Below are positions 1 to 64,000 of a stretch of 64,000 bases of DNA, in pieces. Location: positions 512,001 through 576,000 of the forward strand of contig CAVZJB010000004.1 of assembly GCA_963775425.1 (NCBI GenBank), in the 5' to 3' direction. Each line of letters begins with the position of its first letter. The stretch's first letter is position 1. Made by a program: the position numbers and the translations under genes. This DNA is from an uncultured delta proteobacterium (GTDB lineage: Bacteria; Myxococcota; UBA727; VGSZ01). The notes beneath the pieces were generated by a model. That model did not search any database and was not told the DNA's origin. It worked only from the letters and a program-made list of their open reading frames with translations.

Positions 1-377
1 TCGTCTCCGAGCGGCGTGAGCGTCTTGAAGCGATGCCCATCGGTGCGCAGCAAGTCTGCCAGCAGGTAGCTGTCGCCGGGGTCGCTCTTGGCGCCAACGC
101 TCGAGTAGCGCGGACGCGTCGCTTTCACGACGTTCGGGTGAATCGGCACGACGTGGAATCCCGCATCGACCAGCGTGTCGACGACGAGCCCCGTCGGCCG
201 CTCGATGGCGATGCGCAGCGGCGCTTCCTCAGTGAACCTACGGAGCTTCGCCACAGCGCCGGTGAGACCCTCCTCGGTGTGCTTGACGACGAGGCGGAGC
301 ACGACGCTGCCCTTGTCGTCGATGACGCAGACGGCGTGTTCGTTCGCCGCCCAATCCAAACCTGCAAAGTACGACAC
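1..377 (-). CDS. IS110 family transposase/recombinase, N-terminal part (runs off the window)
   Basis: Hand translation from GTG at 377: MSYFAGLDWAANEHAVCVIDDKG...IAIERPTG...IHPNVVKATR...AKSDPGDSYLLADLLR, the DEDD RuvC-like domain (GxD, E, KxDxxD). RBS AAGGAGG at 384-390. Absent from the ORF track because it is truncated. Confidence 0.92.
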   Translation of the reverse strand, partial: MSYFAGLDWAANEHAVCVIDDKGSVVLRLVVKHTEEGLTGAVAKLRRFTEEAPLRIAIERPTGLVVDTLVDAGFHVVPIHPNVVKATRPRYSSVGAKSDPGDSYLLADLLRTDGHRFKTLTPLGD

Positions 378-410
378 GACGGACCTCCTTGTTGCGGTAC
401 CGTCCCCCGG

Positions 411-580
411 GCTGGGAGCCTTGATCGGTTGCTCATTGACAGGCGCTCCGTCGTCGTCAGCAAACATCGTCGGGCGCAACGTCCTGTAGCCGCTTCAAGG
501 CTCCCGGCTTCGTCGAGGGGGCGGGTCTCACAGGGGCCGTTCACCGGCAAGCGAGCGCGGCCCTCCCCGACGAAGCCCGG
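411..580. ncRNA. Putative IS110 bridge RNA (two stems with internal loops)
   Basis: GGGAGCCTTGA 414-424 pairs with TCAAGGCTCCC 495-505, and GGCTTCGTCG 506-515 pairs with CGACGAAGCC 568-577. Each stem encloses an internal loop and an inner hairpin. Lies in the IS110 non-coding end. Confidence 0.6.
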
Positions 581-732
581 GAGACGGCGCCGGGAAGATC
601 GCTCAACCCGTCACCGCGGCGTAGAGGTTGTCCAATGAGCGGCCCGGCCGCTCCCGCGGGGCGTGACCCAGCTCGCGCGCACCTGTGTTGACGCGCGTCC
701 GGCGCCGGGGGAGCCGGTGCCCGGAGGTCTCC

Positions 733-1452
733 ATGAAGAACGCCGCCATCCTCGCCGCCGCCTTCGCCGGCGCCGTCGTGTTCGCCGCCTGCCCCGTCGC
801 CGCCGCCACGGTCCACGGCTCGGGCACCGCCAGGACCGAGTCTCGCGCGCTGTCGGCGTTTTCGCGCGTGGCGCCGTCGGGCTCCTTCACCGTCGACATC
901 GTCGCCGGTGACAAGCCCTCCGCCGAGGTCACCGCCGACGACAACATCGTCCCCCTCGTTATCACCGAGGTGAAGGGCGGCGTGCTCGCGGTCCACCTGA
1001 AGCGGAACACCAGCGTGCGCACCAAGACGCCCATCGTCGTCAAGATCACGGTGCCCTCGCTCGAGGGCGTCTCCGCGTCGGGCTCCGGCGACACCGCCGT
1101 CACCGGCGTCCCCGGCAAGGACGTGGCGCTCCTGCTGTCGGGCTCGGGCAAGCTCGCCTGGAAGGGCGCGGCCGACGCCGTCTCGCTCAAGAGCTCCGGC
1201 TCGGGCGCGGCGACGCTGTCGGGCACCGCCAAGAAGCTCGAGGTCCGCGTGTCCGGCTCCGGCGACGTCGACGCGGGCGGCCTCGCCGTCGACGACGGCG
1301 CCGTCAGCATCTCCGGCTCCGGCGCGGTGCAGGTGAACGCGAAGGCCACGCTCGACGCCCGCATCGCCGGCTCGGGCCGCGTGCGCTACACGGGCGCGCC
1401 CACGGTCACCAAGAAGATCACGGGCTCCGGCACCGTCGCGCCGGCGACGTAG
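733..1452 (+). CDS. DUF2807 / head GIN domain exported protein
   Basis: Signal peptide, ADDNIVPLVITEV motif and repeated SGSG beta-solenoid units. RBS GGAGG at 723-727, ATG at 733. Confidence 0.85.
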   Translation: MKNAAILAAAFAGAVVFAACPVAAATVHGSGTARTESRALSAFSRVAPSGSFTVDIVAGDKPSAEVTADDNIVPLVITEVKGGVLAVHLKRNTSVRTKTPIVVKITVPSLEGVSASGSGDTAVTGVPGKDVALLLSGSGKLAWKGAADAVSLKSSGSGAATLSGTAKKLEVRVSGSGDVDAGGLAVDDGAVSISGSGAVQVNAKATLDARIAGSGRVRYTGAPTVTKKITGSGTVAPAT

Positions 1453-1472
1453 GGCGCGCCTCGCCGAGCCCG

Positions 1473-2750
1473 TCAGAAGCAGTCGGGGTCGGGGAGCGGG
1501 CAGAAATCGTCGCAGAACTGCCCGTCGCCGTAGAAGCCGTTGGCGGCGCAGATGTCCTCGACGCACTGGGTGCCGGTGGCGTCGACGACGAAGCCGGGGT
1601 CGCACGAGCACAGGCCGTTGCCCGCCGGGCTCGAGTTGGCCGGGCACAGCGCCGTATCGTCGAGGACGCACTGGGTGCCGCTGGCGTCGACGACGAAGCC
1701 GTCGTCGCACAAGCAGAAGTTGGCGTCGGCCGGGTCAGGCGAGGCGTTTGCGGGGCAGCCGTCGCCGAGCGTGGCCGGGTCGAGCTCGCAGCCGGTGCCG
1801 GCGGCGTTCACGACGAAGCCGTCGTCGCACAGGCAGAAGTTGGCGTCGCTCGGGTCGGGCGAGGCGTTGTCCGGGCAGCCGGCGCCGACGGGGTCGGAGG
1901 CCTGCGCCTCGCAGCCGGTGCCGGCGGCGTTCACGACGAAGCCGTCGTCGCACACGCAGAAGTTGGCGTCGCTCGGGTCGGGCGAGGCGTTCGCGGGGCA
2001 GCCGTCGGCGGCGGTCTCGGGCGGGGGGGTGCTCGTGGCGGTGTCGGCGACGCAGCCGTTGCCGCTGCGCACGAAGCCGGGATCGCACGCGCAGGTCTCC
2101 GTGCCGGGCACGGGTGAGGCGTGCGGCACGCAGGTCGTCGTCGACGACGGGGTCGCGGGATCGCAGGTGCCGGTGGCGGTGTCGGCGGTGAAGCCGTCGT
2201 CGCACTCACAGACGCCGTTGCCGCCCGGGACGGGCGAGGCGTGGGCCGGGCATGCGCCGCCCGCGGCGCCCGCGGCGGCCACGCACGCGCCGGCGCCGCC
2301 GCAGACCTCGCCGGCGCCGCAGTCGGCGTCGCCGGCACACTCGACGCACAGGCCGGTGCGCGCGGCGTCGTCCGTGTTGCAGACGGGGGTGGCGCCGCCG
2401 CACTGCGCCGCGGTGCGGCACCAGCCGGGGAGGAGCGGCTCGCACCCGCCGGTGGAGGTGTCACAGAAGCTGTCGGCCGGGCAGTCGCGGGTCTCGGTGC
2501 AGGAGGCCGGCGCCGACGCCGGCGGCGCGGCGCACGAGCCGTCCAAGCACAGCTCCCCGGCGGCGACGTCGCACTCGAGGTCGGCGCTGCAGCTCGTGCG
2601 GGCGACGCAGGCGCCGTCGACGCAGCTCTCGCCGGCGAGGCAGGCGTTGTCGTCGTCGCAGGGGGCCCGGTTGACGGTGGCGACGCCGCCGCACGCCGCG
2701 GCCAGGAGCCCGAGGAGCCCGAGGAGCAGCAAGGGGAGCGACCGCCGCAT
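1473..2750 (-). CDS. Cys-rich lipoprotein with tandem EGF-like repeats
   Basis: Lipobox LAAAC. Repeats of CPANASPDPSDANFCxCDDGFVVNAAGTGC. C-terminus CAANGFYGDGQFCDDFCPLPDPDC. Confidence 0.8.
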   Translation of the reverse strand: MRRSLPLLLLGLLGLLAAACGGVATVNRAPCDDDNACLAGESCVDGACVARTSCSADLECDVAAGELCLDGSCAAPPASAPASCTETRDCPADSFCDTSTGGCEPLLPGWCRTAAQCGGATPVCNTDDAARTGLCVECAGDADCGAGEVCGGAGACVAAAGAAGGACPAHASPVPGGNGVCECDDGFTADTATGTCDPATPSSTTTCVPHASPVPGTETCACDPGFVRSGNGCVADTATSTPPPETAADGCPANASPDPSDANFCVCDDGFVVNAAGTGCEAQASDPVGAGCPDNASPDPSDANFCLCDDGFVVNAAGTGCELDPATLGDGCPANASPDPADANFCLCDDGFVVDASGTQCVLDDTALCPANSSPAGNGLCSCDPGFVVDATGTQCVEDICAANGFYGDGQFCDDFCPLPDPDCF

Positions 2751-2870
2751 GCGGGGTGTATCGGCGAGGACGAGGCCCATCCCCTCCCCCGCGCCCGCGG
2801 ATCATGCCGTCACGACGGCCGATGGGAGGCGGTCCGAGCGGCACCTACACGCATCTGGTACCATGGCGGG

Positions 2871-3389
2871 ATGCATGGACGAACTGAGCGCATCCTCGTC
2901 GTGCTCGCCCTCGCCGCCGGGGTGGCGGGGACGGTCGCGTCGGACCCTCTGCCGCCCGGGGACATCTCGGGGTCGGCCGGGCCCATCACCGTCACGCTCG
3001 ACGCGGCCACGCCCAACGTCGAAAAGACCGTCGCCGCCACGCTGACCGCCTCGGGGCCGATCGACACGGGCACCGTCCGGCTGAGCGCCGACTTCAGCGA
3101 CGGCTCCGCGGCCCAGCTCAGCATGGGCATCGAGCCCGACAGCGGCGACGGCAACGAGACCCAGGTCCTGGACACCTCCGCGCAGCCGAGCGTCGAGCTC
3201 GCGGTCGACGCGTTCGCCGACTGCGCCGACAGCCCCTGCTCGCAGTCGTTCACCGTCCACTTCGAGCGCCTCGAGGCCGACGTCGTCGACCCGCTCACCT
3301 TCGACTTCACCGTCGACGGCGCCGCCACCGTCGTCGACGACGGCAGCGGCGAGACGCCCACCGGCTCGCTCGATCTCAGCGTGAACTGA
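2871..3389 (+). CDS. Hypothetical exported acidic protein
   Basis: 3' part of ORF 2121..3389. ATG at 2871 gives MHGRTERILVVLALAAGVAG (signal-like) followed by a beta-rich acidic domain. Confidence 0.65.
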   Translation: MHGRTERILVVLALAAGVAGTVASDPLPPGDISGSAGPITVTLDAATPNVEKTVAATLTASGPIDTGTVRLSADFSDGSAAQLSMGIEPDSGDGNETQVLDTSAQPSVELAVDAFADCADSPCSQSFTVHFERLEADVVDPLTFDFTVDGAATVVDDGSGETPTGSLDLSVN

Positions 3390-3439
3390 GCTCGGCCTTC
3401 GGCGTCGTCGCGCGCGAGCTTGTGCGACGAACGTGGGGG

Positions 3440-5017
<1,578 letters not shown>

Positions 5018-5039
5018 AGCGGCCCCGAGTCTTGCACAC

Positions 5040-6695
5040 TCAACGTTTCTTCGTCGTGTCTTCGTCGTCGGCGAGCGAAATCACCCGGCGGCTGCCGGTG
5101 CTCACGCGGTGGCTGCGACCGGTGGTCGGGCGCTCCGGGTGCAGCGCGGCGGGACGGGTATTCTCGGCGGTGCTGGCGCTCGCCTCGAATTCCTCGGCGT
5201 CGGCCGCGGGCAGGACCACGCTGGGGCGCATCGCGCTCCGCTGCGGCGCCGTCGTCGACGGTGGATCGGCGAGGTGCGCGGGCAGCCGCGTGGGCTCCGT
5301 GGCCGCGAACTCGCCGTCGGCGGAGGGGAGGTCGTCGTCGGGCCGGAGCCCGAGGGCGTCGAGGTCGGGGCGCACCTCGACGAGGGTCGGCACGAGATCG
5401 TCGCCGTCGTCCGGATCCGGCGGCAACGCCGCCGCGCGGTTGCTGGCGGTGACCGGGCGCCGCGGCGACGGCTCGCTGCGCGCGGTGGGCTGCTTCGGCT
5501 CCGGGCGCGCAGGCGCGCCCGCCGGCCGCGGGTTCCTGCCGCTGTCGGTGGCGATGCGCGGGGGCACCGGCCGCGGCCGCGACGACGTGAACACCGGCTC
5601 CTCCGCGCTCGCGCTCCCGCCGGTCAACGCGGGGATGGGGGCGCGGCTCACCATGGTCAAGTGCTTCACCTGCGTGGTGACCGGGCTCGCCTGCGACGCG
5701 GGCGCGGGCTCCGGCTCGGGCTCCGGCTCGGGCTCCGTGCGCGGCGGCGCCTGCAACATCGGCTCGTGGAAATCGAGGTTGGGAAACTGCGACGTCAGCT
5801 CCGCGACCACGTGCCCGCGCTGCGCGACCAGGCCGTAGCTCTCGGCGATGGCGGCCAGGGACGCCTCGAACGCCGCGGCGGTCTGCGGCCGGTCCTCCCG
5901 CTTCTTCGCCAGCGACCGGCGCATGAGCTCCTCGAGCTCCGGCGGCACGAGGAGAGACGGATCGAGCCGAGGCACCTCGTTTTGCATCATGGCGGCGATG
6001 AACTGCGTGGCGGACTCGCCGAAGAACAGGCGCTCCGCGGTGAGCGCCTCGTACAGGAGGATGCCGACGTTGTAGAGGTCGCTCCGGAAGTCGAGCTTCC
6101 CCGCCATCAACTGCTCGGGGGACATGTAGCCGAACTTGCCCTTGATGATGCCGGCCTTGGTGCGGACCTCGGCGGTCTCCACCTTGGCGACACCAAAGTC
6201 GGTGAGCTTCACCTGCCCGTCCTTGCAGATGAAGATGTTGTGCGGGGAGATGTCACGGTGGATGAGGCCGAGCACGCGGCCGCTCTTGTCACGCGCCTCC
6301 GTGGCCGCGTAGTGCAGCGCCTTCAGCACCTCACGCGCGACGTGTATGCAGAACCACACCGGCAGCGTCTGCTCCTTGAGCGACGCCGCCTCGATGACCT
6401 CCGAGAGGTCGCGCCCCTCGAGGAACTCCATGACGATGAACGTCTCCTGCGCGCCGGCGCCCTCGGCCTGCGCGACGTCGTAGACGCGCACGATGTTGTC
6501 ATGCTCGAGGCACGCGGCGATGCGCTGCTCCTCGATGAACATGCGCATCATCTCCGGGTCCGTCAGGAGCTCGGGGAGCATGCGCTTTACGGCGTAGTAC
6601 CAGGAGCGGCCGCTCTCGTCGCGCGCGCGAGCGCGGTAGACCTCCGCCATCCCGCCCTGCGCGTGGAGGTTCAAGATCTCGAGGCCGGCCGTCAT
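5040..6695 (-). CDS. Ser/Thr protein kinase, tandem paralogue of 3440..5017
   Basis: Same kinase motifs and a near-identical N-terminus AGLEILNLHAQGGMAEV. Confidence 0.93.
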   Translation of the reverse strand: MTAGLEILNLHAQGGMAEVYRARARDESGRSWYYAVKRMLPELLTDPEMMRMFIEEQRIAACLEHDNIVRVYDVAQAEGAGAQETFIVMEFLEGRDLSEVIEAASLKEQTLPVWFCIHVAREVLKALHYAATEARDKSGRVLGLIHRDISPHNIFICKDGQVKLTDFGVAKVETAEVRTKAGIIKGKFGYMSPEQLMAGKLDFRSDLYNVGILLYEALTAERLFFGESATQFIAAMMQNEVPRLDPSLLVPPELEELMRRSLAKKREDRPQTAAAFEASLAAIAESYGLVAQRGHVVAELTSQFPNLDFHEPMLQAPPRTEPEPEPEPEPAPASQASPVTTQVKHLTMVSRAPIPALTGGSASAEEPVFTSSRPRPVPPRIATDSGRNPRPAGAPARPEPKQPTARSEPSPRRPVTASNRAAALPPDPDDGDDLVPTLVEVRPDLDALGLRPDDDLPSADGEFAATEPTRLPAHLADPPSTTAPQRSAMRPSVVLPAADAEEFEASASTAENTRPAALHPERPTTGRSHRVSTGSRRVISLADDEDTTKKR

Positions 6696-6743
6696 GCACG
6701 GCAGCTTGGCACAAGTGCAACGCCGCCCGCTCGCCGGTGTCCG

Positions 6744-8204
6744 TCAGCGTGCAAGACGCACCACGGCTTCCAGGATCTCCCTCTCGTCGAGGGAGGCGAA
6801 GCCCATGCGCAGATACGGGCGCGCGACGCCGTCGAGGGCGAAGTCGCGCGCCTCCGCGACGCCCACGCCGTTTCGGCGCGCCCGCGCGACAAACGCTCCC
6901 ACGTCTCCCGGTGTGTGCGCCCACAGCGCCATGCCCCCGCGCGGCACGTCGAACTCGAGGGCGCCGCCGAGGCGCGCGCGCAACGCCGTGACGAGGACGT
7001 CTCGGCGCGCGCGATAGATACGCCGCATCCGGCGCACGTGGCGCAGGACGGTGCCGTCGTCGAGGAGGTCGGCCACCGCCGCCTCGAGGGCGAGGTCCCC
7101 CTGCCGGTCGACGTGGCGGCGCAGTCGCGCGGCGCCGTCGACGACGGCGGGCGGGCCCGCCATGAAGCCGAGGCGGAGCCCGGGGGCCAACACCTTGGAG
7201 AGCGTGCCGACGTAGACGCACACGCCTGCGTCGTCGTCCGCGGCGAGCGGCAGCGGCGGCCGCCCTTCGTATTGAAGCTCGTGGTCGTAGTCGTCCTCGA
7301 GGATGGCGATGCGCTCCCGGGCGCACAGCGACAAGAGCGCGCGGCGGCGGCGCGCGGCGAGGGGGACGGTGGTCGGATACTGGTGATGCGGCGTCACGTA
7401 CACCATGCGCACGCTGCCGCGGCCGCCGGCGGCGACGGCGCGCGCCAAAGCGTCGACGTCGAGCCCCTGCCCGTCGACGGGGACGGGCAGGAGCCGCGCG
7501 CCTGCGTGCAGCAGCGCCGCCCACGCCGGCGAGTAGCCGAGCTCTTCCACGGCGACCACGTCGCCCGGCCGGATGACGAGGCGCGCGGCCAGGTCGATGC
7601 CCATCTGGGCCCCGCGCACGACAACGACGTCGTCGGCGCTCACGTCGAGGCCGCGGCGCGCGGCGAGCATCCGCGCGAGCGCGCTGCGCAGCGCCGGGTG
7701 CCCGCGCTCGTCGCCGTAGCCGAGGAGCAGCGGGGCGCCGCGCTGCTTGAGCGCCTTGCGAAACGCGCGCGCAATCTCGTCGACCGGCAGGAGGCGCATG
7801 TCGGGCACGCCGCTCTGCATGACGAGCGTCCCCTTCGGCCACGACGTCGGCGGCCGCGGCAGCGCCGGCAGCGGCGGCGCCAGATCGAACCCCGGGGCGG
7901 CCTGCGCTCGTCGCGGACTGCGCCTCGCGGCGGCGGCGGGTGCCTCGCGCCAGTCGTCGGACACCAGCGTCGCGCGCGCCGGCGACGACGTGGTGAAGCC
8001 TTGCGCGCGCAGCTCGTCGTACGCCGCGACCACCGTGTTGCGGTTGACGCCGAGGAGCGCCGCCAGCTCGCGTGTGCCGGGCAACGCGTCGCCGGCGCGC
8101 AGGCGCCCGCGCGCCACGGCCGCGCCGAGGCCCTCGGCGATCTGCACGTACAGCGGCGTGTCCGCCGCCGCATCGAGCGGAACGGCGACGTCCCACGTGC
8201 GCAT
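6744..8204 (-). CDS. MocR/GabR-type regulator (GntR HTH + PLP aminotransferase domain)
   Basis: LPGTRELAALLGVNRNTVVAAYDEL HTH, TPHHQYPT, EDDYD and GTLSKVLAPGLRLG. Confidence 0.93.
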   Translation of the reverse strand: MRTWDVAVPLDAAADTPLYVQIAEGLGAAVARGRLRAGDALPGTRELAALLGVNRNTVVAAYDELRAQGFTTSSPARATLVSDDWREAPAAAARRSPRRAQAAPGFDLAPPLPALPRPPTSWPKGTLVMQSGVPDMRLLPVDEIARAFRKALKQRGAPLLLGYGDERGHPALRSALARMLAARRGLDVSADDVVVVRGAQMGIDLAARLVIRPGDVVAVEELGYSPAWAALLHAGARLLPVPVDGQGLDVDALARAVAAGGRGSVRMVYVTPHHQYPTTVPLAARRRRALLSLCARERIAILEDDYDHELQYEGRPPLPLAADDDAGVCVYVGTLSKVLAPGLRLGFMAGPPAVVDGAARLRRHVDRQGDLALEAAVADLLDDGTVLRHVRRMRRIYRARRDVLVTALRARLGGALEFDVPRGGMALWAHTPGDVGAFVARARRNGVGVAEARDFALDGVARPYLRMGFASLDEREILEAVVRLAR

Positions 8205-8205
8205 T

Positions 8206-10017
8206 TCAGGACTTCACGAGCTGCTCGAGCTGCCAGCGCTGCACGTGCAGGCTCTCCTCCGCGCGCGCGAGCGTGGCGCGGGTGCGCGCGAGGAGGACGC
8301 TGGGCGTGATGATGGCCGCGGCGATGCACAAGATCAGGAAGACGAGCGACCTCTCGTCGAGGGTGAGCAGCATCTCCTTCACCATCACGCCGCCGGAGAC
8401 GAACATGTACTGCGGCGACACAGCCTCCCACGCCAGCGCAGCCGCCACCGTCACGCAGCCGAGCGCGGTGCTCACGCGCCGGTGCCAGAGGTCGGGGTGC
8501 ACCTGCCGCGCGGTGGCGGTGGCGACGATGAGCACCGACAGGAAGCCGACGGGCCCCGTCAACCGCGTGAGCGGGAGCAAGCCGGCCAGGTCCGCGACCA
8601 CGGCCGCCGTCTGCAGCGCCATCGACGGCTGTTTGCTGCGCGCCACCAGGACGTTGAGCACGATGGCGACGCCCAGGGCGATCAGCGTGTACGCGAGCAG
8701 GAGCCAGTCGCGCACGCCCACCCACGCCGCGACCGGGACGAGCGCGAAGAACGGCAGCGCGCTGCCGACGCTGTAACGCGCGAGCAGCCGCATCTGCTCG
8801 TTGCGGTCCTCGTCGATTCGCCGCGTGACCTCCGGCGGGCGGTGCGCGGGGGGCGACGTCAGCAGGCGGAGCAGCGACGCGCGCGCCTCCTCGTTGTCGG
8901 GGTCGACGGCGACGGCGCTGCCAAGCTCTTTGAGCGCCTCGGCCCGCGAGCGGTCGTCGTCGGGCGCCACCAGCGCGCGCTCGGCCGACGCGAGGTGCAT
9001 GCGCGCCATCTCGCGGCGCTGGGACGCTTGCGCTTCGCCGGCGATGACGGCGTCGACGGCGTCGTGCAGCTCGCGCGCGCTCTGGTACCGGTGCGCGGGC
9101 TCGATCGCGAGCGCGCGGGCGCAGATGGCGTCGATGGCGGCGGGCACCGCGCGCCCCGGCGCGCGCAGCGCGGGGCGCGGCTCCACGCCGCGCAACGTGA
9201 GCAGGGTGGCCTCGAGCGCGTCGGCGGCCCGGATGTACGGCTCACGCGCGGCGATCTCGAACAGCAACGCGCCGAGGGCGTACACGTCGGTGGCGGGCCC
9301 GATGGGTCCGACGGACGGATCGATCTGTTCCGGGGCCATGTAGCCGGGTGTGCCGAGGAGGCTGCCGGCGACGGTGGCGGGCGTGGCGCCCGCGGCGACG
9401 GGCTCGCGCTCCGCGGTGGCCGCGCGGGCGTCGCCGTCGCCGAGCGGGTCGTCGTCGGACGCGCCCCGCCCGACGCGCGCGAGGCCCCAGTCGAGCAGGT
9501 AGACCTCGCCGAAGTCTCCGAGCATGACGTTGCCGGGTTTGATGTCGCGGTGGACCACGCCCTTGTTGTGCGCAAAGTCCACCGCGAGGCAGACGCTGGT
9601 GAACGCGGAGAGCAGCTTTCTGAGCGGCAGCGCGTCCTCGTGGAGGAGGGCGGCGAGCGTCTTTCCGCGCACGCGCTTCATCGCGAAGTAGGCGGTGCCG
9701 TCGTCGAGGATCTCGATCTCGTAGACGGGGACGATGCTCGGGTGGTCGAGCTGGGCCTGGACCCGCGCTTCGCGCAGGAAGCGCTCGTGCTCCGCGCCGG
9801 CCAACGCCACCTTGATGGCGACGTCGCGGCCGATGCGGGCGTCGCGGCAGAGCCGCACCTCGCCCATGCCGCCCCGCCCGAGGATGTTGCGGACCTCGTA
9901 GCGCGTCTCCAGGGTGAGCTCCCGCTCCGTGGTGTCCACCACGCGCGCGCCCGAGTCGCGCGCCGTGAGCGTGGGGTCGTCGAGGAACGGTTGAAAAATG
10001 GTCGCGAGCGTCTTCAT
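8206..10017 (-). CDS. Ser/Thr protein kinase with C-terminal multi-TM domain
   Basis: LGRGGMGEV, HRDIKPGN, DWG and GTPGYMAPEQ, then several hydrophobic segments. Confidence 0.9.
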   Translation of the reverse strand: MKTLATIFQPFLDDPTLTARDSGARVVDTTERELTLETRYEVRNILGRGGMGEVRLCRDARIGRDVAIKVALAGAEHERFLREARVQAQLDHPSIVPVYEIEILDDGTAYFAMKRVRGKTLAALLHEDALPLRKLLSAFTSVCLAVDFAHNKGVVHRDIKPGNVMLGDFGEVYLLDWGLARVGRGASDDDPLGDGDARAATAEREPVAAGATPATVAGSLLGTPGYMAPEQIDPSVGPIGPATDVYALGALLFEIAAREPYIRAADALEATLLTLRGVEPRPALRAPGRAVPAAIDAICARALAIEPAHRYQSARELHDAVDAVIAGEAQASQRREMARMHLASAERALVAPDDDRSRAEALKELGSAVAVDPDNEEARASLLRLLTSPPAHRPPEVTRRIDEDRNEQMRLLARYSVGSALPFFALVPVAAWVGVRDWLLLAYTLIALGVAIVLNVLVARSKQPSMALQTAAVVADLAGLLPLTRLTGPVGFLSVLIVATATARQVHPDLWHRRVSTALGCVTVAAALAWEAVSPQYMFVSGGVMVKEMLLTLDERSLVFLILCIAAAIITPSVLLARTRATLARAEESLHVQRWQLEQLVKS

Positions 10018-10051
10018 CGCGGACAGTCTAGCCCCGGGCGCGCAGCCCGTA

Positions 10052-10095
10052 CTGGACCAGCGGATATGTACGATCTGGACCTTTGTGGTGGTCCA
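10052..10095. promoter_or_regulatory. Putative MocR-family operator (two direct repeats and one inverted repeat)
   Basis: CTGGACC at 10052-10058 and 10075-10081 plus inverted GGTCCA at 10090-10095, in the divergent intergenic gap. Confidence 0.6.
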
Positions 10096-10116
10096 TCACA
10101 CCGGCACGATGCCCGC

Positions 10117-11175
10117 ATGAGACGTGAAGTGTTCCGCGGCGCTCGCGAGCGGGCCGTGGCGTTGCTCGAGCGCGCGCCCTTCGTTCACGTGGCGGGCGTC
10201 GACGCCGACGGCGCACCGGTTGCGCGCACGCTCCACGGCGTCGTCAACGGCAACCGCGTCTGCTTTCACGCGGCCCCCGTGGGTGAAAAGAGCGCGCTCG
10301 TGGGCAAGCCCGTCGTCGTTTGGGCGGAGGAGATCGTCGCCGAGATCCCCTCGACGTTCACCGATCCCGTTCGCGCCTGCCCGGCCACCACGCTCTACGA
10401 GAGCGCGCAGGTGCACGGGGTGCTCACGCGCGTCGACGACATCGACGACAAGGCCCGCGTCCTTCAGGCGCTCATGCGGCGCTACCAACCGCAGGGCGGC
10501 CACGCCCCGATCACCGCGGACGATCCACGCTACGCCGCCGCCGTCCGCGGCGTCGCCATCCTCGCCGTCTCGCTCGACGACGTCGACGGCAAGCGCAAGC
10601 TCGCGCAGAACAAGAGCCCCGAGGAGCGGGCCCGCCTCCTCGAGAAGCTGTGGCAGCGCGGCGCGCCCGGCGACGCGCGCGCCGTCGACCTCGTGCGCGG
10701 CGCCGCCCCCGGCGGGCCGCCGGTGACGCCCGCGTTCCTCGCCGCGCCGCGCGGGTTCCTCTTGCGCTGCGCGCTCGACGCGCCCGGCGACGCGGCACGC
10801 TTCGCCGGGGACGCCGCGGCGCTCCTCGACGATGCGTACTGGAACGTCGGCGTCGGCCGCGAGCGCATCGCCCGCGCACACCTCGCCTCGAGCGCGTGGG
10901 TGGGCGCCCTCGACGAGGCGGGCCGGCTCGCGGCCACGGCGCGCGCGCTCGCCGACGGCGCCAAGTGGGCGACCATCTACGACGTGATCGTGCGCGCCGA
11001 CGTGCGCGGTCGCGGGCTCGGCTCCGCTGTGGTGCGCCTGCTGCTCGAGCACCCCGCGCTGCGCGCGTGCACGAAGGTCGCGCTGCGCACGCGAGACGCG
11101 CAGGGGCTCTACGCGCGACACGGCTTCGTGGAACGGCCGGCGTCCCAGAACACCGAAATGGTGCTCGTTCGTTGA
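10117..11175 (+). CDS. Flavin-binding (pyridoxamine 5'-phosphate oxidase/NimA-like) domain fused to a GNAT acetyltransferase
   Basis: 3' part of ORF 7747..11175 with ATG at 10117. N-domain ACPATTLYESAQVHG...GKRKLAQNK; GNAT motifs VRGRGLGSAVV and AQGLYARHGF. Confidence 0.82.
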   Translation: MRREVFRGARERAVALLERAPFVHVAGVDADGAPVARTLHGVVNGNRVCFHAAPVGEKSALVGKPVVVWAEEIVAEIPSTFTDPVRACPATTLYESAQVHGVLTRVDDIDDKARVLQALMRRYQPQGGHAPITADDPRYAAAVRGVAILAVSLDDVDGKRKLAQNKSPEERARLLEKLWQRGAPGDARAVDLVRGAAPGGPPVTPAFLAAPRGFLLRCALDAPGDAARFAGDAAALLDDAYWNVGVGRERIARAHLASSAWVGALDEAGRLAATARALADGAKWATIYDVIVRADVRGRGLGSAVVRLLLEHPALRACTKVALRTRDAQGLYARHGFVERPASQNTEMVLVR

Positions 11176-11361
11176 CGAACGACAGATTTCCGTCCTCTGC
11201 CTGCAGAAGAACGATGGTTCGAACGCAGGCATTGCGCAGAACCGCAGAACTTGCATTTGCGCTGGCTCGTCGACGACGAGACATCGTGACTCAGGTTGTC
11301 GACAGTGATCATGGAGTGTCTGATGGGGACGATCCGTGCACTCGTGGACTCGAGGTGAGGA

Positions 11362-14300
11362 ATGACGACATCGCGCAAACAGTCCTCAGCGACGTCAACC
11401 GGACGCCGGGGCAAGCGCGCAGCCAGTGTCGTCCCGCCGCCCGCGAAGATCGAAAACGCCGATGAGCTGCTCGCCACGCTGCGCTCCTTTCGCCGCGGCG
11501 ACTTCACCGCGCGGATGTCGCCGCGCCACACGGGCATCGCGGGAGAGATCGCGCGCATCGTCAACGAGGTCATCGAGGCCAACGATCTGCTGGCGAACGA
11601 GCTGTCCCGCATCAGCGACGTCGTGGGCAAGCAGGGCCACGTCGGCCAACGGGCCTCGCTCGGCGCCATGCCGGGCGCGTGGCGCAACAGCATCGACTCG
11701 GTGAACGCGCTCATCAGCGACCTCGTCCTGCCCACCACCGAGGTCGGCCGCGTCATCGGCGCCGTCGCATCCGGCGACCTCTCCCAGAAGATGACCCTCG
11801 ACAGCGACGGCCGGCCGCTGCGGGGCGAGTTCCTCCGCACCGCCAAGGTCGTGAACGGCATGGTGGAGCAGCTCGGCTCGTTCGCCTCCGAGGTCACCCG
11901 CGTGGCGCGCGAGGTGGGCACCGAGGGAAAGCTCGGCGGTCAGGCGCAGGTCAAGGGCGTCGCCGGCACCTGGAAGGACCTCACCGACAACGTCAACTCC
12001 ATGGCCGGCAACCTCACCGCCCAGGTGAGAAACATCGCCGAGGTGACCACCGCGGTGGCCAAAGGCGACCTCTCCAAGAAGATCACCGTCGACGTCAAAG
12101 GCGAGATCCTTCAGCTCAAAAACACCATCAACACCATGGTGGACCAGCTCAACTCCTTCGCCTCCGAGGTCACCCGCGTGGCGCGCGAGGTGGGCACCGA
12201 GGGCAAGCTCGGCGGCCAGGCGCACGTCAAGGGTGTCGCCGGCACATGGAAGGACCTCACCGACAACGTCAACTCCATGGCGGGCAACCTCACCGCCCAG
12301 GTGAGAAACATCGCCGAGGTCACCACCGCCGTCGCCAACGGCGATCTCTCCAAAAAGATCACCGTCGACGTCAAGGGCGAGATCCTCGAGCTCAAGAACA
12401 CCATCAACACCATGGTGGATCAGTTGAACGCGTTCGCCTCCGAGGTCACCCGCGTGGCGCGCGAGGTGGGTACGGAGGGCAAGCTCGGCGGTCAGGCGCA
12501 GGTCAAGGGCGTCGCCGGCACCTGGAAGGACCTCACCGACAACGTCAACTCCATGGCCTCCAACCTCACGGCCCAGGTCAGGAACATCGCCGAGGTGGCC
12601 ACGGCCGTGGCCAAGGGCGATCTCACCAAGAAGATCACCGTCGACGTCAAGGGCGAGATCCTCGAGCTCAAGAACACCATCAACACCATGGCCGACCAGC
12701 TCAATTCGTTCGCCTCCGAGGTGACGCGGGTGGCCCGCGACGTCGGCACCGAGGGGAAGCTCGGCGGACAGGCGGAGGTGCCCGGCGTGGCCGGGACGTG
12801 GAAGGACCTCACCGACTCGGTGAACTCCATGGCCTCCAACCTCACCGCGCAGGTGCGCAACATCGCGGAGGTCACCACGGCGGTGGCCCAGGGCGACCTC
12901 TCCAAGACCATCACCGTCGACGTCAAAGGCGAGATCCTTCAGCTCAAAAACACCATCAACACCATGGTGGACCAGCTCAACTCGTTCGCCTCCGAGGTGA
13001 CGCGCGTGGCCGGCGAGGTCGGCACCGAGGGCAAGCTCGGCGGCCAGGCGCACGTGAAGGGCGTAGCCGGGACGTGGAAGGACCTCACCGACAACGTCAA
13101 CTCCATGGCCTCCAACCTCACCGCCCAGGTGCGCAACATCGCCGAGGTCACCACGGCGGTCGCCAAGGGCGACCTCAGCAAGAAGATCACCGTCGACGTG
13201 CGGGGGGAGATCCTCGAGCTCAAGAACACCATCAACACCATGGTGGACCAGCTCCGCGCGTTCGCCGCCGAGGTCACGCGCGTCGCCTGGGAGGTGGGCA
13301 CGGACGGGAAGCTCGGCGGCCAGGCGCAGGTCGAGGGCGTCGCGGGCACCTGGAAGGACCTCACCGACTCCGTCAACTTCATGGCCGGCAACCTCACCGC
13401 CCAGGTGCGAAACATCGCCGACGTGACCACGGCGGTGGCCCAGGGCGACCTCTCCAAGAAGATCACCGTCGACGTCAAAGGCGAGATCCTCGAGCTCAAG
13501 ACCACCATCAACACCATGGTCGATCAGCTCAACTCCTTCGCCTCGGAGGTGACGCGCGTCGCGCGCGAGGTGGGCACCGAGGGAAAGCTCGGCGGCCAGG
13601 CGCAGGTGAAGGGTGTCGCCGGCACCTGGAAAGACCTCACCGACAACGTCAACTCCATGGCCGGCAACCTCACCGCGCAGGTGAGGAACATCGCCGACGT
13701 CACCACCGCGGTCGCCCAGGGCGACCTGAGCAAGAAGATCACCGTCGACGTCAAGGGCGAGATCCTCGAGCTCAAAAACACCATCAACACCATGGTGGAC
13801 CAGCTCAACTCCTTCGCCTCCGAGGTCACGCGTGTGGCGCGCGAGGTCGGCACCGAGGGGAAGCTCGGCGGCCAGGCGCACGTCAAGGGCGTCGCCGGCA
13901 CGTGGAAGGACCTCACCGACAACGTGAACTCCATGGCCACCAACCTCACCAACCAGGTGCGCGGCATCGCGCAGGTGGTGACCGCCGTGGCGCGCGGCGA
14001 GCTCAAGCGCAAGCTCGCCCTCGAGGCAAGCGGCGAGATCGCGGAGCTCGCCCAGACCATCAATTCCATGACCGACACCCTCGCCACCTTCGCGGATCAG
14101 GTGACGACGGTGGCGCGCGAGGTCGGCGTCGAGGGCAAGCTCGGCGGACAGGCGAAGGTCCCGGGCGCGGCCGGCACGTGGAAGGACCTCACCGACAACG
14201 TCAACCAGCTCGCCGGCAACCTGACCACCCAGGTGCGCGCCATCGGCGACGTCGCCACCGCGGTGACCAAGGGAGACCTCACCCGCTCCATCGCCGTGGC

Positions 14301-17157
14301 GGCGTCAGGCGAGGTGGCCGCGCTCAAAGACAACATCAACGAGATGATCCGCAACCTTAAGGACACCACGTGGAAGACCACGGAGCAGGATTGGCTCAAG
14401 ACCAACCTCGCTCGCTTCACACGCATGATGCAGGGCCAACGCGACCTGATGACGGTGGCGCAGCAGATCCTGTCCGAGCTCGCGCCGCTCGTGAGCGCCC
14501 AGCACGGGGTGTTCTACATCGCCGAGGGAGACGCGGCCGCCGGCGAAGAGGTGCGCCTCAAGCTCCTGGCCAGCTACGCCTCCCGCGCGCGCGAAAAGGT
14601 CTCCAAGGTGTTCGAGCTCGGCGAGGGCCTGGTCGGTCAATGCGCCCTCGAGAAACGCAAGATCCTCGTCACCTGCGCCCCCGCCGACTACGTGCGCATC
14701 GGCTCCGGGCTCGGCGACGCCCCCCCTTCGAGCATCATCGTCCTCCCCGTGCTCTACGAGGGGCGCGTGAACGCGGTCATCGAATTGGCCTCGTTCTCGC
14801 AGCTCGCGGACATCCATCAGGTGTTCCTCGACCAGCTCACCGAGTCCATCGGCATCGTCGTCAACACCATCGGCGCCGGCATGCGCACGGAGTTGCTGTT
14901 GGCGCAGTCTCAGTCCTTGACGCAGGAGCTGCAGTCCCAGCAGGAGGAGCTTCGCGAGACCAACGAGCGCCTCGAGCAGCAGGCGCGGACGCTGCGTGAG
15001 TCCGAGGAGCGCCTCAGGCAGCAGCAGGACGAGCTGCGCAACACCAACGAGCAGATCGGCGAGAAGGCCAAGCTCCTCGAGCTGAAGAACCGCGAGGTGG
15101 AGTTCGCCAAGGGTGAAATCGAGGAGAAGGCGGAGCAGCTCGCGCTGACGTCACGATACAAGTCCGAGTTCCTCGCGAACATGTCGCATGAGCTGCGTAC
15201 CCCGCTCAACTCTTTGCTCATCCTCTCGCAGATGCTCTCGGAGAACGTCGAGGGCAACTTGATGCCCAAACAGATCGAATTCGCCAGCACCATCCACGCG
15301 TCCGGCACGGATCTCCTCGCGCTCATCAACGACATCCTCGACCACTCCAAGATCGAGTCCGGCATGATGGACGTCGAGGCCGCGGACGTCGCCTTCACCG
15401 ACCTGCGCGAGTACGTGGAGCAGAGCTTCCAGTATGTCGCGCAGCAGAAGGGTCTCGCCTTCGGCGTCACCCTCGGCGGCGAGCTGCCGCGGGCCATTCA
15501 CACGGACAACAAGCGCCTCCAGCAGATCCTGAAGAACCTGCTGTCCAACGCCTTCAAGTTCACCGAGTCCGGCAGCGTCACCCTCGAGATCGATCTCGCG
15601 CACGAGGGCTGGTCGCGGGATCACGAGGAGCTTGGTGCCGCCGACGCCGTCGTCGCGTTCAGCGTCGTCGACACCGGCATCGGCGTCCCCGCGGACAAGC
15701 AGCGCATCATCTTCGAGGCGTTTCAACAGGCCGACGGCACCACCAGCCGGCGCTACGGCGGCACCGGGCTCGGGCTCTCCATCAGCCGCGAGATCGCGCG
15801 GCTGCTCGGCGGTGAGCTGCGCGTCACCAGCCGGTTCGGACACGGCTCGCGCTTCACGCTCTACCTGCCGCGCAGCTACCCGGAACAAGACGCCGGGCCG
15901 CGCGAGCCGCACCCGCACGACACCTCGGTGGTCGCGACGCCCATCGTCGTGCCGTCCGACGACCGCGATCGGATCGACGGCGACGACCGCGTCCTGCTGA
16001 TCGTGGAGGACGATCCCGCCTTCAGCCGCGTCTTGCTCGAGGGCGCGCGCGCGCACGGCTTCAAGGGCTTCATCGCGCCGAGCGCAAACGCCTGCATCCC
16101 ACTCGCACGCAAGCTCAAGCCGACCGCAGTAACGCTCGACATGCGCCTCGCCGATCTCGACGGCTGGACCGTGCTCGACCGGCTGAAGCACGACGCCGCC
16201 ACGAGGCACATCCCGGTGATGGTCGTGTCCGGCGACGATCAGCGCCAGCGCGCGCTGCGCATGGGCGCGGCCGGCTTCCTGTTGAAGCCGGTGGCCCACG
16301 AGGACCTCGGCGCCATGCTCGACAAGCTCGCGCGGTTCGTCGACGACCCGGTGCGGCGCCTGCTCATCATCGAGGACGACGAGCGGGAGCGCGACGCGCT
16401 GCTCGCCCTCGTGGGCGCCGACGACGTGGAGACCACGGCCGTCGCCTCGGGGCGCGAGGCGCTCGCGGCGCTCGCCGACGGAAACTATTCGTGCGTCGTC
16501 CTCGATCTCGGCCTGCCCGATCTCCCCGGCATGGAGCTCCTGCGCACCATCCGGCATGACGAGCGTTGGGCCGAGCTCCCGGTGATCGTGTACACGGGCA
16601 AACCGCTGGCCCGTCACGACGAGACGGAGCTCAAGCGGCTGGCGGCCGCGGTGGTGGTGAAGGACGTCAAGTCCCCGGAGCGGCTCCTCGACGAGACCTC
16701 GCTGTTCTTGCATCGCGTGCACACGGAGCTGCCCGAGGGCCAGCGGCGGATGATGGAGAAACGCTACCACTCCTCGACGATGCTCAGCGGCCTCTCCGTG
16801 CTCATCATCGACGACGACGTGCGCAACATCTTCGCCGTGACCAGCGTGCTCGAGCGGCACGGCGCGTCCGTGCTCTACGCCGAGAACGGCAAGGACGGCC
16901 TCGCGGCGCTCGAGAAGGCCGCGCACGTCGACGCCGTGTTGATGGACATCATGATGCCGGAGATGGACGGATACGAGGTGCTGCGCCGCATCCGCGCCGA
17001 GGAGCGCTACAACGATCTCCCCGTCATCGCGCTCACCGCCAAGGCGATGCGCTCCGACCGCGAGAAGTGCATCCGGGCGGGTGCCTCCGAGTACATCGCC
17101 AAGCCCGTCGACATGGCGCAACTGCTCTCCCTCCTGCGGGTGCGCCTCGCGTCATGA
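11362..17157 (+). CDS. Cytoplasmic poly-HAMP hybrid histidine kinase (HAMP array-GAF-HisKA-HATPase-3xREC)
   Basis: Tandem 92-aa units containing [22 protein letters not shown]-box [36 protein letters not shown] and three receiver domains. Confidence 0.95.
11860..14350 (+). repeat. Intragenic 276-bp tandem repeat encoding the poly-HAMP array
   Basis: WKDLTD occurs 9 times at 276-nt spacing, with one more degenerate unit upstream. Boundaries approximate. Confidence 0.9.
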
Positions 17158-17813
17158 GCTGCAACGCGCCGCCCCCATGGCCGCCGCCGAGCGCAACAGC
17201 GCCGGCGATGTTCGACGACGCTCGCTTCTTCCGCGCCTTGCGCGAGCACGTGGCGCCGCGCCTGCGCACCTGGCCCTCCGTCGACGTGTGGCTCGTCGGT
17301 GCCGGCACCGGACAACAGGCGTACGCCGTATCCATCGCGCTTTGCGAGGAGGGCCTGGGCGGCCGCGTCCGGCTGCACGCCACCGACGCCGACGACGCGG
17401 CGCTCCGCCGCGCCCGCGAGGGCGCATACGCGTGCGCGGAGCTGCCGGCGGCGCGCGCCGCCTACCTGGCGGGCGGAGGGCGCGCGTCGCTCACGGACTA
17501 CCTCACCGTGCGGGGGGACGACGACCGCGGCTTCTTCACCGTGCGCGCACCGCTCCGCCGCAGCATCCTGTTCGCGCAGCACACGCCCACCACCGGCGCG
17601 TCCTTCGGGGAGATGCAGCTCGTCGTGTGTCGGGCCGCGCCCGCGCGCGACGACGACGCCGGCGCGCGCGCGCTCGCGGTGATGCACCAGAGCCTCTGCC
17701 GCTTCGGCATCCTCGCGCTCCCGCGCGGCGCGGACCTGGCCGGGCACCCGTTCGGCGGCTTCTACGAGCCTCTCCTTGTCGACGAAGGACTCTTTCGCCG
17801 AGGTGAGACATGA
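17154..17813 (+). CDS. CheR-like methyltransferase, short and degenerate
   Basis: ATGA overlap with the kinase stop. [39 protein letters not shown] and ILFAQH match the CheR SAM domain; the N-terminal CheR domain is missing. Confidence 0.75.
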
Positions 17814-19823
17814 CGCCGTCGCCGACCCGGATCCGGGCGCCCGTCTTGCTCGTCGACGACCGCGCCGAGGATCTCGCCGTCCTCGAGGCCGTGCTCGACG
17901 CGCCGGACATCGAGCCCGTGTGCGCCGCGTCCGGGATGTCGGCGCTGCGGCACCTGCTCGATCGTGACTTCGCGGTGATCCTGCTCGACGTGCACATGCC
18001 CGGCATGAGCGGGTTCGACCTCGCCGAGATCATCAAGCAACGGGACCGATGCAAAGATACGCCCATCGTCTTCCTCACCGCGGACAGCGACGACAGCTTC
18101 ATCACGCGCGCCTACGCCGTCGGCGCCGCCGACTTCCTGCAAAAGCCGATGCATCGGGAGGTGGTGCGGACCAAGGTCGGTGTCTTCGTGGAGCTGTTCC
18201 GGAGAGCCGAGGCGTTGCGGGCAGCGGAGCGCCGCGAGCGCGATCGCCAGCTCTCGGAGCTCGTGCGCAAGAGCGACGAGCGCTACAAGAACCTCGCCGA
18301 GGCCATTCCGCAAATCGTCTGGACGGCGGCGCGCAGCGGCGAGGTCACGTATTACAACCGGCGCTGGCACGACTTCACGGGGTTGCCCGATGAGCCGCCC
18401 CCGCCGTGGACCGCCGGCCTCCACCCCGACGACGTCGTCCTCTGTGAGCGCGAGTGGCGCGACTGCGTCTCGCGCGGCGCGAGGTACGAGGGCGAGTGTC
18501 GCATGCGCTCTGCCCGGGGCGACTATCGCTGGCACCTGTGCCGCGCGGTCCCGGACACCGACGAAAACGGCAACGTCATCGGTTGGCTCGGCACACACAC
18601 GGACTTTCACGATCTGCGCACGGCGCTCGAAGCCGCCGACAACGCCCGCGTCCGAGCCACGTTCCTCGCCGAAGCCAGCGAGCTCCTCTCCGCGTCGCTC
18701 GACTATCCCGCCACCCTCGCGCGCGTCGCCCGCCTGCCCGTGCCACGGCTCGCCGACTGGTGCGTGGTCGACGTGAACGACACCGGCAGGCATGAGCTCG
18801 CCGTCGCGCACATGGACGCCGATCGCGAGCACGCGCTGCGTGAGCTGTTCGCGGCCCCCAACAAGCCGCTTTCCCACGTCGACGGGAAGCCGAACGGCTG
18901 CGCGAACGGCCACAGGGACGTCGGCGCGGACGACGGCGCGCTGCGGGAGCTCGCCGCCTCGTCCATCCTGCAGTGCCCGCTGGCCGTCCGCGATCGTGTC
19001 CTCGGCGCCATGACGTTCGGCTCCTCCTCCCGCACGCTTGGCGAAGGAGACCGCCGCACCGCGGAGGACCTCGCGCGCCACGCGGCGCTCGCCGTCGACA
19101 ACGCGCGCCTCTATCTGGCGGCGCAGGACGCGTTGCACGAACGCGACGATTTCCTTTCCATCGCCGCGCACGAGCTGCGCACGCCGCTCACCACGCTCCA
19201 GCTCCAGCTCCAGAGCCTGCAGCGTCGCATCTCGGCCGGAGAGGCCGCGCGCGCCAAGATCGAGTCCGCCGTGCGCCAGGGCCAGAAGCTCGCCGGTCTC
19301 ACCGAGCGGCTGCTCGACGTCTCCCGCATCGTCGCGGGGCGCTTGAGCCTCGAGCTCGAGGAGCTCGAATCTCACGGACCTGGTCCGCGACATCGTCGAG
19401 CGCTTCACGCTGGAGGCCTCACAGGCCGGCTGCGTCCTCGAGCTCGCGTCCGACGGGCCCATCCGCGGCCGCTGGGATCGGCTCCGCGTCGAGCAGGTGG
19501 TGATGAACCTCCTGTCGAACGCCCTGAAGTACGGCCGCGGTGCGCCGGTTGCGCTGGTCGTCCAGCGGCGCGACGACGTCGCATGGATTGGCGTGCGCGA
19601 CCAGGGCATCGGCATCTCCGAGGAGGACCTGCCGCGCATCTTCGAGCGCTTCGAGCGCGCGGTGACCGCGAGGCAGTACGGCGGCCTCGGGATCGGGCTG
19701 TTCGTCGCGCGCCAGATCGTCGAGGCCCACGGGGGCTCCATCCGGGTCGAGAGCCGCGTCGGGGGCGGCTCGGCGTTCACCGTCCAGCTCCCCCTCGCGG
19801 CACAACCCGGAGAGACAGGATGA
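17810..19823 (+). pseudogene. REC-PAS-GAF-HisKA-HATPase hybrid kinase with a +1 frameshift at 19367-19371 (possibly a sequencing error)
   Basis: Domains are intact up to LSLELEEL. Removing one A from GAATC restores DLTDLVRDIVERF...EQVVMNLLSNALKY...DQGIG...GGLGIGL to the stop at 19823. Confidence 0.85.
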
Positions 19824-20224
19824 GCCTCCCGCGCCCCGTCATGATCGTCGAGGACGACCCGGACATCCGGGCGGCGCTGGCGGACGTCCTCGCCGAGGAC
19901 GGCCACACCACCATCACGGCCGCCAACGGACGCGACGCCCTCGACCAGCTCCACGCGTCGTCGGTCGCGCCGTGCGTGATCGTCCTCGATCTCATGATGC
20001 CCGTGATGGACGGCTGGCAATTCGCCGCGGGCCTGCGCGAGGTCTCCGCGTGGTCGGACATCCCCATCGTGGTGGTCTCCGCCGGCGACGACATCGAGGC
20101 GCACGCCGAGGCGCTCGGCGCCCACGGCCACCTGCGGAAGCCCGTCGACCTCGACAACCTCCTCGCCACCGTCGTGCGCTGCGCTCAGGGAGACGGCGAC
20201 CGAGGAGAGCCGCAGCTCAATTGA
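19820..20224 (+). CDS. Single-domain response regulator (REC)
   Basis: ATGA overlap. VMIVEDD, IVLDLMMPVMDGW, VVVSA and LRKPVD motifs. Confidence 0.9.
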   Translation: MSLPRPVMIVEDDPDIRAALADVLAEDGHTTITAANGRDALDQLHASSVAPCVIVLDLMMPVMDGWQFAAGLREVSAWSDIPIVVVSAGDDIEAHAEALGAHGHLRKPVDLDNLLATVVRCAQGDGDRGEPQLN

Positions 20225-20345
20225 CTGGGCTCAATTGACTGGGCTCAATTCGACTGGGCTCAATTGACTGGGCTCAATTCGACTGGGCTCAATTCGACTG
20301 GGCTCAATTGACTGGGCTCAATTCGACGGGGCTCAATTGACGGGC

Positions 20346-20356
<11 letters not shown>
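20215..20356. repeat. Ten-copy 13-15 bp tandem array GCTCAATT(C)GACTGG between convergent genes
   Basis: Ten units counted. The first contains the REC stop codon and the last contains the clpA stop codon. Confidence 0.95.
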
Positions 20357-22706
<2,350 letters not shown>

Positions 22707-22827
22707 GGGTGCTCCGCCTGAGCTCTTCTTCGTTGCCATTCCGCTCCATCCTACGAACCGCGGGGGTCCGTACCAAGCTCATCCGTCTCCGATGCGTCTG
22801 CGGGCCGACCGTTTCTCGAGCGCGGGG

Positions 22828-23250
22828 TCACGGCGTGACCCCGGAACCCTGGAGGGTGACGACGAGCGACTGCCGGCTGGTGTCGAGGGTGAACGTGCCG
22901 GTGGCGTCCCCGGCCTGGCTCGCGGTGAAGCTGACCTCGGCGAACCCGGAGCCCCCCGGCTGCTGCGGGAACTGGAATTGGGAGAGCGCGAAGCTGTCGC
23001 CGTCGAGCACGGGTGTTTCGAAGAATTCCTCGCCGCACCCCTCGACGATGTCGATGCGCCGGTGCGCCTGGAGGGGGACGTCGACCTGGCCGAAGTCGAC
23101 GATGCAGCCGTCGCACGGCTGGCCCTCGAGCTCGACGCGCGAGGCCGCGGGGCCGTCGCAGGCGGGGCCGTCGAAGGGACAGCCCGAGAGCGCCGAGGCG
23201 GCCGTGAGGGCGCCCGCGAGCGCCGCGGGGAGCGCGCGAGGCCACCTCAC
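22828..23250 (-). CDS. Small lipoprotein with an Ig-like domain
   Basis: Lipobox LSGC. DFGQV...F.....G...GT..L.T....V.L.G.G pattern. GTGA overlap with the clpS stop. Confidence 0.65.
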   Translation of the reverse strand: MRWPRALPAALAGALTAASALSGCPFDGPACDGPAASRVELEGQPCDGCIVDFGQVDVPLQAHRRIDIVEGCGEEFFETPVLDGDSFALSQFQFPQQPGGSGFAEVSFTASQAGDATGTFTLDTSRQSLVVTLQGSGVTP

Positions 23251-23621
23251 ACGTCCGGCTCCATGGTCAGCATGAGGGGGTGGCCGTGCTCGCGCGCGTA
23301 CTCCGTGACCTTGTCGATCTTGGTCTCGGCGATGTCGCGCGTGTACACGCCGACGATGGCCCTGCCGCTCATGTGGACCTTGAGCATCAGGTGCTGCGCC
23401 TCCGTCGGGTCCTTGCGGAAGAACTCGATCAGCACGTGGACCACGAACTCCTGCGTCGTGTAGTCGTCGTTGTGCATGACCACCCGGTACATCACGGGCT
23501 TCTTGGTCTTGGTCCGCTCGAGGGTCTCCGTGCCCGTCCCCCGGTCGCGGTCGGGTCTCTTGGCGGGGCCCTTCTCGGGGGGCTTTTCAGGGGGCTTCGG
23601 GGGTTCCTTCGGATCCGGCAC
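23247..23621 (-). CDS. clpS: Clp protease adaptor ClpS
   Basis: YRVVMHNDDYTTQEFVV, MLKVH..GRAIVGVYTRDIAETK and HPL motifs. Confidence 0.95.
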   Translation of the reverse strand: MPDPKEPPKPPEKPPEKGPAKRPDRDRGTGTETLERTKTKKPVMYRVVMHNDDYTTQEFVVHVLIEFFRKDPTEAQHLMLKVHMSGRAIVGVYTRDIAETKIDKVTEYAREHGHPLMLTMEPDV

Positions 23622-23674
23622 GGGGGAAATCTAGCAGCAGACGGCGTCCGTGGGTGCTGATACCCCTCCGCACC

Positions 23675-25468
23675 ATGCCCTTCGCCGGCCTCCCCATCGC
23701 ACCCGTCCTCCTCGAGGAGATCCGCGCCCGCGGCTTCTCCGAGCCCACGCCGGTGCAGCGGGCCGTCCTCGAGGCCGACACCGCCCGCGACCTCGTGGTG
23801 TCCTCGCAGACGGGCTCCGGAAAGACGGTCGCGTTCGGGCTCGCGTTCGCCCCCGCGCTCCTCGCCGGCGAGCGGACAAAGACCCCGCGCGTCCTCGTCG
23901 TCGCTCCCACGCGGGAGCTGGCGCAGCAGGTGGCGCAGGAGCTGTCCTGGCTCTACGCGAAGACCGGGGCGCGCATCGGCACCTGCGTGGGCGGCATGGA
24001 TCCGCGGCGCGAGAGCCGCGCGCTCTCCTTCGGCGTCGACTGCGTCGTCGGCACACCTGGCCGCCTGCGCGACCACATCGAGCGCGGCGCGCTCCGCCTC
24101 GGCACGCTGTCCTGCGTCGTCCTCGACGAGGCGGACGAGATGCTCGACATGGGCTTTCGCGAGGAGCTCGAGGCCATCCTCGACGCCACGCCCGAGGGCC
24201 GCCGCACGCTGATGTTCTCCGCCACGTTCCCGCGCGCCATGGAGCAGCTCGCGGGCAAGTACCTCACGGACCCGCAGCGCATCCGCGCCGGCGCCGCCAC
24301 CGCCGCCCACGAGGACATCGACGTCGTCTGCCACCTGGTCGCGCCTCGCGAGCGGGAGCACGCGGTGGTGAACGTGCTCCGCTTCTACGACGCGCCGTCG
24401 GCGCTGGTGTTCTGCGCCACGCGCGACGGGGTGGCGCACATGCACGCCGGCCTCTCCGAGCGGGGCTTTCACGCCGTGGCGCTTTCGGGCGAGCTGTCGC
24501 AGGCGGAGCGCAACCGGGCGCTGCTCGCCGTGCGCGAGGGACACGCGCGGGTGCTGGTGGCCACGGACGTCGCCGCCCGCGGCCTCGACCTGCCCGCCGT
24601 GGCGCTCGTGGTGCACGCCGACCTCCCCCAGGACACCGCGTCGTTTCAGCACCGCTCGGGGCGCACGGGGCGGGCGGGCAAGAAGGGCACTGCGGTCGTG
24701 CTCACGCCGTTTTCGCGCCGGCGCTTCATGGAGCGGATGCTCTCGGACGCACACGTGCAGGCGCGCTTCACCGCGCTGCCCACGACCAAGCAGATCCGCT
24801 CCCTCGACGACCAGCGCCTCGTCCATGAGGCCGTCTCGCTGGCCGCCGATGGCGAGCCGGTGGATCCGTCGCTCGCCGAGGCGCTCCTGGCGCAGCTCCC
24901 GCCGGACGCGCTCGCCGCCGCGCTCGTCCGAACGCTGCGCCGCGATCTGCCGTCCCCCGAGGAGACCCCGGAGACCGCCGCCTGGAAGTCCCAGGACCGC
25001 GACCGCGACCGCGGCCGCGGCTTCGAGCGCGGCCCGCGCGATCGCCGATCGGAGGGACCGCGCGCCGGCGACGGGCGCGGCGGCCCCCGAGGCGACGTCG
25101 ACGGCGTGTGGTTTCGCGTGAACGTCGGCCGCGAGCAGCGCGCCGACCCCAAGTGGCTCCTGCCCATGCTCTGTCGCCGCGGCGGCATCACCAAGCGCGA
25201 CCTCGGCCCCTTCGAGATCCGGCGCCGCGAGACGCGCTTCTCGGTGCACCCCGACGTCGCGCGCCGCTTCTTCGACCAGGCCTCGCGCCCCGACGCCAAG
25301 GACCCGAACATCCGCATCGCCACCGTCGACGACGCCGGCGGCCCCGACGAGCAGGCGCCGCGCGCGCGCCGGCGACCCGATCAGGCGCGGCCGCCTGCGG
25401 TCGCCGACAAGCGGCCCGGCCGCGACGGGCGCGCGAGCGGCAAGACCGATCGACGCCGCCAGAAGTAG
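23675..25468 (+). CDS. DEAD-box RNA helicase with DbpA-type RNA-binding domain (DeaD-like)
   Basis: Q motif PTPVQ, QTGSGKT, PTRELA, DEAD, SAT, ARGLD and HRSGRTGRAG. C-terminal WFRVNVGR...LCRRG. Confidence 0.93.
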   Translation: MPFAGLPIAPVLLEEIRARGFSEPTPVQRAVLEADTARDLVVSSQTGSGKTVAFGLAFAPALLAGERTKTPRVLVVAPTRELAQQVAQELSWLYAKTGARIGTCVGGMDPRRESRALSFGVDCVVGTPGRLRDHIERGALRLGTLSCVVLDEADEMLDMGFREELEAILDATPEGRRTLMFSATFPRAMEQLAGKYLTDPQRIRAGAATAAHEDIDVVCHLVAPREREHAVVNVLRFYDAPSALVFCATRDGVAHMHAGLSERGFHAVALSGELSQAERNRALLAVREGHARVLVATDVAARGLDLPAVALVVHADLPQDTASFQHRSGRTGRAGKKGTAVVLTPFSRRRFMERMLSDAHVQARFTALPTTKQIRSLDDQRLVHEAVSLAADGEPVDPSLAEALLAQLPPDALAAALVRTLRRDLPSPEETPETAAWKSQDRDRDRGRGFERGPRDRRSEGPRAGDGRGGPRGDVDGVWFRVNVGREQRADPKWLLPMLCRRGGITKRDLGPFEIRRRETRFSVHPDVARRFFDQASRPDAKDPNIRIATVDDAGGPDEQAPRARRRPDQARPPAVADKRPGRDGRASGKTDRRRQK

Positions 25469-25586
25469 CTTGCCGCCCATGGCGAAGGCGCCGCGGCGGT
25501 CGCAGGTCTCGATGCAGAGGCGCCGCCTGCGTGTTTGACGCAGCGCGGGGGCGCGTGGTCTCGTCCGGCGCAGCACAGGGGGACGA

Positions 25587-26717
25587 ATGGCTCGCGATCT
25601 CGCCGCCGCGCGCGCTCTGCTCGAGGGGCTCCCGGCGGAATTCAAGCGAAGGGACGGCACCGTCTACAAGCCGTGGGAGGTCGACATCGACGAGCCCGGC
25701 ACCGACGCGGTCGTCGTCTCGCTCGGCACGTCGATCACCTGGGGCCAGGGCCTGTTCTACGAGGACAAGCACGTCACCCACGTCTGCCGCGCGGTGCACG
25801 CCGCCGGCTTCGTCCCCGTCCTCGCGCACTACGCGCAGAGCGGCGCCGTCCTCTGGCCCGCGCCGGCGTCCAAGGGCGGCCTCGAAAACAACGTCGTGCG
25901 CAGCTTCAGCTCGCTCGGGCAGGTCCCTCACGCGGCAGCCGCCACCCGCAGGACGCAGTGGTCCGACGGCGAATTTCCTTCGGCGTCACCGCATATCTGG
26001 GAGCAGGCGCGCGCCGCCGCCACCGATCTGACGGCCAAGAAGAGGAACGCCGACCTCGTCCTTTTGGACCTCGGCGCCAACGACATCGAGTTCATGGCGG
26101 CGGTCCTCGGCAAGGACCCGAACAACGGGGAGGCGTCCCAATACGTCTTCCACTGCTGCAACCATCTGTTTCACTCGGCCGCGCACCTCGTGCGCGCCCT
26201 CCGCGCAAACCCGCGCTTCAAGGACGCGCCCATCGTGTGGCTCGGCTACCACCGCTGCATCACCGACGCCACGCGCTACGACGCCTTCCACGCGCACCCC
26301 CTCGCGCAGCTCTTGCTGCACTTCGTGAAGATCTTCTCGCTGGTGTTCACGCCATCGGTGCTGAAGGGCTTTCAGCACAACGTGGACGCGTTCGTGAACC
26401 TCACCAACGGCCTCGCCCACGACGTGCTCGGCACGGTGAACGATCCGCTCCTCGTCTTCGCCGAGAGCGGGCTGCAGCGCGACAACGCCGTCTTCGCCGC
26501 CGAGAGCGGCTCGTGGCCGAACGCGCAGATGCCGTGGGACGACCTGTACACGCCGCGCACCGCCGCCGCCGCCGGCGACGTCGCCACCGTGGCCATGGCG
26601 CAGTTCAACGCCTTCTTTCACCCGAACCGCTTGGGCTCGCGGTTGAACGCCGCCTCCATTGTCGCGGCGCTCAAGGAGCTCAGGGCGACGCCGCAGGGCG
26701 CGCACATCCGGATCTGA
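25587..26717 (+). CDS. SGNH/GDSL-like hydrolase
   Basis: Block I SLGTSITWGQG, block II AQSGA, block III DLGAND and block V FHPN. Confidence 0.7.
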   Translation: MARDLAAARALLEGLPAEFKRRDGTVYKPWEVDIDEPGTDAVVVSLGTSITWGQGLFYEDKHVTHVCRAVHAAGFVPVLAHYAQSGAVLWPAPASKGGLENNVVRSFSSLGQVPHAAAATRRTQWSDGEFPSASPHIWEQARAAATDLTAKKRNADLVLLDLGANDIEFMAAVLGKDPNNGEASQYVFHCCNHLFHSAAHLVRALRANPRFKDAPIVWLGYHRCITDATRYDAFHAHPLAQLLLHFVKIFSLVFTPSVLKGFQHNVDAFVNLTNGLAHDVLGTVNDPLLVFAESGLQRDNAVFAAESGSWPNAQMPWDDLYTPRTAAAAGDVATVAMAQFNAFFHPNRLGSRLNAASIVAALKELRATPQGAHIRI

Positions 26718-26718
26718 G

Positions 26719-27738
26719 TCACCGCACCCAGAGCTCCATCGCGACGATCTCGAGATCCTCGTTGTTGGACGCGTCCGTGAACATCAACCTCAGCTCCACC
26801 GGCGTGGCCGCCGGGTGCGTGCCGCCGGTGTCGACCTGGAACTCCGGCGCAGACTCGGGGGCGTTCAGGCAGGACGCGTCGTCGATGTCGGCGCCGTCGA
26901 ACAGGAGATCGTCCTCGTCGAAGAAACGCACGGAGGGGTCGAGCGGGTCCACGGAGCGCCGCGGCTCCTCGCACAGGTAGTTGTCGCCGACGATGGCGGG
27001 CGCGTCCAATCCGCCGTCGCAAGGGCAGCCGGCCGGGCCGCTGACGGTGAGCGCGTCGGTCACGCCGTGCGCGAAGCTGAACACGTGCTCGCGCGGCTCG
27101 CCCACGAGGATGGCCATGCCGTCCACGAACGAGGAGCTGATGTTGGGGATGCTGTCGCGGAAGCCGTCGGAGCCGCCGAGACCGAAGCCGCGCACGAAGC
27201 CGCGCATCTCGCGCCACGCGTACGGCGGAGGGACGAACGCCGACGCCTGCGACGCCCCCGGCGCGGCCGGCCGCTTGCAACCGATCGACGACGCCACCCA
27301 ACCGGCGGGGCACGGCTCTGCGGCGTCGAAGCGCGTCAGCAGCGCCCAGCCACCGCCGGCGGTGACCATGTCGCACTCGACGTCCACGACGCTGCCGTCG
27401 ACGTCGAGCGCGTAGATCCCGCTTTGCGCCGCAGGATTTCGCGCGAGGGCGTCGACGCAGGTGGTGGGCGGCGCGCCGTCGCCCTCTCCTTCCCCTTCGC
27501 CCTCGCCCTCGCCCTCTCCCTCTCCCTCTCCCTCTCCCTCGCCCTCGCCCTCACCCTCACCCTCGCCTTCACCTTCACCTTCACCTTCGCCCTCGCCCTC
27601 GCCGGCGTCGGGGGAGCAAAGGCCGTTGACGCACTGCTCGAACGTCAGGCAGTCGGCGACGGTGTTGCAGAAGTGGCTCTCGGGCGCCGGGCAGGACGCC
27701 ACGAAAGAGATGAGGCCGGCGACGCACAGCGTTCGCAC
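26719..27738 (-). CDS. Lipoprotein with a (GE)n linker and a fibrinogen-like C-terminal domain
   Basis: Lipobox-like VASC, about 20 GE dipeptides, then C......P...SGIY.......V.CDM...GGGW. Confidence 0.78.
   Translation of the reverse strand: MRTLCVAGLISFVASCPAPESHFCNTVADCLTFEQCVNGLCSPDAGEGEGEGEGEGEGEGEGEGEGEGEGEGEGEGEGEGEGEGEGDGAPPTTCVDALARNPAAQSGIYALDVDGSVVDVECDMVTAGGGWALLTRFDAAEPCPAGWVASSIGCKRPAAPGASQASAFVPPPYAWREMRGFVRGFGLGGSDGFRDSIPNISSSFVDGMAILVGEPREHVFSFAHGVTDALTVSGPAGCPCDGGLDAPAIVGDNYLCEEPRRSVDPLDPSVRFFDEDDLLFDGADIDDASCLNAPESAPEFQVDTGGTHPAATPVELRLMFTDASNNEDLEIVAMELWVR
27482..27604 (-). repeat. Hexanucleotide coding repeat for (Gly-Glu)n
   Basis: Runs of CCCTCG/CCCTCT/CCTTCA on the + strand with synonymous variation. 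Confidence 0.9.
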
Positions 27739-27765
27739 GGCCTCAGGATACCCGGTTGCGCGGGC

Positions 27766-29049
27766 TCAGTAGTTCTCGTGCTTCAATGACTCTTCGAGAC
27801 GAGGGTCGTTGATGCAGATGACCTTGTGGCGGTTCAGGAAGAAGCCGAACGCAGCGAGGAAGACGCCGGCGACGCCGAGGAAAGCGAAGAAGTCGACGAA
27901 GTGCGGCGCGAACTGCGACACCACCTCGCTGGCGGCGCCGTTGGCGGCGTGCTCGGCCTCGCCCTTGGCCATGTTGGCGACGTGCGCAGCGCCCGTGAAG
28001 TTGGGCAGGATGATCCAGTAGTGGTCGATGGCGTGCACCACGAGGAACCACACGGCGCAGATCTGGATGCCGATGCGGCTCCGCTTCACGTGGCGCGAGA
28101 GAATCATCAGGAACGGGATGCCGAAGTGCACGATGGGCAGCGCGTAGCTGATGGGCGCCCAGCCGCCGTGGATGCGATGGATCCACCACTCGGTCTCGTC
28201 CGGCATGTTGCCGTACCAGTGCAGCATGAACTGGGAGAACGCGATGTACGCCCAAAAGATGCAGTGGCCGAACATGAACTTGCCGAGGTCGTGGTAGTGC
28301 TCCTTGTTGATCGCCTTCTTCAGGACCCCCGCGCGCTGCAGCGCGGCCGCCACCAACGTGATGAAGGCGTAGAAGGCAAGGATGGAGCCGGCGAAGTAGT
28401 AGACGCCCCACATGGTCGAGTACCAGTGCGGGCTCAGCGACTTCATCCAGTCCACGGCCTGGAACGTCTGGGTCAGGGCGTAAAGCGCGATGCCCGGCGC
28501 CGACAGCGTCCACATCTTCTTGGAGAAGGAGTCGCGCTCGTCCTCCGTCTTCGCCGCGTCCTGCTTGGTGGACCAGGAGTAGAGCAGCCACGACATCACG
28601 GACCAGATGGCGAAGTAGATGGCGGCGCGGATGATCCACGGGCCTTCGGACAGGAACCAGCGCTTGCGAGCGAGGTTCTCGTCATGCATCCAGGTCCAGG
28701 GGAAGAGCTCCTTCAACCCGATGAGCCAGACCACGAGGAACAACGGGATGAAGACCGGCAGGGTCATCATCACGTTCTCCGCCAGGCGGCGCACCACGGT
28801 GGACCAGCCCGCGCGCACCGCGTGCTGGATGCACACGAAGCCGAGGCCGCCCAACGCGATGGAGAGCCAGAACTCGAAGCTCCACAGGTACGCGAAGAGC
28901 GCGCGGACCTTGCCGTCGGTGGCAAACATGCCGAAGGTGACGCCCAGACCGACGACGGCCATGGCGCCACCGATCATCGGCAGCTTTGCCCACATGGACG
29001 TGGGGGGGACGGTGATGTCGGTCGGCTTTTCGATGTGATCGTGGCTCAC
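27766..29049 (-). CDS. actF: Alternative complex III membrane subunit ActF
   Basis: Multi-TM. AGWS.V.RR..E, DW.KSL.PHWYST.WG, HYHDLGK.MF, FSQ.ML.WY.N.P.ET. Last gene of the act operon. Confidence 0.92.
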   Translation of the reverse strand: MSHDHIEKPTDITVPPTSMWAKLPMIGGAMAVVGLGVTFGMFATDGKVRALFAYLWSFEFWLSIALGGLGFVCIQHAVRAGWSTVVRRLAENVMMTLPVFIPLFLVVWLIGLKELFPWTWMHDENLARKRWFLSEGPWIIRAAIYFAIWSVMSWLLYSWSTKQDAAKTEDERDSFSKKMWTLSAPGIALYALTQTFQAVDWMKSLSPHWYSTMWGVYYFAGSILAFYAFITLVAAALQRAGVLKKAINKEHYHDLGKFMFGHCIFWAYIAFSQFMLHWYGNMPDETEWWIHRIHGGWAPISYALPIVHFGIPFLMILSRHVKRSRIGIQICAVWFLVVHAIDHYWIILPNFTGAAHVANMAKGEAEHAANGAASEVVSQFAPHFVDFFAFLGVAGVFLAAFGFFLNRHKVICINDPRLEESLKHENY

Positions 29050-29056
29050 GACGTCC

Positions 29057-29971
29057 TCACTTCAGGCGCGGGTCGGTCAAGATGAAGTCGACGATGGTCT
29101 TCACTTCGGCGTCGGTGAGCGGAAGCTGCGGCATGGCCGGCGGGAACCCGTTCACGATCTTGGCGGCAGGGGTCTTGATGGACTCGGTCAGGTACGCCGC
29201 GTCCACGGTGACGGGCCCCTTGTCGGTCTGCTCGGTCTTGCCGGCGAGCCCCTTCCACGTCGGGCCCACCTTGGGCGTGCCGTCGAGCGTGTGGCAGGCG
29301 TTGCAGCCCTTGGACACGTAGAGCTTCTCTCCCGGCGCCATCTTGCTGAGGTCGACGGGCTTCTTGTACTCGGCGCTGCACGCCTTCATCGGGTCGTCCT
29401 GGCCGGTCTGCAACGTGCACAGGAAGGCGATGATGGCCCAGCGGTCCTTCTCGGGGATCTGCACGGCGTAGGACGGCATGTTCCCGCCGTTCACGCCCTC
29501 GCGAATGGCCCGGTACATCATGCCCACCGGCATGGAGACGAGGCGCGGGTCGAGGAAGCTCGGCGGCGCCACCGCGAGCGCGCTCGGGCGGGCGGCGACG
29601 AGGCCCTTGCCGTCCGCGTTCTTCCCGTGGCAGGGCGCGCAGTAGATGGCGAAGCGGTTCTTGCCGCGCGCGACGGTGGTGGCGTCGGCCGTGAACGAGT
29701 CGGGCAGGTGCGCGATGAGGTTGCCGTCCGCGTCCTTGCCGTACGAGAGCTGATCGTCGGCGTGCAGGTAGCCGCGGGCGACGGTGCCCGGCGGCGGCGC
29801 CTGCATGTAGTTGCCGTTCTTGAACACGCCGGACTGGTCGTGGCGGAAGGGCTTGCCCTTCTCCTGCGTGTCCATGTTCGGGTTCCAGTGAACCGGCGGC
29901 TTGTCGGTGGTCCAGCCGCGGCAGGCGGTGAGGCCACCGAGCGCGACGAGGGTGATGAGCAGGGTGCGCAT
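29057..29971 (-). CDS. actE: ACIII cytochrome c lipoprotein ActE with an extra C-terminal cytochrome c domain
   Basis: Lipobox LTAC, PNMDTQ, PGTVARG, CAPCH, MPSY and DRWAI, then a second heme motif CNACH. Confidence 0.88.
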   Translation of the reverse strand: MRTLLITLVALGGLTACRGWTTDKPPVHWNPNMDTQEKGKPFRHDQSGVFKNGNYMQAPPPGTVARGYLHADDQLSYGKDADGNLIAHLPDSFTADATTVARGKNRFAIYCAPCHGKNADGKGLVAARPSALAVAPPSFLDPRLVSMPVGMMYRAIREGVNGGNMPSYAVQIPEKDRWAIIAFLCTLQTGQDDPMKACSAEYKKPVDLSKMAPGEKLYVSKGCNACHTLDGTPKVGPTWKGLAGKTEQTDKGPVTVDAAYLTESIKTPAAKIVNGFPPAMPQLPLTDAEVKTIVDFILTDPRLK

Positions 29972-29972
29972 G

Positions 29973-30509
29973 TCAGTCCTCGAGCTCCTCGACCAGCGAT
30001 GCGCCGGCGTCCTTCAGGAGCGCCTGCGTCTTCGCGAGATCGAAGTTCGGATCCTTCGCCTCGATGATGATGAAGAACTTGTCGTCGGTGACGCGCTCGA
30101 ACGCCCGGGACTTGAACGCCGGGTGGTGAAGCCGCGGCAGCCCGTTCAAGATCCAGTTGAAGAAGAACGCCGTCAGGCAGCTCGTGAGAACCGTGAACTC
30201 GTACCAGACCGGCACGAAGGCCGGGATGGAGAACAGCGGCTTGCCACCGACGATGAACGGGTACGCCGAAGCCATGGTCCAGCACTCGAAGCCGATGCCG
30301 AAGGCGGAGCCGGACAGGCCGATGCAGAGCACGATCCACGGCAGCGACGTGGCCTTCAGGCCCATCGCCCTGTCGAGGCCGTGCACGGCCCACGGCACGC
30401 ACGCGTCCCACTTGCTGTAGCCGGCGTCGCGCACGCGCTCGCAGGCCTTGTAGATGATCTGCGGAGACTCGTACTGCGCGAGGAGTCCCCAGAGTCGCGG
30501 GCCACTCAT
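29973..30509 (-). CDS. actD: ACIII subunit ActD (DUF3341)
   Basis: ATG at 30509. GY..WD...P..VHGLD.AMG, GGKP.FS.PAF.PV.YE.TVL and LPR.HHP motifs. Confidence 0.9.
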   Translation of the reverse strand: MSGPRLWGLLAQYESPQIIYKACERVRDAGYSKWDACVPWAVHGLDRAMGLKATSLPWIVLCIGLSGSAFGIGFECWTMASAYPFIVGGKPLFSIPAFVPVWYEFTVLTSCLTAFFFNWILNGLPRLHHPAFKSRAFERVTDDKFFIIIEAKDPNFDLAKTQALLKDAGASLVEELED

Positions 30510-30550
30510 GTCAGTGCCCCCCTTCTTGGTGGATGCTGGCGGTGGCTTCT

Positions 30551-31990
<1,440 letters not shown>

Positions 31991-31991
31991 G

Positions 31992-34900
31992 TCAGCCGAG
32001 CTCCTCGTTCGTGTTCTTGAGGCGTGCAAGGTACGTGGTGCGTGGGCGCACGTTCAGCTCCTGAAGCATCTCGTAGTTGCGGTCCGACAGCTTGAGCTGC
32101 GCGACCTTGGAGTCCTTCAGGTTGATGTTGCCGAAGGTGATGGCCTCGGTCGGGCAGGTCTGCGCGCACGCCGGCGTGACGGCGCCGTCGGGGAGCGCCT
32201 TGCGATCCTCGCCGCGGCGCTTGGCGGCGATCTTGGCCTCTTCGATGCGCTGCGTGCAGTACGTGCACTTCTCCATGACGCCGCGGTACCGCACCGTGAC
32301 GTCGGGGTTGCGCTGGAGCTTCTGCGTCATCATCCGCTCGTTGCGGTGCGGGTTCCGGTACGTGTTCCCGGTGACGGTGAAGTCGAGGTAGTTGAAGCGC
32401 CGCACCTTGTAGGGGCAGTTGTTGTTGCAGTACCGCGTGCCGATGCAGCGGTTGTACGCCATGGAGTTCAACCCCTCCTCGTCATGCGTGGTGGCGCCCA
32501 CCGGGCACACGGGCTCGCAGGGGGCCTCTTCACACTGCATGCAAGGCACCGGCTGGTGGCCGGATTCGGGGTTGTCGACGTCGCCGCTGAAGTAGCGATC
32601 GAGCCGAATCCAGTGCATCTCGCGACCGATCATCACCTGATGCCGGCCCACGATGGCGATGTTGTTCTCCGAATGGCACGCCACGGTGCACGCGTTGCAC
32701 CCGATGCAAGCCGTGAGGTCGATGACCATGCCCCACTGCTGCCCCTCGAAGATGATCTCGTTCACCGGCTGGATGGGCTTGCGCGGGTTGGTGGGGTTGG
32801 TGTTCTGCGCGACCAATTCCTCGGGGATGTCGCCGTCGTGTGCGAACGCCGGGTTCTCCTGGTAGATCTTGAGCGAGGCCTTCTTGTAGTCCGGCCGGTG
32901 GCGATGGGTCTTGTTGAAGGGGTCCATCTTGCCGTCGACGGCCTGGAGGACGCGCCCGGCGCCCGTGGCCGCCGACATCTCCGCGAAGGAGATCTCCCGG
33001 AAGGGGTTGGACGGCATGGCGAAGTGATCCTGCGTGGAGCAGAGATCACGCGTGCCGCCCGGGATGCTGAGCTTCACGCCCTCGATGACGGTGCTCGCGT
33101 CCTGCATCAACACGTGCGCGTCGATGCCGCTCTTCCAGTCGACGTCGGCGCCGCCCTCGTCGAGCACCGACACCGGGCCGCGCATGCCGCCCATGGCCGT
33201 CTCGCCGAAGGTCTTTCCGTAGCCGCGGTGGATGGCGATGGTGTACGGCGCGTAGCCGGGGAGCACGAAGACGGGGCCGCGCAGCGTGGCGCCGCCGACG
33301 CTGAGGTCGACGAGGTCGGCGCGGTATGCGTTCTTGTGCACCTTGCTCTTGATGCCGAGGTCCTTCGCCAGGCCCGGCCCCATGATGACGGCGTTGTCCC
33401 AGCACAGCTTGGTCATCGAGTCGGGCAGCTCTTGCGTCCAGGTGACATCGGCGAGCCGTCCGTCGAGCAGGCAGCCGTGGAGCACCACGAGCTCGAGCGC
33501 GTCCTTGGACGGCGCGGCGCCCTTGAGCGCTGCCACCGCCGCCTGGATGTCCGCGGTCTTGGGCGCAGCGGCGCCGACGGGGTACGCGGTGGCGGGGATG
33601 ATCCCGTCGACGAGCGAGCGGCGCCAGGCCTTCTCGTTTGCGAGCGAGCCGCCGGCGCCGCGCCAGGTGGCCTGCACCAGCTTGCGGTCGTTCGCGGCGT
33701 CGGAGGCCGGGTCAGCGCCGAAGACCTGCGCGAGGATCTGCGCGTGGGTGCGCGCGCCGAAGAGCGGGACCACCAGCGGCTGCACGATGGCCGCCGTGCC
33801 GTCCCAGGCGCGCGCGTCGGCCCAGGCCTCGAGGAAGTGCGCGAGCGGCACGTGCCACTGCGCATGCTTGTCGCCGGTCTCCTCGGGGAGGACGCCGGCG
33901 TGGATGACGGTCTTGGCCTTGCCGAGCGCGTCGTTGATCTTGAGCGCGCCGGGCGCGGTGTAGGACGGGTTGGCCTCGAGGACGACGAGGGTGTCGACCT
34001 GCCCGGCGTTGAGCGCGTCCGCGAGCGCCTTGAGCGACTCGCCCGTGGTCACCATGGGCTTGGCGTCCGGGATGGTGCTCACGAGCATCGACCCGGCGTC
34101 GACGGCGCCGACGGCGACGTTCACGGCGTGCGCGAGCGCGTGGGCCGCCGGCGGCTGCCGCTCACCCACGAGGACGAGGCCCTTGTTCTTGGCGAGGTCG
34201 GCGGCGACCGCGACCACGAACTTCTCCGCGCCCTCGGGCGCCTTCTGCGACGCGTCGCCCAGCGCACCGAGCGCGACGCCGTGCTTGCTCGCCAGCTCGG
34301 CGGCGATGGCGCGCAGGAACGCCGGCCCGTGGGCCGAGGCGAGGCGGAGGCGGTTGTCGGCGGAGGCACCCGTCGGCGTGAACACGCCCTCCACGGCGTA
34401 CAGCCGCGACATCTTGGCGGCCTCGGAGCCGTTCAGGATCTTTCTGCCCTTGGACCACTTGCGCGCGTTCTTCAGGTGGTCGGGACCCTCGTTCAGGAAG
34501 TCCGCGTCGAGCGCGAGCACGACCTTGGCCTTCTCGAGGTCGTAGTGGACGCGCGCGCCGGGACCGAACGCGATCTCGGCGCCCTTCTTGGTGTTGTCGG
34601 GCGACAGCGGGTCCCAGCGATAGACCTTGGCGTTGGGGAGCTTGGCGAGCCCGGCGTCGAGCACGCGCTGGGTGGTGGGGGCCTCTTCGTCCTCGAGCAG
34701 GATGGCGAGGCCCTGCCCGCCGTTCCCGGCGAGCTTCGCGAACTGGGTCTTGGCGAACGCGTCCCAGTCCGCCCAGGCCACTTCCTTGCCCGCGTTCTTG
34801 GGGCTGCGCGCGCGATCGGGGTTGTAGAGCTTGAGCACCTCGGTCTGCGCCCAGACGTCGGCGGCGCCGAGGGACCCCGGGTGCGCCGGGTTGCCCTCGA

Positions 34901-35258
34901 TCTTGGTGGGCCGCCCCTCGTGCGCCTCGACGACGAGGCCGACGCCGCCCTCGGAGCGCGGCTGCACGGTGGCGTAGTAGTTGGGGATGCCCGGGATGAT
35001 CTCCTCGGGCTGGTGCGCGTACGGCAGGATCTCTTCTTCGGGCCTGCGGAAGCACGCGGTGAGCCCGCTCATCGCGAGGGACGCGCCGGCGAGCTTCAGC
35101 ATCGTGCGCCGCTGCATGGCGGTGAGCGGCGCGGTACCGGAGGGGAGCTCCACGTCGTACTTGTCGACGACGGAGGCGTCGTGCGCCTTGTCCTCGAGCG
35201 AACGCCAGTGGGTCGCTTCGGTAGCGCGGAGAACGGGTCCGTAGGGATCGCGCTTCAT
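31992..35258 (-). CDS. actB: ACIII subunit ActB (molybdopterin-oxidoreductase-like domain + Fe-S domain)
   Basis: HWRSLE, Tat RR signal with lipobox [16 protein letters not shown]; C-terminal [30 protein letters not shown] and EKCTYC. Confidence 0.95.
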
Positions 35259-35271
35259 GAGATTTCCTCGC

Positions 35272-35994
35272 TCAGCGGTGGCAGCCGTTGCAGCCGGCGT
35301 AGGCGTGGGTGGTGAAGGAGCCGTCGGGGTTCTGCACGAACACGCCGGTCTGGCGTCCCGGGGGGGCGAGGGTGGCGGCGATGGCGCGCTGGCGATCGGG
35401 CCAGCCGAGCGGCGGCTCCCAGCCCATCTTGGTCATGTCCTCGACGGGGCGGAGGTTGGGCGCGGGGTCGTTGTGGCAGGCGAGGCACCACGACATCGAC
35501 AGCGGCTGCTGCTGCGCCACGCGGTCCATGGTGTCGATGCGGCCGTGGCAGGTCTCGCAGCCGATGGCCGCGCGATTGTCACCGACGCCGACGCCCACGT
35601 GCGCGCTGTGGTTGAAGTACACGTAGTCCGGCACCTTGTGGATGCGCAGCCACGGGATGGAGGTGTTGTTCTTCCAGCTCTCGCGCACGGGCTCGAGCAG
35701 CGGCGAGTCCTTCCGCGCCGTGCGGTGGCAGTTCATGCACACCTGCGTGGGCGGGACGCCGGCGGCCGGGCTGCGCTCCACGTTGTAGTGGCAGTAGCGG
35801 CAGTCCATCTCCAGGTCACCCGCGTGCAGCCGATGGCTGTACGGGACCGGCTGCACCGGCTGGTAGCCGACGTCGGTGTGTTTCGGCGACGCCCAGTACC
35901 AGACGGCAAAGACGACGAAACACACGCCGACAGTGCCGAACACGGTGCCGTAGAGGGGGATGGCGTTCGTCCAGCGGGGAAATATCTGGGCCAT
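35272..35994 (-). CDS. actA: ACIII pentaheme cytochrome c ActA
   Basis: MAQIFP start, one TM segment and five CxxCH motifs (CRYCH, CMNCH, CETCH, CLACH, CNGCH). Confidence 0.95.
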   Translation of the reverse strand: MAQIFPRWTNAIPLYGTVFGTVGVCFVVFAVWYWASPKHTDVGYQPVQPVPYSHRLHAGDLEMDCRYCHYNVERSPAAGVPPTQVCMNCHRTARKDSPLLEPVRESWKNNTSIPWLRIHKVPDYVYFNHSAHVGVGVGDNRAAIGCETCHGRIDTMDRVAQQQPLSMSWCLACHNDPAPNLRPVEDMTKMGWEPPLGWPDRQRAIAATLAPPGRQTGVFVQNPDGSFTTHAYAGCNGCHR

Positions 35995-36098
35995 GCTGTG
36001 CGTCCTCTGCTGCGGCGCGCGGTAGCACACGGATGCGCAGCGTCACAAGGACGAAACTGTGCGCGCGTGCCCTGACGCCATCGTCGACGATGTGCGCC

Positions 36099-36115
36099 CG
36101 CGGCAAACTGCCGCA
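36099..36115. promoter_or_regulatory. Candidate RegA/PrrA/RegR box upstream of actA
   Basis: GCGGC-AAACT-GCCGCA, close to the GCGGC-N5-GTCGC consensus, about 105 bp upstream of actA. Confidence 0.45.
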
Positions 36116-36124
36116 ACTGCGGCG

Positions 36125-36760
36125 TTATGGGCGTGGACCGGACTTCGCGAGGAGGCGCGCGGCGTTGATCAGGTTTCCGCGCGCGAGCTCGTCGGCGTCC
36201 CAGAAGCCGCGCACGTCGCCGTTTTGATCGACGAGCGCGAGCTTGCGTGAGTGACGGATCTTTCCCTTGTCGTCGGGGGCGTCGCCCATCTCGACCTTGA
36301 AGCGGTTCACGAGCAGATCGCGCACGCGCACGGGATCACCGGTGAGGAGCTTCCACCGCCCGCGCGGCACGGCGCGCCTGGTGGCTTCGGCGGCGAGCAC
36401 TTCCGGCGTGTCGCGCGTGGGATCCACCGTGAACGACACGAGCGCGATGGGCGCGACGCCGGCCTTGCCCGCGAGGTCCTCGACGTGGCGCAGGATCTTT
36501 CCCGCCGTGGCGTCCTCGTCGGCGCACGCGCCGGGGCATCGCGTGAAGAAGAAGCTCGCCACCCACACCTTGCCCTTGAGGTCGACGCTGCCGAACGGCT
36601 TGCCGCTCTCGTCGACGAGCTCCCAGTTGCCGAGGCTGCCGATGGGCGGCGGCGCGCGCAGGAACTGCTTCTGGCAGAAGGGGAGGACGGTGAGGCACAC
36701 CGCGCCGGCGACGAACGCCGCGGCGAACGGATAGCGAAAGACGACTTCCTTGAGCGTCAC
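36125..36760 (-). CDS. SCO1/SenC copper chaperone
   Basis: FFFTRCPGAC (CxxxC), TVDP.RDTP and conserved His in HSRKLALVD. GTGA overlap with ctaB. Confidence 0.9.
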   Translation of the reverse strand: MTLKEVVFRYPFAAAFVAGAVCLTVLPFCQKQFLRAPPPIGSLGNWELVDESGKPFGSVDLKGKVWVASFFFTRCPGACADEDATAGKILRHVEDLAGKAGVAPIALVSFTVDPTRDTPEVLAAEATRRAVPRGRWKLLTGDPVRVRDLLVNRFKVEMGDAPDDKGKIRHSRKLALVDQNGDVRGFWDADELARGNLINAARLLAKSGPRP

Positions 36761-37692
36761 CACACCCGCCGCAGGACGGCGTCCACCGCGAGCGCGCCGA
36801 ACAAGGCCGTCTGGTACACGAGCGACGCGAAGAACACCCGCCGCGCCCCCGCCGACGCCGGCGTGCCGCGCGCGAACGCGGGGAGCGCGCGCGCCGACAG
36901 GAGCACGAACCACGCGCCGGCCACGGTGGCGACGACGGCGGTGACCGGGCCGCCGACGTGAAGCGGCACGAGCAGGACGCCGCACACCGCGAGGAGGAGC
37001 GCGCTGCCCGCGAGGAGCACCTGCGACGCCGACAGCCCCCACACCGACGGCGCCACCTTGTGGCCCGCCGACGCGTACTCGCGCTCGCGATAGATGGCGA
37101 TGGCGAGGAAGTGTGGCACCTGCCAGAGAAAGACCCAGAAGAACAGCGCCGTGCCGACGACGTCGAAGCGGCCGGTGACGGCGGTGCTGCCCATGAGCGC
37201 GGGCATGGCGCCGGGCACCGCGCCCACGATGAGCGCCCACGGGCTCGTGCGCTTCATCGGCGTGTAGACGAGGACGTAGATGAACAGCGAAAAGAGGGTG
37301 AGCGCGGTGCTCAAGGGGCCGGCGTGGACGGCGAGCAGCGGCAGCGCGCCGAAGGAGAGGCCGCCGCCCACCACGAGCGCCCACGCGCCCGACAGCCGGC
37401 CCGCGGGCAACGGCCGCGCGGCGGTGCGCTTCATGAGGGCGTCCACGTCGCGCTCGACCCACATGTTGAGCGCGCCGGCGCCGGCGACCGCCATGGCGAT
37501 GCCGAGCAACGACAACAGCGCGTCGACCACGCCGATGGAGCCCGGCGCGAGCAGCATCGCGCCGGCGCCGACGATGAGCGCCATGGTGGTGATGCCCGGC
37601 TTGGTGAGCGCGACGACGTCACGGCCCGTGGCAAGGAGGGATCGCGGGAGCGCGGCGAGGGTGGGGAGAGGCGCGTCGACCGTGTCGGCCAT
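36757..37692 (-). CDS. ctaB: Protoheme IX farnesyltransferase (heme o synthase)
   Basis: LTKPGI, N..VERDVDALMKRT..RPLP.G, YTPMKR and WQVPHF.AI motifs. Confidence 0.95.
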   Translation of the reverse strand: MADTVDAPLPTLAALPRSLLATGRDVVALTKPGITTMALIVGAGAMLLAPGSIGVVDALLSLLGIAMAVAGAGALNMWVERDVDALMKRTAARPLPAGRLSGAWALVVGGGLSFGALPLLAVHAGPLSTALTLFSLFIYVLVYTPMKRTSPWALIVGAVPGAMPALMGSTAVTGRFDVVGTALFFWVFLWQVPHFLAIAIYREREYASAGHKVAPSVWGLSASQVLLAGSALLLAVCGVLLVPLHVGGPVTAVVATVAGAWFVLLSARALPAFARGTPASAGARRVFFASLVYQTALFGALAVDAVLRRVW

Positions 37693-37823
37693 CGGCGCAG
37701 GCTATCCGTCTCGGCTCATCCGTCAACCAGATGAGCACGAGCGCGCGTGTGCGAAACGTCAGGCGCGCTCTCCCGGCCTCTCGGCCGAGTCGCGGAGCGC
37801 GTCGCGCGCTCGATAATTGCCAC

Positions 37824-39026
37824 GTGCCTTGGCCGTCTCGAGCCCACGCCGCCGCGACCTGCGCGATCGCCTGCTTCACGGCGTGCGCGCCGGCCGCTGA
37901 GCCGTGCCACGACGGATCGGACTGCTCGGACGAAGCGCGCTGCGAAGCCGGCGTCTGCGTCGTCGGCTCCGGCGACGTCGCCCCCGCGCCGGGGCCGCCC
38001 GTGGCGCCGCCGACGGCGCCCGCGTTCGAGCACTCCCGCGCGATCGTGATCCCCGCCGGGCGCGTCTCCGACAAGCTGTTCGGCTTCCCCGTTGTCGTCG
38101 CGGTGAAGAGCGACAACCTGCGATCGTTGGCCGCCGGCGGCCAGGTGCGCGGGCCGGGCGACATCGCGTTCGTCCAGGGAGATCAGCTCCTGTACGCGGA
38201 CATCGAGGAGTGGGACGGTGACGCGGGCCACCTCACCGCCTGGGTACAACTGCCCGTGTTGGCGAGCGCCACCGACACCGCGTTCGCGCTCGTCTGGGGC
38301 CTCGACGCCGACGTCGACAGCCGGCCGAACGCGGTGTGGCTCGGCAAGTACTTCGCCGTGTGGCACCTCGGCGAGGACCCCGACGACGACGACTTCGTCG
38401 ACGCCACGGGGCGCGGGAACGACGGGGCGTCCGAAGGCCTCCACCACCGAAACAGGGTGGGCGGCGTCGCCGGCCACGCCGTCGAGATCGACGACACCGA
38501 CGAAGCGGTCGTGATCGACTCCGAGGATCTCAACCGCGCAGGCAGCACCACCGTCGAGGCGTGGGTGCGCGTCGACACGCTGGATTCGGTGATGCGCGTG
38601 TTCCACCGCGGCGGCCGGTTCGACAACATCCTCGACCTCCTCGTGATGCGCGGCGTGCAAGCGGCGCGGGTGGCCGGCGCGTTCAGCGTCGGCGCGGCGG
38701 GGACGGTGCCCTCGACGCTGGACGTCCCGACGTTCGAGCTCGGCACGTGGCACCAGTTGGTGGGCGTATTCGACGAGGCCAGCGAGAACGCCGCCCTCTA
38801 CGTCGACGGAAAGGCCCGGGCGACGAGCGTGCTGCGCGCGTCGTCCGTGGCTCCCTCGACGATCAGCACCATCGGCAACAGCCCGGCGGACGACGGCTAC
38901 GACGAGGTCGACAGCGTCGTCGACGAGGTGCGCGTGGGGCAGGTCGCGCTCCCGCCGGCCTGGATCGCCGCGTCGTACGCGAACGTCAGCGATCCCGGCT
39001 TCCTCGTGCTCGGACCCAATCCGTAG
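37824..39026 (+). CDS. Probable lipoprotein with DUF2341 and LamG/ConA-like domains
   Basis: L.GFPV.V, DI.F...D...L...IE.WD, WV.LP, VWHL, WHQLVGVFD, LYVDG and DEVR motifs. Start uncertain (GTG at 37824). Confidence 0.75.
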   Translation: MPWPSRAHAAATCAIACFTACAPAAEPCHDGSDCSDEARCEAGVCVVGSGDVAPAPGPPVAPPTAPAFEHSRAIVIPAGRVSDKLFGFPVVVAVKSDNLRSLAAGGQVRGPGDIAFVQGDQLLYADIEEWDGDAGHLTAWVQLPVLASATDTAFALVWGLDADVDSRPNAVWLGKYFAVWHLGEDPDDDDFVDATGRGNDGASEGLHHRNRVGGVAGHAVEIDDTDEAVVIDSEDLNRAGSTTVEAWVRVDTLDSVMRVFHRGGRFDNILDLLVMRGVQAARVAGAFSVGAAGTVPSTLDVPTFELGTWHQLVGVFDEASENAALYVDGKARATSVLRASSVAPSTISTIGNSPADDGYDEVDSVVDEVRVGQVALPPAWIAASYANVSDPGFLVLGPNP

Positions 39027-39052
39027 CGGCGGTTTGTGTCAGGATGCGCCTC

Positions 39053-40000
39053 ATGCGCACGCTGTATCCCCCTGTGGAGCCGTTCGACACGTTTCGCCTC
39101 CGCGTCTCTCCCGTTCACGAGCTCCATGTCGAGCAGTGCGGCAACGCCGACGGCCCGGCGGTCGTGTTCTTTCACGGCGGCCCCGGCGGCGGCATCGACC
39201 CGATGCACCGTCGCTACTTCGACGCGTCCAAGTACCGCATCGTCCTGTTCGATCAGCGCGGCGCGGGGCGCAGCACGCCGCACGCGTGCCTCGACGAAAA
39301 CACCACCTGGGACCTCATCGCGGACGCCGAGAAGATCCGCGAGAAGCTCGGCATCGCCGCGTGGCACGTGTTCGGTGGCTCCTGGGGATCGACGCTGTCC
39401 CTCGCGTACGCGGTGACGCACCCGGACCGCACGAGGAGCCTCACGCTGCGCGGGGTGTTTCTCCTTCGCGAAGCCGAGATCCGCTGGTTCTACCAGGACG
39501 GCGCGTCGTGGATCTTTCCGGAGGCGTGGGAGCGCTACGTCGAGCACATCCCCGTCGAGGAGCGCGGCGATCTGCTGGCCGCGTACCACCAGCGCCTCAC
39601 GAGCGGCGATCCCGCCCTCGAGGCGGCGAGCGCGCGGGCGTGGAGCGTCTGGGAAGGGTCGACGTCGAAGCTCATCCCCGACGACGGCCTCATCGCCCGC
39701 TGCGCCAGCGACATGTTCGCGCGGCAGCTCTCGCGCATCGAGGCGCACTACTTCGTGAACAAGGGCTTCTTCGAGAAGGACGGCTGGCTGCTCGAGCAGA
39801 CGAGGAAGCTGAAGACGCCCGCGGTGATCGTGCAGGGGCGCTACGACGTCGTGTGCCCGGCGCGCAGCGCGTGGGACCTCAAGCGCGCGATGCCGCACGC
39901 GGAGCTGCGCATCATCCCCGACGCCGGCCACGCCTCGAGCGAGCTCGGCATCATCGACGCGCTGATCCAGGCCACCGACAAGTTCGCGGCGCTGCCGTGA
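39053..40000 (+). CDS. pip: Proline iminopeptidase
   Basis: HGGPGGG, FDQRGAGRSTP, GGSWGS, QGRYDVVCP and DAGH motifs. Confidence 0.95.
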   Translation: MRTLYPPVEPFDTFRLRVSPVHELHVEQCGNADGPAVVFFHGGPGGGIDPMHRRYFDASKYRIVLFDQRGAGRSTPHACLDENTTWDLIADAEKIREKLGIAAWHVFGGSWGSTLSLAYAVTHPDRTRSLTLRGVFLLREAEIRWFYQDGASWIFPEAWERYVEHIPVEERGDLLAAYHQRLTSGDPALEAASARAWSVWEGSTSKLIPDDGLIARCASDMFARQLSRIEAHYFVNKGFFEKDGWLLEQTRKLKTPAVIVQGRYDVVCPARSAWDLKRAMPHAELRIIPDAGHASSELGIIDALIQATDKFAALP

Positions 40001-40389
40001 ACCGCACCGCGCTCGTCGCCGCCCTCGCGGCCGCCCTCCTCATCGCGGGCATCGGCTTCTGGCTCACCCTTCGCCCGGCCACGCACGCGCCGCGCATCCT
40101 CGACGCCGGCCCGCCCGAGGCCGCGCTCGCCCGCGCCCGCGCGCAGCTCAAGCTCGGCACGCCCAAGGGCCCGCGGCTGCGTCGCCTGGCGCCGGCGCCG
40201 GGACGGCCCCCGGGCCAGGACGCGCCCGACCCCGTGAAGCTGTCGTGGCTGCGCAAGGCGTGCCCGAAGATCCCCTGCCGCAGCGACGTCGAGACCCTGG
40301 AGTCTCGCCGAGCGCGCACCGGCGACGACGACGGGCTGCACACCGCGCTGCAGGCGTGCTTCCACGTCTGCCTCAACTCCGCACGCTAG
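39997..40389 (+). CDS. Hypothetical membrane-anchored protein with four Cys
   Basis: GTGA overlap with pip, N-terminal TM and CxxxxC...CxxxC. Confidence 0.55.
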   Translation: MNRTALVAALAAALLIAGIGFWLTLRPATHAPRILDAGPPEAALARARAQLKLGTPKGPRLRRLAPAPGRPPGQDAPDPVKLSWLRKACPKIPCRSDVETLESRRARTGDDDGLHTALQACFHVCLNSAR

Positions 40390-41632
40390 CGGCGAGCAGA
40401 CGGCTCGCGACGCCGTCCCAGCTCCAACGCGTGAGCGTCGCCCGGCGTGAAGCGTCGCGCAGCGTGGCGCGATCGGCAGCGTCGAGGCCGAGGACACGCG
40501 CGAGACAATCGCGGAGCGCGGCGACGTCACCGGTAGGGAAGCTCACGAGCTCCTTCAAGCGCGGCGGCAGCTCCGCCTCGAGGCCGGCCGCGATCTCGGC
40601 GAGGCCGGAGTGGCGGGCGACGACGGGCGGGCAGCCGGCGGCGGCGGCTTCGGCGGCGACCATCCCGAAGGCCTCGGGGAAGATCGACGGGACGACGCAG
40701 ACGTCGGCAAGCGCGAGGAGGTGTCGCAGGTGGCGGTGCTCGAGCGCGCCGGTGAACAGCGCGCGCCGGCCGCGCGCCTGCTCCTCGAGGGCGGCGCGCG
40801 CGTCGCCGAAGCCGACGATGACCGCGCGGGCGTCGAGGCCGGCGAGCGCGTCGAGGAGGACGTGCACGCCCTTTTGGCGCATGAGCTTGCCGAAGTAGAC
40901 GACGAGCGGCGCGTCGTTCGGCTCGAGGAAGGCGCGAAGGCGCGCGGCGTTTTCCTCGTCGGGCAGGCGCTCCTCGCGGTTGCCGGGGTTTTCGGGGTCG
41001 CGCGCGGCCTCGTCGAGGAGCGCCGCCAGCGCCTCCTCCCGCGGGGCGGGCGCCCAGGCGTCGACGTCGACGCCCGGGGGGACCTCGTGGACCTTGGCTG
41101 CGTCGACGGGGCCGCAGACGTCGTCGAGGACGCCGCGGATGTGGGCGGAGCCGACGAAGACCGCGCTGGCCTTGTCGAGGCACTCGTGTCCCCAGGCGGC
41201 GAGCGCCGGCGTGTGGCGCATGGAGTACTCGAGCTCGGAGCCGTGCGCCTTGACGGCGAAGCGCGCGCCGGTGGCCACGCCGACGGGGCCGCCGAGGAGG
41301 ACGTGGTTGGTGAAGACCAGGTCGGCAGGGAGGTGTGCGCGGAGGGCGGCGGCGTTTCTCTCCACCCACGCGTCCAGGTCTGCGCGGGAGCAGTCCTGCA
41401 CGAGCCTGACGTCGTAGCCGGCGTAGCGGTCGAGGACGAACACGGGCAGGAGGCCGTGGACGTCGGGGCGAACGACGGAGGCGCCCCCGACGTCGAAGTC
41501 CTCCGGGTGCGGCTCCTGGCAGAACACGGTGACGTCGTGGCCCGCGCGCTTCCAGGCGCGCGCGAGCATGCGCGTGTAGACGTTCGACCCCGTGCCGCCG
41601 AGCAGATAGCCGTGCCACAGGAGGATCTTCAC
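40373..41632 (-). CDS. Glycosyltransferase family 4
   Basis: HGYLLGGTGSNVY, GKL..QKG and PSIFPEAFGMVAAEAAAAG (EX7E). Confidence 0.9.
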   Translation of the reverse strand: MKILLWHGYLLGGTGSNVYTRMLARAWKRAGHDVTVFCQEPHPEDFDVGGASVVRPDVHGLLPVFVLDRYAGYDVRLVQDCSRADLDAWVERNAAALRAHLPADLVFTNHVLLGGPVGVATGARFAVKAHGSELEYSMRHTPALAAWGHECLDKASAVFVGSAHIRGVLDDVCGPVDAAKVHEVPPGVDVDAWAPAPREEALAALLDEAARDPENPGNREERLPDEENAARLRAFLEPNDAPLVVYFGKLMRQKGVHVLLDALAGLDARAVIVGFGDARAALEEQARGRRALFTGALEHRHLRHLLALADVCVVPSIFPEAFGMVAAEAAAAGCPPVVARHSGLAEIAAGLEAELPPRLKELVSFPTGDVAALRDCLARVLGLDAADRATLRDASRRATLTRWSWDGVASRLLAASVRS

Positions 41633-41731
41633 GGCGCCGACCCTCCTGCGGACGACGCCGGCGGCGACGCGGCGAGGGCCAACGCGGCGGGGAGCGGGCC
41701 GACCATGAGCGGAGGATACCGCCCCGGCGCC

Positions 41732-42349
41732 TCAGCGCACGGCGATGACGACGAGCGCCACCGCCGCGGCGAGCAGGCCGAGCGGCAGGAGCAACTGCGT
41801 GGCCACGCCGAACGCGGCCCAGGCGAGCACGGCGCGCGTGTCGGCGGCGGTGGGCACGGCGTCGTCGGCGGCGCCGACGAGCGCGCGCACCTCGCCCACC
41901 GTGCGGTCGAGGTCCGCGTCGGAGAAGCGATCAAAGACGCGGTAGACGCTCTGCTTGGCGGTGCGGCCGCGCGCGTAGGCGGCGACGAGGTCGCGCGGCC
42001 AGCGCAGGACTCCCATGGCGACGCCGCCGGCGTCGATGAACGTGCCGAACCAGTAGCGGCCGAGGCCCATGGCGAGCTCGAACGCGGAGATGCGCAGCTC
42101 GCCGTTCCAGTCGGTGCCGTAGCCGGTCACGATGTGGTCGATGTCGTGGACACGCACCGCCTCCCTGCGAGGCGCGAGGTTCGGCAGGTACGCGGTCAAC
42201 GGCCCCACCGGCAGCCGGACCCAGCGATCGCTGTACGTGCTGTCGTCGAAGCCGCTCCTCGCGAAGTAGCGGGCGCGCGCCTCGCGCAGGGTGATGTCGT
42301 CGGGATACGTCGCGCGGGTCTCGTCCGCGCTCATCGTCGCATGGGTCAT
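41732..42349 (-). CDS. Coq4-like metal-binding protein
   Basis: HDIDHIVTGYGTDWNGE fits HDxxH-x11-E. C-terminal TM. ATGA overlap with the TetR gene. Confidence 0.65.
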   Translation of the reverse strand: MTHATMSADETRATYPDDITLREARARYFARSGFDDSTYSDRWVRLPVGPLTAYLPNLAPRREAVRVHDIDHIVTGYGTDWNGELRISAFELAMGLGRYWFGTFIDAGGVAMGVLRWPRDLVAAYARGRTAKQSVYRVFDRFSDADLDRTVGEVRALVGAADDAVPTAADTRAVLAWAAFGVATQLLLPLGLLAAAVALVVIAVR

Positions 42350-42960
42350 GGGGACGCACCTTTGTCGAGGAGGACGAGGCTCTGTCGCAACAGCAGCCTC
42401 GCCGCGTCGTGCGCTTCGCCGGCGGGATCGCCGAGGTCGCCGGAGAGCCACGCGGTGAGCGCTCCGAAGTACAGGGAGAAGGTGGCGGCGGCGAACATGA
42501 AGGGGTCGACGTCGTCGCGCACGCGGCCCGCCGCCTGGTGCGCGCAGACGCGGCTGGCGACGGCGCCGAGCAGCTCGAAGGTGAGCGCGCGCATGCCCTC
42601 GCGCGTGTTGCCCTCGAGCCACGGCAGCTCCTTCACGAGCACGCGCGCGAGCGGCGGGTCGCGACGGTAGACGTCGAAGAACGCGCCGTAGAAGTGCATG
42701 CAGAGCTCCGTGAGCTCGCCGCCCTCGGGCGCGCTCGCCTCGGCCTCCCGCAGGGCGGCGCCGATCTCGCTCTCGAACACCAGGGCGACGACGTCGGCGC
42801 GGGTCTTGGCGTAGAGGAAGAGCGTCCCGTGGGCCACGCGCGCGCGCTTGGCGATCTGCCGGGTGGTGGTGGCGTCGTGGCCCTGCTTCGAAAACAGCGC
42901 CTTGGCCGCGGCGATGATGCGCTCGCGCTTGGCCCGCTGGTTGTCCTCTCGCCGCCCCAT
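42346..42960 (-). CDS. TetR/AcrR family regulator
   Basis: RERII.AA..LF..QG...TT..QIA.RA.VA.GTLFLY..T HTH. Confidence 0.92.
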   Translation of the reverse strand: MGRREDNQRAKRERIIAAAKALFSKQGHDATTTRQIAKRARVAHGTLFLYAKTRADVVALVFESEIGAALREAEASAPEGGELTELCMHFYGAFFDVYRRDPPLARVLVKELPWLEGNTREGMRALTFELLGAVASRVCAHQAAGRVRDDVDPFMFAAATFSLYFGALTAWLSGDLGDPAGEAHDAARLLLRQSLVLLDKGASP

Positions 42961-42965
42961 GATTC

Positions 42966-43012
42966 TGAGCATGCTCACTTTCGAGGCCGCGCGCAATGAG
43001 CGCGCTCACTTT
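42966..43012. promoter_or_regulatory. Two palindromic TetR operators TGAGC-N2-GCTCA(CTTT)
   Basis: TGAGCATGCTCA at 42966-42977 and TGAGCGCGCTCA at 42997-43008, both followed by CTTT, directly upstream of the TetR start. Confidence 0.75.
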
Positions 43013-43041
43013 TTCGCGCGCCCGTTTTCCAGGGGTTGCGG

Positions 43042-43129
43042 CTGACACGCATCACCCCGCGCGCCTGACACATGGGCGGCGGTGTGAACGCGCGATCCCG
43101 CGGGCCGCACTGATGGCGCAACCGGAGCA
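43042..43129 (+). promoter_or_regulatory. Candidate sigma-54 promoter with upstream direct repeats
   Basis: TGGCGCAACCGGAGCA at 43114-43129 has GG-N10-GC spacing. CTGACAC is repeated at 43042 and 43065. Confidence 0.4.
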
Positions 43130-43230
43130 CGGGCCCCGGTGATTCCTGAGACCACCCCGGAAGGGGACCCGCCGCCGACGACGACGAGCGCAGTGCGCCC
43201 GTGGTCCCGACGTGCGCCCGGAGGTTCTGC

Positions 43231-44700
43231 ATGATGAAAGTCACCACACACATCGTGATCGCCGCCTTCGCCACGACCGCCGCGTCGTTGGCCGTGGGCC
43301 TCTCGGGCTGCACGCCCGCCACCTCGAGGACGAGCCCGCGCGAGCTGCGCGGAGGCGTGCTCACGTCCATGGGCTTCTCGCTCACGGACGACGGGGATCC
43401 GTCGACGCCGGCGGGCGACCTGTCCGCGTCGTTCGACTCGCCCGTCATCGGCGCCGAGGAGGATCTCCTCGACGCCGGCACCGCCCACGCCGTCTTCGAC
43501 GACGGCGAGCGCGATCTGTCGTCGGCCACCGTCATCGACGCGTACCCCGACGCCGACGTCGTCTACGCCGTGCTCTTCGACGAAAACGAGCCCTGGCGCT
43601 ACGTGATCGTCGCCGCCCACGGCGCCGACCTCGTCGCCGGCGCCGACGTCGCGCTCGACGGGCAAGACGCCGCCGCGCTCGTGGTGGACGAAAACACCGG
43701 CTCCGGCTTCCTGTCGTCGTCGGGCACGCTGCACGTCGACACGGCCGAGCTCACGAGCGGCGGCCGCCTCTCGGGCTCGCTCGACGCCGGGCTCGTGGAG
43801 GTCGGGCTCGATTCGTGGCCCGAGGCGCTCTTTCCGTTCACCGTCGACGGGCAACCGAGCGAGCGCGCCGCCGCCGACGGCGCCGGCACCTTCGCGGCAG
43901 TGACCTCGGTCGACGGCAGCTCCCCGCCCGGCACCGCCGACGTCAGCGTGAGCGTCGACGGCTACGGCACCTTCACCGGCGGCGCCGCCTACGCGATGCC
44001 CGCGGACGACAGCGACACCGTCATCGTCATCGAGGACGGCGCCGGCGGCCGCGGCGCGCTCGCGATCTTCGTGGACAACAGCGCGCTCGCCGCCGGCACC
44101 GTCTCGCTCGGCGGCTACGTCGCCGGCGCGTCTCTCCTCGAGGAGGACGGCACGCAGATCGCGTTCGTCGACGGGACGCTCACGCTCGACGCCGTGGACA
44201 CGAGCGAGGGCGGCGTCATCAGCGGCTCGTTCAGCGTCACCGGCGACGCGTACGTGTTGCCGCCGGACGCCTACGGAGATCCGGGCGACCCGGGCAACCC
44301 CGACGGCGAGGACTGCACCGGCATCGACACGCTGGCCTCGACGTTCACGCCCGCGCAGGCGTACCTGCAGACGGCGACGCCGGACGATCAGTTCCCCGCG
44401 GGCTACGACCGCGCGCTCACGCTCACCGACGACGGCGCCGGGATGTTCGGGGTGCTGATCCCCACCGGCGTCGATCTGCACGCCGGCGACGCCTACGCGT
44501 TTTCCACCGTGGACTTCGAGGGCCGCCCGTTCCCCGCGGCTGGGCTGGCGATCGCGACGTGCTCACAGTGGATCGACGTCGAGAGCGGCACGCTGACAGC
44601 CGTGCTCGACGACGCGTCGGGCACGGTGTCCGGCTCGTTGAGCTACGTCGTCGACGGCGCCTCGCGCGAGCTGGGGTTCGAGGTCCCGCTCGTCCCATAG
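43231..44700 (+). CDS. Hypothetical acidic beta-rich lipoprotein with internal repeats
   Basis: RBS GGAGG, lipobox LSGC and a recurring SGTL.(V/L)D......G.(I/L)SGS motif. Confidence 0.75.
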   Translation: MMKVTTHIVIAAFATTAASLAVGLSGCTPATSRTSPRELRGGVLTSMGFSLTDDGDPSTPAGDLSASFDSPVIGAEEDLLDAGTAHAVFDDGERDLSSATVIDAYPDADVVYAVLFDENEPWRYVIVAAHGADLVAGADVALDGQDAAALVVDENTGSGFLSSSGTLHVDTAELTSGGRLSGSLDAGLVEVGLDSWPEALFPFTVDGQPSERAAADGAGTFAAVTSVDGSSPPGTADVSVSVDGYGTFTGGAAYAMPADDSDTVIVIEDGAGGRGALAIFVDNSALAAGTVSLGGYVAGASLLEEDGTQIAFVDGTLTLDAVDTSEGGVISGSFSVTGDAYVLPPDAYGDPGDPGNPDGEDCTGIDTLASTFTPAQAYLQTATPDDQFPAGYDRALTLTDDGAGMFGVLIPTGVDLHAGDAYAFSTVDFEGRPFPAAGLAIATCSQWIDVESGTLTAVLDDASGTVSGSLSYVVDGASRELGFEVPLVP

Positions 44701-44775
44701 GCCGCCGGGCGCGACGGCCGTGACGGCGGTCACCACCGCTGACATGAACCGGGCGCGGTGGTGCCAAAGGGGGGC

Positions 44776-45730
44776 ATGACCCTCCTCCGCCGCGCCCCGT
44801 CCGTCGCCGCCCTCCTGCTCGCCGCCGCGCCCACCGCCGGCTGCATCCTCGTCGACACAGGGCCCGGGACCCCGCGCGGGCCGGCGGGGGACCCGAGCGC
44901 CGCCGAGGACGCGGTCGCCGAGGCGCCGGCGTTCTTCGCGGGGATCAGCGGGCTGTGGACGGGCCCCGCGAGCCGCACGCCGCTCGGCGACTTCCCGCTG
45001 CTGAACATGGACGTCCGCGACGTCGACGGGCGCACGCTCTTTGCGCGCACCGACCTCGACGCCGACAACTCCTTGCGCTTCTCCTTCGAGGTCGAGGACG
45101 CCGGCGACGCCCCGGCGCTCGTCTTTCGTAACGGCGGCTATTTCCAGGGCCTGCTCCGCGACTCGCGCACGTCGCTGCGCGCGCGCGACGGAGACTCCTG
45201 GCGGTTTTGCGCGGTGGACCGAGGCTGCGACTACATCGACGCCACCTTCGCGCTCGACGGCGACGAGCTCACGCTCCAGGTCGACGTGAACGGCGCGCAA
45301 CACCTCACCTGGGCCGCGCACCGCGCCGAGGAGCGCCCCCTGCCCGACGGCTACCCCGAGGACGGCACGCCGGTGGCGCCGGGGGACTTCCCGCCGCTGT
45401 CGTCCCTCGACGTCGACGTCGGCTTTTCCGCGCTCGACGCCGACGCCGACGTCTGGGTCTTCCTCTCCACGACGCCGTGCGGGACCACCTTTTCGTGCAC
45501 CGCCGCTCGCCAGAATCTCCGCGGCCGCGCCCGCCGGCGCCACGGCGGCGACGGTGCACTTCGATCAACTGCACCCGGGCCGCTACGACGTGAACGTGTT
45601 GCTCGACAGAAACCGCGACCTCGCGACGTCCCTGCGCCCCGACGCCGGCGACGGCGTCGCGCTCCCGGACCGCCCCGTCGACGTCGACGGCGCCGCGTCG
45701 ACGAGCGCGTCGATCGCGTTCACGCTGTAG
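44776..45730 (+). pseudogene. Hypothetical lipoprotein with a +1 frameshift at 45513-45517 (possibly a sequencing error)
   Basis: Lipobox TAGC. Removing one A from CAGAATCTCC gives QISAAAPAGATAATVHFDQLHPGRYDVNVLLDRNRD...IAFTL*, ending just before the convergent kinase instead of overlapping it. Confidence 0.75.
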
Positions 45731-45739
45731 CGACGAGGC

Positions 45740-47806
45740 TCACTCGAGCTGCGCGTCGAGCTTGGCCACCTGGCCGTCGGCGGCCTCGACGGCGAAGACC
45801 TTCTCGCCCTTGCCCTCGAGGCGCACGACCACGCGGTGCTTGCCGCCGGGGACGGAGAGCTGCAGCGGCGTGAAGCCGTGCACCTGTTGATCGTCGACGA
45901 AGACCTCGGCGCCGGGCGGCGACGAGCGCACGTCGAGCGTGGCGTGCGGGCGCCCGTGGATGGCTTGCTCGACCTCCTCGAGCCGCAGCTCCACGACGAG
46001 CGGCACGCCCGCGACGGGGACGCGTTGCACCACCACGGGCGCGCGCGCGAGCGGGTGCTCGGCGCGGATCTCGAGCATCTCGCCGGGCGTCACCTTCATG
46101 CCGGGCACGACCCTCTTGCCGTTGGCGGTGACGACGGCGTCGCGCGGATAGACGCGGACGCGCAGCTCGACGGGCAGCGGCGTCAGGTGCACCTTGAGGG
46201 ATTGGCCCGCACCGCTGACGACGATCTTGTGTCGCTGCGTCTCGTAGCCGTCGGCTTCGAAGATGAGCTCCTCTTCTGTGCCCACCGCCATCGGGATGTG
46301 CGCGGGGGAGACGTACTTGGGATCGGGCACGTCGGCGAGCGAGATGCGCGTGGTGGCCGGCTCCGCCACGACGAGCACGTCGACGTCTCCGCCCGCAGGC
46401 ACCGGCGCCGGCGGCGTATCCGGCGGCGTATCCGGCGGCGTATCCGGCGGCGTATCCGGCGGGACGCCTGGCCGCGGCGCCAGCGTCGGGGCGGCGGTGA
46501 CCGGCCGCGAGAGGATGCCCGCGGCCTCGAGCCGCGGCTTCAGCAGCAGCGCTCCCACGACGAGGACGAGCGCGCCGAGCACGATCCCCGCCGCCACCGC
46601 CGGCAAGCGCGAGCCGCTCTGCTTGCGCGGACGGCGCGGCGCCCGCGCCACGCTCGACACGCCCGTCGGCTCCGGCTCGGCGTCCTTCATGCGCGCGCGC
46701 GCGTCGGCGCGCACCGGCGGGCGGAACGCCGTGCGGGTGGCGTCCTCGTCGCCGTCGTCGGCGCCGTGCAGCGGCGTGGCGCTCGACGCGTCGCGCAGTC
46801 GCTCGGCGCGCATCTTCTGCCCGCGGGACAGCTCGTCGTCGGCCGGCGCCTCGCGCTCGCCGCCGTCGTCGTCCTCGCCGAAGACGTCGCGCACCTTTCG
46901 CGCGACGCGCTCCGCCGTGTAGCCGGGGTCGCGCTTGTAGAGGTAGCTGCGCACGTGGGCGGCGAAGGTGGCGGCGTCCTTGAAGCGCTGGCTGCGATCC
47001 TTTTCGAGCGCCGTGTCGAGGATGTCCATCAGCTCGCGATCGATGAGCCCCTCGCGCGCGAGGTCGGGCGTGTCCTCCTTGAGGATGGCGTCCATGATCT
47101 CGATCTCGGCGTCGCCGGGGAAGCGCTGGCGGTTGGCGAGCATCTCGAAGAACACGATGCCGGCGGAGAACACGTCGACGCGGTGATCGATGGCCTTGCC
47201 CTTGATGAGCTTGGGCGAGAGCTGCTCGGGCGCCATGTAGCGCAGCTTGCCCTTCACCGCCGAGCCCTGCGTGACCTCGAGGCGCTCGCGCGCGCGCGCG
47301 ATGCCGAAGTCGATGACCTTGACGACGCCGTCCATGGAGATGAGGACGTTTTGCGGGCTCACATCCCTGTGGATGATGGCGGCCGGCTTTCCCCGGTGGT
47401 CCTTCTGGACGTGGGCGGCGTGGAGGCCCTCGAGGATCTGGACGATGATGTAGCAGGCGTCGAGGATGTCGAGGCGCTTGCCCACCTTCTTCATCTTGCG
47501 CAGCAGGCGGGAGAGCGCGTGCCCGTCCACGTACTCCATGGCGATGAAGTAGTCGCCCTCCTCCTCGCCGAGCTCGAGCACCTGCACCACGTTCGGGTGG
47601 TTCAAGAGCACCGAGATGCGCGCCTCGTCGACGAGCATGTTCACGACGTGCGCGTTCTGGGAGAACTGCGGCAGGATGCGCTTGAGCGCGACGTTCTTTT
47701 CGAAGCCGTGGGCGCCCGTGGACTTCGCGAGCCACACCTCACCCATGCCGCCCTTGCCGATGCGGCGGACGAGTGTGTAACGGCCCAGCTTTTCGCCCTC
47801 GGGCAT
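45740..47806 (-). CDS. Transmembrane Ser/Thr kinase with PEGA domains
   Basis: IGKGGMGEV, HRDVSPQN, DFG, GKLRYMAPEQ, a TM segment, a (PPDT)4 linker and the PEGA motif S.PPGAEVFVD...G.TPL. Confidence 0.93.
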   Translation of the reverse strand: MPEGEKLGRYTLVRRIGKGGMGEVWLAKSTGAHGFEKNVALKRILPQFSQNAHVVNMLVDEARISVLLNHPNVVQVLELGEEEGDYFIAMEYVDGHALSRLLRKMKKVGKRLDILDACYIIVQILEGLHAAHVQKDHRGKPAAIIHRDVSPQNVLISMDGVVKVIDFGIARARERLEVTQGSAVKGKLRYMAPEQLSPKLIKGKAIDHRVDVFSAGIVFFEMLANRQRFPGDAEIEIMDAILKEDTPDLAREGLIDRELMDILDTALEKDRSQRFKDAATFAAHVRSYLYKRDPGYTAERVARKVRDVFGEDDDGGEREAPADDELSRGQKMRAERLRDASSATPLHGADDGDEDATRTAFRPPVRADARARMKDAEPEPTGVSSVARAPRRPRKQSGSRLPAVAAGIVLGALVLVVGALLLKPRLEAAGILSRPVTAAPTLAPRPGVPPDTPPDTPPDTPPDTPPAPVPAGGDVDVLVVAEPATTRISLADVPDPKYVSPAHIPMAVGTEEELIFEADGYETQRHKIVVSGAGQSLKVHLTPLPVELRVRVYPRDAVVTANGKRVVPGMKVTPGEMLEIRAEHPLARAPVVVQRVPVAGVPLVVELRLEEVEQAIHGRPHATLDVRSSPPGAEVFVDDQQVHGFTPLQLSVPGGKHRVVVRLEGKGEKVFAVEAADGQVAKLDAQLE

Positions 47807-47853
47807 CCCGGGGATACTAACGGCTGCGCGCGCCGCCGTGGCAACATGACGAC

Positions 47854-49122
47854 GTGCAGACCCTGCTCGTTGCGTGCGCGCTGGCCGCGGCCGCCGGCTC
47901 CGTCGACGCCGGAGCCGCCGACGGCCCCATCTTCTTCGGGACCGCCGTGCGCGGCCGCGTCTCCAAGGACATGGCGACGCACTTCAAGGCCTCCATCGAG
48001 CGCTCGCTGGCCAAGCAGGGCATCAAGGTGCTCGACGCCTCGGCCGCCGCCGAGGACAGCACCGCCACCGCGGCCGCGGAAGCGCGCGCCGCCCTCGACG
48101 AGGCCATCAGCGCCTACAACGACGACGACTGGCCCACGGCCCTCGCCGACAGCGCGCGCGCGCTCAAGAGCTTCGAGGAGGGGCCCGCCTTCACGAGCGA
48201 CGACCTCGCCTGGGGCCTCTACCGCGACATCCTCTCCTTGCGCGCGCTGACCTACCTCAAGATGCGCAAGCGGCACGACGCCGACGAGGCGGTGCGGGCG
48301 CTCCTCGTGGTGCTGCCACGTTGGGCCCCCAACCGCGAGAAGGCGCCGCCGGACCTCATCCGGCACGTCGACGACGTCAAGGACGAGCTGCGCGCGCTGC
48401 CGCCCGCGAGCATCGAGGTGCAGAGCCGGCCCTCGGGCGCCAAGGTCATCGTCGACGGACGGGAGCGGGGCCGCTCGCCCCTCATCGTCGACGGGCTCGC
48501 GCCGGGGATGCACTACGTCGGCCTCGAGGGGAAATCGGGGCGGTACACGGAGAAAGTCCCCCTGAGCGAGAACGGGGCCGCCGTCGCCGCGCGGCTCGGC
48601 AGCCGCAAGGGGGCGGCGGCGCGGGACGTTGTGCGCGCGCTGTCCAAGCCCACCACGGCGCCGGCGTTCGTGGAGGCCATCACCGGCGTCGACGACGACG
48701 CGCTCGTGATGGTGCTCCTGCCCAAGGGAAAGAAGCGGGCGACGCTCGTCGGGGCGCGGGTGCGCGACGGCGAGGTGAAGACCGTGTGCGGGGTGATCGC
48801 CGCAGACAACGACAACGACCGCGAGCGGGCCACCTTCGTCCTGGTGCAAGGGCTCCTCCAGCGCACCTCGGACGGCTGGTTGGACGAGGCCAAGGACGAG
48901 GACCTGGCCACCCTCCGCCCGACGCTGTTCGCCGGCACCGGGACGCTCGTCGACGAGGCGGAGACGGAGGAGGAGCCGATGAACCCCGCGGTGATCGCGA
49001 GCGCCATCGTCGGCGCCGTGGCCGCGGTGGCCGTCGTCGGCGCGGGCGTGGGATTCTATGTGACGCAGGAGCTGAAGAAGAATGACGGGTTCACGTACAC
49101 GGTGGACACGAGCAAGCTTTGA
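47854..49122 (+). CDS. Exported PEGA-domain protein with a TPR-like region
   Basis: Signal peptide, S.PSGAKVIVDG..RG.SPL....L.PG.H and a C-terminal hydrophobic segment. Confidence 0.8.
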   Translation: MQTLLVACALAAAAGSVDAGAADGPIFFGTAVRGRVSKDMATHFKASIERSLAKQGIKVLDASAAAEDSTATAAAEARAALDEAISAYNDDDWPTALADSARALKSFEEGPAFTSDDLAWGLYRDILSLRALTYLKMRKRHDADEAVRALLVVLPRWAPNREKAPPDLIRHVDDVKDELRALPPASIEVQSRPSGAKVIVDGRERGRSPLIVDGLAPGMHYVGLEGKSGRYTEKVPLSENGAAVAARLGSRKGAAARDVVRALSKPTTAPAFVEAITGVDDDALVMVLLPKGKKRATLVGARVRDGEVKTVCGVIAADNDNDRERATFVLVQGLLQRTSDGWLDEAKDEDLATLRPTLFAGTGTLVDEAETEEEPMNPAVIASAIVGAVAAVAVVGAGVGFYVTQELKKNDGFTYTVDTSKL

Positions 49123-49537
49123 GGCCGCGTGCCTCGTGCTCGGCCTCGGGCTCGCCGGCTGCGGAGGGCAGCCGCAGCTCATCATCACCCTCACACGCGA
49201 CCCGGCGCTCGCGGCGTCGCCCCCGTTCGTGAAGCTCCACCTCCAGGCGCTCGATCAGCCGGGGCCCGACGAGGCCGGCCCGTTCGACGTCACGGCCATC
49301 CCCAGCAACCTCTTCGAGGCGATCCCCCCGGGGACGGCCTTGTCCATCGACGTCTTCGGCTGCCAGACCGCCGCCGCCGAGCTCTGCCAGGACGACATCT
49401 CCTTCACCGCGCGCGGCTGCACCGACCACTTCATCACGCTCACCAAGGCCGAGGGCCAACAGGTGAGCATCGAGCTGCACAAGGCCGCCGACGGTGCGGC
49501 GATCTGTCCGACGCTGGAGCCCGGCGCCTCCCCGTAG
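49082..49537 (+). CDS. Hypothetical lipoprotein (start uncertain)
   Basis: Lipobox LAGC and four further Cys. Confidence 0.6.
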   Translation: MTGSRTRWTRASFEAACLVLGLGLAGCGGQPQLIITLTRDPALAASPPFVKLHLQALDQPGPDEAGPFDVTAIPSNLFEAIPPGTALSIDVFGCQTAAAELCQDDISFTARGCTDHFITLTKAEGQQVSIELHKAADGAAICPTLEPGASP

Positions 49538-49538
49538 C

Positions 49539-49769
49539 TCACCCGGAGCGTGGCACCGGGTCCTCTTCCGGATGCGCTCCCGCGACCTCGCCGGTGTCGT
49601 GCGTCCGCGACGCGAGGATCTTCAGGGCCTTCTCCAGACGAGCGACCGTCTCTTCGAGGACGCTCACGCGTTGCTCTTTCTCGACGAGCGCCTGGTGCAG
49701 GTCCTCGATCGATTGGTCGTGAAAAGCGAGCTTGGTCTCGATCTCGACGAGTCTCTCGTTGTCGCTCAC
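49539..49769 (-). CDS. slyX: SlyX family protein
   Basis: RLVEIETKLAFHDQSIEDLHQAL coiled coil with an EEDPVP-type C-terminus. GTG start. Confidence 0.85.
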   Translation of the reverse strand: MSDNERLVEIETKLAFHDQSIEDLHQALVEKEQRVSVLEETVARLEKALKILASRTHDTGEVAGAHPEEDPVPRSG

Positions 49770-49808
49770 GGGTTGCCTCGGGTACGTTGGCTGTGGGGGA
49801 TCAACATC

Positions 49809-50514
49809 ATGCACGACGTCGACGATGAGGGCAGCCTCGTTCCGCTTTTCCTGTCGGTGGGCGCCACCCTGGCCGCGTCCACCGAAGCCCTGCTCCGCTC
49901 CACCACGCGCACGCTCGATCTCGAGAGCAGCGAGGGCATCGTGCGCCGCTGGCGCCGGCGCATCTTCCGCGCGGGCGATCACACCATCGACGTCGAGGGC
50001 CGGGAGAACGTCGAGCACGGCCGCGCCTACCTCGTGATGTCCAACCATCGCTCGCTCCTCGACATCCCCGCCGTGCTCGCGGCGTTTCCCACGCCCATCC
50101 GCACGCTGTCGCCCGTGTTGTCGCGCCTCGGCTTCCTCCGCGACGTCGACGACGCTCGCGAGCGGCTGCGCGAGGGCATCTCGGTCTGGCTCGCGCCCGA
50201 GGGGCGCCGCTTCCACGACGGTGCGCTCCACGACTTCCGCCGCCGCACCTTCGAGCTCGCGCTCGACCTCGGCGTGCCCATCGTCCCGATGTGGATCGAG
50301 GGCACCGATCAGAATCCGCAAGCGCGGCTCTTTGCGCTTCCTGCCCAAGCGCCACGTCCACGTGAAGATCGGCCCGCCGCTCGACGCCGACGTCGACGAC
50401 GCCGAGCTGCTCGTCACCCGCGTGCGCGCGGCGCTCCTGGCGCTCTCGCCGTTGATGACGGCGACGACGCCTACGCCGGCCACGCTCGAGCACCCACCCA
50501 CGCTCGCAGCGTAG
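49809..50514 (+). pseudogene. PlsC-like lysophospholipid acyltransferase with a +1 frameshift at 50312-50316 (possibly a sequencing error)
   Basis: NHRSLLD (HX4D), PEGRR and VPIVP motifs. Removing one A from CAGAATCC gives GTDQIRKRGSLRFLPKRHVHVKIGPPL to the stop at 50514. Confidence 0.8.
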
Positions 50515-50516
50515 GC

Positions 50517-51132
50517 CGCGCCCACGTGGCGCGCGCGACGCCCTTGTGGCGCGCGCGACGCCCTTGTGGCGCGCGCGACGCCCCTTGTGGCGCGCGCGAC
50601 GCCCCGGTGCCTCTTGTGGCGCGCACGAGGCCCGGTGTGGCGTACGCGACGCCCTTGTCGCGCGCGCGACGCTCCGGTTCGCGCGCGACGCCCCGTGCCG
50701 CGCGCGCGACGCCCTTGTGGCGCGCGCCACGCCCCGGTGCCTCTTGTGGCGCGCACGACGCCCCGTGTGGCCCGTGCCGCGCGCGCGACGCCCTTGTGGC
50801 GCGCGCCACGCCCCGGTGCCTCTTGTGGCGCGCGCACGACGCCCCGTGTGGCGCCCCCGATGCCCCGTGTCGCGCGCGACGCCCCGTGCCGCGCGCGCGA
50901 CGCCCGTGTGGCGCGCCACGCCCCGGTGCCTCTTGTGGCGCGCGCGACGCCCCGTGTGGCGCGCGCCACGCCCCTTGTCGCGCGCGACGCCCCGTGGCGC
51001 GCGCGCGACGCCCGTGTGGCGCGCGCGACGCCCCTTGTGGCGCGCGCCACGCCCCGTGCCGCGCGCGCGACGCCCCGTGTGGCGCGCGCGACGCCCGTGT
51101 GGCGCCCCCGATGCCCCGTGTCGCGCGCGGGA
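50517..51132. repeat. Degenerate ~20-bp tandem array (GTGGCGCGCGCGACGCCCCTT-like), roughly 30 units
   Basis: Continuous variants of the unit with occasional GGTGCCTCTT inserts and no unique spacers. Intergenic between convergent genes. Confidence 0.92.
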
Positions 51133-51163
51133 CGTAGGGCGGGGGCTCGTCCCCCGCCTCGTC

Positions 51164-52096
51164 TCAGAAAAACCCGAAGCGCAGCGCCGCCGACGCCGAC
51201 GCCGACGCAGGCCGATTCATGCCGGCGTGCGAGAGCGGGACGCCGGAGCTCAGTCCGACGAGGAGCGTCCAATGCGGATCGACCTTCCACGACGCCAGGG
51301 CGCCGGCGGACACCACGAGCGCGTTCGAGCCTTCGGCGACCTTGCCGTCGAGCGTGTACGGCGCGTCCCACACGATGCCCGCGCTGCCGCCGACGACGAC
51401 GCCACCGGCGACCTCGGCGCCCGCGGAGACGCCGGCGGCGGCGGTGGGGCCGAGCGCCTCGACGCCGCCCTTGACGTGAAACGGCATGTACGCGGTGGCC
51501 CCGAGGTCCGCGTGCGCGAAGAACGCGCCGAGCGTCTTGTCCGCGGACAGCGCGGCGCCGGCGCCGAACGCGCCGCGGCTGGTGGCGTCGGTGGCGAGCG
51601 GCGCCCTGGCCTCCTCGGGGCGCCGGCCGGTGGCGAACAGCGCCGAGCCGATGACGGCGACTGTGGGCCACGCGCCCGCCGCGCGCTCGTCGGCGATCTG
51701 CCAGCGCAGGCTGCCCTGGGCGTCGCCGAGCGCGGCGCCGGCGCCGCCCGCGTCGCCCACGCCGCGCGCGGTGGCCACCGCCGGCAACGACGCCGACAGC
51801 TCCAAAGACGGCGCGAGGCGCAGGAGCGCGTACGGCTCGAGGCGTAGCTCGTCCTCGTGGTAGCCGCCGCTGTTCGGGTGGAAGGCGCCGGCGGCATCCC
51901 AGGTGCCGAGCGTGTCGGCGAGCGAGAGCCGCGCGCCGAGCGCCGCTTGCTCCCACATGGCCAGGCGCCCCACGCCGAACATCGCCGACGTCATGCAGCA
52001 GCCCGCCGCTCGCGCCGGGGATGACGCGAGCGCGAGAGCGACGACGACGCCGGCGACCGACGCGGCCGCGGATATGCACGTGGGTCTAGGGCACAT
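51164..52096 (-). CDS. Putative outer-membrane beta-barrel channel with an N-terminal CC motif
   Basis: Signal peptide ending ARA-AGCC, amphipathic strands, G..LGD....LRW motif of transporter/COG4313-like barrels, and a terminal Phe (LRFGFF). Confidence 0.65.
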   Translation of the reverse strand: MCPRPTCISAAASVAGVVVALALASSPARAAGCCMTSAMFGVGRLAMWEQAALGARLSLADTLGTWDAAGAFHPNSGGYHEDELRLEPYALLRLAPSLELSASLPAVATARGVGDAGGAGAALGDAQGSLRWQIADERAAGAWPTVAVIGSALFATGRRPEEARAPLATDATSRGAFGAGAALSADKTLGAFFAHADLGATAYMPFHVKGGVEALGPTAAAGVSAGAEVAGGVVVGGSAGIVWDAPYTLDGKVAEGSNALVVSAGALASWKVDPHWTLLVGLSSGVPLSHAGMNRPASASASAALRFGFF

Positions 52097-52538
52097 CGAA
52101 CGAGGGCGCCGCGCTGCCGCTGGCCGGACCGCTCAACGACGTGCGCAGCTCCCACTCGCCGGGCATGATGAGGTCGACGTTGTCGACGAGGTAGCGGCCG
52201 TCGCCCTGGTCCGTTGCCGATGGGACCACCGATGTGCCGTGGCCCATGCGCGGCATGTACGGGGTGATCTGGATGTCGAGACCCGGCACGCCCTGCCCGT
52301 CGACGTCGACGACGCGGAGCTCGAACGGCACGACGCCGACGATGGGCGGCTGCGGGTCGCTGCGCAGCTCCAGGTGGAGCGCGCCGTCGTCGGTGTCGAC
52401 GGCGACGAGCGCGTCGTCGGGGAACACCGGCGGGCCGTCGTCGACGGGCGCGGCGGGCGCCGCACCGCAAGCCGACAGGCCCAGCGCAGCGACGACGCCG
52501 GCGAGGGCGGGCAGGCAAACCGGGACGAGACGGGGCAT
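52086..52538 (-). CDS. YtkA/FixH-like lipoprotein (copy 2)
   Basis: Lipobox LSAC; PYMPRMGHGT...GDG.Y....V.L.MPGEWEL. Confidence 0.8.
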   Translation of the reverse strand: MPRLVPVCLPALAGVVAALGLSACGAAPAAPVDDGPPVFPDDALVAVDTDDGALHLELRSDPQPPIVGVVPFELRVVDVDGQGVPGLDIQITPYMPRMGHGTSVVPSATDQGDGRYLVDNVDLIMPGEWELRTSLSGPASGSAAPSFDVP

Positions 52539-52607
52539 CGCTGCGAGCTTATCGCGCAGAGCGGCGCGCGTCTCGGCCGGAGGGACGATGTGTGGCCCGC
52601 CGCACGC

Positions 52608-53183
52608 TCAGGGCACGTCGATGAAGAACGCCGCGTGACCGTGCTGCGAGGTCTCGCTGTCGACGCAGTTTTCGTAGAAGTGGAAGCGGACGGTCCAGCG
52701 CCCCGGCGCGTCGAAGCGCACCGGCGTGATGGTGTAGACGCCGGCATCGCCCTCGGTGGTGGCGGTGCCGGCGTTCGGCGCGGGGTGGTTGTCGTCGAGG
52801 AACACCTCGGCGCGCGCGTTGGCCCCGGCGGCGGGGGCGTCGTTGTCGGCGAGCTTGGTGGCGGTGACGGTGAAGGTGACGTCGGCGCCCTCGGTGACGT
52901 CGGAGACGGAGTACTTCACGTGGTACTTGCAGTCGTCGTCGTCACCCTCGGTGTTGAACATCGTCGCGCCGTAGTCGTCGTCGCCCGCGTCGCCTTCGCC
53001 CTCGCCCTCGCCGACGCCGTCGCAGACGGCCGGGTCGGTGAGCACCGGCGTCACGCCCTGGCAGTGGGTGTCGGCGGCGCCGTCGACGGGGCCGCCGACG
53101 TCGGCGGGAGGGGGGCACCCGGTGAGCGCGGCGACGGCCGCGAGGAGCGGGACGGAGGCGAGGGAGAGATGGGAGATGCGCAT
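52608..53183 (-). CDS. His/Cys-rich YtkA/FixH-like Ig-fold lipoprotein (copy 2)
   Basis: Lipobox LTGC, DTHC, DDDCKYHV, HPAPN and GRWTVRFHFYENC.D....HGH.AF. Confidence 0.75.
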   Translation of the reverse strand: MRISHLSLASVPLLAAVAALTGCPPPADVGGPVDGAADTHCQGVTPVLTDPAVCDGVGEGEGEGDAGDDDYGATMFNTEGDDDDCKYHVKYSVSDVTEGADVTFTVTATKLADNDAPAAGANARAEVFLDDNHPAPNAGTATTEGDAGVYTITPVRFDAPGRWTVRFHFYENCVDSETSQHGHAAFFIDVP

Positions 53184-53218
53184 GGGGAAGGCGTACCCGG
53201 ACGCTCTCTCGAGGTCGA

Positions 53219-53235
53219 TGCGACACAGCGCCGCA
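53219..53235. promoter_or_regulatory. RegA/RegR-type box
   Basis: TGCGACACAGCGCCGCA equals GCGGC-N5-GTCGC on the - strand, 36 bp upstream of the ATG at 53183. Confidence 0.62.
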
Positions 53236-53287
53236 CGCGCCGTGTCCGCGCCGCGCTCGCCCTCGCCGCGGCTCTCAGAGGCTGATC

Positions 53288-53422
53288 CGCGTCATCGAGA
53301 CCGCCGCGAGTGGCCACGAGGGCTGGCCCGATGGACCGTTGATCCGAGCCACCCGGAAGGGGACGGTGCTACGGCCACACGGCGGAGCGGAAAGGAGCTG
53401 CGAGCTCGGCGACGATGACGCG
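53288..53422 (+). ncRNA. SAM-I riboswitch-like structured RNA (divergent, orphan)
   Basis: P1 CGCGTCATCG/CGATGACGCG, GAGGGCTGGCCCGATG at 53318-53333, and AGCCACC...GGTGCT resembling P3. Confidence 0.45.
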
Positions 53423-53479
53423 CGCCGAGTTGAGCGCCGGGGCGCCGAGCTCTCCGCTCCTTTCCGCTCCGGCGGCCGT

Positions 53480-53853
53480 GTGCTCGGTGGGCTCGACCTC
53501 GACGGGTTCACAGCGAGCGCCAAGGCCGTGCAGTTTGGCGGTGGGCGCCCGATTACGAGCCCGCGGATGCTCGTCACGGTGGCGACGGAAGGCAAGGGAT
53601 CGGGAGCGCCCGGGAGATCCCGCCACCTCGGCCGCGCGGGGCCGGCGATCGCGGCAAGCACCAAAAGCAGTACAGGGCGTGGATGAAGAGCGCCGCAGCG
53701 AAGGCGCGATACCGCACGCGCCCTGGTCTCGCCGAGCACGCCAACGCCGTCGACACGCTCTACGTACGGGGGCTAGCGAAGGTGACGACGGTCGCCCTGA
53801 TGGCAGCCGTGGCCTTCAACCTGCTGCAGAACCTCGCGAAGCTCACCGCCTGA
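53480..53853 (+). pseudogene. Decayed IS1182-family transposase (N- and C-terminal remnants, middle deleted)
   Basis: VLGGLDLDGF..SAKAV..GGGRP.TSPRML, then a frameshifted GIGSAREI, then MKS..AKARYR.R.GLAE..NA..LYVRGLAKVTTVALMAAVAFNLL. IR-like TCCTCACAACCT near 53959. Confidence 0.75.
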
Positions 53854-54077
53854 AGTCCGCGCCGACGTCGCATCGAGGCACGTCGGCGCGCACACGACCC
53901 GCACGAACCCGCCACGTGCGCTGATAGCGGGATCACAACACCGCTCGGACCCGCCGTTTCCTCACAACCTGCAGCGGTTCTTGCGCGCCGACGTGCCTCG
54001 CCACGTACTCCGCGCGGCGAGCCACCTTGTGGGCGGCTTCGCCGAGTGCTGCTACGCCTTATTTTTTCGTCAGCCTT

Positions 54078-54626
54078 TCACGACTTCGGCGGCAGTTTTT
54101 GCAGCTTTCTCTGCAGCGAGCGCCGATGGATGCGCAGGCGCCGCGCCGCCTCCGAGACGTTGCCCTCGCAATCGGCGAGCACACGGTGGATGTGCTCCCA
54201 CTCGGCACGCGCGAGGGAGACGTCGGGGATCGCGACCCCGCCGGACGGCTCGACGACGTCCTCGAGCCCGAGCGCCGACAGGAGCGCCGCGACGGTGACG
54301 GGCTTTTGCAGGTAGTGGACGGCGCCGGCCTGGATGGCGTCGACGGCGGTGGGCACGCTGCCGTATCCCGTGAGCACCACGATGCGGGTGTGCGGGTCGA
54401 TGGCGAGCAGGCCGCGCAACACGTCGAGGCCGGTGATGCCCGGCATGCGCAGGTCCACGACCGCGAGCTCCGGCGGGTCCGCGCGCGCGGCGAGGAGCGC
54501 CGCCTCGCCGTCGCCCTCGGTGCGCACCGACAGGCCGCGCTCGCGCAGCGCCGCGGCGAGGCGCGTGCGAAAGGGCTCGTCGTCGTCGACGAGGAGCACG
54601 CTCGGGGCGTCGGCGTCGGCGCTCAC
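54078..54626 (-). CDS. regA: RegA/PrrA/ActR family response regulator
   Basis: LTGYGSVPTAV.A...GA..YL.KP and SLARAEWEHIHRVL..C.GNVSEAARRL.IHRRSLQRKL. Confidence 0.93.
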   Translation of the reverse strand: MSADADAPSVLLVDDDEPFRTRLAAALRERGLSVRTEGDGEAALLAARADPPELAVVDLRMPGITGLDVLRGLLAIDPHTRIVVLTGYGSVPTAVDAIQAGAVHYLQKPVTVAALLSALGLEDVVEPSGGVAIPDVSLARAEWEHIHRVLADCEGNVSEAARRLRIHRRSLQRKLQKLPPKS

Positions 54627-55813
54627 CGAAACCTCCAGACGGCGCGCGTCTCGACGCCGGGCGTGGAGGTGAGCTCGAGGGCACCACCGAGCTGCTCGGC
54701 GAGCGAGCGCGCGACGAATACGCCCAGGCCCATGCCTTCGCCCGGGGCACGCGTGGTGAAAAACGGCTCGCCGACGTGCGCGAGCGCGTGCGCCGGGATG
54801 CCGGCGCCGTGGTCGACGACGGCGACGGCGAGGCCGGGACCGGCGACGACGCTCACCTCGCCCGGGCCCGCGACGAGCGCGTTGCGCACGAGGCCGCGCA
54901 GCGCGCCGGCGACCGCGCGCCCGGGCACGGTCACCTCACGATTCTCGACGATCTCCACGATCACGCGCTCGCGCCCTCGCACGCCCTCGAGCGCCATGTC
55001 GACGAGCGCGCGCAGCGACAGCGGGCCGATGGCGTCGCTGGCAGCGTGGCCCCCGTCGAGCGCGAGCTGCTCGAGGATGGCTCGGCAGCGCGACACCTGC
55101 TCGAGCACGAGGCGCGCGTCGCCGCTGCGCGCGTCGCCCGGGTCGAGCTTGCGCAAGAGCTCCTCGGCCGCGACCCCGATGGTCGCCAGCGGCGTCGACA
55201 GCTCGTGCGCCGCGCCGCCCGCGAGCGTGGCCAGCGACGCCAGCCGGGTGTGGCGGGCCTCCAGATCGCGCGCGCGCCGCACGGCTCGCTGGACCCGGTT
55301 CACGAACAGGCACACGAGGCCGGCGGCGACGATGAACGCCACCCACATCCCCTTGAGGTGCAGCGCCATGTGCTCGTGGTGGTGGCGCGACACGTCCGTG
55401 AACAAGAAGAGGAGCCCGTACGCCACGGTGGCGATAACGGCCACCGCCCACGCGCCCGCGCCCCCGAGCACCACCGCGGCGAGGCTCACGTGCACCAGGT
55501 AGAGGAACGTGAACGGGTTGAACGGCCCGCCGGTGAGCGCGAGCAGGAGCGTCAGCGTGGCGATGTCGGCGACGAGGATGATGACCAGCGCCCCGCGGGG
55601 CACGCGGGTGACCCGGCGTCGCGCGACCTCGAGGGCCGCGTTCGCCAGCGCGTTGGCGACGACGACGGCGACGGCGCGCCCGACGGCGACCTCGTCGGGC
55701 GCGAGCCAGAGCACCGCGGCGAGCACCGCCGCTTGGGCGAACACCGCGCCCCAGCGGAGCCGCACGAGCTCGCGCAAATGGATGACACCCTCGTCCTCAC
55801 GGCCCGTCGCCAC
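54623..55813 (-). CDS. regB: RegB/PrrB/ActS family sensor kinase (start uncertain)
   Basis: LVRLRW, six TM segments, GGPFNPF quinone motif, AAHELSTPLATI, RCRAIL Cys and G.GLG.F. Confidence 0.9.
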   Translation of the reverse strand: MATGREDEGVIHLRELVRLRWGAVFAQAAVLAAVLWLAPDEVAVGRAVAVVVANALANAALEVARRRVTRVPRGALVIILVADIATLTLLLALTGGPFNPFTFLYLVHVSLAAVVLGGAGAWAVAVIATVAYGLLFLFTDVSRHHHEHMALHLKGMWVAFIVAAGLVCLFVNRVQRAVRRARDLEARHTRLASLATLAGGAAHELSTPLATIGVAAEELLRKLDPGDARSGDARLVLEQVSRCRAILEQLALDGGHAASDAIGPLSLRALVDMALEGVRGRERVIVEIVENREVTVPGRAVAGALRGLVRNALVAGPGEVSVVAGPGLAVAVVDHGAGIPAHALAHVGEPFFTTRAPGEGMGLGVFVARSLAEQLGGALELTSTPGVETRAVWRFR

Positions 55814-55846
55814 GGGCTCCCATAGCAAGGCTGCGCCGTCCGCGCC

Positions 55847-55863
55847 TGCGACACGGTGCCGCA
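55847..55863. promoter_or_regulatory. RegA/RegR-type box upstream of regB
   Basis: TGCGACACGGTGCCGCA, 15/17 identical to the box at 53219-53235. Confidence 0.65.
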
Positions 55864-55922
55864 CGTGAGCGGCGGGCGCCGCTGCGGGAGCGAGACGCGG
55901 CGGCGCGGCGGCCGCCCTCATC

Positions 55923-56645
55923 TCAAGGGTTGAGGAACGTGATCAGGTCGGCGACGTCGTCGTCGCTCAACTGTTCCTTCGTGAACGGCGGCATGCTCCC
56001 GCCGATGCCGAAGAACGCGCCGTGGCGGATCTTCTCGATGACAACGAGGTCGGCAGGAAAGCCGATCTCCTTGGCGAAGCTCTCGCTGGCTTCGGGCACG
56101 AGCACCGCCAGCTCCGTGAGCCGCCCCTCGCCTGTGTGGGGCGCGCCGTGGCAGACCGCGCACGCGTGATCCCAGATGTCGGCGCCGTGGCTCGCGTCGC
56201 CCTTGGGCAGCGAGACGACGTTTTCGACGATGGTGAGCGGCAGCGTGTCCTCGCCCGCATCTCCACCGGGCGCGTCGGCGGCGCTCGAGAGGTACTCGTA
56301 GATCGCGCGGGCGCGCGGGTCGTCCCGGGTGAACGCCGTTCCCCGCATGAAGAACGTGAAGCACGCGTTGGTGGCGTCGAGGAGGTTCGTCGAGTACCCG
56401 CCCCAGAAGCGCGTGCGCCGCGCCGCGTTCTTCAAATCGTAGCCCGCGAAGACGCGGTCACCGGGGTCGCCCATGGCATGGCACGTGGCGCAGGAGAACT
56501 TGTTGACCTCGCTGTCGGCGAGCCGCGCGTCGTTGAAGAGCTGCTCGCCGACGTCCTTGGCCGGGACGGGGCCGCAGCCCGCACCGAGCCCCATGAGCAG
56601 CGCGGCGCCCGCGAGCGTGACGACGAGCGGCGTGCGGGGCGTCAT
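55923..56645 (-). CDS. Di-heme c-type cytochrome lipoprotein
   Basis: Lipobox-like GAGC, CATCH and CAVCH, and a GSMPPF axial Met. Confidence 0.88.
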   Translation of the reverse strand: MTPRTPLVVTLAGAALLMGLGAGCGPVPAKDVGEQLFNDARLADSEVNKFSCATCHAMGDPGDRVFAGYDLKNAARRTRFWGGYSTNLLDATNACFTFFMRGTAFTRDDPRARAIYEYLSSAADAPGGDAGEDTLPLTIVENVVSLPKGDASHGADIWDHACAVCHGAPHTGEGRLTELAVLVPEASESFAKEIGFPADLVVIEKIRHGAFFGIGGSMPPFTKEQLSDDDVADLITFLNP

Positions 56646-57907
56646 TGGGGCACCCGCATGGCCGCGATGTCATCGGGGAAGATGCCGAGCGTGACCTTCC
56701 CCAACAGCGCGTGAGGCGGCGCGGCGTCGAACACCAAGAAGCTGCCCGGGTTCGTGTGGTCGCCTTCGCAGACGGTGAAGATCTTCGTGCCGTCCTCGTT
56801 GAACCGCGCCACGTGGGGGAGCACGCAGTCCGACGGGCTCACGAAGATGGTGGACTCGAACGTCAACGTGCCGCCGCTGACGTCAAAGAGGGTGACGCCA
56901 TCGGTGTTCTGATGCGCGATCAGCATGGTGTCGCCGCGCACGTCGCCGAACGACGCTACGCCGGGGAGCTGGAACTTCTGCCCGTTGAGCGAGCGCGAGG
57001 GGATGTCGACGCCGATGACCTCGCCGCTGCTGAAACACGACACCCACGCCGTCTCGCCGTCGACGGTGATGCCGTACGGCTGGCAGATGGGGTTGTCGAG
57101 CGTGCCCGGGTTGTCGATCACCTGCAGGACGTCGACGTGGTGGTCGTCGCCGACGAGGTCGATGATGGCGACGTGGTCGTTGTAGCAGGAGGTCACCGCC
57201 GTCGAGGAGTCGGGGGTGAAGCCGATGCCGTGCGCGGCCGGACACGTCTCCACGAACGTGGGCTTGTCCATGGTCTCCGGGTCGATGATGGCGAGCCGCG
57301 AATCGACGTCGGGGCCCTCCGTGATGCCGTTGCCGATCGCCGTGGTGACCTTGGCGAGATCGAAGTGCGACGCCACCAGCGTCTTTCCGTCCGGCGTGAG
57401 CCGGATGTCGCCCGGGTTCGGGTCCACGCGCGACGCGGCGACGAACGAGTTGTCCGAGACGCGCATCTTGACCATGTGCCCCGGGATGGTGCCGGCGCCG
57501 TGGACGCCGTGCGGCCCCGAGCCCGAGCCGGGCACGAAGTTGGAGACCCCGTAGTAGTAGAACTGGCCGTCGGCGCCGGCGACGCAGTGGTGCGGCCCCT
57601 CGCGCTCCACCGGCACGAAGCCCGCCGGCACCTTGCCGAGCAACACCGGCGCGCCCGCGTCGGCGCTGTCGAGGTCGATGACGCTGATGGTGTCCTCGAG
57701 GTTGTCGGTGACGTAGATGCGGCCCTCGCCCGGCCCGGGCGACGGCATGAGCGGCGCCGTGGGCCACACCTTGTCCGCGGGGATGTCGAACGTCATCACC
57801 GGCAGGTGGTCGGGGTCGAACGTGCACCCGGCAGCGGCGCCGCCGGCCGCGACGACGGCGACGACGAGCTCCACCAGGCGTGCGCGCGCGCGCTCTCTCG
57901 TCGTCAC
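56642..57907 (-). CDS. YncE-like beta-propeller lipoprotein, His/Cys-rich
   Basis: IYVTDN.EDTISVID blade motif, EREGPHH, HGVHG, CPAAHG, CVLPH and CEGDH. GTGA overlap. Confidence 0.8.
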   Translation of the reverse strand: MTTRERARARLVELVVAVVAAGGAAAGCTFDPDHLPVMTFDIPADKVWPTAPLMPSPGPGEGRIYVTDNLEDTISVIDLDSADAGAPVLLGKVPAGFVPVEREGPHHCVAGADGQFYYYGVSNFVPGSGSGPHGVHGAGTIPGHMVKMRVSDNSFVAASRVDPNPGDIRLTPDGKTLVASHFDLAKVTTAIGNGITEGPDVDSRLAIIDPETMDKPTFVETCPAAHGIGFTPDSSTAVTSCYNDHVAIIDLVGDDHHVDVLQVIDNPGTLDNPICQPYGITVDGETAWVSCFSSGEVIGVDIPSRSLNGQKFQLPGVASFGDVRGDTMLIAHQNTDGVTLFDVSGGTLTFESTIFVSPSDCVLPHVARFNEDGTKIFTVCEGDHTNPGSFLVFDAAPPHALLGKVTLGIFPDDIAAMRVPQ

Positions 57908-59346
57908 TCGGGCTCCCCGCACGCGATCCAGGCGAGCAGCGTGGTGCGCTCGTCCGGCGCGAGCTTCCCGTCCGCGGGCATGGTGCACGCGGCGACGTCG
58001 GCGAGCATGTTGTCGTGCTGGTCGATCGCGCCCTGGCGCGTGTCGAGCGGCTCGGCGGCCGCGGCGCCGTCGGCGGTGTGGCAGTACACGCAGCTCTTCT
58101 CGAGGATGGGCGCGACGTCCGCGGCGTAGCTCGGCGGCGTCGCGGGGCACGAAGGCGCGCCGTCGTCGGGGCAGTCGAAGGCCGGCCCGAAGTCCGGGTT
58201 GGCGACGAAGCTCTCGTCGGTGAGGCTCGAGAGGAAGGCGAGCAAGCCGTTCTTCTCGTCGTCGTCGAGCGTGAACCCCTTCACCAGAGGGTCCTTGAGC
58301 GGGTTCTGGCTGCCGTCGCCGGCGTTGTCCTCGCCGTCCGCGATGGCGCGGCCGGCGTGCGCGTATTGATCGACGAGCACGCTGTCGAGCGTGGCCATGG
58401 AGCCGTCGTGCATGTACGGCGCCGTGAGGTCGATGTTGCGCAGGCTGGTCGCGCGGAACTTGCCCATGTCGCCGTCGTCGTCGGTGAAGTCGATGAGGCC
58501 GCGATCGCCTGCGGGGTACGCGCCGGCGCCGTCGACGTTGTACAGGCCGGTGTTGTGATAGACAGCGGCCACCGGGAACGCGTCCGTGGTGGACGTGGAG
58601 GTGTCGGCGAGGTTGAAGTCGCCGTGGCAGTGGTAGCACTCGCACTTCTCGGAGAAGAAGAGCGTGAGCCCCCTCTTGGCGTCGTCGCTGAGCGCGGCGT
58701 CGTCGTGATCGTTGAAGTAGCGATCGTAGGGCGTGTCGCCCGACAGGAGCGTGCGCTCGAACGACGCGATGGCCTTCTTGACGTTGGTGGTGGTGAACGG
58801 GTCTCGCTCGTCGGGGAAGGCCGCGGTGAAGAGCTGCGCGTAGGTGTCGTCGTCGCGCAGGGCGGAGACGATGTCCGCGTCGATGCCCGAGAGCCCGAGC
58901 TCGACGGGGTGCTCGGAGAACATCGGGATGTCCATCTGCTTCTCGAGCGTGCCCTGCGCGGGGTTGGACCACGTGTTGGCGACGTTGTACGCCACGTTGG
59001 TGAGGCTCATGGCGTTGTGCTCGGTGAGGTCGCCGGTGGCGCCGCGCGCGCGGACGCGGCCGTCGGTGAAGCCCTTCACCTGGATGTGGCAGGTGCCGCA
59101 CGACGTGGTGCCGTTCACCGACAAGCGCTTCTCGTAAAAGAGGTGGTGCCCGAGCTCGACCTTCTCGTCGGTCATGGGGTTGTCGTCGGGCACGCGCGGG
59201 GTCGGCAGCGCGGGCGGCGGCGGGTGCCGCTCGAAGAAGTCCTTGGGCTTGCGCGGCGTCGGCGGCGGACACCCCGCGAGCGAGAGCGCCGCGGCGAGCG
59301 TCGCGAGAGGCGCCCCCAGCGCCACGGCGACCGCCCTCGCCTTCAT
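57904..59346 (-). CDS. mbnH: MbnH-family di-heme enzyme with an extra C-terminal mono-heme domain
   Basis: DNPMT.EKVELG..LFY..RLS.NG..SCGTCH, NVAYN, PVELG, CYHCH, HNTGLY, GKFR..SLRNI.LTAPYMHDGS, plus CVYCH. Directly follows mbnP. Confidence 0.88.
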   Translation of the reverse strand: MKARAVAVALGAPLATLAAALSLAGCPPPTPRKPKDFFERHPPPPALPTPRVPDDNPMTDEKVELGHHLFYEKRLSVNGTTSCGTCHIQVKGFTDGRVRARGATGDLTEHNAMSLTNVAYNVANTWSNPAQGTLEKQMDIPMFSEHPVELGLSGIDADIVSALRDDDTYAQLFTAAFPDERDPFTTTNVKKAIASFERTLLSGDTPYDRYFNDHDDAALSDDAKRGLTLFFSEKCECYHCHGDFNLADTSTSTTDAFPVAAVYHNTGLYNVDGAGAYPAGDRGLIDFTDDDGDMGKFRATSLRNIDLTAPYMHDGSMATLDSVLVDQYAHAGRAIADGEDNAGDGSQNPLKDPLVKGFTLDDDEKNGLLAFLSSLTDESFVANPDFGPAFDCPDDGAPSCPATPPSYAADVAPILEKSCVYCHTADGAAAAEPLDTRQGAIDQHDNMLADVAACTMPADGKLAPDERTTLLAWIACGEPE

Positions 59347-60194
59347 GGGGCCGCCCCCACGCCGAACACGGACTGCGCCGGCGCCTCCTCGCCCGCGGCG
59401 AAGGGGAGCCCGACGCTGTGAAAGAGGCTCTCGCAGTCGGGGTCCGTCGGCTCGGACATGCAGCCCGGCGCGGTGTCGGCGGTGTTGTTGTCGATGTCCG
59501 CGCCCGACAGGAGCGCGCCCACGTCGATGGTGACGGCCTTGTCGGGGCTCCAGTCGGACAGGGAGATGGTCGGGCGGTTCGGGTGGTCGCATCCCTGGAC
59601 GACGCCGCCGGCGCCGACGTCGCAACCGGCGCTGCCGACGTGGCAGTACCAGCCCTCGGGCTGCCCGTCCGAGTAGATGTCGAGCTTGAAGAAGCGATAG
59701 CCCGCGGCCCACCCCCAGTAGAGCGACGAGAGGTTGAGCGGCGACGGCGCCTTGCTCGCGTCGGCGTGGTCGACGTCGTCGGGGACGCCCACGTCGAAGG
59801 TGACGCCGTCGTACGTGCCCTCGGGCGCGTGGACATTGACGACGGTGCGCGTGTCGGCGGTGCCCGGGCTGCACTTGCCCGTGCCGTCCTCGAAGTCCAG
59901 CAGCGCGACGCCCTTGGCCTGCCAGGGCGCCTCGTCGTCGACGGTGGCGTCGACGTCGCCGTCTGCGCCGTGCAGGCGCACGTGCGAGATGTACACGCGC
60001 AGGTCGCCGATCTGCATGGACGAGCCGCTGCTGCCGATGCCGGTGTAGCTCTGCCCGCACGCGAGCGGCGCGCCGGCCACGGTGGCGGCGAAGGTGAGCG
60101 AGACGGCCTGACCGGGATCGTCGGGAGGCGGACAACCACCGAGCCCGGCGGCCATGACGGCGACGACGGCGACGGTGAGGATGCGCATCTTCAT
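59343..60194 (-). CDS. mbnP: MbnP-family copper-binding lipoprotein (four-Cys type)
   Basis: F.A.V.G....CG..Y, DLR.YIS.V.L, WQ..GVALLDFE.G.G.C, YWGW..GY.F (WxW), H.GS.GC and C..PNR. Confidence 0.9.
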   Translation of the reverse strand: MKMRILTVAVVAVMAAGLGGCPPPDDPGQAVSLTFAATVAGAPLACGQSYTGIGSSGSSMQIGDLRVYISHVRLHGADGDVDATVDDEAPWQAKGVALLDFEDGTGKCSPGTADTRTVVNVHAPEGTYDGVTFDVGVPDDVDHADASKAPSPLNLSSLYWGWAAGYRFFKLDIYSDGQPEGWYCHVGSAGCDVGAGGVVQGCDHPNRPTISLSDWSPDKAVTIDVGALLSGADIDNNTADTAPGCMSEPTDPDCESLFHSVGLPFAAGEEAPAQSVFGVGAAP

Positions 60195-60214
60195 GTCGTA
60201 CCACTCCAGAAGGG

Positions 60215-60625
60215 TCAATTGTCGGGCGATCCGCACACGAGCCACGTGAGGAGCATCGATCGGGCGTCGGGGGGCAACACGACACCCGCGTCGGGCGGCG
60301 GCATCGTGCACGCGTAGACCTGATTGAGCACCGCGCTGCGGCGACGAAAGACGTCGTCGTAGTCGACGAGGGGCTTGTTCGCCACCGCCGCGCCGGGCGC
60401 GTGGCATTGATCGCAGGTGCTCGCGAAGATGGGCTCGACGTCGGCCTGGAAGCTCGGCGCGGGCGAGGGGCACTCGCTCGGCAAGTCGTTCGGGCAAGGG
60501 CCGTCGTCGACGCCTGCGTCGGGAGGGTCGACGCCGCCCGGGCACGCGGCGGCGCCGAGCGACAGGAGCGCGACCGCGACGAGCTGCGGCGCGCCCCAAC
60601 GGGTCGATCCTCTAGGGCACGTCAA
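60215..60625 (-). CDS. Small mono-heme cytochrome c lipoprotein (start uncertain)
   Basis: Lipobox-like AAAC, PSF..DV.PI....CDQCH, CTMPP and L.W..CG.P. Confidence 0.8.
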   Translation of the reverse strand: MTCPRGSTRWGAPQLVAVALLSLGAAACPGGVDPPDAGVDDGPCPNDLPSECPSPAPSFQADVEPIFASTCDQCHAPGAAVANKPLVDYDDVFRRRSAVLNQVYACTMPPPDAGVVLPPDARSMLLTWLVCGSPDN

Positions 60626-61055
60626 AGCTCGGGTCCGCGGTGTCATCGTCATCGAAGGTGGTCTGCAGCTCCCAGAGGCCGCTCATGATGAGGTCGACGT
60701 TGTCGACGGTGTAGACGCCGTCGCCGTCCTCGCTCACGCTGGGGTGCACGGAGGCCCCGTGGTTCATCTGCGGCATCCAGGGCTTCACCGTGAAGGAGAG
60801 CCCCGTGAGCGGCGCCCCGTCGGCGTCGGTGACCACGAACTGAAACGGTGTCACGCCCACGGCGGGCGGCTGCGGCGACGAGCGCACCTCGATGTGCTTG
60901 GCCGCGTTGGTGCTGTCGACGGAGAGGAGCGCCTGGTCGGGGAACACCACCGGCGCGGGCTCGGGCTCGCCCTCTGCCGCCTGCCCGAAGCAACCGGCGA
61001 CGCCGAACAGGGCGAGGGTGGCGACGACGACAGGCAGGGAGCGGGAGAGCGGCAT
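60612..61055 (-). CDS. YtkA/FixH-like lipoprotein (copy 1)
   Basis: Lipobox VAGC; PWMPQMNHGA...GDGVY....V.L.M.G.WEL. Confidence 0.8.
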   Translation of the reverse strand: MPLSRSLPVVVATLALFGVAGCFGQAAEGEPEPAPVVFPDQALLSVDSTNAAKHIEVRSSPQPPAVGVTPFQFVVTDADGAPLTGLSFTVKPWMPQMNHGASVHPSVSEDGDGVYTVDNVDLIMSGLWELQTTFDDDDTADPSFDVP

Positions 61056-61062
61056 GAAGACC

Positions 61063-61647
61063 TCAGGGCACGTCGATGAAGAACGCGACGTGTCCGTGCT
61101 GTGACGTGTCGCTGTCGACGCAGTTTTCGTAGAGGTGGAAGCGGACGGTCCACCGGCCCGCCTTGTCGAAGCGGATGGGGCCGACGGTGTACACGCCGGG
61201 GCCGCTCTCGAGGGTGGTGGTCCCCGAATTCGGCGCGGGGTGGGTCTCGTCGAGGAAGACCTCGGCGCGCGTGTTGGCGCCGGCGGCGGGGGCGTCGTTC
61301 TCCGCCAGCTTGGTGGCGGTGACGGTGAAGGTGACGTCGCGGTCTTCGGTGACGGGCGTGACGTCGAACTTCACGTGGTACTTGCAGTCGTCGTCGTCGG
61401 CCTCGGTGTTGAACAGCGTGGGGCCGTAATCGTCGGCGGCGTCGCCTTCGCCTTCGCCTTCACCTTCACCTTCACCTTCACCGGCGCCGTCGCACACGGC
61501 GGGGTCGGTGAGGACGGGCGTCACGCCCTGGCAGTGGGTGTCCGCGTCACCGGTGACGGGACCGCCGACGGCCTCTGCAGGCGGCGGACAGGCCGCGCAC
61601 AGCGCCACGGCCATCGAGGGAAGCAGGGTCCGGACGACGATGCGCAT
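61063..61647 (-). CDS. His/Cys-rich YtkA/FixH-like Ig-fold lipoprotein (copy 1) with a GE linker
   Basis: ATG at 61647. Near-identical to 52608..53183, e.g. DTHCQGVTPVLTDPAVCDG and YENCVDS.TSQHGH.AFFIDVP. Confidence 0.78.
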   Translation of the reverse strand: MRIVVRTLLPSMAVALCAACPPPAEAVGGPVTGDADTHCQGVTPVLTDPAVCDGAGEGEGEGEGEGEGDAADDYGPTLFNTEADDDDCKYHVKFDVTPVTEDRDVTFTVTATKLAENDAPAAGANTRAEVFLDETHPAPNSGTTTLESGPGVYTVGPIRFDKAGRWTVRFHLYENCVDSDTSQHGHVAFFIDVP

Positions 61648-61819
61648 GCTCGGGCTTGTATACGGGGCAGCCCGGCGCGTCGATGCGGGTTGATCAGCGA
61701 CCGGAGGGAGCGGCCGCGCTTGATCCGGACGCACGAGCGGCACGCTCGTCGCGACGCGCTGGTGAGCGCAAAGGAGACCGGGGGCATGATCACAAACGAA
61801 ACTGTCAGGCCCGTCTTTG

Positions 61820-61879
61820 GACATGACGTCACTCGGCATCACGTCCAAAGACGTGACGTCACTCGACATGAAAGGTCAC
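61820..61879. repeat. Short 15-bp degenerate tandem repeat overlapping a stop codon
   Basis: GACATGACGTCACTC / GGCATCACGTCCAAA / GACGTGACGTCACTC / GACATGAAAGGTCAC. The stop of the upstream gene is at 61859-61861. Confidence 0.6.
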
Positions 61880-62470
61880 CGGGTTGCCTTTGTAGGGGCC
61901 CTCGCTGACCCGGTTGTTCACCAGATACGCCCCGACGATGCTCGCGGTGATGTCCTCGCCCTTGTGGTCCTTGAGCTCCTTCCACGCCGCGTCGTCGAGC
62001 GTGACCTGAAGGTTGGACGTGTGCACGCCGAGCGGGCAGGTGCGCCCCGACAGCGGCATCTCGATGAGGTACATGTCGCCGGTCTTGGGCGGCAGGTGCG
62101 CGAGCGCCGGCGGGTCGAGCGCACCGAACAGCGCGTCCGCGGCGCCGCCGATGAAGCCGCGCGCGGGCACACGCACGGCCTTGCGCGCGGGCTTGCGCGC
62201 CGGCTCCAGGGACGCCACGCGCAGCGGCGAGGTCCAGGTGAACGTCGGCGCCGCGCGGACCGCCGCGCCGTCCGCCGGGGCCGTGAACACCGGCGAGCTC
62301 GCCTCGTCGAAGGTGGCGTGCGGCTCCACGTCCTTCATCGTGAGCCAGGTGTCGTCGGTGACGTTGCCGTCGAAGGCCGGCTCCTGGTCCGGCTCGAGAC
62401 AGGGGTCCCCCGTCGGACCGCACGCGGCGGCGAGGGAGGCAAGACACAAGGCGACGACGACCACGCGCAT
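61859..62470 (-). CDS. Hypothetical lipoprotein, first gene of the MbnPH cluster
   Basis: ATG at 62470, lipobox LAAAC, P.FTW and an internal ALAHLPP.TG..Y motif. Confidence 0.75.
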   Translation of the reverse strand: MRVVVVALCLASLAAACGPTGDPCLEPDQEPAFDGNVTDDTWLTMKDVEPHATFDEASSPVFTAPADGAAVRAAPTFTWTSPLRVASLEPARKPARKAVRVPARGFIGGAADALFGALDPPALAHLPPKTGDMYLIEMPLSGRTCPLGVHTSNLQVTLDDAAWKELKDHKGEDITASIVGAYLVNNRVSEGPYKGNPVTFHVE

Positions 62471-62689
62471 CCGGACAACCTCGGCGTCGACGGCGCAACA
62501 GCGCCGGCGCCGTCCATGTCGTACCTCGCCGAGCGCGATCGGGACAGTGGGCATGCGTCCGATCCTCGCCGGATCCTCGTCGAGGAGCACGCCGTCTCGT
62601 GCGCCAGAGCACACCCGAGCACGGAGGAATTCTGCCTCGCTGCGCCGACAAGCCCCGGCGGCCGGCGGCCCGCGTCCTTACGTTGGCCC

Positions 62690-64000
62690 ATGGGGCAGCC
62701 GAGCACCGAGCACCTCGACGTCGACGACATGCTCCACGCATGGGCCGTCCTGTCGGGGCCCGAGCGGCGCGAAGGGTTCACGCTGCTGGACCACACCGCG
62801 GCAGAGGAGCTGTTCCTGTCGCTGCCCGCGCGTGACCAAGCGGACCTGCTGCACTCTCTGCTGCCGAACGAGCGGCGGCTGTGGCTGCGCTTGTTGCCGC
62901 CGGACGACGCCGCCGACGTCATCCAGGCGTCGCCCGAGGAGGAACGCGGCGAGCTGTTGGCGCTGCTCGACGACCAGGCGCGCCGCGACGTCACGGCGCT
63001 GCTCGCCTACGAGGAGGACGTCGCCGGCGGCGTGATGAGCACGCGCTTCGCGCGGCTGCGTCCGGACATGAGCGTCGACGAGGCCATCCAATATCTGCGT
63101 CGTCAGGCGCGCGCGCGCGTGGAGACGCTCTACTACGCCTACGTGCTCGACGCGGGCCAACACATGCTCGGCGTCGTCTCCTTCCGCGACCTGTTCGCCG
63201 CGCCGCCGGGCGCCCTCGTGCGGGACATCATGATCACCGAGGTGGTCACCGTGCCCGAGACCATGGACCAGGAGGCCGTGGCGCACCTGTTCGCGGACAA
63301 CGACCTCATCGCCGTCCCCGTCGTCGACGCGGCGAGCCGCATGAAGGGCATCATCACCGTCGACGACATCGTCGACGTGGTCGCCGAGGAGGCCACCGAG
63401 GACATCCAGAAGGTCGGCGGCACCGAGGCGCTCTCGGGCCCCTACCTCGGCGTGCGCATGACCGAGATGGTGAAGAAGCGCGCGGGCTGGCTCACCATCC
63501 TGTTCGTCGGCGAGATGCTCACCGCGTCGGCGATGGGGTACTTCCAGCACGAGATCGAGCGCGCGGTGGTGCTCGCGCTGTTCATCCCGCTCATCATCTC
63601 GTCGGGCGGCAACTCGGGCTCGCAGGCGTCCACGCTCATCATCCGCTCGCTCGCCCTCGGGGAGCTCGGCCTGCGCGACTGGCCGCGCGTCCTGCGCCGC
63701 GAGCTGCTCTCGGGCCTCACGCTCGGGGTGGTGCTCGGCGCCATCGGCTTCGTGCGGGTGGTGATGTGGGCGCTGATCTTTCGTATGTACGGGCCGCACT
63801 TCCTGCTCGTCGCGGCCACCGTCGGCGTGAGCCTCGTCGGCGTCGTCACCTGGGGCACGGTCACGGGCTCCATGCTCCCGTTCGCGTTGCGCCGCGCGGG
63901 CTTCGATCCCGCGAGCGCCTCGGCGCCGTTCGTGGCCACGCTCATCGACGTCACCGGGCTCGTCATCTACTTCTCGGCGGCGTCGGTCCTCTTCCTGCGC
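62690..64000 (+). CDS. mgtE: Magnesium transporter MgtE (3' end runs off the window)
   Basis: Hand translation from ATG at 62690: PDDAADVI, LAYEEDVAGGVM, CBS pair, GIITVDDIVD, KKRAGWL, GGNSGSQAS and DPA.ASAPFVATLIDVTG. Confidence 0.95.
   Translation, partial: MGQPSTEHLDVDDMLHAWAVLSGPERREGFTLLDHTAAEELFLSLPARDQADLLHSLLPNERRLWLRLLPPDDAADVIQASPEEERGELLALLDDQARRDVTALLAYEEDVAGGVMSTRFARLRPDMSVDEAIQYLRRQARARVETLYYAYVLDAGQHMLGVVSFRDLFAAPPGALVRDIMITEVVTVPETMDQEAVAHLFADNDLIAVPVVDAASRMKGIITVDDIVDVVAEEATEDIQKVGGTEALSGPYLGVRMTEMVKKRAGWLTILFVGEMLTASAMGYFQHEIERAVVLALFIPLIISSGGNSGSQASTLIIRSLALGELGLRDWPRVLRRELLSGLTLGVVLGAIGFVRVVMWALIFRMYGPHFLLVAATVGVSLVGVVTWGTVTGSMLPFALRRAGFDPASASAPFVATLIDVTGLVIYFSAASVLFLR

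Follow-up and report, generated by a model that had tools for sequence, protein, structure and literature searches.

A probable modular copper-handling and redox-converting system, tethered to the outer membrane, in an uncultured deltaproteobacterium

Thirteen genes, all on the minus strand between positions 51164 and 62470 of the window (the 64,000-nucleotide stretch of contig CAVZJB010000004.1 analysed here) and called from GC3 and codon usage, probably encode a modular system, tethered to the outer membrane, that handles copper and performs redox conversion. The cluster holds two copies of module A, its conserved core: G2-G3-G4 and G11-G12-G13. Module B unites MbnP and a tri-heme MbnH, a putative kynurenine-dependent copper-binding pair, and includes the G1 lipoprotein; module C joins a His-rich YVTN propeller to a di-heme cytochrome, and is specific to this lineage in the data set. 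The parts are known at the level of gene models, families, conserved residues, predicted folds and gene order across genomes. The reading that joins them (three separable modules, a copper route through H, heme, Y and the barrel, and control by RegBA) is one that we hold, as a whole, with moderate confidence. Comparative evidence comes from a genome scan anchored on the H lipoprotein (G2, G11), in which 80 related loci were examined, all from Myxococcota or unresolved deltaproteobacterial MAGs; 45 of them have at least 5 kb on either side of H and form the full-flank subset.

The genes are closely packed. Overlaps of 4 nt join G5/G6, G6/G7, G7/G8 and G9/G10, G12 and G13 overlap by 11 nt, and the spacers measure 1 bp (G8-G9), 7 bp (G2-G3) and 20 bp (G4-G5), which bears out an earlier note on this DNA that described 13 co-oriented genes, many of them coupled. 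A spacer of 211 bp separates G1 from G2 and a gap of 894 bp separates G10 from G11, and the set must therefore comprise at least two to three transcription units, not one. The gap has no homologue among the ORFs of the 80 related loci and matched no Rfam family; a 56-aa plus-strand ORF within it (53683-53853) weakly matches the C-terminus of DDE_Tnp_1_6 (E 0.018). The ten lipobox-like signals that the note had counted were also recovered: nine proteins match a lipobox regular expression, and G2 is the tenth, its Cys20 falling in the invariant lipobox column of the H alignment. In M. xanthus the inner-membrane retention signal is Lys at +2 (PMC3222651); because none of the ten carries it, these lipoproteins are likely tethered to the outer membrane. 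Pfam at E≤0.01 gave nothing for G1, G4, G7 or G13. As the note had held, the 56 window ORFs scanned with Pfam include no TonB-dependent receptor or Plug domain and no family named for methanobactin biosynthesis, MbnA being too small for such a scan. The cluster contains no copper-responsive regulator, P-type ATPase or multicopper oxidase, which counts against the copper reading. Genes for Sco, CtaB and alternative complex III lie in the same window, 15-25 kb off.

Table 1. Features of the cluster, with positions in the window.
Feature	Description	Position	Strand	Evidence
G1 (L)	203-aa lipoprotein, Myxococcota-only family	61859..62470	-	gene after MbnH in relatives
G2 (H, copy 1)	194-aa lipoprotein, divergent YtkA-like Ig fold	61063..61647	-	YtkA 27.3 bits
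G3 (Y, copy 1)	147-aa YtkA lipoprotein, MPQMNH ... IMSGLW	60612..61055	-	YtkA 49.5 bits
G4 (c)	PSCyt1-like monoheme c-type cytochrome lipoprotein	60215..60652	-	CDQCH, then C-x-MP, then W-x2-C
G5	MbnP-family copper-binding lipoprotein, WGW motif	59343..60194	-	TIGR04052 245 bits (cutoff 140); PF20243 138 bits
G6	MbnH-family MauG-like di-heme lipoprotein with third, C-terminal c-type heme domain	57904..59346	-	TIGR04039 458.7 bits (cutoff 362.85); CCP_MauG 143 bits
G7	421-aa YVTN/YncE-type beta-propeller lipoprotein	56642..57907	-	104 relatives
G8	240-aa di-heme c-type cytochrome lipoprotein	55923..56645	-	Cytochrome_CBB3 53.6 bits; Cytochrom_C 42.3 bits; N-terminal CCP_MauG-like heme motif
G9	RegB/PrrB/ActS-like redox-sensing histidine kinase	54623..55921	-	NF033792 216 bits (curated cutoff 350)
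G10	RegA/PrrA/ActR-like response regulator, receiver and Fis-type HTH	54078..54626	-	NF033791 162.7 bits (cutoff 250); Response_reg 88.9 bits; HTH_8 44.1 bits
Gap	894 bp, weakly coding, possible transposase remnant	53184..54077	.	frame plot
G11 (H, copy 2)	191-aa G2 paralogue	52608..53183	-	YtkA 25.4 bits
G12 (Y, copy 2)	150-aa YtkA lipoprotein, MPRMGH ... IMPGEW	52086..52538	-	YtkA 36.0 bits
G13 (OM)	310-aa 12-strand OM barrel (predicted)	51164..52096	-	model pLDDT 83.8

In module A, the two copies of H are 73% identical and share every invariant column; G2 passes the Pfam YtkA cutoff (PF13115, 25.9 bits) and G11 just misses it. Across 32 sequences H has invariant THC, DDDxCKYH, THPAPN and SPHGH motifs, six invariant His (H38, H91, H136, H171, H184, H186) and four invariant Cys outside the lipobox (C39, C52, C88, C176). 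Its predicted model (pLDDT 87.2) has PDB fold matches at E≤1e-3 to H. pylori CrdA alone (9ll2/9ll4, apo and Ag-bound; E about 2e-4, TM 0.74 on the target), at an identity of just 17-18%, and its sequence profile matched no solved structure. FetP/P19 and CopC follow at E 2e-3 to 2e-2, interleaved with and no better than generic filamin/Ig domains, and for this reason the fold alone is no proof of copper. H has an ordered N-terminal extension, and CrdA, CopC, P19 and FetP are not known to have either this extension or the four Cys and six His. H may bind copper.

In Y, an alignment of 53 family members gives a conservation of 1.00 for M95, H100 and M125 and of 0.98 for W129, while a 20-sequence set shows no variation at any of the four; this Met/His/Met/Trp site could hold copper. 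G3 and G12 are 49% identical. According to the part of PMC9145763 consulted, the YtkA protein CtaK is a Met/His lipoprotein required for CuA assembly under low copper, Sco and CoxB are reduced by TlpA, and Sco, SenC and PrrC are one protein. Y resembles CtaK, as there described, in being a lipoprotein above the YtkA cutoff with conserved Met and His. As for the CtaK/Sco/TlpA proteins of Bacillus and Bradyrhizobium, a TlpA-like redoxin stands beside module A in relatives and the window also encodes Sco; unlike them, Y is partnered by the far more His/Cys-rich H, a cytochrome and an OM barrel, and does not adjoin oxidase structural genes. PCuAC is a functional analogue of CtaK-type CuA chaperones. 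The three motifs of the monoheme cytochrome c (G4) are invariant in 33 family members, and a related cytochrome in locus L075 matches PSCyt1 (2.2e-9).

The barrel protein G13 begins with a signal peptide followed at once by AGCCM, its Cys-Cys-Met lying in an N-terminal segment ahead of the barrel. This Cys-Cys tip is found in 13/13 OM family members with a called N-terminus and is a candidate copper site. The model superposes (TM 0.69-0.78) on the plugged 12-strand channels FapF (5o65_A, 6.6e-15, TMq 0.70) and COG4313 (Phenol_MetA_deg; 4rl8_C, 1.4e-12) and likewise has an N-terminal segment ahead of the barrel. It differs from them in having no Pfam match, in a mature N-terminus that opens with conserved Cys-Cys, and in a partner gene that is metal-chaperone-like, not one of the amyloid or hydrocarbon genes. 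PcoB/CopB is a functional analogue, PcoB not being among the fold matches listed for G13. In relatives, 21 of 24 barrels have Y just before them and 15 are followed by a redoxin; the redoxin is absent at the window cluster, which counts against our reading. The barrel travels with Y, not with MbnPH. The earlier suggestion that a small barrel replaces the TonB receptor survives in a weaker form: a second small-barrel type (Phenol_MetA_deg-like) occurs in all three MbnPH-bearing loci, with a CxxCxC tip in the two of its five members that have a called N-terminus.

Could module A serve iron or another thiophilic metal, or form an extracytoplasmic electron chain to an external acceptor? Copper-containing P19/FetP proteins handle iron with thioredoxins and offer a template for it, fold matches of the H model extend to FetP and P19/FtrA (E 5e-3 to 2e-2), and the H loci include a five-heme c554-like cytochrome (32/80), a redoxin (21/80) and TonB-dependent receptors (in 8 plus 4 loci). 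MerT shows that vicinal cysteines can bind Hg(II) too, and those of the barrel tip could suit it. Such roles are nevertheless very improbable: neither an Ftr1/EfeU-type permease nor mer genes appear among the recurrent families, a 12-strand barrel, as G13's fold matches also indicate, lacks the size to enclose a cytochrome in the way of MtrB-type porin-cytochrome complexes, and the site in Y together with the adjacent MbnP points to Cu(I).

For the named families MbnP, MbnH and YtkA, models passed their curated cutoffs. G5 aligns with MbnP (PDB 7L6G, E 4.5e-33), WxW on WxW, and G6 has three CxxCH, with the extra cytochrome c region at residues 410-474. In the portions of the literature consulted, the copper site of MbnP is kynurenine-dependent (PMC11951088) and MbnPH is linked with obtaining copper from methanobactin (PMC13729199). 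G5 and G6 are like the MbnP/MbnH "metallo-mystery pair" of Methylosinus trichosporium OB3b in passing both curated models, in the retained WxW and in adjacency; they are unlike it in that both are lipoproteins, G6 has a third heme domain, and neither methanobactin genes nor a TonB receptor was found in the window. A further difference is the G1-type lipoprotein, which follows MbnH in 3/3 related loci (order MbnP-MbnH-L in L031, L034 and L055), whereas in the window the propeller does. G1 has no Pfam or NCBIfam match; its closest neighbours in the Atlas (score 0.96) are clusters of unnamed lipoproteins from Myxococcota. In module C, the propeller G7 has seven invariant His (H106, H107, H133, H136, H181, H226, H365) and four invariant non-lipobox Cys (C222, C241, C361, C380), and its profile matches 1l0q (1.7e-15) and hydrazine synthase beta (5c2v_B, 1.8e-11).

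G9 and G10 have RegB/RegA (PrrB/PrrA, ActS/ActR) as their best matches and the RegB motifs are intact, but both proteins score under the NCBIfam equivalog cutoffs. G9 is a six-TM kinase with GGPFNPF, R-x6-Q in TM1 and, 40 residues past the H-box His, a Cys; GGxxNPF and the redox Cys are kept in the RegB of H-adjacent relatives as well. These features, the quinone motif and redox Cys of RegB among them, are described in PMC3000548. As in regB-senC-regA, G9 and G10 sit beside putative copper chaperones, though the neighbour here is YtkA-type, not Sco-type. A Sco-type SenC/PrrC gene is linked to regB and regA in Rhodobacter. The present host is a myxobacterium, with menaquinone, not ubiquinone, as its quinone. 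A RegA/PrrA-type palindrome was not enriched, with 28 found and 33.7 expected. RegBA may control the cluster genes.

Around H, the genes that recur encode the PSCyt1-like monoheme c, the Met/His protein Y, the OM barrel, a redoxin, the five-heme cytochrome and often RegB/RegA. Of the 45 full-flank loci, 36 have Y or c no more than 5 kb from H, 19 the OM barrel, 19 a multiheme cytochrome and 12 a redoxin; in 7, H has no partner gene inside 5 kb, which counts against our reading. MbnP/MbnH occur in just 3/80 H loci, and the propeller (G7 type) and di-heme cytochrome (G8 type) in 0/80. The 13-gene set is not conserved as a unit, and the idea of one conserved assembly centred on MbnPH finds no support; by co-occurrence in other genomes, which the earlier note had itself chosen as the test, the full set fails, and H, c, Y, OM, redoxin and RegBA recur. 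It could even be that there is no single system, that chance rearrangement co-oriented independent units (H-Y-OM, H-Y-c, MbnPH, propeller with di-heme cytochrome, RegBA) and that RegBA governs distant respiratory genes. Besides those counts, the highly variable make-up of H loci, the presence of RegB within 5 kb in just 11 of the 45 loci, the 211 bp between G1 and G2 and the gap with its weak transposase-like remnant favour this view. We find it doubtful, and the distant role for RegBA equally so: the 4-nt overlaps and 1-bp spacer from G5 to G10 argue for co-transcription of MbnPH, propeller, di-heme cytochrome and RegBA; MbnH carries a fused heme domain homologous to the stand-alone c of module A (40% identity to G4 over 92 aa, E 4e-18); H and c directly adjoin L-MbnH-MbnP in the three other MbnPH loci; and RegBA lies within 1 kb of H in 11/80 loci, in several arrangements. 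The functional link of MbnPH, G7 and G8 to module A rests on adjacency and overlap in one genome, and against it stand their absence from the conserved neighbours of H and the gap, with its possible IS remnant, that splits the cluster.

The copper and redox theme put forward earlier remains coherent, with the MbnP/MbnH models passed, the site in Y, the match of H to CrdA and the intact RegB motifs. In the modular reading, copper at the periplasmic face of the outer membrane would pass to H, whose His-rich site would suit Cu(II); c-type heme proteins would reduce the H-bound copper; and Y would accept Cu(I) at its Met/His/Met/Trp site, exchange it in one direction or the other with the barrel's Cys-Cys tip, and send it on to cuproenzymes. 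What we infer is the step of electron transfer, which way transport runs and which enzymes are the clients. The same chemistry could run the other way as detoxification, with Y and H sequestering copper or silver, the cytochromes setting the redox state and the barrel exporting, a route that might be modelled on proposals for CrdA/CrdB and PcoB/CopB. H does match a copper resistance determinant, Met2His+Trp sites like that of Y typify chaperones that serve efflux, CusF for one, small barrels of the PcoB/CopB kind are part of resistance operons, and the cluster lacks an inner-membrane importer. Yet an RND pump, P-type ATPase, multicopper oxidase or copper-sensing regulator is neither adjacent, nor in the window, nor recurrent in the 80 loci, and the linked regulator senses redox or quinone, not metal. 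In the parts of the sources consulted, moreover, the characterised YtkA protein CtaK serves oxidase assembly at low copper and MbnPH is tied to acquisition (PMC13729199). We judge detoxification unlikely, as we do its proposed route. Transport may be uptake rather than efflux and delivery may be to respiratory oxidases, as the earlier note proposed; on the modular reading RegB, sensing the quinone pool, would with RegA fit expression to respiratory demand. The conserved heart of the cluster is not MbnP/MbnH; it is an uncharacterised lipoprotein pair resembling copper chaperones, with a small cytochrome, a Cys-tipped outer-membrane barrel and a redox sensor.

The genes of the cluster (G1 to G13) were called from GC3 frame plots and by codon log-odds scores, for which window genes with Pfam support served as the training set; raw ORF lists are unreliable in this window because its G+C content is about 72%. 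The calls bear out the 13 co-oriented genes that an earlier note, a model's reading of the sequence, had described at 51164-62470. Junctions from G5 through G10 are 4-nt overlaps or a 1-bp spacer and G12 overlaps G13 by 11 nt, while 211 bp lie between G1 and G2 and a weakly coding gap of 894 bp separates G10 from G11. A 56-aa ORF in this gap weakly matches (E 0.018) the C-terminus of a transposase of the DDE type (DDE_Tnp_1_6) and may be an IS remnant dividing RegA from the second H-Y-OM unit (H, Y and OM being two lipoproteins and an outer-membrane barrel). Promoter and terminator scans found no promoter-like site and 6 terminator-like sites (3.6 expected), so operon boundaries could not be drawn, and an Rfam scan of 49000-64000 gave no match. 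Ten products carry the lipobox-like signals claimed for them: nine were found by regular expression and G2 by a Cys in the invariant lipobox column. None of the ten has Lys at position +2, the inner-membrane retention signal in M. xanthus according to PMC3222651, and this suggests that all ten hang from the outer membrane.

Genes and other features of the window, with the thirteen cluster genes first
Feature	Position	Strand	Description
G1 (L)	61859-62470	-	lipoprotein; nearest clusters are unnamed Myxococcota lipoproteins
G2 (H copy)	61063-61647	-	marginal YtkA
G3 (Y copy)	60612-61055	-	clear YtkA domain
G4 (c)	60215-60652	-	monoheme cytochrome type
G5	59343-60194	-	MbnP
G6	57904-59346	-	MbnH with third heme domain
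G7	56642-57907	-	YVTN/YncE-type propeller
G8	55923-56645	-	di-heme cytochrome c
G9	54623-55921	-	RegB-like kinase
G10	54078-54626	-	RegA-like regulator
G11 (H copy)	52608-53183	-	marginal YtkA
G12 (Y copy)	52086-52538	-	clear YtkA domain
G13 (OM)	51164-52096	-	12-strand barrel model
ORF in G10-G11 gap	53683-53853	+	weak transposase match
Repeat array	50526-51134		directly downstream of barrel gene G13
SlyX-family gene	49539-49769	-	downstream of repeat array
MgtE-type Mg2+ transporter gene	62690-64000	+	divergent from G1
Respiratory block	26719-37692	-	alternative complex III: ActD, NrfD-like gene, 4Fe-4S subunit, multiheme and di-heme cytochromes
SCO1/SenC	36125-36763		before alternative complex III genes
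Heme O synthase	36757-37692		before alternative complex III genes
Hybrid histidine kinase	11362-17157	+	1931 aa; nine HAMP repeats, GAF domain, three receiver domains
Region after 1931-aa kinase	17208-20224	+	CheR-like methyltransferase fragment and second hybrid kinase
Ser/Thr protein kinase genes	3440-10017, 45740-47806	-	four genes, one with PEGA domain
IS110-family transposase fragment	3-479	-	at window edge

The array beyond the barrel gene spans about 600 bp and consists of about 28 degenerate direct repeats of 20-21 bp in one orientation (consensus GTGGCGCGCGCGACGCCCCGT); at up to 3 mismatches, the consensus has 27 copies in the array, and the rest of the window holds 1, where 1.6 would be expected. 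The repeats have no spacers between them and the array is therefore not CRISPR-like. Elsewhere in the window, the transposase fragment and the Ser/Thr kinases are typical myxobacterial content.

The earlier note had placed the possible novelty in the 13-gene assembly, and this did not survive a check of gene neighbourhoods. The superfamilies of the parts are known, as is the MbnPH pair; the real novelty is the H-c-Y-OM module. The anchor of the genome scan was the "HGH/Cys" lipoprotein H (G2 and G11), of all the parts the one least understood, and the scan gave 292 pattern matches and 220 relatives, of which the best 80 loci were examined. All 80 lie in Myxococcota lineages or unresolved delta/proteobacterial MAGs, several of which supply two or three loci; the window likewise has two H genes. 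Partners were counted by tblastn with the 13 window proteins (at least 50% query coverage). HMM searches of six-frame ORFs agree with the tblastn picture, and partners were also counted within 5 kb of H in the 45 of these loci where H is flanked on both sides by 5 kb or more.

Partner genes at H loci (best 80 of 220 relatives, and the 45 of these with full flanks)
Partner	Best 80 H loci	Full-flank H loci
c (G4 type)	53/80	31/45
Y (G3 type)	45/80	30/45
Y or c		36/45
OM barrel	24/80	19/45
Five-heme c554-like cytochrome		19/45
Redoxin		12/45
RegA	21/80	11/45
RegB	17/80	11/45
MbnP	3/80	2/45
MbnH	3/80	2/45
G1	3/80
Propeller G7	0/80	0/45
Di-heme G8	0/80	0/45
No partner gene		7/45

Gene order was taken from our own calls. 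H was called in 77 of the best 80 loci, and in 47 of these either c or Y comes next; Y stands before the barrel in 21 of 24 cases, and a redoxin after the barrel in 15 of 24. MbnH comes directly after MbnP in 3/3 cases, and a G1-type lipoprotein after MbnH in 3/4 (best 80 H loci of 220 relatives). Co-occurrence and order thus single out H-(c)-Y, Y-OM-redoxin and MbnP-MbnH-L as the conserved units, which often have RegBA as a neighbour, and the window holds two copies of the first kind together with MbnPH and a lineage-specific propeller/cytochrome pair. A rival explanation, that independent modules were joined here by rearrangement, draws on the same counts, given that the conserved neighbours at the best 80 H loci do not include MbnPH, G7 or G8, and on the weak transposase remnant in the 894-bp gap.

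Of 7427 candidates scored against H, 1049 are relatives at E<=1e-3; their identity is typically about 50%, and almost none has a name. In a set of 1.84 billion proteins, the H family has 400 representatives when clustered at 50% identity. Six His and four non-lipobox Cys are invariant in an alignment of 32 sequences, and fall in the motifs THC, DDDxCKYH, THPAPN and SPHGH. The YtkA-like character attributed to both lipoprotein pairs stands clearly for the two Y copies and marginally for the two H copies: against PF13115 (gathering cutoff 25.9 bits), G3 scores 49.5, G12 36.0 and G2 27.3 bits, with G11 slightly below at 25.4. H and Y are distant homologues (22% identity, E 2e-4), and THPAPN of H aligns on MPxMxH of Y, which puts the key residues of both in the same loop. 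In Y, M95, H100 and M125 are present in 53/53 sequences, 98% of which also have W129; across 20 sequences none of the four residues varies. Such a Met2His-plus-Trp set is that of CusF and other chaperones of Cu(I)/Ag(I). The invariant His100 is a candidate equivalent of the functional His118 of CtaK. Two subtypes of Y can be told apart: subtype 1 comes after the cytochrome c gene and carries the motif C-x-x-D-x-R-V near its N-terminus, and subtype 2 precedes the barrel and starts with F-P-x-x-A-L (contrast L002, L004, L011, L018-L020, L027, L039 and L050 with L033, L075 and L076). Both window copies are of subtype 2.

A PDB sequence search with Y and with the H profile returned nothing meaningful. 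The structural model of H (pLDDT 87.2) finds only H. pylori CrdA, apo and Ag-bound, among PDB entries at E<=1e-3; the next matches are FetP/P19 and CopC (E 5e-3 to 2e-2), interspersed with filamin Ig domains. As evidence for copper, this modelled fold is suggestive, not decisive. It also bears on two competing readings of the module. The function of CrdA in resistance and the absence of an importer would both fit copper detoxification instead of uptake, and the P19/FetP-like fold, along with the multiheme cytochromes, suggests that the substrate could be something other than copper. Complex prediction for mature H and mature Y scored 0.00 in both runs, which counts neither for nor against binding.

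The remaining members of the H-c-Y-OM module are the cytochrome and the barrel. G4 shares the pattern CxxCH ... MP ... W..C, and its family has CxxCH, a C-x-M-P segment and four more invariant Cys; PSCyt1 (PF07635) does not match G4 and matches a related small cytochrome in L075 at 2.2e-9. The G13 model (pLDDT 83.8, with a low 46-53 in the plug region) is a 12-strand barrel with an N-terminal plug segment, as in the COG4313/Phenol_MetA_deg channels, and Foldseek aligns it to 4rl8_C (COG4313; E 1.4e-12, TMq 0.69, TMt 0.78) and FapF (6.6e-15). Neither G13 nor its relative L012:10910-11815 matched PF13557 or any other Pfam family at E<=0.01. The mature protein of the family starts with A-C-C or G-C-C in 13/13 members with a called N-terminus. 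No TonB-dependent receptor was found among the 56 window ORFs scanned, in keeping with what had been noticed before.

The MbnP/MbnH assignment was confirmed by HMM. G5 scores 245 bits against MbnP TIGR04052 (cutoff 140) and 138 against PF20243 (cutoff 27), and aligns to the solved MbnP 7L6G (E 4.5e-33) with its WGW on WNW. According to PMC11951088, the second Trp of the MbnP WxW motif becomes kynurenine; G5 is predicted to bind copper and to have its kynurenine formed by MbnH. G6 scores 458.7 bits against MbnH TIGR04039 (cutoff 362.85) and 143 against CCP_MauG, has the two CxxCH motifs, and overlaps the adjacent mbnP gene by 4 nt. A third heme domain sets it apart from the MbnH family; this extra domain is 40% identical to G4, and the fusion links a G4-type cytochrome to MbnH. 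A second small-barrel family (weak Pfam match to Phenol_MetA_deg; seen in L031, L034, L036, L055 and L060) accompanies the MbnPH-bearing loci, and has an N-terminal CxxCxC in both members with a called N-terminus.

That G7 is a beta-propeller of the YncE kind also held up: the profile of its family alignment matches the solved YVTN propeller 1l0q (1.7e-15), 5c2v_B (hydrazine synthase beta, 1.8e-11) and YncE (3.5e-5), and its nearest Atlas clusters are YncE/Lactonase, with no Pfam match at E<=0.01. About 100 relatives were found, Hyalangium proteins among them. Exactly seven His, including the HH pair in EREGPHH, and four Cys are invariant in the alignment, which suggests a multi-His metal centre. 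A CuZ-like reading of these His was dropped, as NosZ is not what the profile matches; its matches are YVTN propellers and hydrazine synthase beta. Propeller genes of other types (BNR/sortilin and LVIVD) lie just upstream of H in L002, L004, L007, L011, L018, L020 and L039. The BNR/sortilin type stands before H in 7/13 cases (gene order, best 80 H loci of 220 relatives), and in the 626-aa protein P0226 such a propeller is fused to an H domain, so H appears to work with propellers in general, of another family than G7.

The RegB/RegA reading stands as to best matches, motifs and domains, and falls short of the NCBIfam equivalog cutoffs. G9 scores 216 bits against NF033792 (cutoff 350) and 151 against NF045988 (cutoff 570), and RegB is still its best match by a wide margin (next is ZraS, 74 bits). 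The RegB hallmarks described in PMC3000548 and PMC8191878 are a GGXXNPF quinone motif, an R and a Q within TM1, and a redox-active Cys that lies between H-box and kinase domain; G9 has GGPFNPF, RWGAVFAQ (R-x6-Q, TM1) and, 40 residues beyond the phospho-accepting His, a Cys. G10 scores 162.7 bits against NF033791 (cutoff 250) and has the receiver and Fis-type HTH architecture (Response_reg 88.9, HTH_8 44.1 bits). The palindrome GCGNC-N5-GNCGC, which we take to be of the RegA/PrrA type, has 28 matches against 33.7 expected and is uninformative in 72% GC DNA. In Rhodobacter, senC/prrC presumably lies between regB and regA, and RegBA beside YtkA-type proteins in myxobacteria would parallel this placement of RegBA beside a Sco chaperone.

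According to PMC9145763 and PMC13344008, CuA assembly at low copper requires CtaK (YtkA), a Met/His lipoprotein and functional analogue of PCuAC; TlpA maintains Sco and CoxB in the reduced state; and Sco, SenC and PrrC are one protein. The respiratory block, 15-25 kb from the cluster, is a potential client or partner of a copper relay. The most economical model for such a relay has four steps, and we infer its transfers, binding, direction and regulation throughout: H would bind Cu(II), c-type hemes would reduce the H-bound copper, Y would carry Cu(I), and the Cys-Cys tip of the barrel would exchange copper across or at the outer membrane. A redoxin (absent in this cluster) would keep the thiols reduced, RegBA would make expression follow the quinone-pool redox state, and MbnPH with G1 would add a second copper site. 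A more far-reaching proposal, which we regard as rather unlikely, is that H-c-Y-OM, with or without the redoxin, would be an undescribed, Myxococcota-wide and TonB-independent copper route over the outer membrane. The small plugged barrel would be gated by its vicinal-cysteine tip, lipoproteins tethered to the outer membrane would bind Cu(II) (H), reduce it by c-type hemes and carry Cu(I) (Y), the RegBA quinone-pool sensor would tune the route to respiratory demand, and MbnPH and the seven-His propeller would have been recruited here as further copper sites.

To our knowledge, the passage of copper over the outer membrane to periplasmic chaperones and oxidases is poorly understood beyond a few model proteobacteria. 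No literature was found joining YtkA-like or MbnP with Myxococc-; the primary MbnPH studies (PNAS 2021, JBC 2019) may list myxobacterial contexts. Myxobacterial MbnPH has a third lipoprotein and small barrels of its own, not methanobactin genes. The cluster points to a compact, recurrent Myxococcota gene set in which two YtkA-type proteins are joined by heme proteins, a redoxin and a Cys-tipped barrel, and which holds all the ingredients needed for the capture, reduction and hand-over of copper.
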